From Blasia pusilla (Eukaryota): a stretch of 64,000 bases of DNA. Location: NCBI GenBank assembly GCA_050084515.1, contig CM114271.1, forward strand, positions 434,001-498,000. The letters run 5' to 3'. The notes beneath the pieces were generated by a model. The model was not told where the DNA came from, did not search any database, and was given only the letters and a program-made list of their open reading frames with translations. The position numbers and the translations under genes are program-made. Below are positions 1 to 64,000 of this stretch, piece after piece. Every line of letters starts with the position of its first letter. Position 1 is the first letter of the stretch.

Positions 1-486
1 TGTCGGATCCTACGGGGGAGGCTGTGCGAGCCCAAGTGGCAGCACAAAGGAGATTGCAACAAGGAGCGGCGGCATCGGTGGCGAAGAAGACCCATCTCTA
101 GAGTCAACTCCATGACGTACATCGATTTGTCCCCCTACCCATAGAAATATATGGGGTTATGGTGGAGAGGTTTGACTTGTTCCTCATGGATTGTGCCTCA
201 TCATGTCTAGTCAAGGAAGAGGTTGTCATTAGCTACTGCGATTCTTTATTGTAGGCAACGAGTGTCCATAGCCTTGCAACGTGCCCAAGCCAATGGGCTT
301 TTGCGACGGGCTTAGGCTGTGGGAGATGTCGGCACTAGAGACTCATTTAGTGGTAATCTTGTCTCTCTTACGTCTCTAGTAATCACGTCTCTATGTTGGC
401 TCTAGTAATGACGTCTCCCGATTGTCTTTGTTGTTCGTGAATTTCGCTAATAGAGAATGCCTTTTTTGGGGGCCGATTATGACCTT
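1..486 (-). mobile_element. Degenerate LINE fragment (APE endonuclease region), homologous to 46650-47115
   Basis: Aligns visibly with 46652-47112 (e.g. ggatcctac..ggagg.tgtgcgagcccaag, gattcttta.t.taggcaacgagt, gggccgattatg.cctt). The minus strand gives decayed S(R)L(D)RW and SPVGSD, resembling the SRLDR and SDH motifs of LINE endonucleases. Confidence 0.5.
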
Positions 487-1413
487 GAGATATTGTATTT
501 TTAAAGTCTACTTTTTAATCCCAAATGGGCTGTTGCATTGGATGGTGGGTGCCCGCGATCGTGAATCCCAATTCTGGGCACCACACCACGGGCGAGCCGT
601 ACTGGTCCTCGCTATCTGACGCGGCACCCGATATTGGGTCCGTCGTGTCCAATGACGGCCAAGGCCGGTTCTCTCCGCCTCGTCCGACCCTCATCGCATA
701 TCGGGTACCGGCGATTTGGAAACCTCCAACGCCCCGCGATGCCGACAATCGTGGCCGCCTGTTGCTAGCCAGCCAGCCAGCCAGAGAGCCAGCTAACTAG
801 GCGCGGTCGTCCGACACCGCTCCCGCTGCATACAATCGCGGTCCTTCGAACGCTTCGCTTTGCTCCGGCTCTCGCTTCGTAGAACTCGTCGTCCGTCTGT
901 CCCACGCGCTTCTCGTCCCCGTCCCCGTCCCCGTCCCCGTGGCCGCAGCGCCGAAACTCGGGGCAGGAAGGAGAGCGTAGAGCGGAGGGTGTCGAACGAG
1001 CCATTTGAGAGAGCGCGCTCAGGAGGAGGAGGAGGAGGAGGAAGAAGAGATTGGTAGCGGAGTGGGAAGGAATTGTTATGCTTTCGATCGCTTGGATTGA
1101 GGAAGAGGACAGAGAGAAAGAAAGAGAGGGAGAGAGGGAGAAAGGTCTGTGCAGGAGCAGATTGAGTGCTCCGGAGTGTGTCTTTGGAGCTCAATTTTGG
1201 AGCTCCTGGAGGGGGCGAGGAGCCTCTGGAGGGGTAGGGTAGGGAAGTTGTGGTTTACGCTTTAGTTTGGGTACGCGGTTTCTGATTGTGTGATCGAGAG
1301 CAATCGGGAGCGGGCGGAGCTTGTTAGGTAGGAATAGGGTGTAGTCGTCGAGGAGAGTGTGATCCTGACGGCCGAAGAGGATCTTGGCAGGTTGGGCTGC
1401 GACTGGGGCGACG

Positions 1414-4400
1414 ATGCCTGTGGCTTTGGGATCCGCGGCTTCGTCTTCTTACAGGGATAGAACTTCGGAACTGCATTCTGTAGCGGAAAGGTTACGGAAA
1501 TCGCAAGCTTTTTCTGGATCTGCTACTACTTCTCACGCGTCAGCTACGAATGGATCCGTCGATGGCTCTGCTAGGCTGCAGGGTCCGCAATCTTCTGGAT
1601 CGGTGCAATCAGAGTTTAACAAGCTTGCTTCCAGGATCGGCCTCAGCATACATTCAACCTCACAGAAACTTTCAAAGTTGACCAAACGTAAGTTCCTCTG
1701 TACTTATCCGTGCGTGACACCAGAGTCTGTATTCGTTCACACAGTGAGACGGGTTATGGGTGATGAAGTCACTTCCATTTGGTACGGAAAGGCAACGTTC
1801 GACCTCGGGAGGAGGAAATCACGGAACAATGATCTGTCTGACGCTAGAGTGCAAAAGCCCATGGGCCAATGGTACCAGTTAAAGGCAGAAAGAGACTCCA
1901 CGGAATAACTGTCTGCGCAGCATTGGACTGACAAGCGGGGTGGTGTCTTGGTATGCGGTTTCTAGTCGGTATTTCCAACTGATGTAGCGAATGTGCGGTC
2001 CCTGCTGTCATCTGCATCGCTTTTGACATGTGCACCTGTCCGTTAGGTCAATTTACAATTTTCGTGTGTCAAGTGTATTTAATATCTTTGAAGACATTAT
2101 TTCTTCTTGTGGCCAAGTGCAATTTCTGAAGACTGGTTGTTTTAATGTACTGCAGTGGCGAAAAGGACTTCAATGTTCGACGATCCGGCAACAGAGATTC
2201 AAGAACTCACAGCTGTGATCAAACAAGACATTAAAGCACTAAACGCAGCTATTGCTGACTTACAGGTTGTATGTGACACCCGAAATGACGGCGGAAACAG
2301 AAGTCAACACAGTAGCCAGCATTCTACCACCGTTGTGGACAATCTCAAGAGTAGACTCATGAATACAACGAAGGAGTTTACGGATGTACTAACGTTGCGG
2401 ACTGAGGTCAGTTAGCCAATGGCCGCAACAATCACCCGAATTTCGGAAAGAAATTGTTAGTGGCGATGTTGATCATCCTACAAAATGTCACACGAAACGG
2501 ATCCTGCGAAAATATCACATGGAATTGATGAAGCCATGTAGTTTTTTGGTAAAATTACGGTGTTCTTCGTTGCACTTGTTTGTCTTATACTACCTGTCTA
2601 CCGACTGAAGTTTCCTCAAAGGTTTGACTGGACAAATTCGAACAACTTTACCCGTAGGTGGATCATTTCTTGTGTGCATTGGTTTTAAAGATATTCAATG
2701 TTCGCTATCTCGCAGAATTTGAAGGTTCATGAGAACAGGAGACAACTTTTTACTGCTACTCCGCCTAAAGAGGCCAGCAATCCCTTCAGCCGACAGCGTC
2801 CACTTGTCACTGTGAATGGTACTAGTACAAGTAGTAGTTCAGGTTCAGTTTCTGGTACCGGAACTAGTACTAGTGCTAGTCCCCTAACTCATCCTTGGGC
2901 TAATGGAGCGACACCAAGTACTCAGCTTTTTTCGTCCAGGTAACTTTGATTCTGACGTTTATTGTTTTTGTGACGGTTTTGAATGTTGACAACCATGGAA
3001 ACTTTGGAATCGTTATGGTGCATTGAGAACTCGTCAAGAATGTGTTTTGTAAACCAGTCCTCTTGGCCTATCTGACCCATGGATTTGACCACAGTTGCAT
3101 CAAGTAGAAGAGTTGAAGAGCAAGTAGAAGTTGTACAAGTTTACCGGAGTGCCTTGTGTACTGGCGATAGGCTTTGGATTAACTTTCAATAACCATAACT
3201 GTTCTGGTGTTTTCAATTATGCTGTAACATGTACACTTTTACCTGCACCTGCCTTGAACTCCAAAAAGTAAGTCATAGAATGGAGTCGTCCCACAGCGAG
3301 GACGATGATTTCAAACAACCCTTTCTGACGGCAAATGACAGAGAAGGGTGATTGTGAATTCTGGTAGAGATCGGGAATTTTAACATCATTATTTACAGTG
3401 ACCCCATGGCCTAAATAGCTTCTCTACTCAGGTTGTTGTTTCTGGTCCTTCAAACTTCCTGCACCCCATCTATCGAGGGTTCAAACAATGTGACGCGAAA
3501 GCGTCAAGGCCTTACATGGAGAGTATTTTCTTTGTGATCTCATTGCATGTGCTTGTACCCTTCACTATAGTAATGGTCACCAAACTGTAAAGAAGTTGAA
3601 GCTATAGCTGTGTTCTGGCAACACCCTATTTTTATGAGCAAGGGGTGTGAAATAATCAGTAAGTGTACTCCTGAGCAAAGGAACAACTCAATTAAGTTAT
3701 GGGTACAATGTTGTGCTACGTTGAATCAAGGCATGACTAAACCTGAAAGCAGCAGCCTTGCGTAACAGCCATTTTAACTCCTCCCCATCAATACACCCTA
3801 ATAGTCTCATGTACCTGGGCCTTTCTCTTGGCTGATGGTCCTGGTTTGAAAGATTTTTTCGCGGATCTGATAATCAATTATAGTATGGTTTGTGATTACT
3901 GAGGATTTTCTATTGTTACAAGAGATGCAGTTCACATGTAGGTTGAGCATCTCGTTCAAGGAGTGAAGTTGGTCTCATTTACTTGCGTCTACTTTGCAAG
4001 TATTAATATGGGTGTGCTGGAGCCGGTGTTGATTGTGAATGACCTGCTATTGTTCCAGAGGGAGGGGTTTGTTCAAGACTTCTTGAAGACAGATGAGAGT
4101 GGGGCAAAGGTCATCTGGATTATGTTCCTGGAAATTTGGTTGGACTATTTGAAAACTTTTTTTGGCATGTGGCAGAGACACATCAGTTGGCATGTCCAGT
4201 CGCACACAGTTGAGGTCTGTCCATGTTTTCTGGTCAGGTCACTTCACAAAATGTACTCTTCAGTTGCATTGTGCTCACTGACTCTTATTTTGCTGTCGAA
4301 ATATTTATTGACCTTGCTGAATTATAATCAATGGACAGTCAAAGTGACATAGATATACATTGGACAGTTTTGATTTATTTTTTTATGAATCTCTGCAACC

Positions 4401-5445
4401 TGTGTTTCTTTTGAATAAACTCTTAGATTACGGTGTCATGGGATATGGACCATTGTAAATGAAACTTATGAACATATCTTCAATTTCTTCATGCCAGTCA
4501 CACAAACATTACACAGACGTTACAGCTGCACTTTTACACAAACATGCCCTCTTCTTTACAGAGTTTCTGACTGATATTCTCCTATTCAATCTCATTCGCT
4601 TGTCATTGAAATGTTTGTCTGGATGGTTTTTGACTCTGGAGAGCTTTTAAATTGGTGGTGGCTACAGGCGTCGTGGAAATGCTGAAGTAGCAGCTAGTCC
4701 TGGACCAATTCAAGGGCAAATGATGCAGCAGCAGCAGCAGATGGTTCCTGTCCAGGACAGCTACATGCAGAGCAGAGCAGAGGCACTTCATAATGTAGAG
4801 TCTACTATTGTAGAGCTCGGTCACATATTTCAGCAGCTGGCTGATATGGTTGCACAGCAAGGTGAACTTACTGTGCGGTAAGTTCGTGTGCCCTTTTTCC
4901 ATGACTTTCATGTTCATGTTAAACTCTATTTTTAGTTTGGGAATCAACCATAATTACCAGTTGTAAAGCTATTTAATGTTCAGTTTTCGTGAAGACTAGT
5001 ATATGGAATGAACTTTCTTTCATTTTTTTTATGCAGTGTTTTCATGACATTTCAGCTGAAAGATGTTGTAATTACGTTTGTTTCTTAGGTTTGATTTGTG
5101 TTGCCGTACATGACAGCAGCAAAGATAGTCTGTAATATGTAAGGACTGAGAGTCTGTAATATGTAGGGTCTCAGTCCTTGAGCTGAACTATCAAGTAAAG
5201 GACTACTACCTGTGGATTTTGAAGACCTGAATTTGGACGCAGTAGTAATTGGTATTTGACATGTCAAACGTCAATCCTGGTGCAGGATTGATGAGAACTT
5301 GGATGACTCATTGGCTAATGTTGAGGGCGCACAAGGGGCGCTATTGAAATATCTAAGCCGAATATCATCCAACAGATGGCTGGTCATCAAAATATTTTTC
5401 GTGCTTATTGTTTTCCTACTAATTTTTGTCGTCTTTGTAGCTTGA
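1414..5445 (+). CDS. SYP32: Golgi Qa-SNARE syntaxin, SYP3/Sed5/syntaxin-5 family; exons 1414-1687, 2156-2406, 2716-2939, 4668-4877, 5286-5445
   Basis: GT-AG introns splice in frame. N-terminal YRDRTSE motif; KLAKRTSMFDDP...EIQELTAVIKQDI; NLKVHENRRQLF; SNARE motif DSYMQSRAEALHNVESTIVELGHIFQQLA...RIDENLDDSLANVEGAQ; C-terminal anchor SSNRWLVIKIFFVLIVFLLIFVVFVA*. Confidence 0.95.
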
Positions 5446-7392
5446 GTCGGCCACACAGGATTCTTGATATTGAAGGGGCATCTCATGTATAATGAAGAGC
5501 TATTTAGTTGCCACTGCATCAGGCTGCCTTTGTCAGTCGGCAGTCACATTCATTTATTTACCTGGAGCTTTTTGAGTGTGGAAAACAGGCAGTAACCTGT
5601 AATTTTAAGAGTCTACAGAGGTATTTTATTGCGCTACAATTAGCACATTGGTTTCGCTAATAAGTTGCTCAAAAGACAGGGACTTCTGGGTTTGCAGGGT
5701 TCTGAAATACTACCTGGATTTTCAAGAGTGATCTTTCTCTCTAAATGTTACTGTTAGTTTCACACTCATGCCATCATGTATATACTACAACAAGCTCCTT
5801 GCAGATTTTGGTTGGTTGAGAAGGCCTTCCGATGGTGCTGCTTGAGTTTCCAGAGGCAAGTTCTGGTGAATAACTGGTAGCGGTAAGGGTTCAGTCTATG
5901 TTATTCCATTGAGCACTATTTTAACGTGTAAAGACAGCTGAGAACAAGCCATGCATTTTGTCATGACTCTACTTCCAAAGACAGTTTGTCGGAAGAGGAT
6001 TCAACCTCTTGAAACCTTGGAGTCTCAACTTCCAATTCCCTTCTCCTGTAAAACCAGTGTGCTGGGATGGCCTGTTGTGTTCAAAGTTGCAATAATGGGT
6101 TGTCTTGGTTGGAGCGATGGTGGAAGAGTATGTAGTTATTAGTTTTACATTTTATGAAAGAATGAGCACCATGGTCGTCAGATGAGAAAACTGTGGAATG
6201 CATGCCTACATGGTACCTGTCAAAGAACGAGGATGCCAATTTTTTTACGGTTCTGGGAAATGAGCTTAGAGATGTCTGCTTTTTGAATTGTCAATAGTTG
6301 ACTCGTTTGGATGGTTGAACCTTTCATGGAGGAAAGGCATGTGGAGCTTAATTCGCTGTGAAGGTATGATGTGAGATCCCCTCGCTCAGCAGGATCGAAC
6401 ACATGGTTGTTCAGGAGATGGCCAGAATGTGGAGATGAGCTTGCAGGAATGTAAGCATTTAGGGCTAAAGGATTGACTTAACAAACCTCTGAAATTTGTA
6501 AATATCTATGTCTGAAAGCTACCTCTGCCTATCATGCATTTCACTAGAATGTAGGCACCTTCTTTCTGCTCTTAGACCTATGCCTAAATCATAAACATCA
6601 CTTCTCTTTGAGCTTGATGGCCTTGCAACAAGAATTACACCTGGTCTTCAATCCCATTCCCAAGAAATAGTTTCCAATGTCATTTCAGCCTATGATATCA
6701 GTTCATGGAGTCCTAGTTACGGAGCTGTCCAGTCAGTTGCTTGGATGGACATGTTTGGGTTTTGTGGAAGTGTGTCTGCCTAACACGAAGATTGTTCCTA
6801 TGTAGAATCTTGATTAGTTTGGTGAGATAGGGAACGGTGTTGGACGAAATCTTGTTCCTCGGGGGGAGTTGTATGGGCAGTCAGTTGTAGAGTTTGAGAT
6901 GGGAAATTTCTTGTAGATGGATGAGTTTTGCAGCCGCCTCGGATTTCTGTGAATGAGGATTGCTGGAGTGTGTTGGGACGAATTTACATGAGAAGGTTTG
7001 AAATCGAAGCAGTGAAAATGCTCATGCATGATGTGATTGTAACTCTCATGGATATTACACTAACTAGTGATTTTGACTGAACTTGTAATGTTACAGTTTC
7101 TGTCGTGTAATATCTCTTGTTCGCCTTCAATGGTTGAGGTGGGCACCGCATTTGAGATCAGGGGAAACCCTCCTTAGCTTGGTATACCTCATTTCAGTTT
7201 TAAAGATAGCATCCTGAAGTAATGGATGAGGGAGACTCACAAGGCCCTCTATTGGAAACAATGGCCAGGGAATCGGGGTTACGTGTTGAGCTGGCCTGAA
7301 GAATTTGAGAACTTCCGATGCAGGTCCGTCACCTACCGGCCAAAAACCGATGGTTTAGGGAGGTTGTCCTTTGTATTAGTATCTGTTTAGCC

Positions 7393-7468
7393 GTCTGGAA
7401 TGAAGAAAACTTTGAAAATTGCTGCTCGGGTCTGGAATGAAGAAAACTTTGAAAATTGCTGCTCGGGT
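7393..7468. repeat. Perfect 37-bp tandem duplication
   Basis: gtctggaatgaagaaaactttgaaaattgctgctcgg occurs at 7393 and 7430. Confidence 0.9.
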
Positions 7469-8247
7469 TTTGTAGAGACCGGAAAGGTGTGGGTTGTCCC
7501 GAAAAAATTCCCTTGTCCCTGATCGGAAAGTAGTACATTCGCTATTCGCTACAGTGTAGAAACATTCGTCGGTGTTCCATGGATAATGTATGGTGATAGG
7601 TTCGTAGTATTTCTCCTCATTGCCATATTTTCTTAAATAAATTATTTATAATTTTAATATAATATATCGATTCTTATAGCTAAGCTTCTTTGACATCTAG
7701 GTCGTATGGATTCAATAATAGCTAACTAGGGCATTTAAAATGTGGCAAATGACCTTCGGCATGTCAAATCGGCAGTGTATCCTTCTATACCTTATGATAG
7801 AAATCGGCGTTTCATGCGCTTACTACCAAGAACTGTGCTAAATCTGGCACTTTATGATAACACAGATCTAGAAAAATGTAAGTGTCCTTTCTTCTGCGAC
7901 TCGTATCAGGAAAACTCCTAGACACGGGCAGCCGAAGAAAACTGTTAAATTGCTCCCGGCCACACACGAGTGGTAACTACCAGTACGTACATTGTAATTA
8001 CTGGTACTTACAACTGTGTTTACAGTGTGGATCTACATCATCACTTATAGTAATTTAATAGGTTTCCAGTTTCAGTATGGGGGCCATCAAATTCACAACA
8101 CAAGTATAAGTATTGGCCAGTCGGACGAATGCCAAATTTGTAGGTGACACTTCATTGAGTGGAGAGAGAATATACTGAGATCGGGTCGTGAACAAGTGAA
8201 TATACTGGTCACTAATATGTCTCGATAGGGAATTTTGGGCAAATCAA

Positions 8248-8381
8248 AATAAAATGCTCTTTGGATAAAATTTGATTTCTAGCCATTAGCCTCTTTACAG
8301 GTGGCTTCTCGCCAATAAAATATTCTTTGGATATAAAATTTAATTTCTAACCATTAGCCTCTTTACAAGTGGCTTCTGGCC
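8248..8381. repeat. Imperfect ~66-bp tandem duplication
   Basis: aataaaat..tctttggat...aaaattt.atttcta.ccattagcctctttaca.gtggcttct.gcc occurs at 8248 and 8314. Confidence 0.85.
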
Positions 8382-9007
8382 AAAGTAATACATTCCCTAT
8401 GGATATACTTCAGATTCTTACAATCCATGTACTTATAACAAAATAATTACTTCAAGAAAATAGTTTAGGAACGAATATGAATCCCAACCCAAAATAAAGA
8501 GAGTGTAGTTTTCAAATTGTCAATTCTCATTTTTATATGCGAGTGCCAAATGGGGCTAATCAAAACCAAACCTTCTCTCATCATATGTGCTACCTACCCT
8601 GTTTTAAAATGGACATGGAAATGTGTTACCCACGTGCTCCAAAATGCACATAGAAACTACTCATAGTTCTAAAGAAAGTGTACAAAGCAAATGAGAGTTT
8701 CATCATTTACTCTAAGTGCACGTAAAATTTGGAACCATGCTTGTTTGCCCCATTGATCACACAAAGATCCATCATATGGTTAGCTATGTCACATATTACC
8801 CAGATCTACACGTCACATTTTGATTTGTTATTTTTAATGTTAATATATTAAATTGCACTAGTTATCTTGAGCTTGGGCATATATTAAGGTTCTTCTTCAA
8901 GCTTAGTATGATATTCCTTAGACCAAATGTGATCTAAGGAAATCAAGCTTGTATATAGATATCATATATATGAAGATGTTATCCAAATATCAATTTGTAT
9001 TAATATA

Positions 9008-10017
9008 TGTCGCGAACCTCATAACCAAATGAGCGCCAAGCGGAACATCAAAACTCTAGTGGGTTCATGTTATGATGGTTTGTGCGTTGCAAAGATCTTT
9101 TGAAGGAAATATAAGATATGAGACGCGAACAAGTTTGAGCGTTTAATGCGTTTATGGTCAAGACTGGAAATTTGAACCAAAAATGAACCAAGACTTGAGA
9201 GGAGTCGAGTCTAGAAAGAGTGGTTGCCAAAGAGGTGAGAACCGGATTTAGAATTCGAACGTGACTAGCGTTTGGGATTTGGATCATATTTTGGACCATA
9301 ATTTTTAGTTCCGAGATCCATTTGGGACAAGTAAGGTGACCTTGGAAAGTTTATGCAAATTTGGTTCCAACGCACTAAAGGCATCAACAAACGCACAATC
9401 AAAGGCTGAGAAAATGCCCAAAAATAATTGTATAGGGAATTGGGTTGAGAGCCTAAAAGGGGGCCTGAGAGTCTTTTCCTAAAAGATAGAGGGAGATCGG
9501 AGAACCTCATAAGTACTACTAAGGGAGAAGGTCTTCAAGAGTGCTTGGGACTCAAACCCCACTTTGGAGTGACATGAGGCAAACCCAAGGCACGAAATGG
9601 ATCAAGAGTGTGGCGTGGGGATTCGAGATCCCAACCTAATCCAATAGAGTGGATTCCTGAGGTCACTTTTGGATTCAAACCCGTGACTCATTTATGTGGC
9701 TCTCGGTTAAGGGCTCATGCAAGGTTCATTGGACAGTTGGGATTGCGAGGCGTGCGAACGTCGCTTTAGGTATCTAGACTATCGAGAAACTCTGTCCCAA
9801 GTCCCGGAAGACTTGCCCGTGTTGGGAAGTGAGGAACTAGGAAGGTTGAGCTTGATGAAGTGTTGAGTTAAAAACTCGATGGGTTGGAAGGTTGAGTGAC
9901 CTACACTAGACTAACATGAATGTATTTGGGTGCAGATCAACAGTGAGAGCGTGTCCTACTAAACGTACGCTTCTGCAACACTAGAGATTGGCGTTCAAGA
10001 GGAGTAGGCGCATGGCA
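9008..10017. mobile_element. Probable solo LTR (~1010 bp), a different family from the DNMT element
   Basis: Starts TGTCGCG and ends CATGGCA. Flanked by the 5-bp direct repeat ATATA (9003-9007 and 10018-10022). Non-coding and compositionally distinct from its AT-rich flanks. Confidence 0.6.
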
Positions 10018-12868
10018 ATATATGTTACAATATGTGATCTCTACTTAAACTCTTTACACTTTCTTTCTAATAAAATGATAATCAAAATCTAGTGTGTGTT
10101 TTCTCATAAAATAAAATGTTGGATTATTTTCCAAATGACTTGTATTAATGGTATTTAAAGACATGATAATTTGATCAAAATATTCTAAGCCTATGGTAAC
10201 AAGAATAAGTTTACCCAAGTTAATTCATATTTTATTATTATTGCTCCTTTATATCTTGCTTTTATTGATGATAAAGCAATGTTTGATTATTTCTTATTGC
10301 AATCCTTCCAAATCCCAACAAATGTTTCGGAGAAAACCTTCTCGAAAGGGTGTCCCTATCATTTCCCCTAAATTGTGTACTTTTATGTGGTTGGATGAAG
10401 ATACTCTTATGACTTGCGAGTTGTGGAAAGAGATCTAGATAATTCTTTGCTACCCCTATGGTTTACTAGGGTAGCTTAAAGCTCGCATATGTGGGCGCAA
10501 CTTCCATCCCCTAGAAACCCTAGTGGTTTCTAGAGAATTTCACAATTGTTAACTTTAAAACCATACTAAATAGGGAACAATTTTCTCTTTTGGGAGGTCA
10601 CAACTTTTTGTTGTGATTGCATTAAAAGACCTCTCTAACTTTAATTATGATAACCACCGTAGGGCTGCTCTCAGTTGTCCTACTATGGTTGCTCAAACAA
10701 AATTTGTTGAACACATGAGTGTATACCTAGGGATTTATCAAATCAGTCTATTCCTATCCTTGATGACATCAACAGGGGATGTCATGATTTAGACACCTAA
10801 GAGAAAGCCTCCTACCCGAGCAGAAGGTTTGTGTGGCACGAATACTATAACGATATATGTAGACATACCCAATACTTTATGAGAAAAACATGTAAAGTCT
10901 TATTCAACAATCTCTTCTCTACTTGGAAATGCAAAATTTCATCAAGATAGGATCTTGATATCTCAAGGAGGTATCTCATTTCCCATTTTGGAAACTTTCG
11001 GATAGTTGAAATGCTCATTGAAACCCCTTAATAATCCATCATAGCCATTGGACCCATGTGCAACCCTTAGTAGGGAGGGAGGGGGGGAAGGAGGAATTAA
11101 TTATTAAATAGTTATGGAAGACACGCTAATAGGCTAGATGGAGAAAAAAAATGGTAATAGGGGCCATAAAGAAATTTTTGTTTCCAAATTCTACCCACAT
11201 AATTACAACCTTTGCATAAAACTCTTACTTTTTCTCTTCTCCATATGGCCTATGAACTTCTCTATCAATTTATCTAGCCTATATACTTGAAGTTCACCAC
11301 TCACAACTCTTTCCAAACAAGTTTAAAATCTGGTCCTTTTTCTTGTGTGATTCTATGCACCATGAGATGAGAACTTTGTATGGAGATATGCAATTTAATC
11401 CCTGAAAAATTAATGTGAATCCATTAAGGTTAGTGTGACCTTAACCAAGTGACCTAACTTGTGACATGTGACTTAATTGGTGATCCTACTCTCACTCTTT
11501 AGTACAAACTTTTAGATCCGTGATTCATTGAATACGAATTTTCTAATTTTTTGTGCGAAGAGAACCTTTGTGGTGTTACCAAATTGTATGACTTCATTTA
11601 ATAAGAATTTTCTAAGCTCGTTTGTGCAAAGGTCGGGGGGAGTTTTTTCACGCAAGAACCAATAAATTGTCGGCGTTTCATAGTCCGGATCTGTAAATCG
11701 GATTTCCTATCCATTTTCAATATCTTTTACAAAGAAACCCCCTAATCCCGGAGGCGACCTCTTCCATGCCTGGTATTGCTCCCTTCCCGGATTTCCATGA
11801 ATTCCATTTTCATCAACCATTCCGACGCTAAAACTGGTTATGATAAGGGTGGGAAGAAAATAATTACCATAATGGACAGAGAAAATTGTTTAGAAGAATT
11901 AAAAAGACATAAATATTTATTTCAAAATTCAAATAAATTTCATGCTTCTCTTACGTTAATTTAATAATTCGGCTATAAAAATCGCCGGAAGAGGCGAGTT
12001 ACGGCTGCTTTGATTGGCCGTGCTGAACCAACACTACAACATTTGTGTGTCCACCTCCTGAATCCTGATGCGCGCGCGTGTTTGTTCTACTGCAGTGCAC
12101 ATGCGGAGAGGGACAGTGTGTTTATTTCTGTGTTGGCCGTGCGTTGAGGAATCGGTCGCCTCTTCTGAGTGATTTGGTTGTTGCAGTCGGTGAGCGTCGA
12201 TCGACACATGGCGATTGGTGTGTCTGGTAGGACGGTGCGAGTCGTGTAAGGATGTTTGGAGGAGATTTGGTCCGGCTCGGCTGTCGGGAGAAACTTGCGG
12301 TGACATGCTGGAGAATGGATTAGAAACTTGGAATCTGTTTTGAGACGGAAGGCAAGGCGCAAGTGTTTCGGAAGTTGATTAGGTTTGCCAGAGACCTGTC
12401 GTTGAACAAGTTATTTTCGGCATTCTCTTCACTTTCGTTCGAGAAGGGAAGAGTACGGAGAAAGTTTAGGTTTTCGGATTCTGAAGCGTTTCAATTTTTC
12501 AATTGATCAGGCCATATTCGGAGTCTGGAAGTCGGAAGTCTCTGAGGATATCCAGGGCGGTTCTTGGAAAATTTGTGAGATTGGGGATTACAACGAGGCG
12601 CAGGAGAAACGCTGCTGTGGAAGTTTGGAATGATCTGGAATTTGGCTTTGGAGGTCACAGCAGCTTTAAGAGAGATTAGGCTTGTCCGATATTTTCGGTT
12701 CCAGGATTCCTCTTGTTCAAGCAGTTTCGCAGTGTTTGAAGAGCAAGGGAGATTTTAGAAGGCTCTAGGGAAACTGATTACATAGTGATTTTGACGAGAA
12801 GTTCGAGACGGAGGAAGTTTGTATATCACTTGCTCGGAAGGAAGAGGAGCGCCTAGTGAGGAGGAAAG

Positions 12869-14011
12869 ATGCAATTGTTTCTGCGAAATATCTATGGCAG
12901 GATTGCAGCCTTGCAGGTGGAAAATCATCACACCGTTGCCGATGTGAAGCGCATGGCGATGCCACAAGCGCCCAGCTCTTTGTTGGAGGAGCTTTACGTG
13001 ACTCACGTCGGGCGTTTTTTGGCAGAGGATTCCGTGGTCTCAGACGTGGTTAAGACTGATTCTAGCACTGTGAGCATAGGATTGAGGCTTCGCGGAGGTG
13101 GAGGGGATGGTGGCGCAACAGGAGCCGAATCTCGTGATTGCTATTTGAAGATGTACGCAGAGAAGAAGCCGGATAAGGTGGATCCCAATGAAGCGAAGCT
13201 CGCAAAGTCTACTCGTTGTAATCTCTCCGCGGAAGCTTTGAAACCGCCGTGTGTCATAGATTTTCTCGGAAATCTGTATAACAAAGAAGCGGTGGTGCAG
13301 GCTCTACTGACTAAGAGCGTTCCCAAGAAGCTGAGGCATATTATCAAGGGCCTGAAAGACGTGATACCTATTCAACTGTCGTCAATTCCGGGGATCCGAG
13401 CTGACGATGACAGCGTAGAGACAAAGTTTCATTGTCCGATTACTGGTCAAGAATTCAACGGCAAGTTCAAGTTCTTCGCTCTTAGAGGTTGTGGTCACGT
13501 CTTGAGCGCTCGCGCGCTGAAGGAGGTGAAGACCAACTCATGTCTTGTATGCTATGCACCATTCAAAGAGACGGACAAGATCGTTCTCAATGGAACAGAG
13601 GATGAGGTGTTAGCCTTGCGTGAAAGATGGGAAGAAGAGAAACTTAGGTCCCGAGGAGACAAGAGGGAAAAGAAGTCTCAAACTGCGAATGCAGTACCGA
13701 CAAGATTAAGTAATGGCGAAGTGGCTGAGAAGGTTGATGCCAAGGTCGTGGATATGAATTCTACTGCTGCCACAGTCTTGAAAAGGAAGCCTGAAACTGC
13801 AGTCCTAGCGTCAGTGCAAGCACCGTCGATTCCTGAAGTGAGGCCGAAGGGATCCGATTTGATTCAGCCGTCGAAGAAGTTCAAAGCGGCGGACGTTTTG
13901 TTGCCACAGAATGCAACGAAGGCTGTGTTTGCATCCATTTTTACGTCCTCGAGTAAAAACAGCTTGAAGGAGACTTACAGTTGCAGATCTCTTCCACTCG
14001 GAAGGAATTGA
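12869..14011 (+). CDS. RTF2: Replication termination factor 2 (RTF2) with N-terminal ubiquitin-like domain, 380 aa, intronless CDS
   Basis: Ubiquitin-like start MQLFLRNIYG... ending in LRLRGG. Rtf2 domain GGDGGATGAESRDCYLKMY...GNLYNKEA...FHCPITG...CGHV...CLVC. Plant-type C-terminus SIFTSS...ETYSCRSLPLGRN. Confidence 0.93.
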   Translation: MQLFLRNIYGRIAALQVENHHTVADVKRMAMPQAPSSLLEELYVTHVGRFLAEDSVVSDVVKTDSSTVSIGLRLRGGGGDGGATGAESRDCYLKMYAEKKPDKVDPNEAKLAKSTRCNLSAEALKPPCVIDFLGNLYNKEAVVQALLTKSVPKKLRHIIKGLKDVIPIQLSSIPGIRADDDSVETKFHCPITGQEFNGKFKFFALRGCGHVLSARALKEVKTNSCLVCYAPFKETDKIVLNGTEDEVLALRERWEEEKLRSRGDKREKKSQTANAVPTRLSNGEVAEKVDAKVVDMNSTAATVLKRKPETAVLASVQAPSIPEVRPKGSDLIQPSKKFKAADVLLPQNATKAVFASIFTSSSKNSLKETYSCRSLPLGRN

Positions 14012-14713
14012 GAGGGAGAAGATTCGCATATCTGCTTCGAAATCTAGTGAATAACAACAGTAGCGTAGCTAAAGTAGGAGAAGACTACAACCCAGATAGT
14101 TACATCAGGCTAGATCGTATCAGTTGTCAGCTGAAGCTTACGAAGTCGAGATTTCAAGCGTGACTCTTGGGGTGAAGATTCCTTGTGGAGTTTCGCTGTG
14201 CTGGATGTCATCAACTTCCGCTTACATGTGTTATAGAGCCACATCTTTACGTAAATGAGAGCTCAAAACAATTCAACTGTCGTGAGTATGGCAGAAGAGC
14301 CACACTACAGCCCCACATTAAATTGTGACCAATGTACTTTTAGTCTCCACATTCACAACTACCACCTCGACAACCAGGTACTCCTGAGTTACCTGCGAAC
14401 GAGGCTATGCACATGTACAGATTTGAACTTCTTTGTACTGCATCAATCTCAGACATCGTTTGCTTGCGTATGTGTGTTCAAGAAGCAGCCACTGTCGGAC
14501 ATATCCAAAACGCCTCGAATGCTTGAAGCACACTTATTGATCCTTTGACTGACGCCTGAACATTGATATGCGAAGACAGGAACGGGGACAAGTGCGATGA
14601 GGTTCAGTCACTTTGAACCGCAGCCTTACCCAATTTTCTATAGAGCATCTCTGTTGGTTCTTACACGGAAGAACACCACCGCACATTCGACTTGTCATCA
14701 GAGCTTCCGTGTA

Positions 14714-14817
14714 AAAGTTACGAATCTAGTAAAGTTCCCTCAGTGTTGTTATGGACTTGGTTATGCACCAACGAACTCGGCTTAAAGTTACGAATCTGGT
14801 AAAGTTCCCTCAGTGTT
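14714..14817. repeat. 34-bp direct repeat pair flanking a 36-bp insert copied from 15672-15705
   Basis: aaagttacgaatct(a/g)gtaaagttccctcagtgtt occurs at 14714 and 14784. 14747-14780 matches 15672-15705 at 33/34. Confidence 0.85.
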
Positions 14818-15258
14818 TAGGGTCTTAGTGTGCTTACATTATGAACATTCGCCCCATTTTTTGTGATACTTGTAAAGGAGAGTAAACGGGTATTTTTTGA
14901 AAATGATATGACTCTGTAAATATTAAATAGGATTCACTGCGAGCGTTGTAAAGTAATGTGTTAAGATCATTCCTTTCCTACGAAGATGAAACGTGATGAT
15001 TCCGATGCCATTGAGAAGTTTGTGTAGAATCTGTGCTATTGAAAGGCATTCCGTCATTTCCCTCAATCTTACTATTGATTTACTTTCGTTACTTGTCTTT
15101 TTTTTTTCGTGAAGATCACATGACTTTTCTCATGCATTATAATCAAATGCTTGTGTACAGGTAAGTATGGACATCGACAATCCTGTTGACTTGACATCAA
15201 CCCTTCCTCCATCACATGATCAAGTGGAGGAGAATGCATTTGGAAGTAGAAGTGCATT

Positions 15259-15598
15259 GACAATCAGAATTCTAGCCATGAAGATGATGAAACTCCAAGC
15301 AGACTTGCCGACGGGTACATATCAGCAAAAGATCTCCATTGGGATCGATATAATGCAACATATACCCCCTGGTATAGGTTGGAGGACTTTATTATCGGGA
15401 AGGGTAATGGAGACAATGTAAACACCACTGAGGTTTACATTGTCTCCATTACCCTCCCCGATAATGAAATCTTCCAACCTATGCCAGGAGGTATATGTTA
15501 CATTATATCGATCCCAATGGAGATCTTTTGTTGATATGTACCCCGTCGGCAAGTTTGCTTGGAGTTCCATCATCTTCATGGCTAGAATTCTGCTTGTC
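15259..15598. repeat. Long inverted repeat (~165-bp arms, 9-nt loop); candidate hairpin-RNA locus
   Basis: 15259-15423 is the reverse complement of 15433-15598, with about 11 substitutions and 1 indel by manual alignment. The loop is accactgag. Confidence 0.92.
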
Positions 15599-16050
15599 TT
15601 TTGGAAGGGCACATCCAAGTGCAGAGGAGAAAGATTAGGACAAGATGAAGGCGAGGAATCATCATACATCATGTTATGGACTTGGGTATGCACCAACGAA
15701 CTCGGTTTACATATTGGATGATCACTTATTAGGCTAATCCATCCGATTTATCTATCGAGTTACGACTAAAATCAGACAAGAAAATGTATCTCATGCGATA
15801 GCATAAAAGAAAATAATTTGTACCTTTTGTTTGTAAATCAAAATAATCTTGATTTACAAACACATCTCCTTCATTACTAAATCTAGAGCATTACTTGCTT
15901 TCAAACATTGCTTACAAATGACAAATAGGTATCAAGAAATAAAAATGTATCTCATGCTTTCAATCATTGCTTACAAATGATAAATAGGCATCAAGAAAAG
16001 AAAATGTGTCTTATGCTACAGCATAAAAGAAAAGGAAAAGAATTTTTACA

Positions 16051-16201
16051 TCTATATTATTGTTGGAGAGTGTGTTCTTGATTCACAAATATTTTTTTGG
16101 TTGATATGTGACAATCGAGCAATAAGAAAATGTTTGTTTTTTACGGGCAGTCAAAAAATAAATTTTTTTCATTCGTGTGCATGGCACGGGTTGCCCACTA
16201 G
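16051..16201 (+). mobile_element. Small non-autonomous Helitron-like element
   Basis: 5' end A|TCTATAT. The 3' end has a GC-rich imperfect hairpin (gtgc-atg-gcac within cgtgtgcatggcacggg) followed by CTAG|T, the canonical Helitron terminal pattern at an AT target. Confidence 0.5.
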
Positions 16202-17694
16202 TATTTTTTTTAAACTAGTGCACAGCCTTAGTAGGGGAAATTTGAGAATTAGTTATTATATCCGTGTGAAGATAGCGTGAATAGGTTAGATAGTGAGAAT
16301 AAAAGCAATTGTATGTAAAGGTTGTAATGAAAACCGGTTGCAAAACCTTCCTACCGCTTTCAGGAACAACTTTGGTTTGGAGAAGTAACTCCGCACATGG
16401 CCACTTAGTCTTAGGACCTTGATCAATTTATTATACTTGAAAGCTTCATATGATACGGAATAACAAACTACTTGACCTCAAGTTTGTTTGCAACCTCACC
16501 TACATGGGGCCTTGAACAATTTCTTTAACTGCCTTTACCACGAGCCCCCTAGGAATTTGGAGTTCTATGGTTGGTGCATTTGAGGTTGGGGGTGGAAGCG
16601 TGGGCACATACATTTTCCAAACTAGTTTTCATAAAAAAATTCCAAAATGTTTACCAGTTCCTTCTATTTTTCAACATCTTAAGATTCAATTGTGCATAAG
16701 GTTTTTGAAGATGAAAAAAAAACATTTTAATTTCAACTAGGAAGGTAATCATGGGAAACAAAATTAAATCTAATGTAATGACAAATGGAAAGAAATAATC
16801 ATAATCTGTATTATTATCATACCCTATGAAATTTTTTTTAAATTTTTGTGCCACATCATTAATCCTTTCACGGGCTTTTCAAACCCTTTGGCACCTTACT
16901 CATCATAAGACTCACTTTTCTCTCCATAAATTTTTTACCAAAGAAAACAATTTGAGGAGTGGAATGGAACTACTATTATGACTTTAATTAGTAAAGGGTA
17001 ACTTTCATCCATGTGACAGCCGGTAATAATTGGCCTTAAAACCACCGGATTCCTAAAGTGCATTGAAATCACACACTTCTAAAGTCCTTTGGGAGTGAGA
17101 GCCAATGATTTTCATGCTTTTCATGCTGTTAAACCAAAGGATTCTCCAAGTGCATTCAAATCACACGAAGACATTCAAATGGAGAGCTCGTGAACTGCTG
17201 AAGAGTGGGATTTGCGGTGGAGATAAAAAGTGACAGAAACTTTGAAGGATTTTCAAACAGTGGACAATAATCAGATGACCAATCTCCATTTCTACATCTG
17301 TGGCGTGCTCAAACTTCAAATCCTGGGTATTAATCAATTCTTATCACCACTTTGCATTTGTGAGAGTGGGAGGCTTCGTTGCTGGAGATCAAGAGTCATG
17401 TCTCATTATTAATCTGCGTTTCTAATTGTGGTAGACATCATCGCGAGAGATCCGTTTCCAATGGCCAAGTCTCCATAACTAGGAACGTGGAATTGGCTTT
17501 CTATGGATGAGTGGGGAGGGGAGACCGTACGAAAACTAACTATGCTCTTCGCTCAAGTGCGCACAAGTGTTGAATCCCAGGTGGTGCAGAGGTCGGTTGT
17601 GTGGATGCGGGTTACCTCGAAGATATGAGTGGCAATCGAGTCAAGAGCTGTGCGTAGGACGGACCAGGAGAATCGGCCTCGCTTCGCATCGAAA

Positions 17695-20600
17695 ATGGGC
17701 AGCACGTACATTTCTGCACCGCCTGTCGGCCCGAATTTTCGAGGTGTCTCCATATCTGCTGCGGACGTCCGCCGAGAATTTCTAGGTGCCTCCGTTTCTG
17801 GTCTGGATGTCTGCCGAGATTTTCGAGGCGCTTCCACTTCTGCTCCGGATGTCGGCCGAGATTTTGGAGGTGCCTGTTATGATCTTGAAGGTGGAGGCAG
17901 TCGTTCCCGATTTTTTTCAAATCTGGCCGCACAGAATCCGAACATTCATGGGGCAGGACGACAGAGAAGGTTTGCCCTTGGGTGCAGCAATGGCTGTAGA
18001 CCCCGAAAAGCAGTGGGAGTAGAGAATCCATGGTCTGCTCCATCGAGCTGGATGAGGCCAGGAACCCTAACGTTGAAGAAATTCAGGTTTGATAGTAATG
18101 GTGGTGGTAATGAGGCGTTTGTAGAGTCAGGAACCGCAGCATATGATGCACCCTTCTCCGGTGAGGAGAAGGCCGCGCAACAGAATGTGGACGGGAGCAT
18201 TCTGACTGGGGATGGAAGTGAATTGCAAAGCACTTTGAGGTTGGTAGAGTGTGCCATGCTCGCAGCAACAGCTGGATTGGCCTTCTTTCTCAGCAATCTG
18301 TTTCGATTGGAGGTAAGGCTTTCTTCCTTGGCTTTCTTCCTACATATGTTCAAAGTCCCTGGGTCTACACTGGTGTGTCTGTGGTCTGGAATCATTACCT
18401 TCTGCTATTCTTTCCCCCCATCTAGCTCTGGTGCGTTAAACTTCCTTTTCAAACTCTAGCTTACAGGCTGGTTAAACATCTGCAACCTCAGCAGACTGGT
18501 GGGGGACACTGACAATCCGAGCTAGAGAGGCTGCCGTTGATTAGCATCAGATTTCTAGCTCAGTATCGAGCTTGTGGATTTTGCAGGCGTATCTGGGCTG
18601 CTTCTTCCCCCTGCCTGTGGTGATATCTTCCATGAGATGGGGAGCTGCGGCTGGCAGGAAGACTATGGTTGGAGCCTTATCCGTTATCGGAATTTTCCTG
18701 CACTTCTTGTTTCTTCATGAACTCCCTATGCTCAATCCGGCACAAACGCAATTTTCCCAGGTTCATTTTGACTATGCGCATCTGATTACCTGAAATTGCT
18801 TCATTTTCCCAACGTATTATGTGCAGGTAGCAACTGCAATGCTCCTACTGATGCTCTCTGGACCCCTGAAAGCTGCATCATACTTGGTATGTGTTCTCTT
18901 GCCATTTTTTGAACCTGCACCCTCAAAGTTTGTTGTCGTATCATATGGTTCGCTACGACAGCTTGGTGTGAAGGCCGAGTTTACGTAATGTTGCTTTCCT
19001 TAAGATTTGAACATTCACGCTGAAACCCATCGTAAGTTGCTGCTAAATGAAGGTGCTACTAGATCTTCAAGGAGTTAGGTCACCGCCAACCAGATTACTC
19101 TGGGATATAATAAGCTTTTCCACAACTTTTCGCACTGACATCTAAGAATCATTTAGGTGTCAAGGCTGCTTCCCAGAAACACTTTCTGTGGTTTTACTTG
19201 GAGCACCAGGAGACCAACAATCTCCAAGAGTCTGCAAACTTGACCCCCATATTGACAGGCTGCATCACTTTTATCCTTCACATTTAAGTCTTCCTGATAG
19301 ATTTTGAACCCATGACCACATATTTGAACTACCAGCTCCTACCTATTACTTTCATATCTACGATTGTAAATAAACTGTGGAGAAATAGGACACTGCATAT
19401 CTGCTGAATAACCTCTGCCTTCTAACTGTCTTACAGCCGATTTCATTGCTAGCTAGCTGAAGTTTGCGAAGTTGTGGAAGCTCCTCTGAGTCTGCTAGTT
19501 CATTCCATATATTTTAGCATAGCATGGTTTGGTGCTTTCAAGTTCTTCTCTGTAGACTCACATTTATTGCCACCAACACAGTGCCAGTAACTAGTAGAAG
19601 AAAGATGGAAGATAAGACAAGCAGTTAGAGTAATGTATCTTTAGGGTATTTGAGAAATGATAGATATCATAAACAAGATGTCCCTGAAGATACATGAATT
19701 TTGAGTTCAACATGTCAAAATGTTGTGTCAAACCGGTAATGGCTACATCAATCTTTGATATTCTCGTGCTTGCACTCTGATTCAAACCATGTTCCTGCTT
19801 TTCAGCTAATGCACGGCTTCGTTGGATTGGCCATTGGTTCTCTTTGGAGGTAACTCTTTACAACTTGGAATGTTCCTCTGTGTAGAATAACTGTGCCTTT
19901 AAGGCTAAGGGGATGTGAAGTCATGGTCTTTCTCAAAGTAAATTTCTCTACCAATTGATTTCAGTGATTCAACTTTTACCTCAATACCATCACTGATACT
20001 TGTTGGACTTCTTCATCTTTCCTTACAGGTGGCGTTCAAATTGGATCTTGTCCATCGCAGTATGCACATTGGTACAAACTGACTCCCTTGTACTATAGTG
20101 GACATATAGCCTTGGCAGCTTGGTTGAAAGACTTGTCCATGATGTCTTGCCCTCAATTTGTAAGCAGTAGTAGGATGGGAGTGGAAACTGAATAGAAAGA
20201 TAATGCTGTAGGAATTATAAAAATTATTGGCACTTGCTTCAACTCTTAAATGGTGGTTGTAATGTACTATAATATGGTTCCAAATTAACGCTTTAATTGA
20301 GTGTATTTTCTCAGTTATGTTGGCAAGGGCTGCTGTCAAACTCTTTTCCATTATGCTGACAGGACCTGCAATTGATGATTTGGACTCAGACCCTTTTCTC
20401 CAGACTTGTTCCATCCTCATAGGTTCTGCTCTTTGTTTACCTGGTTTTAAACAGCTTGCCTGCTTGTTGAAGATGGAATGACTTCCTGACAGGTTCGGTG
20501 CTTTGGAGCAATGGGTTTCGTTTTACTCTCCTCCTGGCTTCTCAGAGAAAATCTTCTTGCACTGGTACTTCTGAACTTGTTAATCCCATGCTCAATCACA

Positions 20601-21052
20601 TCGTATGATCTCGATCTTTACAATAGTTCAACCCTAAGCTGTATCTCATATGTTGCAGGATGAAAGCTCACTTATCTGTTTGTTGTGGTTGTGACTAGAT
20701 TACTGTAAATGCGCATGCTTCCTTCTCGTACATGCTGGCTGCCCTGGGTATCAACATTGTTCCAACTATGTTGGCCATCTATTTTGTTTTCGCTGGTTTG
20801 GTATGTCCTGCTCTTTCCCCTATCAGTTGCCAGCTTTTTTCCCAACCGGTACTGTAGGCAGTTGATATTTTTCTCCATTCTAGTGCTTGTGAACTGAAGT
20901 GAATACTTACGTCATTCTTCTTTGCCTTGCAGCTGTTTGTCAACTGTGGATCTTTTGTCTTCCTGCTTCATGTCCTCTATGCTATCTTTCTGAGGCGGCT
21001 GGGTATTCCAATGTCCATTGCTGTACCAGGATGGATAGAGCGAGCCATGTAG
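17695..21052 (+). CDS. DUF2232-family membrane protein with long N-terminal extension (probably plastid-targeted); exons 17695-18312, 18587-18667, 18827-18886, 19806-19849, 20029-20071, 20493-20564, 20699-20800, 20933-21052
   Basis: GT-AG introns join in frame: TLRLVECAMLAATAGLAFFLSN / YLGCFFPLPVVISSMRWGAAAGRKTM / VATAMLLLMLSGPLKAASYL / LMHGFVGLAIGSLWR / ...RENLLAL / ITVNAHAS... / LLHVLYAIFLRRLGIP...PGWIERAM*. The start ATG is inferred as the first in-frame ATG after a stop. Confidence 0.85.
17713..17880 (+). repeat. Coding tandem repeat, 4 x 42 bp (14 aa), in the DUF2232 N-terminus
   Basis: SAPPVGPNFRGVSI / SAADVRREFLGASV / SGLDVCRDFRGAST / SAPDVGRDFGGACY. Confidence 0.85.
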
Positions 21053-24000
21053 TATAATTCTGTGTCCAACAAGGAGGAAGCAGAAGAAATTCCAGCTTTG
21101 ATTACAGCCAGGTTTGTTGCTGTCTGGTTTTTTTTCAACCATAAATTGAGGTTTGCATCTGTCTGTCAAAGCTCGACTGGTGACTAAGGAACCTAACAGG
21201 TAGGAACCCAGTTTGAAGGGCATGAATCCCTCCATAGTGGAGTGAGAATCAATCTCTTGAAAGGGTCTACAGTCTACCTGTGAGGCACAGGTGGCACTTT
21301 GAAATTTCCTTTCCCAGAGTCCTGTCAATGAGAGTATAGTGTGTCCACGGTGGTGGATGTTGACCCTCATAAAAACCCAAATTTTCCTGCAGATTGGTCT
21401 AACTTCAATCCTCACCTGGAATGTCAAACTTGTCTCAGGGAAGGCATGAGCTATTTTGCCAAAACAAGGAGGTCAATTGCTATCAAAGCGTGGACATGAG
21501 ACCATCACTGTTGATGAGTCGATGCGTTTTTTATTGAGACAACCTTTTGATGTATGTACTCGAGCTGTCAAATTAGACAAATATTTCCTATTGCAAGCAA
21601 TTCCCCCAGAAGGTGATGCCAAGCTCGTGCATACATTATAAAGTTGCTGAATGCCCAGAAGCCCCATTGTCTAAGTGTTTCTTGAATCAGAACGAGTTAG
21701 CCTCACAACTGCTTGTCTATGAGCCTGCACATCCGTGATTAAGACCAGCATCTTTGATTCCATAATGGACGAGTGTCTGTGAAACATCAGAAGCATGCAT
21801 GAGTCAATACACCAGTATGTTTCCATCCAAATAAACCCTCTGTCTCACATTCCATTTGCTTCATGCATGACAAATCGTTATCATTGTATCAACTTGTTTA
21901 TGCCAACTCATGCATCCGAGGAGAAGTCTGAACTTGAAGTTAAAGCTATCAGTTAGACAGCTGATACTATCAAGTAGTGATTAATTAACCTCGACTCTAG
22001 CAGCAAGAAGGCAATCCATACTTTTTCGCCCTAATTTCAAGTTAAACAAATATGAAAAGGCTAATATGATTAAGTATTGGTGATGAGTGTGGAGTTCTAC
22101 ATTTTCAGGGATCTTCTCTTGGCATACCTTCCTCAAATTGGTGAGATGATTGTGTCATTCAGAATAGGATTCCCATGACTTCTAAAGTGGAAATCTCTTC
22201 TCAAGCTAATTTCTATTTATTAAATGTGTTTGTTAGCAATGAGGCGAATTTCCTCTACATGTGCCTTGATGACCAAAAAAAGTAAAGGTATATGAAGATA
22301 ATTCGCCTGTTGAGATGGCTATAATAATGAAGTATGAAGGATGCACAAGGGTGAGGACCTGATATGAATCTAGAGTGACGAAGAGGAAACCATGGCACAA
22401 ATGGGAATCCAGCATAAATGTTGAAGAGTAGAAGGTTGAATTTTGAGGGAGTGGGGATGTGCATTAAGGAATTGGGAACTTGTGTGCATCATATTAACAT
22501 GTGGTTTGGTGGTCCTATATGGGGAGTTGTTGGGGGGTTATCATGGGTGTACAAAACTGGGCATGGATTCTAAGAGGTGGGCCATGGGACGGAAGCAAGT
22601 CCATGGATATGAACATGTCCGTGGATACGGGGTTTTGTCACATGCAACCTTGGGATTAATGTAGAGACGAGAAAGAGTTCAGGGCTTACAAGTCTTAACC
22701 CATCCACCTTTATTTACTTGTAATCTCATAATTACGAGCCACCATCCAAGCGCCATATGCAAGATTTTTTGTCATTCGAACGATTCTTGTTTGGCCTTCG
22801 TTGACGATTGATTATTTCATTGTTGCCTTTTGTCCTTTTGTGACCATATGCTATCGCCCAACAATTTTTTGCTAACCTCCTCACAACAAACCATATAATG
22901 GGCATGATGTTGTATGTTTATAATTTGATTTGGTTTGTTTATGGTGAGTGGAATTGATTTTATTGATCAAGTACCCTTTATTCGACAGGTTTTTCTTATT
23001 TCTCATTTTCTTTCTCTATCTTTCAAGTTTTCACTTGAATCTTTGCTCAACTGACTCCACCCTTACATGCGTCGTAACTTAAGGTCTCTTAAAGTTGCAA
23101 CAAAATGACCTTGAAACTAGACTTGAAGTTTGTATGGGCATTTTTCTTATGGCTATATTTACATTCTTACGGGATCAAACTCAAGGTTGTATGCCTTCGT
23201 TGAGGGATCTAGTGGCTCGATGGCGGACATAAGATGTTGAGCGACCATTTCTCAACCTTGATCTTAACAGGAGATGGTGGTGGTAGGGGCATGTATTGAA
23301 GGACCAATTGTGGGATCTCGTGGACAAATATCCATCCATGTCATCCTCAAAAGATGTACTCATATCACCTCATGTGCCAAAAAAATATCTTCCTAATACA
23401 TCCATTGATGATTGCGTGCATATTTTTTATTATGTGTGCATGCTCTTGTATGTACGTATTTATTGAATTGAAAGAAAAAAGAGAAAAATGATGATCGAGT
23501 GGGACATGAATGCTTGCTTCTAGGGTTTGAACTACACCCTTTGAGATTTCTTTTCAATTACATTATGTCTCCTCAAACTCGGAAATAAGGTGCAAACCTT
23601 GTTATTGCATATCCACAAAATCACAACCACTAAAGAGCATCCAAATATGTAGTCGCAAATTGAAAAAATGGAGTTTATTAATAAAAAAATTTGAATTTTA
23701 TGAATGTCAAGAATCGCAGATCGTTGTGACTTTTTGCATTCACATTGGAACAAACTATATGTGTTGCACAATACTCGTAATAGCATCCTAATAGAATCAT
23801 AATGGACTTAGAGTGGACTCACAAACTCGGACATTCATCATTTGACTATCCCTACGCCTCTCCATTAATGACTCATTTTTTCTTTTCACCTCAAGATTAT
23901 TCCAATAGCGCTTTTAGACTTCCTCCTCTTGGATGTAGTGAAATCCTTGCCAATATTAATCTCATATTCTCTTGCTATTTCTTCCAATTTTAGCATGGGT

Positions 24001-26099
24001 ATAGAGGCATGGTTGCACAAAAATGGACAAGTCTGTTCCTAGAACGGCCACGGATGGACAAGGTTGGACATGTCCACGGACATGGATTGCAAAATGTGGG
24101 ATCCGCACTTATAGTTCATGGTGGAAGACAAGGAAAGAGTAGTTAATTAAGGGAGAAGGGAGTGGAGGTAGGACAAGGAAGTAACAAGAAAGTGCGGATC
24201 CCGATGGCAAGTGGGGGGATGAGAAAGAAGGAGGAGATGGGGCCCACATGGATATATCTTTCTATAGGACGGACATAAGTCCATGGACATGACTCAAGAC
24301 ACAAAATTTTTCCATATATAACCTTATGTAAAGGACATAAAGGGGAGTGGGAGTATTCTAGAAATTATTTGGGAAGACCACCCTATCGAGAGTTCTCGAC
24401 TCCCATCGTGGACATTCATTTTGGGATGGACATTCATTTCGAGTAGAATACTAGTTTCTCATGTTAGGGTAGCATATTGAGCACTACATTTCCACATTAA
24501 TGGATCATTCTATGTCACGGATTGTGCCATAATATCATGCGCTCTACATGATAGCGCTAGGAGCAACATGTATAGGGAGCACGTGTGAAAAAGGAAATGC
24601 TACGCCTCTCCCAAGCATAGGAAAGTAGTCTACAACTAGCTCCAATTCCATCATCATGTAGAGTAGTAATAGATGCAAAGGTAGTTACTCTAAGAGTAGG
24701 GCCAACTATGATTAGTAAGGTAGCATCAAGTCCACTTGTGGAACGAGGGCACACTACATCCTATATGAGTAGTATATGAAGTCAATTTAGATATCCAATG
24801 ATGTCAGACGTAAAAAAGTTTCTTCATCTAATGGTGTCCCTCCCTATAGGTACTCCTCAATAACTTTTTGGGTTCTTTGGGGGAATCCCATCTTCCCTAT
24901 TATCACCCTTGGGCCCTTGATTTTGGCCCTCAACCCAAATATGGTAGGCGACCTGGAGTCAAGATAGCTTGGTGAAGGCTTCTTGCAAATTATACAACAT
25001 TTGGCTTCCTAAATGAATCTTGGGGCTCTAAGTCTCTAACCCCCCACTTCATGTGTCTCATGGCTAGCGCCCATCTTGACTCCATGTTTGACATCGTATG
25101 GTTGTCTTGCCGCACTTTGCATTTCATGACTAGTCTCATGGCGTCTCACCTATCTACACTACTCTCGTGTTCTTGCCCTTAACTTGGTGCTTAGCTCCAA
25201 GGTCTCAAACCTTGCTTGCCTTGGCTTTATCCCTACAAGTAGTACACCCCTCTCACCTAAGGCTAGTCACAAGACACATGCACGTCGCGGTTAGCGTTAG
25301 TCTCGCGATTGGTTGAGTTGCCCTTCCTAGTTTCCAGACTAGCTAGTCGAGGTTGTAACTTTGGTGGATCACTCCAATATCTTTCCAATTTGGACCCACA
25401 ATCGTCACTCACTGTCCAGGTCCCCATTAGTGTAGTTTTCATAGACTTGGCTATTCGCCACATTCCCTCACTTAGCTGAGTTGACATCCTCGTTGACTTA
25501 ATTCTAGGCACCCCTAAAGACACCATAGGTAATCCTTGGGTTGAATTCACCAACACCTTGGGTTATGGCCTTATCCTTTACTAGACACACAAGCTTACGC
25601 CAATCTAATCTAATCTGGCGTGTCAAGTCATACTCATTACATGAAACTTAGATCCAAAATCATTCAAGTGTCCTTTTCTAGTTTTTCCTTCCCAAAGTAT
25701 TTAGGCCTCCACTACAACCTTTTGTTCTCCAAAGTGTCCAATCACCACCTATGACCTCGAGTTCATGCTCACCAAGGATTTGCTCTAAAACTACATATCA
25801 TGCATCTACTCCCTTGAATGTATGTGTGTCAGGGAAGGTTATGCTTGCAAGGCCGCACTCTTGTTCAGGATTTGCACCCAAACACTCCCATAAGCCATGG
25901 TTTGGAGCAACTAGCCTTGGATCTATATCTCGTGAATATAGGTCCTATGTCACCCTTTAAGCTCAATTGATGTAGATGGGGTTACTTACCAACCTAATCA
26001 CTCACTCCCCAATACTAGCAAGTCATTTAAGACTAATGACAAACTAGCTTCCTTTATAATCTAGGGATATGAAATTGCGTTTACACGATTGATAGTCCT

Positions 26100-26615
26100 T
26101 GTCACGTCTTTTAGGACAGATCGGTGAGATCTAATAGAGCGCCTTCATGAGAAGTAGAGGACACGCTCAGTAGGTTGCGGATGATCTGCTGAGGCCCCGG
26201 GAAACCTGAGAGAGCCGATTTCCCCTTCGTTTCGGCTCATTTGGAGCCATATTGAGGAACTTACTATTTTAGGTAAGTACTATTTTGAGTATATGATCGA
26301 CTTTCTATTTTTGGTAAGTGGCCCTTGACCTCCTACATCAGGTCAAGAGCCAAGGAGGTGACTTGGGAGAATAGGTTACCATGGAGAGAGCTTGGGAGAG
26401 GGGAGGGGTATACCTCAAGGAGAGAGAGAGTTTGAGAGCTCATTCTCTCTTTGTTGAACCTCTTGGCATAAGGCGGCGGAGCTATGGTACCTTGCCTTGT
26501 GAGTATAACCCAAGCCTCTCATTAGGAGAGTGGGTTTGGTTTGACATGAGAGAGAGTGCACACCTTTGAGAGATATGGTGTGAGATGGTGGAGAGAGAGA
26601 TTGGATCCTACTTTA
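26100..26615 (+). repeat. Terminal repeat unit 'a' (5' copy, ~516 bp) of copy A
   Basis: Matches the reverse complement of 55594-56110 along its length. Its last 73 bp are identical to 31380-31452. Confidence 0.9.
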
Positions 26616-28221
26616 CAAAGAGAGAATGAGAGAGTGAGAGAGCTTCATGGGGGAGCTCGCTGGTCACTCACTGTTTTTCAGGTTGGGGACCGTGTTCCCC
26701 GTTCAGCGGCTCATGGGAGTGCTCACCGGAGCAAGGGCTGCTTTCATTATTGTTTGCATTTGCTGATTTTTCGTGTGGAAGAGTGGCGTGCGGAAGCGCT
26801 GCCCAATTATTGATAGGGATTGAGTATGGGGGCGGGTTGCCCCATGCTGGTGCTCTCGGGAGCACCATATAGCTTGCTGATTTGTATTTATACAGATGTT
26901 ATATTTTCGTTGGGAGAAATCAGCGCGGGAGCGCTGCCGGATTTTGTGTAGGAGAAAGAGAAATTGGGCTTTACGACAATCCCCGTCAGTTTTTACTGAA
27001 ATGTCTGATTCTAAATATTTTTTGATGCTGGCGTAGATCATGAAGCTGTGCACGCTTTGAAACAAACAATGCGCAATTTGGAGTTGCGAGCAAAAAGTTA
27101 TGGTCAATCTTGTAAAGCTACCATTGCTAGGCGATTTTTAGAGTTAAATTGTGCAAACCTTAAATCAGCCGCCACACCGGCGGCGGCCGTCGCCATCATA
27201 GTCACCGTCACCGGTCAAGGGTCAACGATCACCGTAGATGGTCAACCATCACCGTCACCATCAACGGTCAACCGTCATCGTCAGCAGTCAACCGTCACCG
27301 TCGACGGTCGGCCGTCACCATCAGCGGTCAACCGTCCACCGTCCATTGTCCACCCTTTGGGTGCCATTGCCGCCATTATGGAGTGGAGGTTCTTCCACGA
27401 CGTTCGTTGATTCCTTGACTTGCGTCACCATCACTTACTTTGTTTTGGCCACCACCGTCATCGCAGTTTCTTCATCAACCAGTGATGGCAGATGACCTCC
27501 GGTTATGGTGTTTGAGTTTTGATTTCATGTTGCTATGTTGTGATTGGTAGCCGCTCGACGACGATCGAGTATCGTGCCATGACGCCCGTAGTCGCAACGC
27601 GCCTCCGATTGCCGCGTCTTGCCGCTCGTGGCCGCACCGCACCGTCTCGATCGCGGAGCCGCACCGTCATTGTGGAGCAGAGTGTGGGTTTATTGTTGAT
27701 TGAGGAGGTTATGCCGCCGAGTGCCGCATCCCACCATCGAGGGCCGTGCCGTTTGTAGCCGTTCCGTGCCGCCTGCAACGCCGCACCGTTCCGCTGGGAG
27801 GAGTTTTGAGCAGCGTCAGTACGGGAGGAGAATGACTTGCTGATTGGAGGAGTTGTCTCCACGATCAAGTTGGGGTCGAGATTTGCAGTTGCTGAGGAGC
27901 GACATCGACATGTGTTTAGGTTACCCATTCTGGTCCTTTACCCTGCACGTGTGAGGGATTCTGGGATTTTGGTAGTTTATTTGGGGATATTGGGTGTGTG
28001 GATGCTGAGAGCATCATTTATGTATGTGGTTTAGGGGACATAGACCTGTGTGGGATGCCGGAGTTGAGGATAGGTTGTCGATGAGATGATAGCCTGGTCG
28101 ATTTGCCGCACCACGCCGAGTGTTGTCGCCGTTACACGTCTCGGGGAGAGAGAGTGTAGATCGAGTGCCGCATGTTTGGGATGAGTGATTGAAGGATTCC
28201 TCAGGAGGTTCAGAGTGATCG

Positions 28222-29610
28222 GGTGAGAGGGGCACGAGGGTCATCACGGAGTCCGTTCGGGACTTTGAGAGGCGAGGTGGTGAACCCGAGAGTAGCTCGA
28301 GAGGTTTTACGTCGAGTGGCGCGAGGTTTCGAGGGTCTCCACGTGAGGGACTACCTCGACCTCCTTCTGTGTCATCGTCAGACGAGGGGGAGGATGTAGA
28401 GGAGTTTGTGAGCACATCGCCACACATTGTGAGTGGTCCTACCAGTTGGGCGTACGAGATGGACGACCGGGGTAGAGGACCGCGTAGGTTTTCAGGTGCA
28501 GTAGGCACGATTGAGTTGCACGATTTTATAGTAGAGTTTAGGAGTTGGTGCGACTCCCAACGAGCCAAGAACTCTAGAGAGTTCAACCCGTTTACAACAT
28601 GGAACGGTATGTTCCAGCATTTAGAGGGGGCGCCCATGGACGATTACCATGAGTTCTCTTAGAGATATGCATGTGAGATAGAGGCGTGGAGGCTCTACTA
28701 TAACCCACATTATGTGTCATGGACGGAGCCATTCCCAGATGAGGAGGAGGAGTCAGGAGAGGCTACTGCCTCTTCCACTAGTGACGTTTTAGGAGGGGTC
28801 ACTCGCACGGAAGCAGTTACACCGTCTAGTCGGGTTCGTCCCAGGTTCAACCCTGTGGTTGAGTTCTTTGCTGAGTTGAGGGCGAGCTACCAGGGGGTAC
28901 GGACGGAGAAGTTGCGGAGCATCCACAACTTCCAGAGGCGCCCGGGTGAGAGTTTGCGTGAGGCTTACACTCGCTTGCGCCGGTTGATCAACGTCACTCA
29001 GGGGTGACAAAGGCTCAGGCTATCCAATCATGGTACGCGATGTTGGACCGGACCCTGCGGACACGGGTGCGGGAGGGGGTGCTTCTTATGAACATCTCCC
29101 CTACGTTGAGAGATGTTTTTAGGACCACCGAGAACATTGAGCGCAACATGGCGGAGGAGAGCGTAGCCACCATGGGTTCTGGGCGAGAGCGATCCACGAT
29201 TACATTGGCGCACCATGTGCGGCAACGTGGACTCTGAGATAGGTCGACTATGGCACCACGAGCTCAGGGAGGATACCGGAAGGCCGTGCCACAGAGACAT
29301 GCGCCTTCATATGCGGCTCAGCAGCAGCCGTCTACTATTACTTGTTGGTCATGTGGTGGAGCCCATCATCAGCGCAATTGCACTCGTCAGGGTCATGGGC
29401 GTGTGCCTTAGCTTGGAGGAGGAGATGGTGCTGCACCAGGAGGTTATCAGTGTGACTATTGTCAGAGGTATGGTCATACACGCGCTAGGTGTTTCAGTTT
29501 ACATCCTGAGTTACGTCCTGACTGAGGGCCAGAGAGGGCACCAGAGCGAGTAGCCGGTCCGGGTGGGCCTAGAGATCGTGCACCAGGTGGTCCCGTTGGG
29601 GGACGAGGTG
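28222..29610 (+). pseudogene. gag: gag of copy A (stops and frameshifts)
   Basis: RRFSGAVGTIELHDF...; QRRPGESLREAYTRL; two zinc knuckles CWSCGGAHHQRNC and CDYCQRYGHTRARC. The start is approximate. Confidence 0.8.
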
Positions 29611-29939
29611 GTCCCGTTGTGTACCGCACTCCTTTATTTTCTGCTTCCGATGTTATGACGTTGGGGGGTATGCCCGCCAAGGCTTTTCGGCTGGCCGCTT
29701 CACTATGTGAGCGCGGAGTTGGAGTTCGTGCATCACGTTCAGAGGTGATTGCAGAGGAGGTGATGGACCTGCCCTTGGAGCGGATGCTTGCGCCGCCCAC
29801 GCCATTCATGGCATCTTTGCGGTCGCTAGGATGGCGGAGATGCCCGCTAGACCGCGATAGAGCGTGCCATGGCTTCTCTTGGTGTTGTGTTTTGGATAAC
29901 CGAGGAGAGGTCTTCCGGTTGGTGAGTCCTGGAGGTAGA

Positions 29940-30250
29940 GCTTTTAGTCCGCGCAGGCGTCTTGTTGATTCAGAGCGCAACCCTTGATGTTGGGGAAAGC
30001 GTCATTGAGGATTGGGCTTGACGAGAGCCGATGTGGAGCGTTTTCCATTCCGGATCCAGACATCCTTGGGTGGAGCAAGTACCACACAATATATCACCCG
30101 ACATGAGGTCGTGGTGAGGATTCGCCCGGGACATCCTACAGATGAGTGCGTGGTGCGCGCCTAGGCGATAGTGACTGATGCAGAGTCCTACGACGTCTTG
30201 GTTGGTGGAGCAGTGTTATACCCGATGGGGTTTTCCATGGATTACTGGGA
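29940..30250 (+). pseudogene. Degenerate aspartic protease of copy A
   Basis: Homologous to copy B VLLDSGAQ (here decayed to LVDS) plus the YDVLVG motif. Confidence 0.7.
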
Positions 30251-30669
30251 GGAGTCGGCCCCTGAGACCAGGATGGCGATCGGTGATGGGCGCCTTAGCT
30301 CATTACCCGTTCGATTCACAGGTGCAGTGATCGAGCAACGGCCAAGAGAGATGGCGACCTTAGCAGCATTTAGTAATGCCATCACTTGGCCTAGTGATTT
30401 GATTGAGGGACATGTCCATGCAGAGGATACTCCCGTTCCTGACATTTCTATGGAGAGGAGTGTTATGGTAGTGCATCATTCCGTGGAGGAGAGGTGCTGT
30501 GGGGCTCGGCGAGGAGCTTCAACGATTGGCGAGATGAGACACGTCAGGCCGCGTGGAGCGGGCGTTTGCACCACGAGCGTGACGGGTTGAGGAACCCGAG
30601 GTAGCAAGGAGTGCTACGATGACACCCTTGGATACCACACCCATTGTGTGGTGTACCCCGGAGGAGGGT

Positions 30670-31379
30670 ATTCGAGTGTTAGATCTCTTTGGAGGGATTA
30701 GCACCGGGTTAGCTTGCATTTTGCAAAGGTGAGTGCGAGTCTGGCCGAGTACCTATATGTGGAGAGTGATGATGTTGCGAGGCGCGTCTCACTAAGACAT
30801 GTGGCGCAATTACGCCTACGTTTTCCCAACTTATTATCGGTCACGCAGATGTGGGTACCAGAGTTCCCTACCGAGGGATATTTTGTTGTTGGGGGCGCAG
30901 GACTTAGAGCGGGTAGGGACCATTGATTTGGTCATTGCATGTTGGCCATGTCAGGGCCAATCGAGTGCTGGACGAGGCAGCGGGTTGGCTGACACTTGGT
31001 CCAGCTTGTTTTGGGAGATGTTGAGGGTCTTACTGGCGATTTGCAGAGCACCGGCCTCGTTCTCCGGCCTACATTCTGGAGAATGTGCCGATCTTAGGAG
31101 ACTCCAGGTCACGGGTGGTGACGAGTGCTCATCAGGTGCGTGCCTGGATCGGCCCAGCAATGTTCTTGGAAGCGGCGAGTGTAGGTTCTAGAGCCCATCG
31201 CCCGCGTCTATGGTGGACCAACTTGGTGCCCCATGCGGTGTTATGGAGGGCGTATGCGAGAGTGGAGCACCCCTCCCATTTGTTAGTGGATTCCATTCTG
31301 GATCGAGGTCGTCGATCACAGGCTGTGAGGCACAATGATCGACCACCGTTGACTGTGGTCAACAGGGTAGGCATGCGGG
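30670..31379 (+). pseudogene. DNMT3-like C5 cytosine methyltransferase domain of copy A (motifs I-VIII, truncated)
   Basis: IRVLDLFGGISTG (I), YLYVES (II), DLVIACWPCQGQS (IV), SSLFWEMLRVL, AYILENVP (VI), FLEAASVGSRAHRPRLWWTNL (VIII), read across frameshifts. Confidence 0.88.
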
Positions 31380-31580
31380 GACATGAGAGAGAGTGCACAC
31401 CTTTGAGAGATATGGTGTGAGATGGTGGAGAGAGAGATTGGATCCTACTTTAATTGGAGATATTTTGGTACTTCTTGTCTCGTTGTTTGGATGCCATGAG
31501 TTAGCATGGGATCATGCGTGTTTGTGTGTGTGTTCGGTGACAACGATGTATGTTGTGTAGCGATGTGTATGCGCACGACA
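31380..31580 (+). repeat. 3' end of copy A: last 73 bp of unit 'a' plus the 128-bp unit 'b'
   Basis: 31380-31452 equals 26543-26615. 31453-31580 matches the reverse complements of 56113-56240 and 55457-55593. Confidence 0.9.
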
Positions 31581-34500
31581 TCCTAACTGCCCAATGGACC
31601 TTGAATGAATCTCTAAACCTTGGTTTAAAATCCAATGTTGATATCCATAACTTGACTACCTTCCCTTGGGTTGTTGTTTTAATCTCAATGCCAATGTCAT
31701 AATCCATCCCATGCTCTTGGTTCACCCGTATGGTTTCCAATGTAGGGTTTATGTTCCAAACACCCTTGGACATCCTCCCTATGCATAGTTTGAGAGAAAT
31801 CCACCCTTCACTTTATCCAAGGAATTCCTTTTGTGTTGCTTTTAATGGCCTTGAGCCCATACTATCACTTTGAAAAGTTTAGGCCCAATTTAAAACTTTT
31901 GCTCATTCCTTTTTTCCGATCTTTGGCCATGATGTATTGGAAGTGACTTCTCACAAACTTTCTAACTCTTTTTTATTCATCCCAAATGCATCTTAGATGT
32001 AACCCTTATAACCTCAAAAGTGTAGAACCCCCGAACATTCAATCAAGTTTAACTAGGTTGCAATATTTTCTTAGAGTCCAAGTCTTCTAGGATTTGAGCT
32101 CTTCTCAAGTTCCACTCAGTATTAGATCATGCTCCTCCAAGTCAAAATCATCATCGTTAAATATGCCCAATTTATTTAAGAACAATGACCAATTTTTAAA
32201 TAATTAGAATATCCATGCAAGTCTGATGGTCTTCAATAATAACAATAAGCTTTTGGAAACTATTTGCATTTGTATTTATTGTTAATAGTATTTGGGGGAA
32301 AACTTTATAATAAGTTTATGATGAAAATATAATAGACTCTTTGCAAGTATCCCTTAAATGTCCCTATAATACACTAAGGATACATATTGCAATTCAAGAT
32401 CCACATGTGAGTATAATGGTGAGGATATTGTACACAAGCGCATATCTTATGAATTAGAATTCAACATTCCATGATCAACTTATTTGTACAAAATGGATGG
32501 TCCCATTAAATCGCAATGAGCTTGAGCCTAATTCACAAGAATTCATCCCTCTTGACTTATAATTTAACATAAAGGAGAAAGTTTGTGATATAAAATGAAT
32601 GGCCTAATCCACATACCCACAAGCTTCCTTATGGACATTTTTTTTCATTTCAGATCATTAAACTCAATGATGGAGTTGGCAAGAAAGTAGTTCAGCATCT
32701 TATGGAATTTACCTTTCATGGAATTTTTTTCATTATTGGAGGATTGGAGCCGTGAATTTAGTTCTCAACAATATCAACTTCCATTTAGGCTCGTGATTGA
32801 TAGCCTTTTAGGTGCTAGACACAAATTAGTAACTATGGTGGATGATTGCATTTGTTTCAACTCACAAATACGAATACAAGTTTTGAACATGCATCCATTG
32901 GACTCTATCAAAACAAGAAATTCACATTCTTCAAGATTCTAGGCCCTCAAGATTCCTCTTACAACAAAGTCGAGAATGGATGTTTTTGTCTTGCAATCCT
33001 CTCATAAAACCTTACAACATAAATTCAAATTAATAGTAAGCACAAGTAAAAAGTAAATGATTACCATTAATGTAGCACGATTCTTTCAAAGTAACAATGC
33101 TTGCCGACAAGACATGACAAACACTTAAATCATCCTACTTTTGAATGAAAGTGGGGTGTGGAAGTAGGATCTAAGCCCTAACTCCTAAATATTTCTATGC
33201 AATAAGCAAAACATGTGCATAGAAGAGGGGGAAAATAATTATCCGTTTCATTTGAAGGATAAAATTTATGTATCAAGAAGTCTAAATAAATAAGGTATGT
33301 AGGCATCTAGAGGAAATAGAGCATGTCAATATGCACTTGAGGGGTTCCCATAGGCACGCCCATAATTGTAGCTAAACCTACGAAATATGATGCCTCCAAT
33401 GTTTTTTGGAAATTACCAACTATCTTTTTCAAATAGCTCATACGCAAGAAGTTAACTATCCTCGTTTGTTGAATTGCTCTATCCAATTAAAGACCATCAC
33501 ATCTTCTCTACCATACGCTAAATTTGCAAGTTCCAATTGTTGTCTAATTAACAATTTTAGTTAACAAAATTGGGCATAATGGAAATGATGCTTGTTCACC
33601 ATATTCTCTATTCTTGAGGGGTATCTAAAGTGAATTTCTAATGAATTATATCCACAAATGTAGGGTTGCTATAGAGGATAGATTAGCTTACCAACTAACA
33701 TGGCCACATCAACAAGAAAGGATTTAGACTACAATTATGTTTTCCGCCAAGGATTTCCTAATTATGTTAGTTTTATTGATAGCATCCTCCTACCCCTCAA
33801 TCAACGACCTCATATTTACTAAGGTGTAAAGGTGTAGTATTCATAGTAGAACCTACTATGATCCAAAGTGCAAATACTCCGTCAATGCTTAAGTTATTTA
33901 TGATGATCAATGAAGAATTATATTCATTTTTACAGGTTTGTTAAGTTTCAATTTGTTTTCCTCCACGGGGCAATACCACCTTGTTTTTTGAATACTCACA
34001 TAGAAATTGTGGTGATTACGCCGTTAATTAAAGTCCCTTGAGTTATGGAGGAAAATGATGAAGACAAGCACCATTGACCAAGGTCGATATCTATTAATTA
34101 GGGGATAGCAACTACTTTTCCACTACAATGTTTGGCTCCTACTTTGCGTCTACCATGGCGAAATAATGATAAGGAGGACTTCAAAAAATATCTTACACAT
34201 ACTTGAGTTATTATTGAACATCGGATTGGTTTCATGAAGTCTTGAAAGCATTCATCGAGGAAAAAAAATCATTTGAAGAATTAAAACCACAACTGGTGGG
34301 TAGTTATCATGGTTGAATATATTGCTCTCTTAAAAAAATGCGTGCTCAAAAAAGGTAACTTCTGGATAAATGAGAATCACAAGACTCATATAGAGAGGAA
34401 AGATGATGTTGTATCCATAGGTGTATACAACTCTCAATCCATTAGGGATAAAGGCATTAACTTAATATTTGAAATAGGTTTTGTTTACATTTCAATAGAA

Positions 34501-34872
34501 TTTCCCATAGATTCAAGATACAAAATTCATAAAGTAGATCAGATTTTGATGAGGTTTTTGCATCCCACATAAATTACTTTTATCGCTAAGATTTTGGTCA
34601 TAAAGTTTATTTAGGCCTATGCAATATGCTCGGAAGATGTTTCTTGAAGGAGATTATGCTCACACGATTAGATCTCTACATGCATGATGTTTTATGGCTC
34701 TCAATGGGAAACACTCCAATGAGGGAAATCAACCATGTTATGCCTTCAATCTCTAAACTTTTGAGCAAAATATAGAGGAGTGTATGAAATATGATGATAA
34801 TTCGTTGGTATTGGGGAGATTGTTGCCACAATTATAAACGCGAATTTGGTAGTTGAGAATTTTAGACGTGTT

Positions 34873-34910
34873 CGTTTAACATATCATCTTAAAAGATGAT
34901 ATGTTAAACG
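34873..34910. repeat. Perfect 18-bp-arm inverted repeat with 2-nt spacer
   Basis: cgtttaacatatcatctt-aa-aagatgatatgttaaacg. Confidence 0.9.
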
Positions 34911-37522
34911 TGGGCACAATTAACTTTATCAACACTCTTGCTACATGGTCAAATTTTGATCTCATTATGATGAAGATTGTTCGTCTTTGATCATAAGTTT
35001 GCAACAACTGCCAACAAGGATAGGAGGAATATCTAGCCACTTTGAAGAGTGAGGTCTTTCCACAATATGTTATTTCTATAGAATATCATTAACTCCAAGT
35101 GCACCACTAAGCTCTATGGGTGATTTATTCAGCAAAGCAAGCCAAATATGTTTTTCCAATGATTGATCACAATAATGTAGGGGTAAAAACAACAATTGGC
35201 ACTAGCGTAGCGTGCCCTTTATTGTAGTTTTCTTGTTTCTACATATCATCATTGAGATCAAGTGAAGTACAAACATCTCGTTAAATTCTGCTAAAAAAGA
35301 AAGCCACATCTATTCTACAAATGATGGATCACAATAAGATAGATGACAGCGCAACGAGTGGCAATAATGCAGGTTGGCCAACGCTAAAAAATTGGTTGTT
35401 TCTACATATCACCATCGACATAAGTAAAGTACAAAGGTCTCTTTACAATCTGCTTACTAGTGTAGGTTGGGTAACATTATCGATCTATTGTTTCTACATA
35501 TCATCATTAACACCAAGGGTTTAAAGCGAAGGTCTTCATTTTAATCATTTGAAGTTTGCAAATAAGTTCATGTGAGACATGGATGTAATTTCATGAATAT
35601 GATGGACAAAAAAAGCAAGGAAAATTTTGAGTATGGACTTTAGGATAGGTTTGATTTTGCAAGTAAGTTAATTGAGGTTTTTAATTTTTGGATGTCAAAC
35701 TTCATACTTGATATTGTGTTATTGAGAGTGAGCATTGCTCCTAAGAATGAATGCATAAGTCCATCCAAGAATCCATGAGCTATTAAGAACTTATCATTTT
35801 ATTTCCTTTTGCATAAGTAAGAGAGGAAAAGGAAGATTGGGAGAAATAAATACATGCATAATCCCCTATATACGGATTGAATATAGTAAGGAGCAATTAG
35901 TTATCCCTTGAGGCATCATCAAACTCCTTTAATGAGTAAGGTGATTTCTTAGACACTCCTCCTTCCTCGACCAAGCTCATTCATAATCTAGCTTGGCAAT
36001 ACAACCCATCCTTTCTCTCTTCAATCTCCTCAATCTAGTAGCATGCTTCTTCTTCTATACAAATTTGTTGTATTCTATATTACGAATAGAGGGTTCTAAC
36101 TTTGATAAAATTTTCGCATGAAATCTAAACATGTTAATTGTCACCTTGATTTGATATCAAATTAATAAATGGATATTTCATGCTGATTTTTATATCAATC
36201 AACTTGCAATATCAATTATATGCATAAATGTTTTTACACAAAATATTCAATTCATAAATGATATCTTAAATACATGAAACAAATATTACATTTTGATTGA
36301 TATCAAAATATAATGATTCAACTCCAAGTTTTTTAATATAGGGCAACCTTCTTCAACTTTAACATAAAGTTATGGTAGTCAACTTTATGTGGCATGTCTT
36401 CATGATATACACTTCTAAAATTGGGCTTAGTTGTTGGCCCTCGAGCCATGTTTATGATGGTAGGAGATGGACTTGGAGTTGGATTGGAGCTTGTATCAAA
36501 TAGAGGTCTCGATGTCCTCCCCGTTCCTATGGGCTCTCAAGACAAAGAGGAACTTTGATCATCATGGACCTATTCAAATGTCTCTCATGCAATTATAGTG
36601 AATGTGGATCGTCATATGCTTGGCTTCAATCTCCACAATGCTCTTTCCCATCTTCCTTACTTGATGAGTCTACTTGGTAACATGGTTGGCTATCTTGAAT
36701 TTCAGTTGCTAGCAACTTCAATTGAAGCTGAAGTGCTCCAACCTCAATTATGAAGCTATTCATAAGAGATGGCATCGAAGTACTTGTCCTTGGTGCTTTA
36801 TGGAATTCACTATTTTCCAAAACCAAAGGAACAATATTTGGGCAATGCCCAAAGAGTGTATGCATATAATAAAAGAAGGGGCATTTTTTTGTTGAACTTT
36901 TGGTCCATGGTGATAGATGGAATGTTAGTATCTGTCGACCTTGCTTTGTAGCTATCTACAAGGCGATCAACTATCTTATGCAATATTAACCATATCAAGG
37001 AAGGAAAACCATCTCTTGAAATTGATTTAGACTCCGCACCAATGGCAATATTGGCCTTGCTTTGTCAAGAGCCACTGATAACATAGAAGTTCTCATGTTC
37101 TTCAAGATATTTGACAATCCGCTCACAATATTCGTAGAGTATAAAATATCTAGCTTCGTGATTACTTTAAACTGTAGACTAGGTTTGCAACTTCACTTAA
37201 TCTCCAATAATGACTTCACTACTCTCATTCTTACGAGTGGATGAGTTAGCATGTGACTCTAATCATGAAACCACATCTTGTTGAGCCTAATTGGGCATTC
37301 CTAATGGCTTGTATGTATGTAGAGGATCCACCTTGACTTGTTCTTTAGGCCAAATACTAGCAATTAGATCATATATATGGCTAGATGATGATGAGGTTTC
37401 CAAACAAATCTCAAGGAGAATGAGTTTTGTGTTTGTGTATTGCTTAGGTGCAAAAATATGGGCCAATCCTCATGCACTATCAAAGACACAATTTGGAAGG
37501 AGTTATCTTCGATAGTTTAAGC

Positions 37523-37525
<3 letters not shown>

Positions 37526-37566
<41 letters not shown>
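37526..37566. repeat. (TC)n microsatellite
   Basis: About 20 uninterrupted TC units. Confidence 0.95.
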
Positions 37567-37569
<3 letters not shown>

Positions 37570-38410
37570 AACTACATATGGAGAAATTTGCATGAGATGC
37601 CTTCCAAAATGTGCTCCAAGATAGACTCAAGCTCTAATACTCCACACCCTAAAATTTCATTATCTACCAATTTAAGTTGAGAATTTGGGGAGAGTCTCCC
37701 ACATGGAGAAGTTTCATGAGGGTCACGTCTCCAATGCACACCATCTTTGTCCCACAAAATGATCAACACTTCTATAGGGAGAAATATGACTTCACCCTAG
37801 TGGGGGATGGTTTATGGCACAAACTTGACTAGTATCTTGTTCCAAATCGAGTGAGCTCATGTAGTTTTGATTCCGTGGTGCCTACACCTCTACCATTGAA
37901 GAAATTTGCAAACAAAAGACTCATCCTCATCCAATTATAAACAATATTCGAATTCCTCAACCAATCAATAAGCATTCCATCTCATAGGTGCAATTGTTTG
38001 AATTTAAATTGAGGTTAAGGCGGAGCGTTTGCATGGGAGGATCAACATTCAAATACATTGTGAAGGAGTTTTTTTGTAGAGAGGGATCTTGTCTTACAAG
38101 TTCAACTAGCCATGGCTCTTGCTAGAATATGTGCACGCCAAGAATGAGCGTGGGCGTTGAGCTTTGCGCATTCCGCGCCTTTGCGGCCGAGAGGTGTCGA
38201 CAATCTTTGGGTTGAGTATTGCTTGCACTAGATGGGCAACCCTAATGACATGCCCTACCAACTTTCTTGATAAGGACGGAAAGAAGTTCCTCCACAAACA
38301 AGTACTTTAGGAGGTGCTTGGTTCATTCGTGGAAGAAGTCCATGCACCCAAGATCCTCCTCTCCCCAAAGGGGTGCGCCCCCTCTCTTCCTTTTCGGGGC
38401 CAAATGTGGT

Positions 38411-38929
38411 CTTTGGATACTCTTTGAGTCCACCTCTTTTGTTTTTCTGATTGGTTTTCCATCATGCATATTTATTGAGGTTCATCTTTCCCTCTCCCCA
38501 CAAGAGGTTGTTTATTCCCCTACTAGTCCCCTTAAAAAGCCAACCCTCTATCCCCATTACAATCTCCGCCGGATACAAGAACCGGGTGTTTTTTTCATGT
38601 TTGATGTTTCTGCCTGCAAGAATCAATCCCGCGACGCATAAAAGGTCTACTTGTTCTTTATCGCGACTATGACCGTACCTTTGGATACTTGATTCTTTGA
38701 GTCCCCCTCTTTTGCTTTTACAATGGATTTTCCATCATGCATATTTATTGAGGTTATTTATTCCCCTACTAGTCCCCCTAAAAAAGCCAACCCTCTAACC
38801 CCATTACAATCTCCGCCCGATACAAGAACCGGGTTTTTTTTTTTCCTTGTTTTATGTTTATGCCTACAAGAACCAATCCTACGACGTACTAAAGGTCTAC
38901 TTGTTCCTTACCGCGACTATGACTGTACC
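38411..38929. repeat. Diverged ~260-bp tandem duplication, partly LINE-related, directly upstream of the nucleolin promoter
   Basis: Units 38411-38679 and 38679-38929 both run ctttggatac...ccatcatgcatatttattgagg...aaggtctacttgttc...cgcgactatgac.gtacc. The unit start resembles 47120-47185. Confidence 0.8.
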
Positions 38930-39834
38930 GGCCGGTGGGGCTGACGCGGCAGCGTCCCGGACGAGCGGGAGCTCGAACTGGCGCGTGACGTGGACGCAGG
39001 TTCGCGTCCAGCTACTGCGAGGCCGCCGCGTGGTGCGGGAGAGCAATAGGTTGAATGAATGAATGAATTGACGCAGCCACCCACTCTCCCTCCCTCACAC
39101 ACACACACACGGAGCAGCGGCCGCCGCCGAGAGAACAAGTGCAGCAGCTTCAGACTCTCTCTTCCTTTTTAGGGTCGCTGCGAAGCGCATCGACCGCCCC
39201 CGCCCTCCCCTCTGCACACAAGAGAGCAAGAGGTACTGGAGACTACTGCAATTCGCTCGTAATTCACGCATTCCGCCTGCGGCAGTCTGCTGCTGCAAGC
39301 CGAGCGCGCGAGCTCGCACGTCCCGTGGCTGCACCGGCGAACTAGGTGTGTACGTGGTAGTGGGGACTGATACACATTTGTCTGTCTAGTGTGTGCGGTC
39401 GCGGAAGAAAACGACTGAGAAGCGGAGGGATTTTTGCGTTTGTGGTCGGGTTTAGGGTAGAGTCGCCGCAATTCACGCTGTACTGTTAGCAGCCGTCTGT
39501 GCTGAGTGGGCCGCCGGCGTTTTGGAATGGTGGCAGTCTGAGAGGAAATGGTTGGGGTTTGGGGTTGTAGGGGTTTTAGGGGTTTCAGCCGTCGCAGCAA
39601 CTGCGTGTTTGGTGCTCCTACCGCTGGGAATGAGGGTCTGAACTACTTTTCAGGGAACTTTGTTGTTTGTAGGTCGAGTGTGGAAGGACAGTGCCGTGAG
39701 TATACTTGGGGTTGCTGAAGTGGCGTAGAATTCTACGTCCTGTGGGAGTTATTGGAGTATCCGGTTGGATTCTCATTTCCAGTGATTTGGGCTGCAGGTT
39801 GGCGCATTTCTTCTCTGCGGTACGCGCGTGAGCC

Positions 39835-42800
39835 ATGGGCAAGTCTAAGAAGAAAACGGTGGAGGTGTGTTCGATCTCTCGGACTGTGTCTCAAAAAATG
39901 GCTCACGATTCTTTCACCGAATTTTGCTGAGTGTGACTGGTCTCTTGTAGAATGTCTGGCTGTCTTTGTGTTAACTGGCTTGTGTCGGGAGCTAGGATCG
40001 TAACGCTGGGCTCGTTGTGCGCGTAATCGTCTTCAGAACTATTTTGGTTAAGAGCTGGTGCAATAGTGCGAGCTTTCCCTAGAACTTCTTGTGGCTCGCC
40101 CATTACATCCACGGTCTATCATAAGTGTGGTCCAGCTGAAATCTTATTATTGGTTCTGTCATTGGTGAGCTCAGGTTGCTGCTCCCGTCGTAACGAAGGC
40201 GGTCCCCGAGAAGAAGGTAGGCAAGCGGGCTCTGGAAGAAGCAACGGACGCCCCTCCGCCTTCCAAGAAAATCAAGCAACAGAAGAAGGCACCTCCACCA
40301 CCGAAGGAAGAATCATCTGAAGAGTCTTCCTCCGATGAGGAGGAGGTAGGAATTGTCCATCGTTATCACTTTCGTCAGCCTCTCAGTAGATATTGCTCAT
40401 AATCACTCTAGGATTGAGTGATTATGTCTCCGCGTATAGACGAATGCGAATGCCCGCCCGTCAGATGCCGAGCTTACTTTGTTGCTTTGTGATTGTTTTC
40501 ATGACAACATTACCTACGTGTGTTTTGCAGGCGCCCAAGGTTGTGGCGAAGAAAGCTGCAGCCGCACCCAAAGCTGCCCCGAAGAAGCCGGTTGTAGAGG
40601 AGAGTAGTGAAGAAGAATCTTCTGATGAGGTATATCACCAAAGGATGCCCAGGTGTCATATGCAGACGGGGCCCGGCCTGCAGAATCTGTTCGCTGTGAT
40701 TAACATTCCTTGCATTCTTTGCAGGAAATGGAAGAAGCTGTGAAAGCAGTTCCAGTGAAGAACGGAAAGGCTGCTGCTGACAGCGATAGCGACGAAGAGG
40801 ACTCTGATGAAGATTCAGACGATGAGGTGACTTCATGATTTCCAGCATCCTCTAAGTTTTGCTGACGTGTACACTACACGAACGCCTATCGCTGAGTTTT
40901 TTGAATGCGGACGAAGTTAGTGCCATCGATTAAAGGGTATCTTACAGACAAGTGTCCCCGAAACTCCCAGATTCGATGGAGTCTGTTCTGATACACGGAT
41001 GCATTCCTTTTTCTCGCGACTTTGCCTTGTGCAGCCTGCTCCCAAAGTGGCAGCTAAGCCTGCTGCGAAGGCCCCTGCGAAGAAGGTAGAAGAGAGTGAC
41101 TCGGACGAGGATGACGAAGACGAGAGTGACGAGGAAGAGGAGGTACACAATTCGACGATGTCGGGACGCTCTTTTCTCTCTTTCTGAATCTAGAGATTAG
41201 ACTATTGACCGTGGATTGTGCTATCGCAGCCCGTGAAGGCCAAGGTCGCCAAGGCAGACAGCAGTGACGAAGAATCTGACGAAGAAGATTCGGACGAGGA
41301 TGAAGAGGTATTCTTATTACATTGGAATGATTTTTGCACACATATCTCTTAATGCATTACACATTTTCTAGATGGTGGTTCACTGAAGGTTATTATTTTA
41401 ATCTGTGAGTAAACTGCCCATGGAGTGCTTCCAGCCTGAGAAGCCAGCGGCCAAGCCTGTCGCCAAGGTCACCAAAGAGGACAGCGACGAGGAAGAAGAC
41501 GATGAAGATGAAAGCGAAGACGAGAAACCTCCAGTGAGTTACAGTGATATGAGCTTATCTTCGAACGTCTCCGATTTTCATAGAAGTTCTTATCCTTCGC
41601 TTGGAATCGGTCACAACTCTCAGCGGTAGATGTAGTGCATCTCTGAATTTTATGTCACTACTTCATTCATCGCCATTTTGTTTAGCCGTGGTAGATCAAC
41701 AGTGAGAGTTCGACTTGTAGTTGACCTGGTAGATTCTGTCAAGTGATTCTGTTTAGTGGAGTTACTAGTTTTCAATGACATTTGCATCCAGATACGTGTC
41801 TTTCCAGTCAGTCGATATTTACCGCAAGATGATATAACTTAAACCCCTCTCATGGTGCAGCCCAAAACTCCAGTGAAAGCAGCCGAAGCAGGTGGTGAAG
41901 GGAGCAAAACTATCTTCATAAAAAATTTGGCGTGGGCTGTAACGAATGACTCTCTGTAAGTCCGCGGGAATCTTGATGTGTTGCCGTTTATAGTGAACAA
42001 TTGATTCTCCTGCTTTTGCAAACCTTTCCAAACTGAACATGACGTGATCCCTGCAGGTATGAGTTCTTCAAGGATTGTGGTGAGGTTGTAGACGTGAGAA
42101 TCTCCCAGGATGATCAGGGAAGGTCTCGAGGATTTGGACACATCGAATTTGACTCAGCTGCCGCTGCAAAGAAGGTACTGGATCTTTCTGCTGTGTCTAC
42201 TTTGCCGTACCTGCAATGAGCACAACCTCGATATGAGACTCCCATATCAGATAGCTTCAATACATTGACAATACCGATTTCCAGCCCTAACCTATCAAAC
42301 GTGTGTAATCTATGTTTCGTGAGCGCAGGCTGTTGGCAAGAGTGGCAAGAGCCTTGAGGGGAGAGAGGTTTTCTGTGATATTGCGCATGAAAGGGGACCT
42401 CGAACTCCTGGAGGCACCCCTGGTAGACAAGACTTCAAGTCACCTGGGTACAAATTCCTTGACTCTACTGAACTCATTTCTCAGACATTCCGTGCTGCTG
42501 AAAGTTTTTGCGTCTTTTCATAACTGACCCTCTATTTCCTTGAATCTCTCAGAGCCAATGGAGCCGGTACTCCTAGAGCAGGTTCAGACAAAACTGCGTT
42601 TGTGAAGGGTTTTGACAAATTCCAGGATGAGGATTCGGTATGGTTCACCTTTACATTTGTGTACGAAGGTATCCATTAGCATTTTCTACAAATGAAGATG
42701 AGTTTCCTTTTTTTCTGAAGGTCTTTGGTTTCTTGTGTAGATCCGGAATGGCTTGACAGAGCACTTCAGTGACTGTGGAGATGTGATTAACGTCCGTATT

Positions 42801-43614
42801 CCTACTGACCGGGAGACAGGAGAAATTAAAGGGTAATCTTTCATTAAAGCTGAATGAGTCTCCTGATTTCTGAAGTAATTGAATGCTCCTTAGTTCCCCT
42901 GTTTATGAATTATATAATTCACCTAGCTTTGTCAGCCATGAATATGGACTATAAATCACCAAAACCATGTATCTCTTGTCCCGTGTGAACTTATCAACTA
43001 TTTGCCCCAGAAGAGTCTTTGAAGTTTGGTCCATACTTAACATCTACTTTCTGTCCACAGTTTTGCCTACGTGGAATTCAGTGACAAAGATTCATTCTCG
43101 AAGGCTCTTGAAATGGACGGGACAGACTTCAATGGCCGGAATATTGTTGTCAATGAGGCTGGTCAGCCTACACCAGGTGGTAGTGGTGGTGGTGGAAGAG
43201 GCTTTGGTGGGGGTCGAGGTGACCGAGGAGGCAGAGGTGGTAGAGGTGGAGGCTTTGGTGGCCGAGGGGGTTTTGGTGGCCGCGACGGTGGTATGTAGTT
43301 TTTAATCATTACATGTATCCCTTACAATGATTTTCACTTAAACCATCTGGGATAGACCCGACTTATTGTTTTATCGTTTGCAGGTAGAAGAGGAGGCCGA
43401 GGTGGTGGTCGAGGGGGTCCAGGTGGTGACCGAGGCAGGGGCGGAAGATCTAAAGTAAACCTTGCTGCTGCTGGGACAGGTACATTTTTGAAAATTTAAA
43501 CCTAGTTTTCTCTGGATTCTTCTAGAACTCTCATGGATATCTTTCACATATTCTCAGACTCTAAAATGTGTTTTTTGCCTTGCAGGAAAGAAGACAACTT
43601 TTGGAGATGATTAA
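39835..43614 (+). CDS. NUC1: Nucleolin (plant type: acidic N-terminal repeats, 2 RRMs, GAR tail); 15 coding exons from 39835-39864 to 43586-43614
   Basis: MGKSKKK start; several K/A/P-rich plus acidic exons; RRM1 KTIFIKNLAW...RGFGHIEF; RRM2 KTAFVKGFD...KGFAYVEF; RGG/GAR domain; ends GKKTTFGDD*. Introns are GT-AG. A 5'-UTR intron probably starts at 39346. Confidence 0.93.
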
Positions 43615-45519
43615 ATAAGATTATCAGAGTCCCACGCTCCTGCAATCCTTACTACTAACTTTCTTAGTATCTTCCCGCAAAGGTCACTTCAGGTACACTT
43701 TTGTTAGTGAGCTCTTCTTTTTAGTGCAGTAGAAAGTCATCAGCTTTGTACCTGGAGGCTACAGTGGGGATTTGACTATATAACAACGGATGCAATGTAG
43801 ATGTATGAGCCATAGGAATTCTCGAGCATAGATCGACTGACCTGTTGGAGTTTGTTTGACATGAGTAGATAAAATTTGGTCGGTTTAGACAAATCTACTC
43901 TGGCTTGTGGTACATTTCTGGCCGGATCATATCCCGTATGCTCAGCTGCAAAACCCCAATTGCCTTGAGTGAAGAGTATGACGTACCAATTTGGCATAAG
44001 CTGCTGCTGGTGAACCACACCCTTAACCTTGTAATTCTTTGGTTTGATAAAATTGGCCTCTTGCCTTGCTACAAGCGTTATATAATTTACCAGATGCTGG
44101 TAACGCACAGTAGAGACCGGCTCACGATTCTCTTGGAGTGAGGAATTATTTTTCAATACTTCAGCAGCTGGTGAAAGTTATGGGAGTGGATTAAACATTG
44201 TCCAATTCGAGTCCAATGTAGATGATGTAGAACAATCCATGAACGCAGTGGCGGAAACAAGGTGTGGGAAGTTTACATAACCGCCGCAGTTTTCAGTGTA
44301 ATCATAGACCTGTAAACCTGGAAAGGAGTGTAGAAGTCCAATTCAATCTAAATCTAGAAAGTAAGTGTGGAACTGTGACATTCTAACGATAGTTAATCTC
44401 CTAGAGCGCAAAATCACCCTGGTGAAATTATATGAAAATGAGTTCACCGCAAATTGTTGAAGAGTGTTGTCTAAACAGCCACGCGGTTCTCAATGTGGAA
44501 CTGCGCGCAAGTCCCCTCCAAAACGAATTCTCGATAAATGAATTGTATATCAGAAACAATAGATCAAAGATTACATCACAAAAGAAAGTACTCCAATTAA
44601 CATGCAAGTAAACATGCTGTAGATAAAATCATTTTTGCGAACGTATTTTAATTCTTGAAGTAATATTTAATAATATCATATTCTTTCATCTATTTCCATA
44701 GTCCGAAGCTACTTTCTCGAGGTCTTAACGGAAGCATTGCTAACGCGTAAGAAATTTACTAGTATGGAGGAGATGAGAATCTGAAACGTGAATACGACTT
44801 TAACACACCTCCATCACTTCCATCAAAGGTGGAAATTTGAAGGTAGGGAAAGTAAATGAGTCAGACTAAATCACTTTTAATCAACATTCAATTTGGGAGA
44901 CGTCGCCAACATTGTCTCTGTTTACTCCATTTGAACTCGATCTGCCTAGCTAAACTCTCATTTTCACACACCACCCATGATTTCTTCATTCAATTTTCTC
45001 CCCTAAACATGATATTAAGATAATGAATTGGAATATGCATATATAATTCAAAACTAATGAAACAAAACTCTTCCTGAAGTTGCAATATCGAACAAAGTTA
45101 AGTTAATGCAATAACGATCATAATTCGAACATGAAGTAACAAAACATTTACAAATCAGGATGAAAGAAAAAAGAGAAATTTTGTAGAAGAAATGATCTAC
45201 AACAAAATCATGTAAATCCGATGTTACGAACACATATAGCTCCTATGTTACATAAAATTAAATGATACACTGGCATTTGGCAGTACAAGCAGCTCTCCCA
45301 AATTCAATGGAAAAGCTCATTTTCTCTCTCTCTTTCATTCTTATCAACTTCTCTTGTAGAGACCCATGAGATATGATATGCCTTTGTTGTCGAATTCTTC
45401 ACTTTGCTTAGTAATTCAACACTCATGCAGTTGGTAAAGTCACACTATCGTTTTGTAACTTCATGAGGCTTTTCCGTCACACATGAGACCGCATCAACTT
45501 AGAGTTGCCAGGCCAGCTT

Positions 45520-47260
45520 GTTCGGGGACGATAGCCTCAGGGTAGAGGGATTTTCTTGATGTGTATCTCGAGTGTGGTTCTCTAAGTGGATGTGGAGAGC
45601 GCCTCAACTTAGTGTCATCGGGAGCTAACTTTTCAAAGTTGAGGGAACCAAGTCATCCCATTGCCTCATTCCTTTCGCACAAGCTTTCTATGAAGTCCCT
45701 TTGGTCCTCTATTTGCACCGTGATTGATTCGAGGAGGAGATCACAGTTTTGGAGTCTGTCATCAAGACTTATCAAGATGATCCTCTGAATGATGCATTAT
45801 TTGCTTTGGCCCATCACCGAGGGGTCTTTTTTACGGTGGAGGGTATTCTGGGTTGTATTTTCCCCTCGTTGGTAGATGATACTTAAATTGTTGGCCTAAG
45901 AGATCTTGTCGTCCTTGCATTTAAGCACAAAATTTTGTCCTGAATTTCGTGGCGGCGGCTCTTATTGAGAATCTACTCTGTATTGATGATCTGACAAGGG
46001 TTGATAATCCTCAAGTCGCCTATGGCATTCTCCCTTCTTGTTTTTCTTGTCAATCTCGTTATCACGCTAGAATTATTTAGATGTCTAATCACCTTTCTAC
46101 CTCTATAGATCCTCCAAGAGGAAGATCATACAAGTGTTTGGGGGATTTTCTTAATTAGTTTCTTCTGGTCAACCTGGGCTCCAATCTTCATTAATGGAAG
46201 CCCACTTTGAGGAAGTATTTAGAGATACTATATCAAATGGAGATATTGGCATGGAGGCTTAAGCCTTTATTTGCTCTTGCTTTGTAAAGGGGAAACGCTC
46301 ATGGGCGGGGGGCTCGCTCTCTCATTTCGGCTTTTTGTAACGCATCACTTACCTATACAACAACAATGTGGTTCCAACTGGGCCTCCCTAAATAATTAGT
46401 GGTTAGTTCAACAGAGTGTAAGTATTGCTAGAGTCAGGATCCATTTAGTGTGCATTTAGCATGTTGTCTAGTTGGGGATGAGAGGACTGCCACTCATGAT
46501 GATATGCAGGATATCATGTTCATTATTGCTAGTAAGAATGACTTCCATATATGTAGAGAGAGATAGGCACTACTCCATACGGGATTTCCTTATTCGTGTT
46601 GATCTTTATATGATGTGAGACGGTAAGGTGGTGGCGGCATATATCATAGTGAAGGATCCTACAAGGGAGGTTGTGCGAGCCCAAGGTGGTGGCACAAGGG
46701 AGATTACTATAAGGAGCGGTGGTGGTGGCTGAAATCTTGAATAAGATTCATCTTTATAGTCGACTTTATGATGGATATCGATTCATCCCTGTAGCCATAG
46801 GGATGTATTGGGCTATGAGGGTGAGGTTTGACGTGATGCTTTCAAATTACGCTCATCTTCTCGAGTCGAGAAATGGGTTGTCCTTAGCCATTTCGATTCT
46901 TTACTATAGGCAACGAGTCTACATAGTTGTGTAGTCTACCCTGGCTAATGGGCTTTTGTGGAAGGGTCATGTTTTGCTAGACATGGGGGCTAGAGAGGCC
47001 ACTTGGAGGTAATCATGTCTCTCAAGGTGTTGCTGGTATTGGCGATGTTGTTGGTGAGTTTAGCTGGTAGGGAGGATGCCCCGTTTCCTTCTTTCGGGCC
47101 GATTATGGCCTTCACGTAATCGACTCTTCGAGTCCTCCTCTTTTATACTCCTCATGGGTTTGCCATCATGCTCTTTATTGATCTTTTCCTTTCCTATCAT
47201 GTCTTTAAGGAATCAAGTCAAACCTCTCTTTATCTTGTTAGGAGACTCCCATACCTATGG
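45520..47260 (-). mobile_element. Degenerate LINE fragment (endonuclease and downstream linker)
   Basis: Homologous to 1-486. Minus-strand agt cga cta taa aga tga reads as a decayed SRLDRW. Boundaries are approximate. Confidence 0.45.
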
Positions 47261-47989
47261 GTCGTCATAGGCAGGGATGTCGCTAGGAGGGTGGATTGGA
47301 GTTGAGTGTGAGATTGGATGCCTTGTTGCATAAGCGGTGTGTGAAGATTCGATATTTCCTATACTTGCATAACCAAGACCATAGTAGATATTGGAAAGCT
47401 TGGGCCCATGTCTTGCATTCATCAATGAGGCAACTCATGTGATGGGTAATGATGGTATTCTCGAGATTAGATTGCTCAAGTTTAAGGCTATCAATATACT
47501 TGAGTTGTGTTGCTTGTGCATCAATATGCTTAACATGTTGGGTAACATCATCATTGGAGATGCCTCATATATCATTCCGGATCATGTTGGCAAAGTCGAG
47601 GTAGGATTTTGTCACGTGAATGTGTTAATATTATAAAGAATCTTTTAGTGAGATGGCCCATTACAAAAAGGTGTTTCAACTTATACTTGTTCCTCATATT
47701 GGGGTTATGTAACTTCTTCACCATGAGGCTTATAAAAAGTTGGAAGTTTATTTACTAGAATTGGGGGATATTGATCATAATTTTTTCTTATTCCAACAAC
47801 ATCCATGGGTTGTAAGTTCATATTTTGATGTACTGGTCAAAGAATAACGTTTGTGCTCCTCCCACATGCACGAGATCCAAACTCGTAAGATGCCATTCTC
47901 TAAAGATACGGAGACTGATTAGCATAGTCAAAATGAACAATTAACATTGAGACAATCCATGGCCAAAAACTTGGAAGTCATCAAGTATG

Positions 47990-50900
47990 AACATTCCGAA
48001 AGTTTAGAATTGTTATATGCTCTTACTTTGGAAAGCATGACATAGACAAGTCTATGTGGAAACGCCGATTTCATAACTACAAGAGAGTTTCCATGTATGG
48101 TTGGCCTGTGACTATTATGTCCTCTAGCATATCTAAAATGAGAAGGAAAGCGCGTTGGTTAAATTATCATATGATCTATGTTTGAGTGTTACAAAGTTAG
48201 TGTGGGCAACCTTCATGAGTTCTTGAGTAAGAATGGTTTTTCAAGTATCTCAATAAGACTGTCATTTTTGTAGACAACACTATTTACAATTACTTTAGAA
48301 CCATTTGGAGCTCCAAGCTTGAGATTTACATTACATATGAGCATAACCTTACAACCAATAGCAATCAAATAAAGTTGATGAAAATGTATGTCTTCAATGC
48401 ACTCATAAAAACATGGCTTTGGTGGACAATCTATATGAATGCCAACTAGTGTAACTTTGACTTTTACAATGAAATAATGTAGCTCTTGGAGATTGGACCA
48501 ATCAATATCTCCATGATACGAGCAAATTATTTATGTATCATAGCTAGTGAAATCAACAACTGGGTCTTCATAAAGGATGAATGGGGCCAGATTAGTGTCA
48601 ATATCATTTTGAGAGAGTATAGAGGGGTTTAAATCATATTTTTTCATGAAAATTCTTGGGCAATCAAGAATTGTAAAAAGTCTTGACCACTAATAAGATA
48701 AAGTGGTTCTTGAGGAGTGTATACTTCTATTGTGTAAATAATTGAGAGTAGAAAATATGGCATACTGTACAAAAAGTTTAAACTTTGATGCTTATAAACA
48801 AGGGGCAACTAGGAAAGGTTGGCAATAAGAATATCAAGCTTTGTGCAAAAAGGATGTATCGGAGCTCCTACATAATTCTCCTTTGATTTTATTGCAAGAC
48901 ATCTAAGCATAGTGGAAATATCTCACTTGATTGGAATACAAAGGCAAAATGGAGGATTGTGGCCTTGGTATGAAGCCTTGCTGCAACAATACCAATAGTT
49001 GCCTTGAGGATACATTTTAGAAAATGCAAGTTCTTGAATTGTTTCATGAATGCTATAAAGTAGGTTTTACCATAACCTAGAGGTCGTGTTACATGAACCT
49101 ATCCATGTGTCTTCTCTTTAAGAATAAGAAACACATAAGAATCTTGAGAGTTTAGTTGAGAGTTGTTAATGATGGGATTGTCTACCTCAATAGTGTATGG
49201 GAAAATTGCTAATGTGCTAGTATTGGCCATAGACATGACAAAAAAAATGCCAAAATCAAGTATGCATAAGAGAATTTCACTTAGGTGTGCAATAACCTCC
49301 CTAATATAGAGAGGACTCCATATGTTATTAAGGGTGGATACGTTGATAATTTCTCCCACATCCCCTAAAGAAAAAAATATATCCTATGAATGCATTCATG
49401 AGAGTACATCCAACCGATAGACTCTTATGACAATATTTTAGATTTTTCTTGGAAAGGAATATTTCACATTAGAAATTTATTAAAGAATTATTTTTATTGA
49501 TGTAGGAGATGATCTTTGGTGAATCTAACAATATTTTCTATTTGATATTCCAAGTTACTCGGAGAGTCATGGCCAACAAAGTGATCGATGGATGAAGGAT
49601 GATTTTAGCCGAATGATATCTTCCAAAGTAATCTACGAAGGTGAGCATTGATAGATAGTCTAGGAAGCGTGAATACAATATTGTAAAATATGTACATTAG
49701 TATAAAAGACTTCCTAAAACAATCTTGTATGCCTTTGTAGAGGACTTGAGTTCATATAGATGACAAAGTGAGAGTGATACATAATAGATATTTGTAATGG
49801 TATAAGGTCAGCATGAGTAGAAGAAATTGGTCTATTTAATACAACTCTTAATATTGTTTGTAGACAAATCTCATCAAGATCAACAAGTCTGAGGACATCA
49901 GGTGATTGTGTATAAATGCTTGGAGTTCCTGTTGGTTCACATTTAAGCACATATATAATAAGGTAAAAAGGACCAATCAAAATTTGTCATGCATCGTATT
50001 TTCATGTGTTCTCCTCAAAAAAGGAGGAGCAAATGGTGGTAGGGGATTACATTTTTTTGATGCGATCTGAGCTTATACTATTTCCATCTCATTGTTGTAG
50101 GGTCTATCATGGGTTTTATCTTCTTATTTACATCTATAAGGAACTTAAGGTGCAAAATGGGGCCTCGAACTTCTTTATCGTTATGTACTTGTTTGATAAT
50201 GACAAATGTATGCAAAAACCTATTAGGCATACATGAAGATGTAGCAAGAGGTAGGCGTCTAGCTATGTTTTGTAGTATGTAACAACAAAACTTACATGTG
50301 ACGACATCAATATCAATAGCATCTACCCAAAGAATCATATGGCAATGAAGGTTGCCCTTGACCTATAGCTCATAGCTAGAAGGTCTTTTATTACACTCCC
50401 AAGTCTCTTGCAACCAACAAGTATGTAAATGTTAAGAAAGGCATGTACTTGCACATGGAAGAGAACTATGCATTCTATCGGGGTATCTCTCCGTGTAAAT
50501 GCACAATTCAACTTCCAAAGTATTTGTTCAATGTCATGGAATTGAGGCCATCTAGTTTCAAACAATTCATTAGAGGTAAGAATAAAAATAAATGGCGGAG
50601 TCCCCTATCTATTCACCATTGCTCTCAAATCTTGTAAATGTTGATGATACCATGTTGGGCTTCCTTGAAGCTAATTATTAAGATAATTTTTGCAAAATCT
50701 TCTATAGAGTTCCTCTTGTGATATTTTAGGATTCTCCTTCTTCAATTAGTCTAAGTCATAATTGAGGATGCACAATCTTGTTAAGGAGGCAACGGAAATT
50801 GGTTGTGTTCGTTGGTGTATAAGGAATGAAAAGGGTTTAGGGAGTGTAAATATGCTAAAAAATTGCCTTGTTCTTTGGCGCATTTATTTTGCAAAGGAAC

Positions 50901-51100
50901 CATTTCTAGAGTAGTGGTCATATAGATAAGGAAGCATGAATGGGAGAGTTCCTATTTCAATCGCAAGGCGATTGTTAGAGCTTTACACAATTGCAATAAA
51001 TAATCAATTCGTGTCTTAAATTATTCTGAGAACAACTAGTATGGTGTTTGGGTTGGGTATATAATGGACAAATATTCCTTACAAAGAGGATTAATCTCCA
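47990..51100 (-). mobile_element. Highly decayed Helitron-like Rep/PIF1-helicase remnant
   Basis: Minus-strand PIF1-like motifs: ILIANLS*LPLV (~48800, GDxxQLPPV-like), IGCKVMLICNVNLKLGAPNGSKVIV (~48285-48360), AFPHRLVYVMLSKVR (~48020-48065). Weaker Rep-like YVLKCEP (~49940) and QPKHHTSC (~51040). Boundaries are approximate. Confidence 0.6.
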
Positions 51101-53068
51101 AATTGACAAGAGGTACTTTTTCAACTTTGTTGTAGAGAAGCTTATGTTTGATTGGTGAGACTATTGGCTACCCCAATTGATTAGTGGCCTATCAAGTAAA
51201 GATATGATACAAAAATATCCCATATGGAGACCATTGTATTTTGTATGAATGCCTATAAAAATTCAATTACTAAGAGCAATTGTTGATATACCCCGTTTTT
51301 CCACGCTCACATCTTCAGGCACCCATCCTCATGGAGCCATAATTACTCTTCCTTCACCGCACTCTTACTACTAGGAACCCCCGTACATACAATACCTACA
51401 TGTTTATGCCTTACTACCTTAGTCCTTGGCAGGCATATCTATGCAACCCTTACCTTCCGTCATGTGTTACCTGACTATGTGCGGCTCCAAGACCCTCTAC
51501 AGCTCAATTTCTTCACTCGGACGCCCTCATGGCCGCGTGACCTAACCCTACACCGGGTGCGCCCTAACTAGCCCCTCGGCGGCTGCAAGGTATGAACGCA
51601 CACTCTCTCTCCTTCCCAAATTTTTTGACATTCACTGCTCACTTGTCGATGCAACACTTGCAACCACCCGTCGCCACAACCTGCGCTACCCCCTTCTGCT
51701 GTCCCCCATCAACCCATACCAACGAGATCTAAGAAAAACGGACAACACTTCCGTGCACAACCTTCCAAACACAAAAATGACAAAAAATTGCACATACGCG
51801 TCTCTAGGGCTCCCCACCGAGGCAACTCACTTGCCTACCTACAAAAAATGAATTCCCTGCCCCCTCGCAACATCTTTCTCATGTAAAATCAAGAGTAGTA
51901 AAAATGGCTCACTAGGCCTAAAACTCCACTCATGAATCTACATCGGCATATTGAACCACATCCACCCTCTGCTATTAGAGAATCCGGACGCTAGCACCTT
52001 AACTCCTACACATCCACACACGTCTATGCAAGAGAGGTGCTCCTAAGGCTCAACATGAGAAAGATGGCTTGAGAAAGCCATCTCTCTCACTCTTCCCCCA
52101 AAAATAGCCCTACCGACGGTAACTTGTGTGCACAGGTTACCGGATGACCATTGACCAAGTCAACGGGTCGCATGACGGACTTAAACCAAAATAGGGAAAT
52201 TGCCATAAATGACGTTCCCGACATAATAGACCTGTCACCAACCTCATCCGACATCTCGGGACGAAGTTACACCCAAACAAACCTACTAATTCTGTATGTT
52301 GTCGACGCGATAGAACTCTACCTACGTTGAGATAAGATGTGATAGATGAGACCTTCTTGCAAAATAACGTTTTTCTATTTTTCTTCCTTTTCGAGGATTT
52401 CATCTTAAACTTGAATTTGAAAGTGGATCCAAGCATGCTCCAAGGTTTCAAGGAAAATAGAGTTGTGATCAAAAGCCCAAAAATAGTAAGGTGGTTTTAA
52501 TTAGGACTCGCACGATTAATTATACCTTCTAGCTAAATAGGGTCTTTCTACTTTCCATCTTATTCAACGATTTTTTCTTGACCTAAAATTTTGGACACTT
52601 GATCCTTAAGGTGTATCTATATTTTGTGAAAAGTTTCAAGGAGAACGGAGTTATGGCGAAGAGCTCAGAAATTAGTGGGTTGTCCGATGGATCCCCCATT
52701 CTCTTTTCCCCTCAAAACTCATAACTTGACATGAAACTTTCTCTCTTGGTGTTTTGGAAAGTTTTTATAACTTGCCTATAAAATCTTTTGGAAAGTAAAT
52801 ATGCCAAAAAAGTTCTCTCCTCAAAGCGGTACTTTTTAATCGGAGCTTTGATGTAAAATATTACTTTATTATCGAGAATGTTACAAAAAGGAATCTCTAT
52901 AAAATGACATTCTTACAAAACTCTTTACAAAACAAGTTCATTATAACTATTTACTAGTATGTTTCACTAACTTCACCAATGACTCTATTAGTCTTGATCT
53001 ATGGTTGGGTTTGGTGGGTTTAGATGTAGGCGGTAATTTGGCGGCTCAAGAGTTCTAAGTTGGATGGA

Positions 53069-55343
53069 TCAACGAAGATTTCCTATTGCAATTGTTTCAT
53101 CATTGGAGGAAAAGTATGAACTATCCACGATTTTGTTGGAAGGTTGAGAGTTATGTACAACAGGTATGAGAACCTCATCATCACCAGACTCATCTACTAA
53201 GTCCACTCTTTCAACATTCAAAGATTGTGGAGGAGGATCCCTTTGTGGTTCACTAGACTTGGTGGAATAATTCTGAATTCCTACTGGTGCAATAATATGA
53301 GGATCATAGGTTGTGTTAGCAGAAATGCTACTTGTATCGCTTCGATTGAAGTCCTCTGTTGTTGTTCTTTCTCGTGCTCTCGAATCCAATTTTCCATTAC
53401 ATAGTCATCTTGGTTGCTTCCATAAGGGCTAAGGCTCAGATGATATATTGGCCCCTCGGATTCAGAGTTTTCAATGTTGCCTATATGGATATCGTGCCCA
53501 CCTTTGGTGCCTATATTCCACATAGTACATCCATACCCTCTAGGTTCTCATCTTGCAAGTCGAGGTTATCTTCATGATAACCATCATGATTTATCATATG
53601 TAAGCTAGACTCACTAATGTATTCTACAACCCTTATAGCTTTTTTTTGTCCATCCCTTTCAAAGAAGTATTGCCCGCACAATAATGCTAGTTTCGATTTT
53701 CTTGAAACACCCTTGTCTCCAAACCTTGAGTCTGTAGATGTATACCAAATCTCTAACACGCTTATTGGTCAAATTAAGTCTGTGCTCATTATGCACTAAA
53801 CCTAACTACTCCAATTTCTCTCCGCTAAAGAGGAAGAGACCACTTGTGCTAATATGGATTTAGCCAAAGAGCGCAATGTTGGGGCACCTTGACCAATTGC
53901 ATGCTCCACCAATTGGAGGGACGAAGTGAATCGACGACTTTCCTGCCAAACTCATCCACAAATAGTTCTTGAAGGTTCACAATGTTGCCCAACTCTCGCA
54001 AAAAAGTAGCTATATAAGAATTTGCCTCGATGACGTTGAGGCTATGCATCACCTTTTGCATAGACTTTCAATTATTGTTTCAAATCCTCATGCACTCAGC
54101 ATTTGAGGTGACGTCTTGAAATACTATCAAGAAGATTGTAAGGGGCGAGAATAAATGCATGTAGCCTACTGTATGTAATTTATAGTGGATAAGTTCCCAA
54201 TGCTTAGAAATAACATCAATCATTTATGTAGCTATGGACATTGTTACGAAAAATTCGCGGCGCCGTCCATCCACACAAGGCCATGGAGTTACAGGATAAA
54301 AATAATTCGCTTCCATTATCTCAAATATACTGCGATAAATATGCTATGTCATTGGCTTAAGACCATTACACTCTCTCAACAGAATAATAGTTTGCAAAGC
54401 TGCAAGAAACAATTCTTCACCTTCTATAAAAAAATCGTGATTTCCCACAATAGTTTTGATCTCTTGTTCCTTCTCCCTTTGCCTCACATACCTCCCATTG
54501 AAGTACTCCCTAAAAGCATTTGTGGCAACCACGGCACATAATATCTTCCTTAATTCTAAGATATGTCTCAACATTATAAAGTTTGTTGCAAAGCGTGTAT
54601 TTGCAAGAAGCAACAATCATGTCTTCATTGGGTTGATTTCCATGAATTTGGCCATCATCCAAGTTCTTGTATTCATAAATACTACCATCTCATGAGCTTA
54701 TGTAAAAATCCTCTCCACCCAAGGCTACTTATTCCAATCTTCGCATACTATATCAAGAGAATGTAAGACGCGTTCATCCCAAAGAGTATGAGGATTTCCC
54801 CTCGGTGTCTATCAACTTGATCATGACCTCACCTTGAGGACACAAGATCATGATGTTCACTAAAGACTCACTCCTCATATTAGTCTAAAAGTCCGTGATG
54901 ATTGTGGCCCCGAAACAGAAATTATCGGATATGCCATCCACCTTTTTCTTCACCTTTCCCATATGTTTCTCAAGCAGAATGGTGCGCGACCAAGTATAAC
55001 TAGGACTTGAGTAACACTTCACATTTCTTGATGCCAACACTACTAGCTTGAAAGCATCTTGCCGTACTTTGTTGTTGAATTGTATTTCAGAATTCTAGAA
55101 ACACATCGCCCATATATCATTTGCAACTTCTATTCCTTTGATGTTGAAAGAATCCTTGATATCAGCTTGCTTCTTTCTGGTACTACTAGTCGTCCAACTC
55201 AGCCCAGTTACTACTCTGCATTCATCGAGATTGTAACTCTGTGATATATCTGAAATCCCATCAACATTGGACACAACGTAAATACTATTTCCTGTGTATT
55301 GCAAACCTACTTGTAATGGCATCGTCTCCTCCACTTCACTCAA
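53069..55343 (-). pseudogene. hAT-superfamily transposase remnant (DUF659/RNase H-like plus C-terminal dimerisation region)
   Basis: NTRFATNFIML (54344-54616 ORF); PSNWW...LRSLAKSILAQVVSSSLAERNWS across a frameshift (~53800-53930); N-terminal IWAMCF*NSEIQFN. Many stops. Confidence 0.75.
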
Positions 55344-55456
55344 GGGTCTCCCTTTCCTTCTTTATTAATTTCTATAACAATCTTGGAACACACTATGAAC
55401 AAGAAAGATAAATATGCTAACATAGATAATCGAGATACCTTTAATTATCAAGGTTA

Positions 55457-56240
55457 TGTCGTGTGCATACACATCGCTACACAACATACATCATTGTCAC
55501 CGAACACACACACAAACACACACAAACACACACGATCCCATGCTAACTCATGGCATCGAAACAACGAGACAAGAAGTACTAAAATATCTCTTATAAAGTA
55601 AGATCCTATCTCTCTCTATACCATCTCACACCATATCTCTCAAAGGTGTGCACTCTCTCTCTCATGTCAAACTAAACCCACCCTCCTAATGAGAGGCTTG
55701 AGTTACACTCACAAGGCAAGGGATCATAGCTCCGCCGCCTCATGCCAAGAGGTTCAACAAAGAGAGAATGAGCTCTCAAGCTCTCTCTCCTTGAGGTATA
55801 CCCCTTCCCTCCTTCAAGCTCTCTCCATGGTAACCTAATCTCCCAAGTCACCTCCTTGTCTCTTGACCCGATGTAGGAGGTCAAGAGCCACTTACCAAAA
55901 ATAGAAAGTAGATCACACACTCAAAATGGTACTTACCTAAAATAGTAAGTTTTTTCAATATGGCTCCAAATGAGCCGAAACAAAGGGGAAACCTGCTCTC
56001 TTAGGTTTCTCGGGGCCATAGTAGGTCATCCTCGACCTACTGAGCCTATCATCCACTATTCATGAAGGCGCTCTACTCGATCTCCCCGATCTATCCTAAT
56101 AGACGTGACAGCTGTCATGCGCATACACATCGCTACACAACATACATCGCTGTCACTGAATACACACACAAACACGCACGATCCCATGCTAACTCATGGC
56201 ATCCAAACAACGAGACAAGAAATACTAAAATATCTCCAAT
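55457..56240 (-). repeat. 3' terminal array of copy B: b1 (56240-56113), GC, a2 (56110-55594), b2 (55593-55457)
   Basis: b1 and b2 are ~90% identical direct repeats (b2 has a 10-bp CA-rich duplication). a2 matches 26100-26615. Confidence 0.9.
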
Positions 56241-56431
56241 GGCCCCATAGTTGGTGATTAGGTCCATGTTACTCCAGATGACCCTCTATCCCTTCCTACC
56301 ACGACATACATCTCTAGGACGCTAACAACAGAAAGGCCGAGTCCTCATGTGGCCCCATCGTTAGTCGCCTTCCTGTCATCCATGTCACAGAAAAATTCGG
56401 AATCGAAACCTATATAGTATCTCGTCTATAT

Positions 56432-56566
56432 TCATCTGGGACACATCCATCGTCCCCGAGGAACCCTAGTGAGAGGTGGCGTCAGACATGCCATATGCCA
56501 ACCTCTTGAACATCCATCACAAACTAGCATCGTGGCCGCACCACGGGCAGAACCACACAACATACA
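56432..56566 (-). other. PHD finger at the C-terminus of the copy B integrase
   Basis: CMLC-x11-CDGC-x4-HMAC...PPLTRVPRGRWMCPR* fits C4HC3, with the last Cys codon replaced by TGA. Confidence 0.88.
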
Positions 56567-56759
56567 ACGCAAGCCTGCAGGAACTACTGCTAAGCTCGGA
56601 TCTACTGTACCATCAATGGTAGGAAGGTGACATGGCACGCAATTACGCACATGGTCCTTCCATACCATACCATCACGGCCCTCCAGCAAGAGAATACCGG
56701 ATGGCAAAACATCACACACTCTCAGGAGAGTGCGCCCTACAATCATATCCAACATCGTC

Positions 56760-57680
56760 GGTGCCGTCTACTGCAAGTAGACATAATCTCCCTAATGAAA
56801 CCTCATGATAGTTGGTCGATAACCACCACCCCGAATAGTCGCATACCTCAACGTATCACGATGTTGCGCAATCGCCAAGTTCTCGAACGCCATGGGCATC
56901 ACTCTTCGAAACAACTCAGCCCTGTGAGAACATGCTCGCATTCATAAATCTAGGTCATCAAGGTCTAGCACCTCACCAGTATCTCGACGAATGGCCGCAG
57001 GTAAATCTAGCTCTGAGCCATAAAGTAGCAAGTACGGTGAAAATGACGCTAAGGATGTCTGCCTGATGAATCTGTATCCCATCACCAACCAGAGCAACTG
57101 GAGGTTCCAATCTCCTAGGTGATCTCTCTGCAAGCCATACTTGTGTAAACCCCTCTTCACCATCTGCACAACTCTCTCCGCGAATCCATCCCCCTCGGGA
57201 TGATCTCGCGAAGTCGTGTGGTGGTCGATCAGCGCATGATCACACAAGGCCTGGAACTCATCACGAAACTCGGTACCTTGGTCTGTCAACACCTTAGCCG
57301 ATGCGCCATAATGACTCAGCACTTTGTCAAGGAAGGCATAAGCTACTCCCTCACTCTCTTTGTCAGGCAATGCAACCAACTCGATCCACTTCGAGAAGTG
57401 CTCGACCATCACCAACACATAACGACTGTGACGCTCCGTCAAAGGCAAAGGTCTTGCAAAATCCAAACTCCATCTATACCCTAAGCCCATGATCGGTAAT
57501 GGATGCAACTGTGTAGTCGGAGCATTGAACGATGCTTGGACCGGATCACACACCATGCACCTGGCAACAAACTGCTGAAAGTCAGTCTGCATGCCTCGCC
57601 ACCAATACTGAATTTGGAGCAAGTTGTACGTTCGCTTCACCCCAAAGTGACCCAACTTCTCGTGGGCATGCTACACTAGT
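56760..57680 (-). pseudogene. DDE integrase of copy B
   Basis: HHCC region GHFGVKRT...YWW...CMVCD. Core WSLDFARPLP...YVLVMVEHFSKW...VLTDQGTEF...HPEGDGFAERVV. Confidence 0.92.
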
Positions 57681-58069
57681 CGTGCTCTCTGCAAAGGATG
57701 CGTTACTATGCGTACTCTTCCATCCTCCCAAATCCTCAAAACATGTGTCCCCTCCCAACGGAACCGTCTGGCCCGCTCTAGGATCCGATCCCGCTCTCTA
57801 GCATCCACGGTGCTTGAAACGCTGCCAGTACAAAGGTACTCCAAGACTACTCCATCATCATGAATATCTCGGCCACTTGTCGTCTCCTCACTGGCCTCCG
57901 AATCCAAGGACTCTCCACTAGATCTCGCCATCGAAGTCTTCACACTCTGGCTCTCCATAGCCAATATGCCTAAATAGGCTGACACGTGCCATCCTGGCAC
58001 TGACTCCTCATCACTCTCTCCATGCCATCGAGCTCCAATTGCATCTCACTGACTCGGGCATGGATTACG

Positions 58070-59400
58070 ACTCAACCCATATGCATCCTGGTTGAGCGTC
58101 CCAGGTTTATGTACCACCTAAAAATCATACTCCTGCAACAAGAGAGCCCATCTCGCAAGCTTCCCTGTAAGCTTATCAGACTCCATCAACCACTTCAGTG
58201 GTTGATGATCAGTGATGATGGTAAAGGGGTTGCTGAATAAATAACATCTGAAATGGGCGACAACCCACACCGCAACCAAGAACTCACCCTCATACAAGCT
58301 GTACTTTGCCTCTACAACGTTGTTCGATCGGCTAGCGTAAGCCACCACGAACTCTCTACCCTCATCATCATGTTGGGTGTGCACCGCTCCAAGCCCCAAC
58401 ATGCTCCAATCTGTGTGCAACTAGAAAGGAAACCCCCTAATCGGTCTCCTCAAGATGGGCGCGGACATCAACCTCTCCTTGAGCAACTAAATTGCTCGCT
58501 CGTGTTCATCCCCCCAGTGCCACTCGTGATCCACCTTGGTCACCGGCTTTGCAATCAAACTCAATCCCTTGACATACCGTTGATAGAAGTTTTCCAATCC
58601 CATGAATGCGCAAACACGGCTCACATCTGTAGGGCGTGGAATGCGTGAGATAGCCTCTACCTTAGTCTACTGAACACCAAGGCCCCCTAGGTATATCGTA
58701 TGACCCAAGTTCTCAATCTGGTCGTAGAAGAACTTGCACTTGTCTGGATGTAGCTTCAGCTCATGTAATTGCAGTTGTCAAAACACCTCCTCTAGATGTC
58801 GCTCATGCTCCTCAATCGTGGCGCTAAACACTATGATGTCATCAATATAACACCTTGCAAAATCCAGACCAGCCAAGATCCGATCCATGACCCTCTAAAA
58901 ATCAACTTGGGCGTTCTTTAACCCAAATGGTAAGAACTGCCACTGGTACAAACAATCCTTCTCGTGATGATCGATGCCCCAAAATTCCGTCTTCTGCATG
59001 TCCTCTAATCTGATAGGCAGTTGATGGTATTCGGCTCGCAAATCCAATGAACTGAAGACCTTTTTGGGACCAATCGCATCAAAAATCTCCTCAAGGGTGG
59101 GCATGGCATACCTATCAAATTTTGTCTGCCGATTGATAGGTCGATAATCCCCACACATCCGCCTATCCGTCCAATTGCCATGCACATCCTTCTTGGCGGG
59201 CATGACAGTGGCAGATGCATACTCCCCATGCGAAATCTCCACCAGTCCTGCTCCGGCTAAGTCCTGGCTCCTACTCTGAATCCAAGCCCTCTCCATATAA
59301 TTGTATCTGTAGGGTCGTCGGAAGATCGGCGTATCACTCGACAACTCAATGCGTATCCCCGGTCCCTTCAGCGTACCCAAATCCTCCATGCTAAATGCAA
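58070..59400 (-). pseudogene. Reverse transcriptase and RNase H of copy B
   Basis: RRMCGDYRPIN, FSSLDLRAEYHQ, LPFGLKNA, YIDD at 58838-58849. RNase H HTDWS..GLGAV, VAYASRS, IITDHQPL, LARWALLLQEYDF. Confidence 0.93.
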
Positions 59401-59829
59401 AGTAGCTCCTATAACTCCTGAGGAACTGATGTATCCGGCACCGCTCTCATCTTGTCAACTTAGGTCCCATATCTGGCTCCGAAGTCTCTATCGTGACTAC
59501 AGTAGGACTCTTCGGTGCCAGTATCGGTGGTTGCTATGGTGCAACCCGGTCTCGAACAACAACACTTGGCCGCGCTCTTGCAGCCAACTGCAAACTCTGA
59601 TCTCCTCCATATGCAGTGCCCGGAACCACGCTCGATGTTGTGGCTTTCATCTCCTGGCGTACGTGCAAAAAATCCCAAGAAGTCCAAGGGTGTCTCTCCC
59701 CTGGTGTGTAGATCTCCTCGGGTCTCGCCCCTGGCCACTGCCTCCACCATCTCGATAGGCATGGGGCTCACCAACACAACCCCTGTGATCTGTCGCAATC
59801 TCATACGACGCTACTCAGCCACTCCCAAG

Positions 59830-60773
59830 CTGAGGATCCATATCAAGCAGTTCAGGTCCATCGCCTGACCCAAGACATGGCGTCGTGATACCTCTGACCC
59901 TGAAGGTATTTCTGTCACTCCTGTGGGAAATCCCATCGCTCAGTCTCTCTCGTCAGCGTTGGGCTCTACCAACCGCTGAACCTGGTCATCCCAAACCAAG
60001 CCAGGACCGGCCTCCTTGTATGCATAGGAAGCCGGAAAACTCACAAACGTGGGCAAGGCTGCCCGCGGCTTGCCTACCTTGTTGACCACTGTCAACAATG
60101 GTCGATCATCGTCCCTCACTGCTTGTGATGGATGACCTGGATCCAAAATGGAATCCACTAACAAATGGGAGGGGCGCTCCACTCTCGCATACACCCTCCG
60201 TAACACCGCATTGGGCACCAAGTTGGTCCACCATAGACGGGCGCAATGGGCTCTAGAACCTACACTCGCAGCATCCAAGAACAATGCTGGGCCGATCCAG
60301 GCACGCACCTGATGAGCACTTGTCCCCACCCGTGACCTGGAGTCTCCTTAGATCGGCACATTCTTCAGAATGAAGGATGGAGAACGAGATTGGTGCTCTT
60401 GCAACTGCCGAAAGACCCTCAACATCTCCCAAAATAACCTGAACCAAGTGTCAACCAACCCATTGCCTCGTCCAGCACTCGATTGGCCCTAACATGGCCA
60501 ACCGGAAATGACCAAATCAATGGTCCCTACCCGCTCTAAGTCCTACGCCCCAACAATGAAATATCCCTCGGTAGGGAACTCTCGTACCCTTATACCGCGG
60601 ATGCAGACAATAAGCCAGGAAAAATGTAGGCATAACTGCGCCACATGTCGTAGTGAGACGCGCCTCGCAACATCATCACTGTCCACATACAGGTATTGCT
60701 GTACTTGCACTCTTGGCTGCAAAACATCAGCTAACCCGGTGCTTATCCCTCCAAAGAGATCTAACACTCGAAT
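59830..60773 (-). pseudogene. Complete (motifs I-X) DNMT3-like methyltransferase domain of copy B, between protease and RT
   Basis: IRVLDLFGGISTG; YLYVDSD; DLVISGWPC*GQS; FLDAASVGSRAHCARLWWTNL; EPNADERD*AMGFPTGVT...SRRHVLGQAMD. These parallel DNMT3 IRVLSLFDGIATG / DLVIGGSPC / AHRARYFWGNL / ERVFGFP...RQRLLG. Confidence 0.9.
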
Positions 60774-61199
60774 ATCCTCCTCTGGGATACACCACAGAAT
60801 CGGTGTGGTATCCAAGGGTGTCATCGTAGCACTCCCTGCTACCTCGAGTTCCTCAGATCCGTCACACTCTGGTGCAAACGCCTCGCTCCACGCGGTCTGC
60901 ACGTGCTCATCTGCCAATCGTCGAAGCTCCTTAGTCGAGCCCCACAGCGGAACCTCTCCTCCACGGAATGATGCGGCTATCATAACACTCCTCTCCATAG
61001 AAATTTCAGGAACGGGAGTATCCTTTGCATGGACATGTCCCTCAATCAAATCACTAGGCCAAGTGATGGCATTGCTAAATGCTGCTAAGATCGCCATCTC
61101 TCCTGGCCGTTGCTCGATCACTGCACCTATGAATCAAATGGGTAATGAGCTAAGGCGCCCATCACCTGACTGCCATCCTGGTCTGTAGGATGCTGACTC

Positions 61200-61535
61200 C
61201 TCTCAGTAATCCAAGGCAAACCCCATTGGGTATAACACTGTTCCACCAACCAAGACGTTGTAGGACTCTGCATCAGTCACTATCGCCTTGGCTCGCACCA
61301 CAGACTCATCTGTAGGATGTCCTCGGTGAATCCTGACCATGACCTCCTATCGAGTGATATACTGTGTGGTACTCGCTCCACCCAAGGATTTCTGTATCCA
61401 GAATGGACAACGCTCCACATCGGCTCTCATCAAGCCCAATCCTCTGAATGACGCTTTCCCCAACGTCAGGGGTTGCGCTCCTGAATCCAACAAGACGCGA
61501 TGCGGACTAAAAGCTATACCTCCGGGACTCACCAA
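61200..61535 (-). pseudogene. Aspartic protease of copy B
   Basis: Catalytic motif VLLDSGAQ and downstream YNVLVG. Confidence 0.85.
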
Positions 61536-62168
61536 CGGGAAGACATCTTCCCACTAGGAGAAGCCACGGCACGCTCTATCGCGGGTCTAGCGGGCATCTC
61601 CGCCATCCTAGCAGCTGCAGCCTGCCATGAATCTGACGTGGATGACCCAAGCATCCGCTCCAAGGGCAGGTCCATCACCTCCTCTGCAATCACCTCTGAA
61701 CGTGATGCAGGAATTCCAACTCCACGCTCACATAGCATAGCGGCCAGCCGAAAAGCCTGAGCGGGTGTACCCCCCAACGTCATAACATTGGAAGCAAAAA
61801 AAAAGGAGCACGGTACACAATGGTGGCCGCCCCCAACAACGTACTCGAAACATACCCCTCATGAGCATCAACAATAGGAGTCGTTGCACTCGCTTCTTCC
61901 ATCGCCCTCTGTGCTTGCACACCAACAACATCACCAACTCTCTAGGAACTCTGATCAGGACCTATCGATGGGGTCCTCATTGCCTCGGACAAGACTGAGG
62001 AAGCCTAGTTTGTTTCCTGGCTTCCCCTCGTTGTGGATCCAACTCTACGGCTGCTCCACGCGTCACAACTGCGGCTGCCTCCATCTGGACAACCCCGCAT
62101 ATCCAACCAGGATCCTCCATATCTCTGGCTGCTCCATATGATGTCGATGCCACGGATCCGACATCGGG

Positions 62169-63710
62169 TTATCTCAATGCCATAGCGGCAATCCGGTCAT
62201 GTAGCTGGTGTATCTGAGCAGCCATCCTAGCCTCACGCCCGACATCTCCCTCGACGCGTCTAGGTGGTAGGACTCTACCTCCTCCACTGGCAGCTCCACC
62301 ACCGTGTCGGGCAACTCCATCTCCTCGTCCCCCAACAGGACCACCTGGTGTACGATCTCTAGGCCCACCTGGACCGACTACTCGCTCTCGTGCCCTCTCT
62401 GGCCCTCTGTCCAGACGTAACTCAAGATGTAAACTGAAACACCTGGCGCGTGTATGACCATTCCTCTGATAATAGTCACACTGATAACCTCTTGGTGCAG
62501 CACCATCTCCTCCTCCATGCTGAGGCACACGTCCATGATTTTGACGAGTGCAATCGCGCTGATGATGGGCTCCACCACATGACCAACAAGTAATAGTAGG
62601 CGGCTGTTGCTGAGCCGCATATGAAGGCACAGGTGTCTGTGGCACGGCCTCCCGGTATCCTCCCTGAGCTCGTGGTCCCACTATCGACCTATCTCGGAGT
62701 CCACGTTGTTGCACAAGTGGTGTAGACAATCGCGACTGCTCTCGCCCAGAACCCATGGTGGCTACGCTCTCCTCCGCCATGTTGCGCTCAATATTCTCGG
62801 CAGTCCTAAAAATATTTCTCAATGTAGGGGAGGTGTTCATAAGAAGCACTCCCTCCCGCACCCGTGTCCGCAGGGTCCGGTCCAGCTTTGCGTACCATGA
62901 CTGGATAGCCTGAGCCTCTGTCACCCCCTGAGTGACGTTGATCAACCGGCGCAAGCGAGTATAAGCCTCACGCAAACTCTCACTCGGGCGCCTCTGGAAG
63001 TCGTGGATGGTCCGCAACTTCTTCGTCCGTACCCCTAGGTAGCTCACCCTCAACTCAGCAAAGAACTCAACCACAGGGTTGAACCTGGGACGAACCCGAC
63101 TACATGGTGCAACTGCTCCCGTGCGAGTGATCCCTCCTAAAATGTCACTAGTGGAAGAGGAAGTTTCCTCTCGTGACTCCTCCTCCTCATCTGGGAACGG
63201 CTCCGTCCATGACACATAATGTAGGTCATAGTAGAGCCTCCACGCCTCGATCTCACGTACATATCTCTGAGAGAACTCATGGTAATCGTCCATGGGCGCC
63301 CCCTCTAAATGTTAGAACATACCATTCTATGCTGTAAACCGGTTGAACTCTCTAAAGTTCCTAGCCAGTTGGGAGTCGCACCAACTCCTTAACTCTGCTA
63401 TGAAATCGTGCAACTCAATCGTACCTACTGCACCTGAAAACCTACGCGTTCCTCTACCCCCGTCGTCCATCTCGTCCGCCCAACTGGTAGGACCACTCAC
63501 AATGTGTAGCGATATGCTCACAAACTCCTCTACACCCTCCCCCTCGTCTGACGATGACACAAAAGGAGGTCGAGGTGGTCCCTCACGTGGAGACCCTTGG
63601 AACCTCGCGCCACTCCGCGTAAAACCTCTACAGCTACTCTCGGGTTCACCACCTCGCCTCTCAAAGTCCCGAACGGACGCCGTGATGACCCTCGCGCCCC
63701 TCTCACCCAA
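62169..63710 (-). pseudogene. gag: gag of copy B
   Basis: ORFs 63327-63710 and 62169-63293: FSGAVGTIELHDF, QRRPSESLREAYTRL, knuckles CWSCGGAHHQRDC and CDYYQRNGHTRARC. Confidence 0.85.
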
Positions 63711-64000
63711 TTACTCTCTCCTTGCGAATAATCCCTCAATCACTCATCCCAAACATGCAGCACTCGATCTACACTCTCCCTCCCGTAGACGTGTAACGTG
63801 CGGCAACAAGCGGCGTGGTCCGGAAAATCAACCAGGCTATCATCTCATCGACAACCTACCCTCAACTGTGGACATGCCACACATGTCTATGTCCCCTTAA
63901 CCACATACATAAATAATGCTCTCAACATCCACACACCCAATATCCGCAAATAAGCTACCAAAATCCGAGAATCCCTCACACGTGCAGGGTAACAACCTGA

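What the first reader, a model, noticed from the sequence alone, without database searches (positions are those of the whole stretch)
59830..60773. Ty3/gypsy retrotransposon with its own DNMT3-like cytosine methyltransferase inside Pol, in a land-plant genome
Seen: a full C5-MTase catalytic domain (motif I VLDLFGGI, catalytic WPC, motif VI ENV in copy A, AHR.RLWWTNL, GFP..T...RR.VLG) sits between the protease (VLLDSG) and the RT (YIDD). It is at the same position relative to the protease in copy A, so it belongs to the element and is not a chance insertion. Established: the motif wording is closest to DNMT3, and DNMT-carrying retrotransposons have been reported from dinoflagellates and charophyte algae (de Mendoza et al. 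2018). Inference: the flanking genes look embryophyte, so this lineage may have persisted into land plants. A protease-released DNMT packaged in the particle could methylate new cDNA before integration. Both copies here are dead, so activity cannot be read from this window.
Basis: partly seen in the sequence, partly recalled or inferred. Interest (0 to 1): 0.92.

Follow-up and report, generated by a model that had tools for sequence, protein, structure and literature searches.

The report
Liverwort retrotransposon carrying its own DNMT3
Two dead copies of a jumping gene in a liverwort genome carry their own DNMT3-type DNA-methylating enzyme, placing in land plants, including the model Marchantia, a kind of element so far described only from one alga and from dinoflagellates.

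Summary
On the minus strand at 63.5-55.5 kb lies a decayed Ty3/gypsy-type element: gag(CCHC), protease, DNMT3-like C5-methyltransferase, RT, RNase H, integrase, C-terminal PHD finger. A truncated second copy lies at 26.1-31.6 kb. The methyltransferase has all motifs in normal order. It passes Pfam PF00145 when read through its stops, and by sequence profile and predicted fold it matches DNMT3A/B/C best. The host is a liverwort: its RTF2 gene is 64-71% identical to liverwort proteins.

The domain is not a chance capture. It keeps the same position in both copies, in 30 long metagenome loci, and in proteins of Marchantia, Calypogeia, Riccia and Sphagnum. Relatives occur in Closterium and Scenedesmus. 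Intact relatives show dN/dS of 0.15-0.18.

Three features are new here:
- The repeats follow the A-coding-B-A-B layout reported for Klebsormidium KnitGypsy-Dnmt3, here with TG...CA ends and a 4-bp target duplication.
- A conserved in-frame stop (TAG CAA CCA in this copy) separates gag-PR-DNMT from RT-RH-IN-PHD, so the enzyme is made with Gag rather than inside Pol proper.
- In this species the family reads 40-110 times flank depth and gives sense-strand RNA.

Both window copies are dead. Catalysis and cDNA self-methylation remain inferred. I found no paper describing these elements in land plants.

The parts
59814..60790 (-). Copy B: DNMT3-like C5 cytosine methyltransferase domain (motifs I, IV, VI, VIII, IX, X in normal order). 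Dead: 4 in-frame stops and an out-of-frame stretch of about 24 codons.
60791..61133 (-). Copy B: conserved linker between protease and methyltransferase, with no known family
   Evidence: Aligned across the family; low-confidence part of the model
61347..61553 (-). Copy B: aspartic protease (VLLDSG at 61479-61496)
   Evidence: relatives hit Asp_protease_2 / gag-asp_proteas
61992..63476 (-). Copy B: gag with CCHC zinc knuckle (62571-62588); 3 stops
   Evidence: tblastn to Marchantia P0244 residues 2-476
59534..59536 (-). Copy B: conserved in-frame stop (TAG, followed by CAA CCA) between the gag-PR-DNMT frame and the RT-RH-IN-PHD frame; candidate read-through site
   Evidence: CAR YYA motif from PMC2754532
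57734..59479 (-). Copy B: reverse transcriptase (YIDD 58838-58849) and RNase H; 8 stops
56942..57670 (-). Copy B: integrase (H2C2 zinc domain and rve core)
   Evidence: PF17921 52.2 bits, PF00665 52 bits
56432..56566 (-). Copy B: PHD finger at the C-terminus of the integrase; a stop stands where relatives have the last zinc-binding cysteine
   Evidence: PF00628 43.4 bits
56113..56240 (-). Copy B: repeat B1, ending ...GACA and followed by the two bases GC
55591..56110 (-). Copy B: repeat A2, beginning TGTCAC
55457..55590 (-). Copy B: repeat B2, the 3' end of the element (...ACGACA). The 5' repeat A1 lies beyond the window end.
   Evidence: diverse loose ends of DNA reads at the B end table 7
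26100..26615 (+). Copy A: repeat A1 (begins TGTCAC), preceded by the target duplication TCCT at 26096-26099
26616..28455 (+). Copy A: long untranslated leader, not conserved with the leaders of metagenome relatives
28456..30437 (+). Copy A: gag and protease, broken by frameshifts and stops
30598..31376 (+). Copy A: methyltransferase domain from motif I to just past motif VIII (WPCQ and ENV preserved), in three frames, then cut off by a deletion
31380..31580 (+). Copy A: last 73 bases of repeat A2 (73 of 73 identical to 26543-26615) and repeat B2, followed by the target duplication TCCT at 31581-31584
12869..14011 (+). Host gene used to place the genome: intronless RTF2 homologue, not part of the element

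Best explanation
The window holds two dead insertions of a Ty3/gypsy-type retrotransposon family of bryophytes that encodes its own DNMT3-like cytosine-5 methyltransferase.

Shown:
- The family's layout is gag(CCHC)-protease-linker-DNMT, then one conserved in-frame stop, then RT-RNase H-integrase-PHD finger.
- The repeats are arranged A-coding-B-A-B, with TG...CA ends and a 4-bp target duplication.
- The methyltransferase is an integral, selected part of the element.
- The host is a liverwort.
- In that species the family reads far above flank depth and gives sense-strand RNA.

Inferred, at roughly 0.4:
- The stop is leaky, so every Gag-protease precursor carries one methyltransferase, while RT and integrase are made only by read-through.
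- The enzyme therefore assembles into the particle with Gag, is freed by the protease, and methylates the element's newly made DNA before or at integration.
- The PHD finger on the integrase tethers integration to histone H3 tails lacking K4 methylation.

What the element gains from methylating itself is unknown. It could be passing as resident methylated DNA, or limiting its own copy number.
For: Anatomy:
- Pfam and tblastn place gag, PR, DNMT, RT, RH, IN and PHD in this order in copy B. Copy A matches as far as it goes.

DNMT3 affinity:
- The family profile scores DNMT3A 5.5e-24, DNMT3C 1.1e-21, DNMT3B 3e-21, DRM 8e-14 to 8e-11, DNMT2 1e-7 and HhaI 3e-6.
- All listed Foldseek rows for the AF2 model are DNMT3A/B/C, and the bare methyltransferase-domain chains give TM 0.65-0.74 on the target.

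The domain belongs to the element:
- 142 relatives among proteins of similar length and 25 longer ones were found. Of the 25, 15 are Marchantia polymorpha proteins and 1 is from Sphagnum fallax.
- 331 of 586 metagenome candidates were confirmed and 80 loci were kept.
- None of the 30 loci of at least 9 kb shows another domain order.
- Uninterrupted ORFs of 1228-1458 aa span gag/PR/DNMT.

Selection on the domain:
- L076 against L075 gives dN 0.038, dS 0.251, ratio 0.15. L006 against L013 gives 0.18.
- Over pairs with dS 0.2-1.5, the DNMT median of 0.57 is like gag (0.55) and PR (0.55).

Repeats:
- The window copies show A-coding-B-A-B.
- The same A1...B1-nn-A2-B2 is complete in L051 and L046 and partial in L006, L052 and L009.
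- Target duplications are TCCT (copy A) and TCTC (L046).
- The 2018 paper gives A-coding-B-A-B for its DIRS element and says KnitGypsy-Dnmt3 has the same repeats.

The stop:
- It stands at the homologous place in 20 of 20 readable metagenome copies and in copy B.
- CAA or CAG follows in 18 of the 20.
- L076 has only this stop between ORFs of 1369 and 1047 aa in one frame.
- CAR YYA after UAG is the tobacco mosaic virus read-through signal.

Host:
- RTF2 is 71% and 68% identical to the two Riccia proteins and 64% to Calypogeia, against at most 57% for other plants.

Abundance and RNA:
- DNA depth is 1330-3580 over the element against 17-59 in the flank.
- Three RNA runs show depth of 14-222 in one direction and 0.4-15 in the other over the element, and almost none in the flank.

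PHD finger:
- Its best solved relatives are CHD4, PHF12, KDM5, KAT6A/DPF3, PHF21A, ATXR5, AIRE and UHRF1.
Against: - Both window copies are dead, and their mutual dN/dS is 0.5-0.7, so they say nothing about activity.
- Only 5 of 74 copies with at least 300 of 346 codons lack a stop in the domain.
- The single-sequence Pfam hit is only just above threshold and covers motifs IV-VI alone. The separate ORF pieces gave nothing.
- The model's mean pLDDT is 61.
- No enzyme activity is known for any Gypsy-DNMT3. The Klebsormidium domain gave no methylation in yeast, which the authors call inconclusive.
- Only 4 of 21 copies match UAG CAR YYA strictly. Most have CCC as the third codon, and 7 have TAA. 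Read-through is therefore inferred from conservation and the shared frame.
- No primer-binding site was recognised after A1.
- The flank used as depth baseline may itself be repeated, and its reads differ from the window at fixed sites.
- Calling the RNA sense-strand assumes the usual stranded library type.
- Most RNA reads are 85-95% like copy B. They come from other copies, whose intactness I could not see.
- The histone specificity of the PHD relatives is recalled, not tested.
Confidence: 0.85

Rival explanations
1. The bryophyte elements and the Klebsormidium KnitGypsy-Dnmt3 captured a DNMT3 independently, or the family moved horizontally between plant lineages. On this view the window does not show persistence of the charophyte lineage.
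For: - No Klebsormidium protein appeared by name among the listed hits.
- De Mendoza et al. document recurrent independent captures.
- In the domain tree, Sphagnum sits inside the liverwort sequences on short branches. This is not the host tree, although support there is only 84-93.
- P0266 carries the domain in another place, between RNase H and integrase. This shows that the module moves.
Against: - The unusual A-coding-B-A-B repeats together with a gypsy-type integrase are shared with KnitGypsy-Dnmt3.
- Relatives occur in Closterium, a close algal relative of land plants, and in Scenedesmus.
- The named searches rank by shared words and list only the best hits, so the absence of a name is weak evidence.
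Confidence: 0.25
2. The domain no longer methylates DNA. It is kept as a structural or nucleic-acid-binding module, or it methylates RNA, for example the element's genomic RNA.
For: - The Klebsormidium domain gave no DNA methylation in yeast.
- The 2018 authors raise RNA methylation for their LINE-borne enzyme.
Against: - In relatives, the catalytic Pro-Cys, the ENV motif, the R-x-R of motif VIII and the SAM-binding motif I are at least 90% conserved across 26 sequences.
- dN/dS is 0.15-0.18 in intact pairs.
- The closest solved relatives are DNA enzymes, not DNMT2.
Confidence: 0.2
3. The methyltransferase segment is a host gene fragment that landed by chance in, or was transduced by, this one element and was then copied by segmental duplication to give copies A and B.
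For: Only two copies are in the window, both are dead, and they are 90% identical.
Against: - Homology between A and B stops exactly at the element end, with different flanks. Copy A has its own 4-bp target duplication.
- The domain is in frame with the protease in 30 independent long loci and in four named bryophyte genera.
- DNA reads give the segment about 40 times the flank depth.
Confidence: 0.01

Closest known systems
KnitGypsy-Dnmt3 of the charophyte alga Klebsormidium nitens (de Mendoza et al. 2018, PMC5890265; passages and figure legends read)
   Same: - A gypsy-type element with an intronless, unpermuted DNMT3-like domain in its polyprotein.
- Repeats arranged A-coding-B-A-B.
- Purifying selection on the domain: their Ka/Ks is below 0.2, and here it is 0.15-0.18 in intact relatives.
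- A streptophyte host.
   Different: - The host here is a land plant, and relatives are present in Marchantia, Riccia, Calypogeia and Sphagnum. The paper places the acquisition in the K. nitens lineage.
- The text I could read does not mention a PHD finger, an in-frame stop before RT, end sequences or target duplications. The figure was not visible and the supplements are closed, so these may or may not be shared.
- No sequence comparison with K. nitens copies was possible.
SymbioDIRS-Dnmt3 of Symbiodinium (same paper)
   Same: A DNMT3-like domain in a retrotransposon polyprotein, and A-coding-B-A-B repeats.
   Different: It uses a tyrosine recombinase, whereas this element has a DDE integrase (rve), gag with CCHC, TG...CA ends and a 4-bp target duplication. 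Its DNMT did methylate CG in yeast.
Chromoviruses (Ty3/gypsy elements with a chromodomain at the integrase C-terminus; recalled)
   Same: A chromatin-reader module fused to the C-terminus of a gypsy integrase, presumably guiding integration.
   Different: Chromoviruses carry no methyltransferase and have ordinary LTRs.
Cellular DNMT3A/B/C, and plant DNMT3 and DRM
   Same: The catalytic fold and the motif wording. The best profile and fold matches are DNMT3A/B/C.
   Different: There are no PWWP or ADD domains. The domain is embedded in a Gag-protease polyprotein. Its motif order is unlike that of DRM. It carries a conserved N-terminal linker of about 110 aa with no known family.
DIRS, Ngaro and PAT elements with split direct repeats (recalled, and the legend)
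   Same: A1-internal-B1-A2-B2 repeats.
   Different: Those elements integrate by tyrosine recombinase without a target duplication. This element has a DDE integrase, TG...CA ends and 4-bp duplications.
Leaky-stop expression in tobacco mosaic virus (UAG CAR YYA; PMC2754532, passage read) and gag-pol read-through of gammaretroviruses (recalled)
   Same: An in-frame stop followed by CAA or CAG separates an abundant upstream product from the polymerase.
   Different: The stop lies after protease and methyltransferase, not after gag. Only 4 of 21 copies fit the strict motif. Read-through has not been measured.

Membership tests
C5 cytosine methyltransferase (Pfam PF00145) | Profile match above the curated cut-off | tested here: met
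   P0003 scores 25.2 bits against a cut-off of 22, over motifs IV-VI only. Intact relatives score 35-51 bits. The separate ORF pieces gave no hit.
C5 cytosine methyltransferase (Pfam PF00145) | Motifs I (SAM binding), IV (Pro-Cys), VI (ENV), VIII, IX and X present | tested here: met
   All are present in copy B with lesions: a stop after PC, KNV in place of ENV, and AHC in place of AHR. Copy A has WPCQ and ENV. In 26 relatives the motifs are at least 90% conserved.
DNMT3 subfamily | Closer to DNMT3 catalytic domains than to DRM, DNMT2, DNMT1/CMT or bacterial enzymes | tested here: met
   Profile against solved structures: DNMT3A 5.5e-24, DRM 8e-14, DNMT2 1e-7, HhaI 3e-6, and no DNMT1 or CMT chain among the 55 rows at E<=0.01. 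All listed Foldseek rows are DNMT3A/B/C.
DNMT3 subfamily | Unpermuted motif order (I-IV-VI-VIII-IX-X), unlike DRM | tested here: met
DNMT3 subfamily | Placement inside the DNMT3 clade in a tree with host DNMT3, DRM and other classes | not tested
   No named host DNMT3 or DRM sequences could be fetched.
DNMT3 subfamily | N-terminal PWWP and/or ADD reader domains of cellular DNMT3 | tested here: not met
   Protease and an unassigned linker lie upstream. The only reader-type domain is the PHD finger on the integrase.
Ty3/gypsy LTR retrotransposon | Order gag, PR, RT, RNase H, IN, with a DDE integrase | tested here: met
Ty3/gypsy LTR retrotransposon | Two complete, identical LTRs flanking the internal region | tested here: not met
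   The 5' end has repeat A only, and the 3' end has B-A-B. This holds for copy A, and for L051 and L046.
Ty3/gypsy LTR retrotransposon | TG...CA ends and a short target duplication | tested here: met
   Ends are TGTCAC...ACGACA. Duplications are TCCT (copy A), TCTC (L046), and 3 of 4 bases in L051.
Ty3/gypsy LTR retrotransposon | Primer-binding site after the 5' repeat and a polypurine tract before the 3' repeat | tested here: inconclusive
   A conserved G-run lies directly upstream of B1 (RNA loose ends). No tRNA-type primer-binding site was seen after A1.
Gypsy-DNMT3 (KnitGypsy-Dnmt3 type) | DNMT3-like domain within the coding region of a gypsy-type element, without introns | tested here: met
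Gypsy-DNMT3 (KnitGypsy-Dnmt3 type) | A-coding-B-A-B repeats | tested here: met
   against the legends
Gypsy-DNMT3 (KnitGypsy-Dnmt3 type) | Purifying selection on the domain | tested here: met
   Intact relatives give 0.15 and 0.18. This is not met for the two window copies against each other, at 0.71.
Gypsy-DNMT3 (KnitGypsy-Dnmt3 type) | Same clade as the K. nitens copies by sequence | not testable with these tools
   No K. nitens sequence was returned by any search.
DIRS / Ngaro / PAT | Tyrosine recombinase | tested here: not met
   The integrase is rve plus an H2C2 zinc domain. No recombinase was found in the element's ORFs.
Chromovirus | Chromodomain at the integrase C-terminus | tested here: not met
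   A PHD finger (PF00628, 43.4 bits) stands there instead.

The most novel reading that the evidence does not exclude
A bryophyte-wide and still transcribed Gypsy-DNMT3-PHD lineage descends from streptophyte algae and runs its own small chromatin programme.
- The methyltransferase is made in Gag-like amounts because it sits upstream of a leaky stop.
- It is packaged and pre-methylates the element's DNA.
- The PHD finger on the integrase chooses H3K4-unmethylated chromatin.
- The split repeats with a CA-nn-TG junction inside them mean that the DDE integrase cuts a circle-junction-like site rather than the ends of an ordinary linear LTR DNA.
Probability: 0.25. Interest if true: 0.82.

Novelty: new member of a known kind. 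Interest (0 to 1): 0.64.

Why it matters
Retrotransposons that carry the enzyme normally used to silence them are known from dinoflagellates and one charophyte alga, and their purpose is unsolved. This window and its relatives show that the same kind of element is widespread in liverworts and peat mosses. They also show that it is abundant and gives sense-strand RNA in at least one liverwort.

The element is also present in the annotated proteome of Marchantia polymorpha, a model plant with genetics, methylomes and transformation. The open question of what a transposon gains from methylating DNA therefore becomes testable in a tractable land plant.

There is a practical warning for annotation. 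Element-borne DNMT3 copies are filed as hypothetical proteins or as DNA (cytosine-5-)-methyltransferase, and they can inflate counts of host DNMT3 genes in bryophytes.

The conserved stop before RT changes the expected dose of the enzyme. The split repeats combined with a DDE integrase pose a replication puzzle.

Tried and rejected
- Pfam on the separate ORF pieces of the domain found nothing, even at E<=10. Only the read-through with X passed.
- No whole genome is held for this window. This scan has no notes for the genome or for look-alike sequence.
- The exact look-up of the host RTF2 protein found that it is not in the collection.
- The Atlas search returned only generic methylase clusters.
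- The literature searches turned up no paper that describes these elements in a land plant. They covered the element names, six Marchantia gene identifiers, and combinations of liverwort or bryophyte with DNMT3 and retrotransposon. Passages of PMC11982613, PMC12344493, PMC10952607, PMC6453930 and the 2026 preprint were read. PMC12344493 says only 'streptophytes'. Its supplements, which I could not open, may list land-plant cases.
- No RNA holder was listed in the run index for the host-gene stretch.
- The leader between A1 and gag has no ORF or sequence conserved with the metagenome relatives.
- L076 shows no terminal repeats within its 9.3-kb contig.
- The RNA-only joint 58303 to 59366 has no GT..AG at any allowed offset, so I do not call it an intron.
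- The DNA joints that go back about 646 bases near 56240 are the ordinary B-to-A junction aligned to the other B copy, not a new structure.
- The captured-host-gene reading was rejected. Coding is continuous, the position is the same in all copies, and there is no separate duplication.
- The DRM reading was rejected on motif order.
- I did not build a consensus or a frame-corrected version of the copies.
Full report
**What is in the sequence**

Stop-to-stop ORFs and tblastn with relatives show a retroelement on the minus strand from about 63.5 kb down to 55.46 kb. Its parts are:
- gag with a CCHC knuckle (61992-63476)
- an aspartic protease with VLLDSG (61479-61496)
- the segment in question (about 60790-59814)
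- RT with YIDD (58838-58849) and RNase H (together 59479-57734)
- an integrase with H2C2 zinc and rve core domains (57670-56942)
- a PHD finger at the very C-terminus (56566-56432)

Pfam supports RNase H (106.8 bits), the integrase (52 bits for each domain) and the PHD finger (43.4 bits). The broken RT piece stays under its cut-off (25.8 against 29.6). The two pieces of the methyltransferase gave nothing, even at E<=10.

**The methyltransferase**

Read in one frame from 61133 to 59814 with X at the four stops, the segment shows the full set of C5-methyltransferase motifs in the normal order:
- motif I: VLDLFGGISTG
- motif IV: GWPC
- motif VI: KNV in copy B, ENV in copy A
- motif VIII: SRAHCARLWWTNL
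- motif IX: ERD*AMGFPTG
- motif X: LGQAMDLN

This read-through passes PF00145 at 25.2 bits against a cut-off of 22. It finds DNMT3A first among solved structures, at 1.8e-8.

A profile of 26 family members separates the classes clearly: DNMT3A 5.5e-24, DNMT3C 1.1e-21, DNMT3B about 3e-21, tobacco and Arabidopsis DRM 8e-14 to 8e-11, DNMT2 1e-7 and HhaI 3e-6.

An AlphaFold model built on that alignment is of middling confidence: mean pLDDT 61, with the core at 70-85. All listed Foldseek rows for it are DNMT3A/B/C, and the bare methyltransferase-domain chains give TM 0.65-0.74 on the target.

**The two window copies**

Copy A (plus strand, 27938-31376) aligns to copy B at 90.1% identity. It differs by 29 gap events, 27 of them not multiples of three, and the ts/tv ratio is 1.8. 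The domain follows the protease at the same distance in both copies. Copy A is cut off just after motif VIII by a deletion that runs into the 3' repeats.

Copy B carries at least 23 in-frame stops and at least 3 frame changes. Reads of other family members show that, inside the domain, B also has two compensating single-base indels at about 60547 and 60620, which put some 24 codons out of frame.

Three of the four stops in the domain differ by C-to-T from copy A (stops 197 and 215, CAG in A) or from the arginine that relatives have there (stop 398). Both copies are dead. Their mutual dN/dS is 0.5-0.7, which is largely neutral decay.

**The host**

An intronless RTF2 gene lies at 12869-14011. 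Its best hits are Riccia sorocarpa (71%), Riccia fluitans (68%) and Calypogeia fissa (64%), with unnamed hits between them. Then comes a gap to an unnamed assembly protein (57%), a lycophyte (56%) and Sphagnum (55%). The genome is a liverwort's. Its own proteins are not in the collection, and the run index codes its name.

**The domain belongs to the element**

Protein evidence:
- The protein search found 142 relatives among proteins of similar length. The best is a Calypogeia fissa protein at 57% identity. Others come from Sphagnum, Marchantia and Riccia.
- It found 25 longer relatives. Of these, 15 are Marchantia polymorpha models, 1 is from Sphagnum fallax and 9 are unnamed.
- Marchantia P0244 reads gag-CCHC-protease-DNMT, and P0250 reads protease-DNMT-RT-RNase H. 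These are gene models that may splice over defects.
- ORFs called on metagenome contigs cannot do so. P0257, P0260, P0263, P0268 and the L076 ORF (1228-1458 aa) carry protease and DNMT uninterrupted. P0268 also shows CCHC zinc knuckles, and P0263 also carries the start of RT.

Metagenome loci:
- A pattern scan of metagenome contigs confirmed 331 of 586 candidates. I kept the best 80.
- In the 30 loci of at least 9 kb, the order gag, PR, DNMT, RT, RH, IN, PHD is never contradicted.

Wider family:
- A profile search of 1.84 billion representatives gave 12,784 hits at E<=0.001 and 521 at E<=1e-30.
- Of 20 representatives looked up, three bore names: pol of Scenedesmus sp., and two Closterium proteins.
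- One unnamed protein, P0266, has the domain in another place, as RT-RH-DNMT-IN-PHD.

Domain tree:
- The tree has 44 rows. Eight of 52 candidates were left out because they covered fewer than 250 profile positions.
- Copy B falls in a fully supported group of 15 with Marchantia, Calypogeia and Sphagnum. Closterium and Scenedesmus lie in other groups.
- The tree has no outgroup from cellular enzymes.

**Selection**

Most copies are decayed. Only 5 of 74 with at least 300 of 346 codons have no stop in the domain.

Between copies with an open domain:
- L076 against L075 gives dN 0.038, dS 0.251 and a ratio of 0.15.
- L006 against L013 gives 0.18, at a high dS of 1.7.
- The near-identical pair L006 and L017 gives 0.97.

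Across all pairs with dS 0.2-1.5, the medians are DNMT 0.57, gag 0.55, PR 0.55 and RT-RNase H 0.41. The domain is thus constrained like the element's other proteins.

**Repeats and ends**

Sensitive self-comparison shows that the element does not have two equal LTRs.
- In copy B, reading in the sense direction after the PHD finger, come repeat B1 (56240-56113), the two bases GC, repeat A2 (56110-55591) and repeat B2 (55590-55457).
- In copy A, repeat A1 (26100-26615) stands alone at the 5' end. A 1.8-kb leader follows it.
- At copy A's 3' end remain the last 73 bases of A2, identical to A1 in 73 of 73 positions, and B2.

Repeat A begins TGTCAC and repeat B ends ACGACA. Copy A is flanked by TCCT on both sides.

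The same A1...B1-nn-A2-B2 is complete in L051 and L046 (the latter with the duplication TCTC). It is partial in L006, L052 and L009. In all, 17 loci were examined. In the DNA run, 1782 reads that end at the outer edge of a B repeat continue into diverse AT-rich sequence, as expected of many insertion sites (table 7).

De Mendoza et al. describe the arrangement 'A-coding region-B-A-B' for their DIRS element. They state that KnitGypsy-Dnmt3 has the same repeat structure with gypsy domains. This shared oddity is the best link I have between the liverwort family and the Klebsormidium one.

A conserved G-run sits directly upstream of B1, where a polypurine tract would be. The B1-nn-A2 junction reads CA-nn-TG, like joined element ends. 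How a DDE integrase produces this layout is unexplained.

**A conserved stop before RT**

In L076, ORFs of 1369 aa (gag-PR-DNMT) and 1047 aa (RT-RH-IN-PHD) lie in the same frame, separated by a single stop.

The same stop stands at the homologous place in 20 of 20 metagenome copies that can be read there. Two more are frameshifted before it. It also stands in copy B at 59536-59534.

The contexts are:
- TAA CAA CCC in 7 copies
- TAG CAA CCC in 7 copies
- TAG CAA CCT in 1 copy
- TAG CAA CCA in L013 and in the window copy
- TAG CAG TTA in L076 and L075
- L049 and L077 have a second stop where the others have the glutamine codon

Marchantia and Calypogeia models end 50-80 residues after the domain, as do the metagenome ORFs.

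UAG followed by CAR YYA is the read-through signal of tobacco mosaic virus in plants (PMC2754532, passage). Four of the 21 copies fit it strictly. I infer a leaky stop. If so, the methyltransferase is made with every Gag-protease molecule and RT-integrase only occasionally. It is therefore not inside Pol in the usual sense.

**Activity of the family in this species**

Reads of one genomic and three RNA runs of the same coded species were laid on 53000-64000 at 85% likeness or more.

DNA run:
- Depth, summed over both directions, is 17-59 in the six flank bins.
- It is 1330-1410 over the methyltransferase, about 2000-2550 over RT and integrase, and 3250-3580 over the repeats. That is some 40-110 times the flank.
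- The flank may itself be low-copy repeat.
- Only 203 of 135,950 reads are at least 99% alike, so copy B is a diverged member of a large family.

RNA runs:
- The three runs cover the whole element in one direction, at depth 14-222, against 0.4-15 in the other direction and almost nothing in the flank.
- With the usual stranded protocol, that direction is the element's sense strand.
- Nearly all RNA reads are 85-95% alike, so they come from other copies.

I could not see whether any of those copies is intact.

**How it most likely works**

Shown:
- the domain order
- the constraint on the domain
- the conserved stop
- the ends and target duplications
- the abundance and the RNA

Inferred:
- The Gag-PR-DNMT precursor assembles into particles and the protease releases the enzyme.
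- The enzyme methylates newly made element DNA, as de Mendoza et al. proposed.
- The PHD finger guides integration. Its nearest solved relatives are CHD4, PHF12, KDM5A/B, KAT6A, DPF3, PHF21A, ATXR5, AIRE and UHRF1. From memory, most of these read H3 tails with unmethylated K4.

No activity has been shown for any gypsy-borne DNMT3. The Klebsormidium domain was silent in yeast, which the authors call inconclusive.

**Novelty**

In seven full-text searches and the passages I read, the only description of such gypsy elements is from K. nitens. Later papers say 'streptophytes (Gypsy-DNMT3)' with reference to that work. Supplements were closed and may hold land-plant cases.

I file this as a new member of a known kind, with three features I did not find described:
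- the integrase PHD finger
- the conserved stop that places the enzyme in the Gag-protease frame
- TG...CA ends with 4-bp duplications on split repeats

Noticed in passing
window 59534-59536 (-); L076 5083-5085; L006 11528-11530: One in-frame stop, followed by CAA or CAG, separates gag-PR-DNMT from RT-RH-IN-PHD in every readable copy. It looks like a programmed leaky stop placed after the protease and methyltransferase rather than after gag.
   Followed up: yes
window 55457-56240 (-), 26096-26615 and 31380-31584 (+); L051 6095-15412; L046 1768-10971: The element has split direct repeats (A1...B1-nn-A2-B2) together with a DDE integrase, TG...CA ends and 4-bp target duplications. The internal B-nn-A junction reads like joined element ends, and a G-run lies just upstream of B1. 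The replication route is unexplained.
   Followed up: partly
window 56432-56566 (-): The PHD finger at the integrase C-terminus is closest to PHD fingers of CHD4, PHF12, KDM5, KAT6A/DPF3, PHF21A, ATXR5, AIRE and UHRF1. In copy B a stop stands where relatives have the last zinc-binding cysteine.
   Followed up: partly
window 58303 to 59366: A joint that skips 1062 bases (354 codons, across RT) appears in all three RNA runs (9, 23 and 10 reads) and in none of the DNA reads. It has no GT..AG at any allowed offset. It may be a transcribed deletion derivative, template switching or unusual splicing.
   Followed up: partly
P0266 (unnamed assembly, 1707 aa): This is a relative with another domain order, RT-RNase H-DNMT-integrase-PHD in one ORF.
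   Followed up: partly
P0354 and P0430 (Scenedesmus sp. pol); P0280 and P0283 (Closterium spp.): Pol-type proteins of a chlorophyte and of zygnematophyte algae carry a related methyltransferase domain. The module therefore ranges well beyond Klebsormidium and bryophytes.
   Followed up: partly
window 55480-55560 and 56130-56200: Repeat B contains a (GT/CA)-rich microsatellite whose length differs between B1 and B2 of copy B. Reads seem to be cut at 55498-55537.
   Followed up: no
window 26-32 kb and 56-64 kb against the rest: The element copies are GC-rich (52-55%, CpG o/e 0.74-0.84) islands in an AT-rich host background (40-42% GC, CpG o/e about 0.6). Further GC-rich stretches at 1-2 kb and 38-42 kb were not examined.
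   Followed up: no
window 53000-55200: All DNA reads of run X15 differ from the window at fixed sites in the flank (for example 53536 and 53973). Either the sequenced individual differs from the assembled one, or the flank is a low-copy repeat.
   Followed up: no
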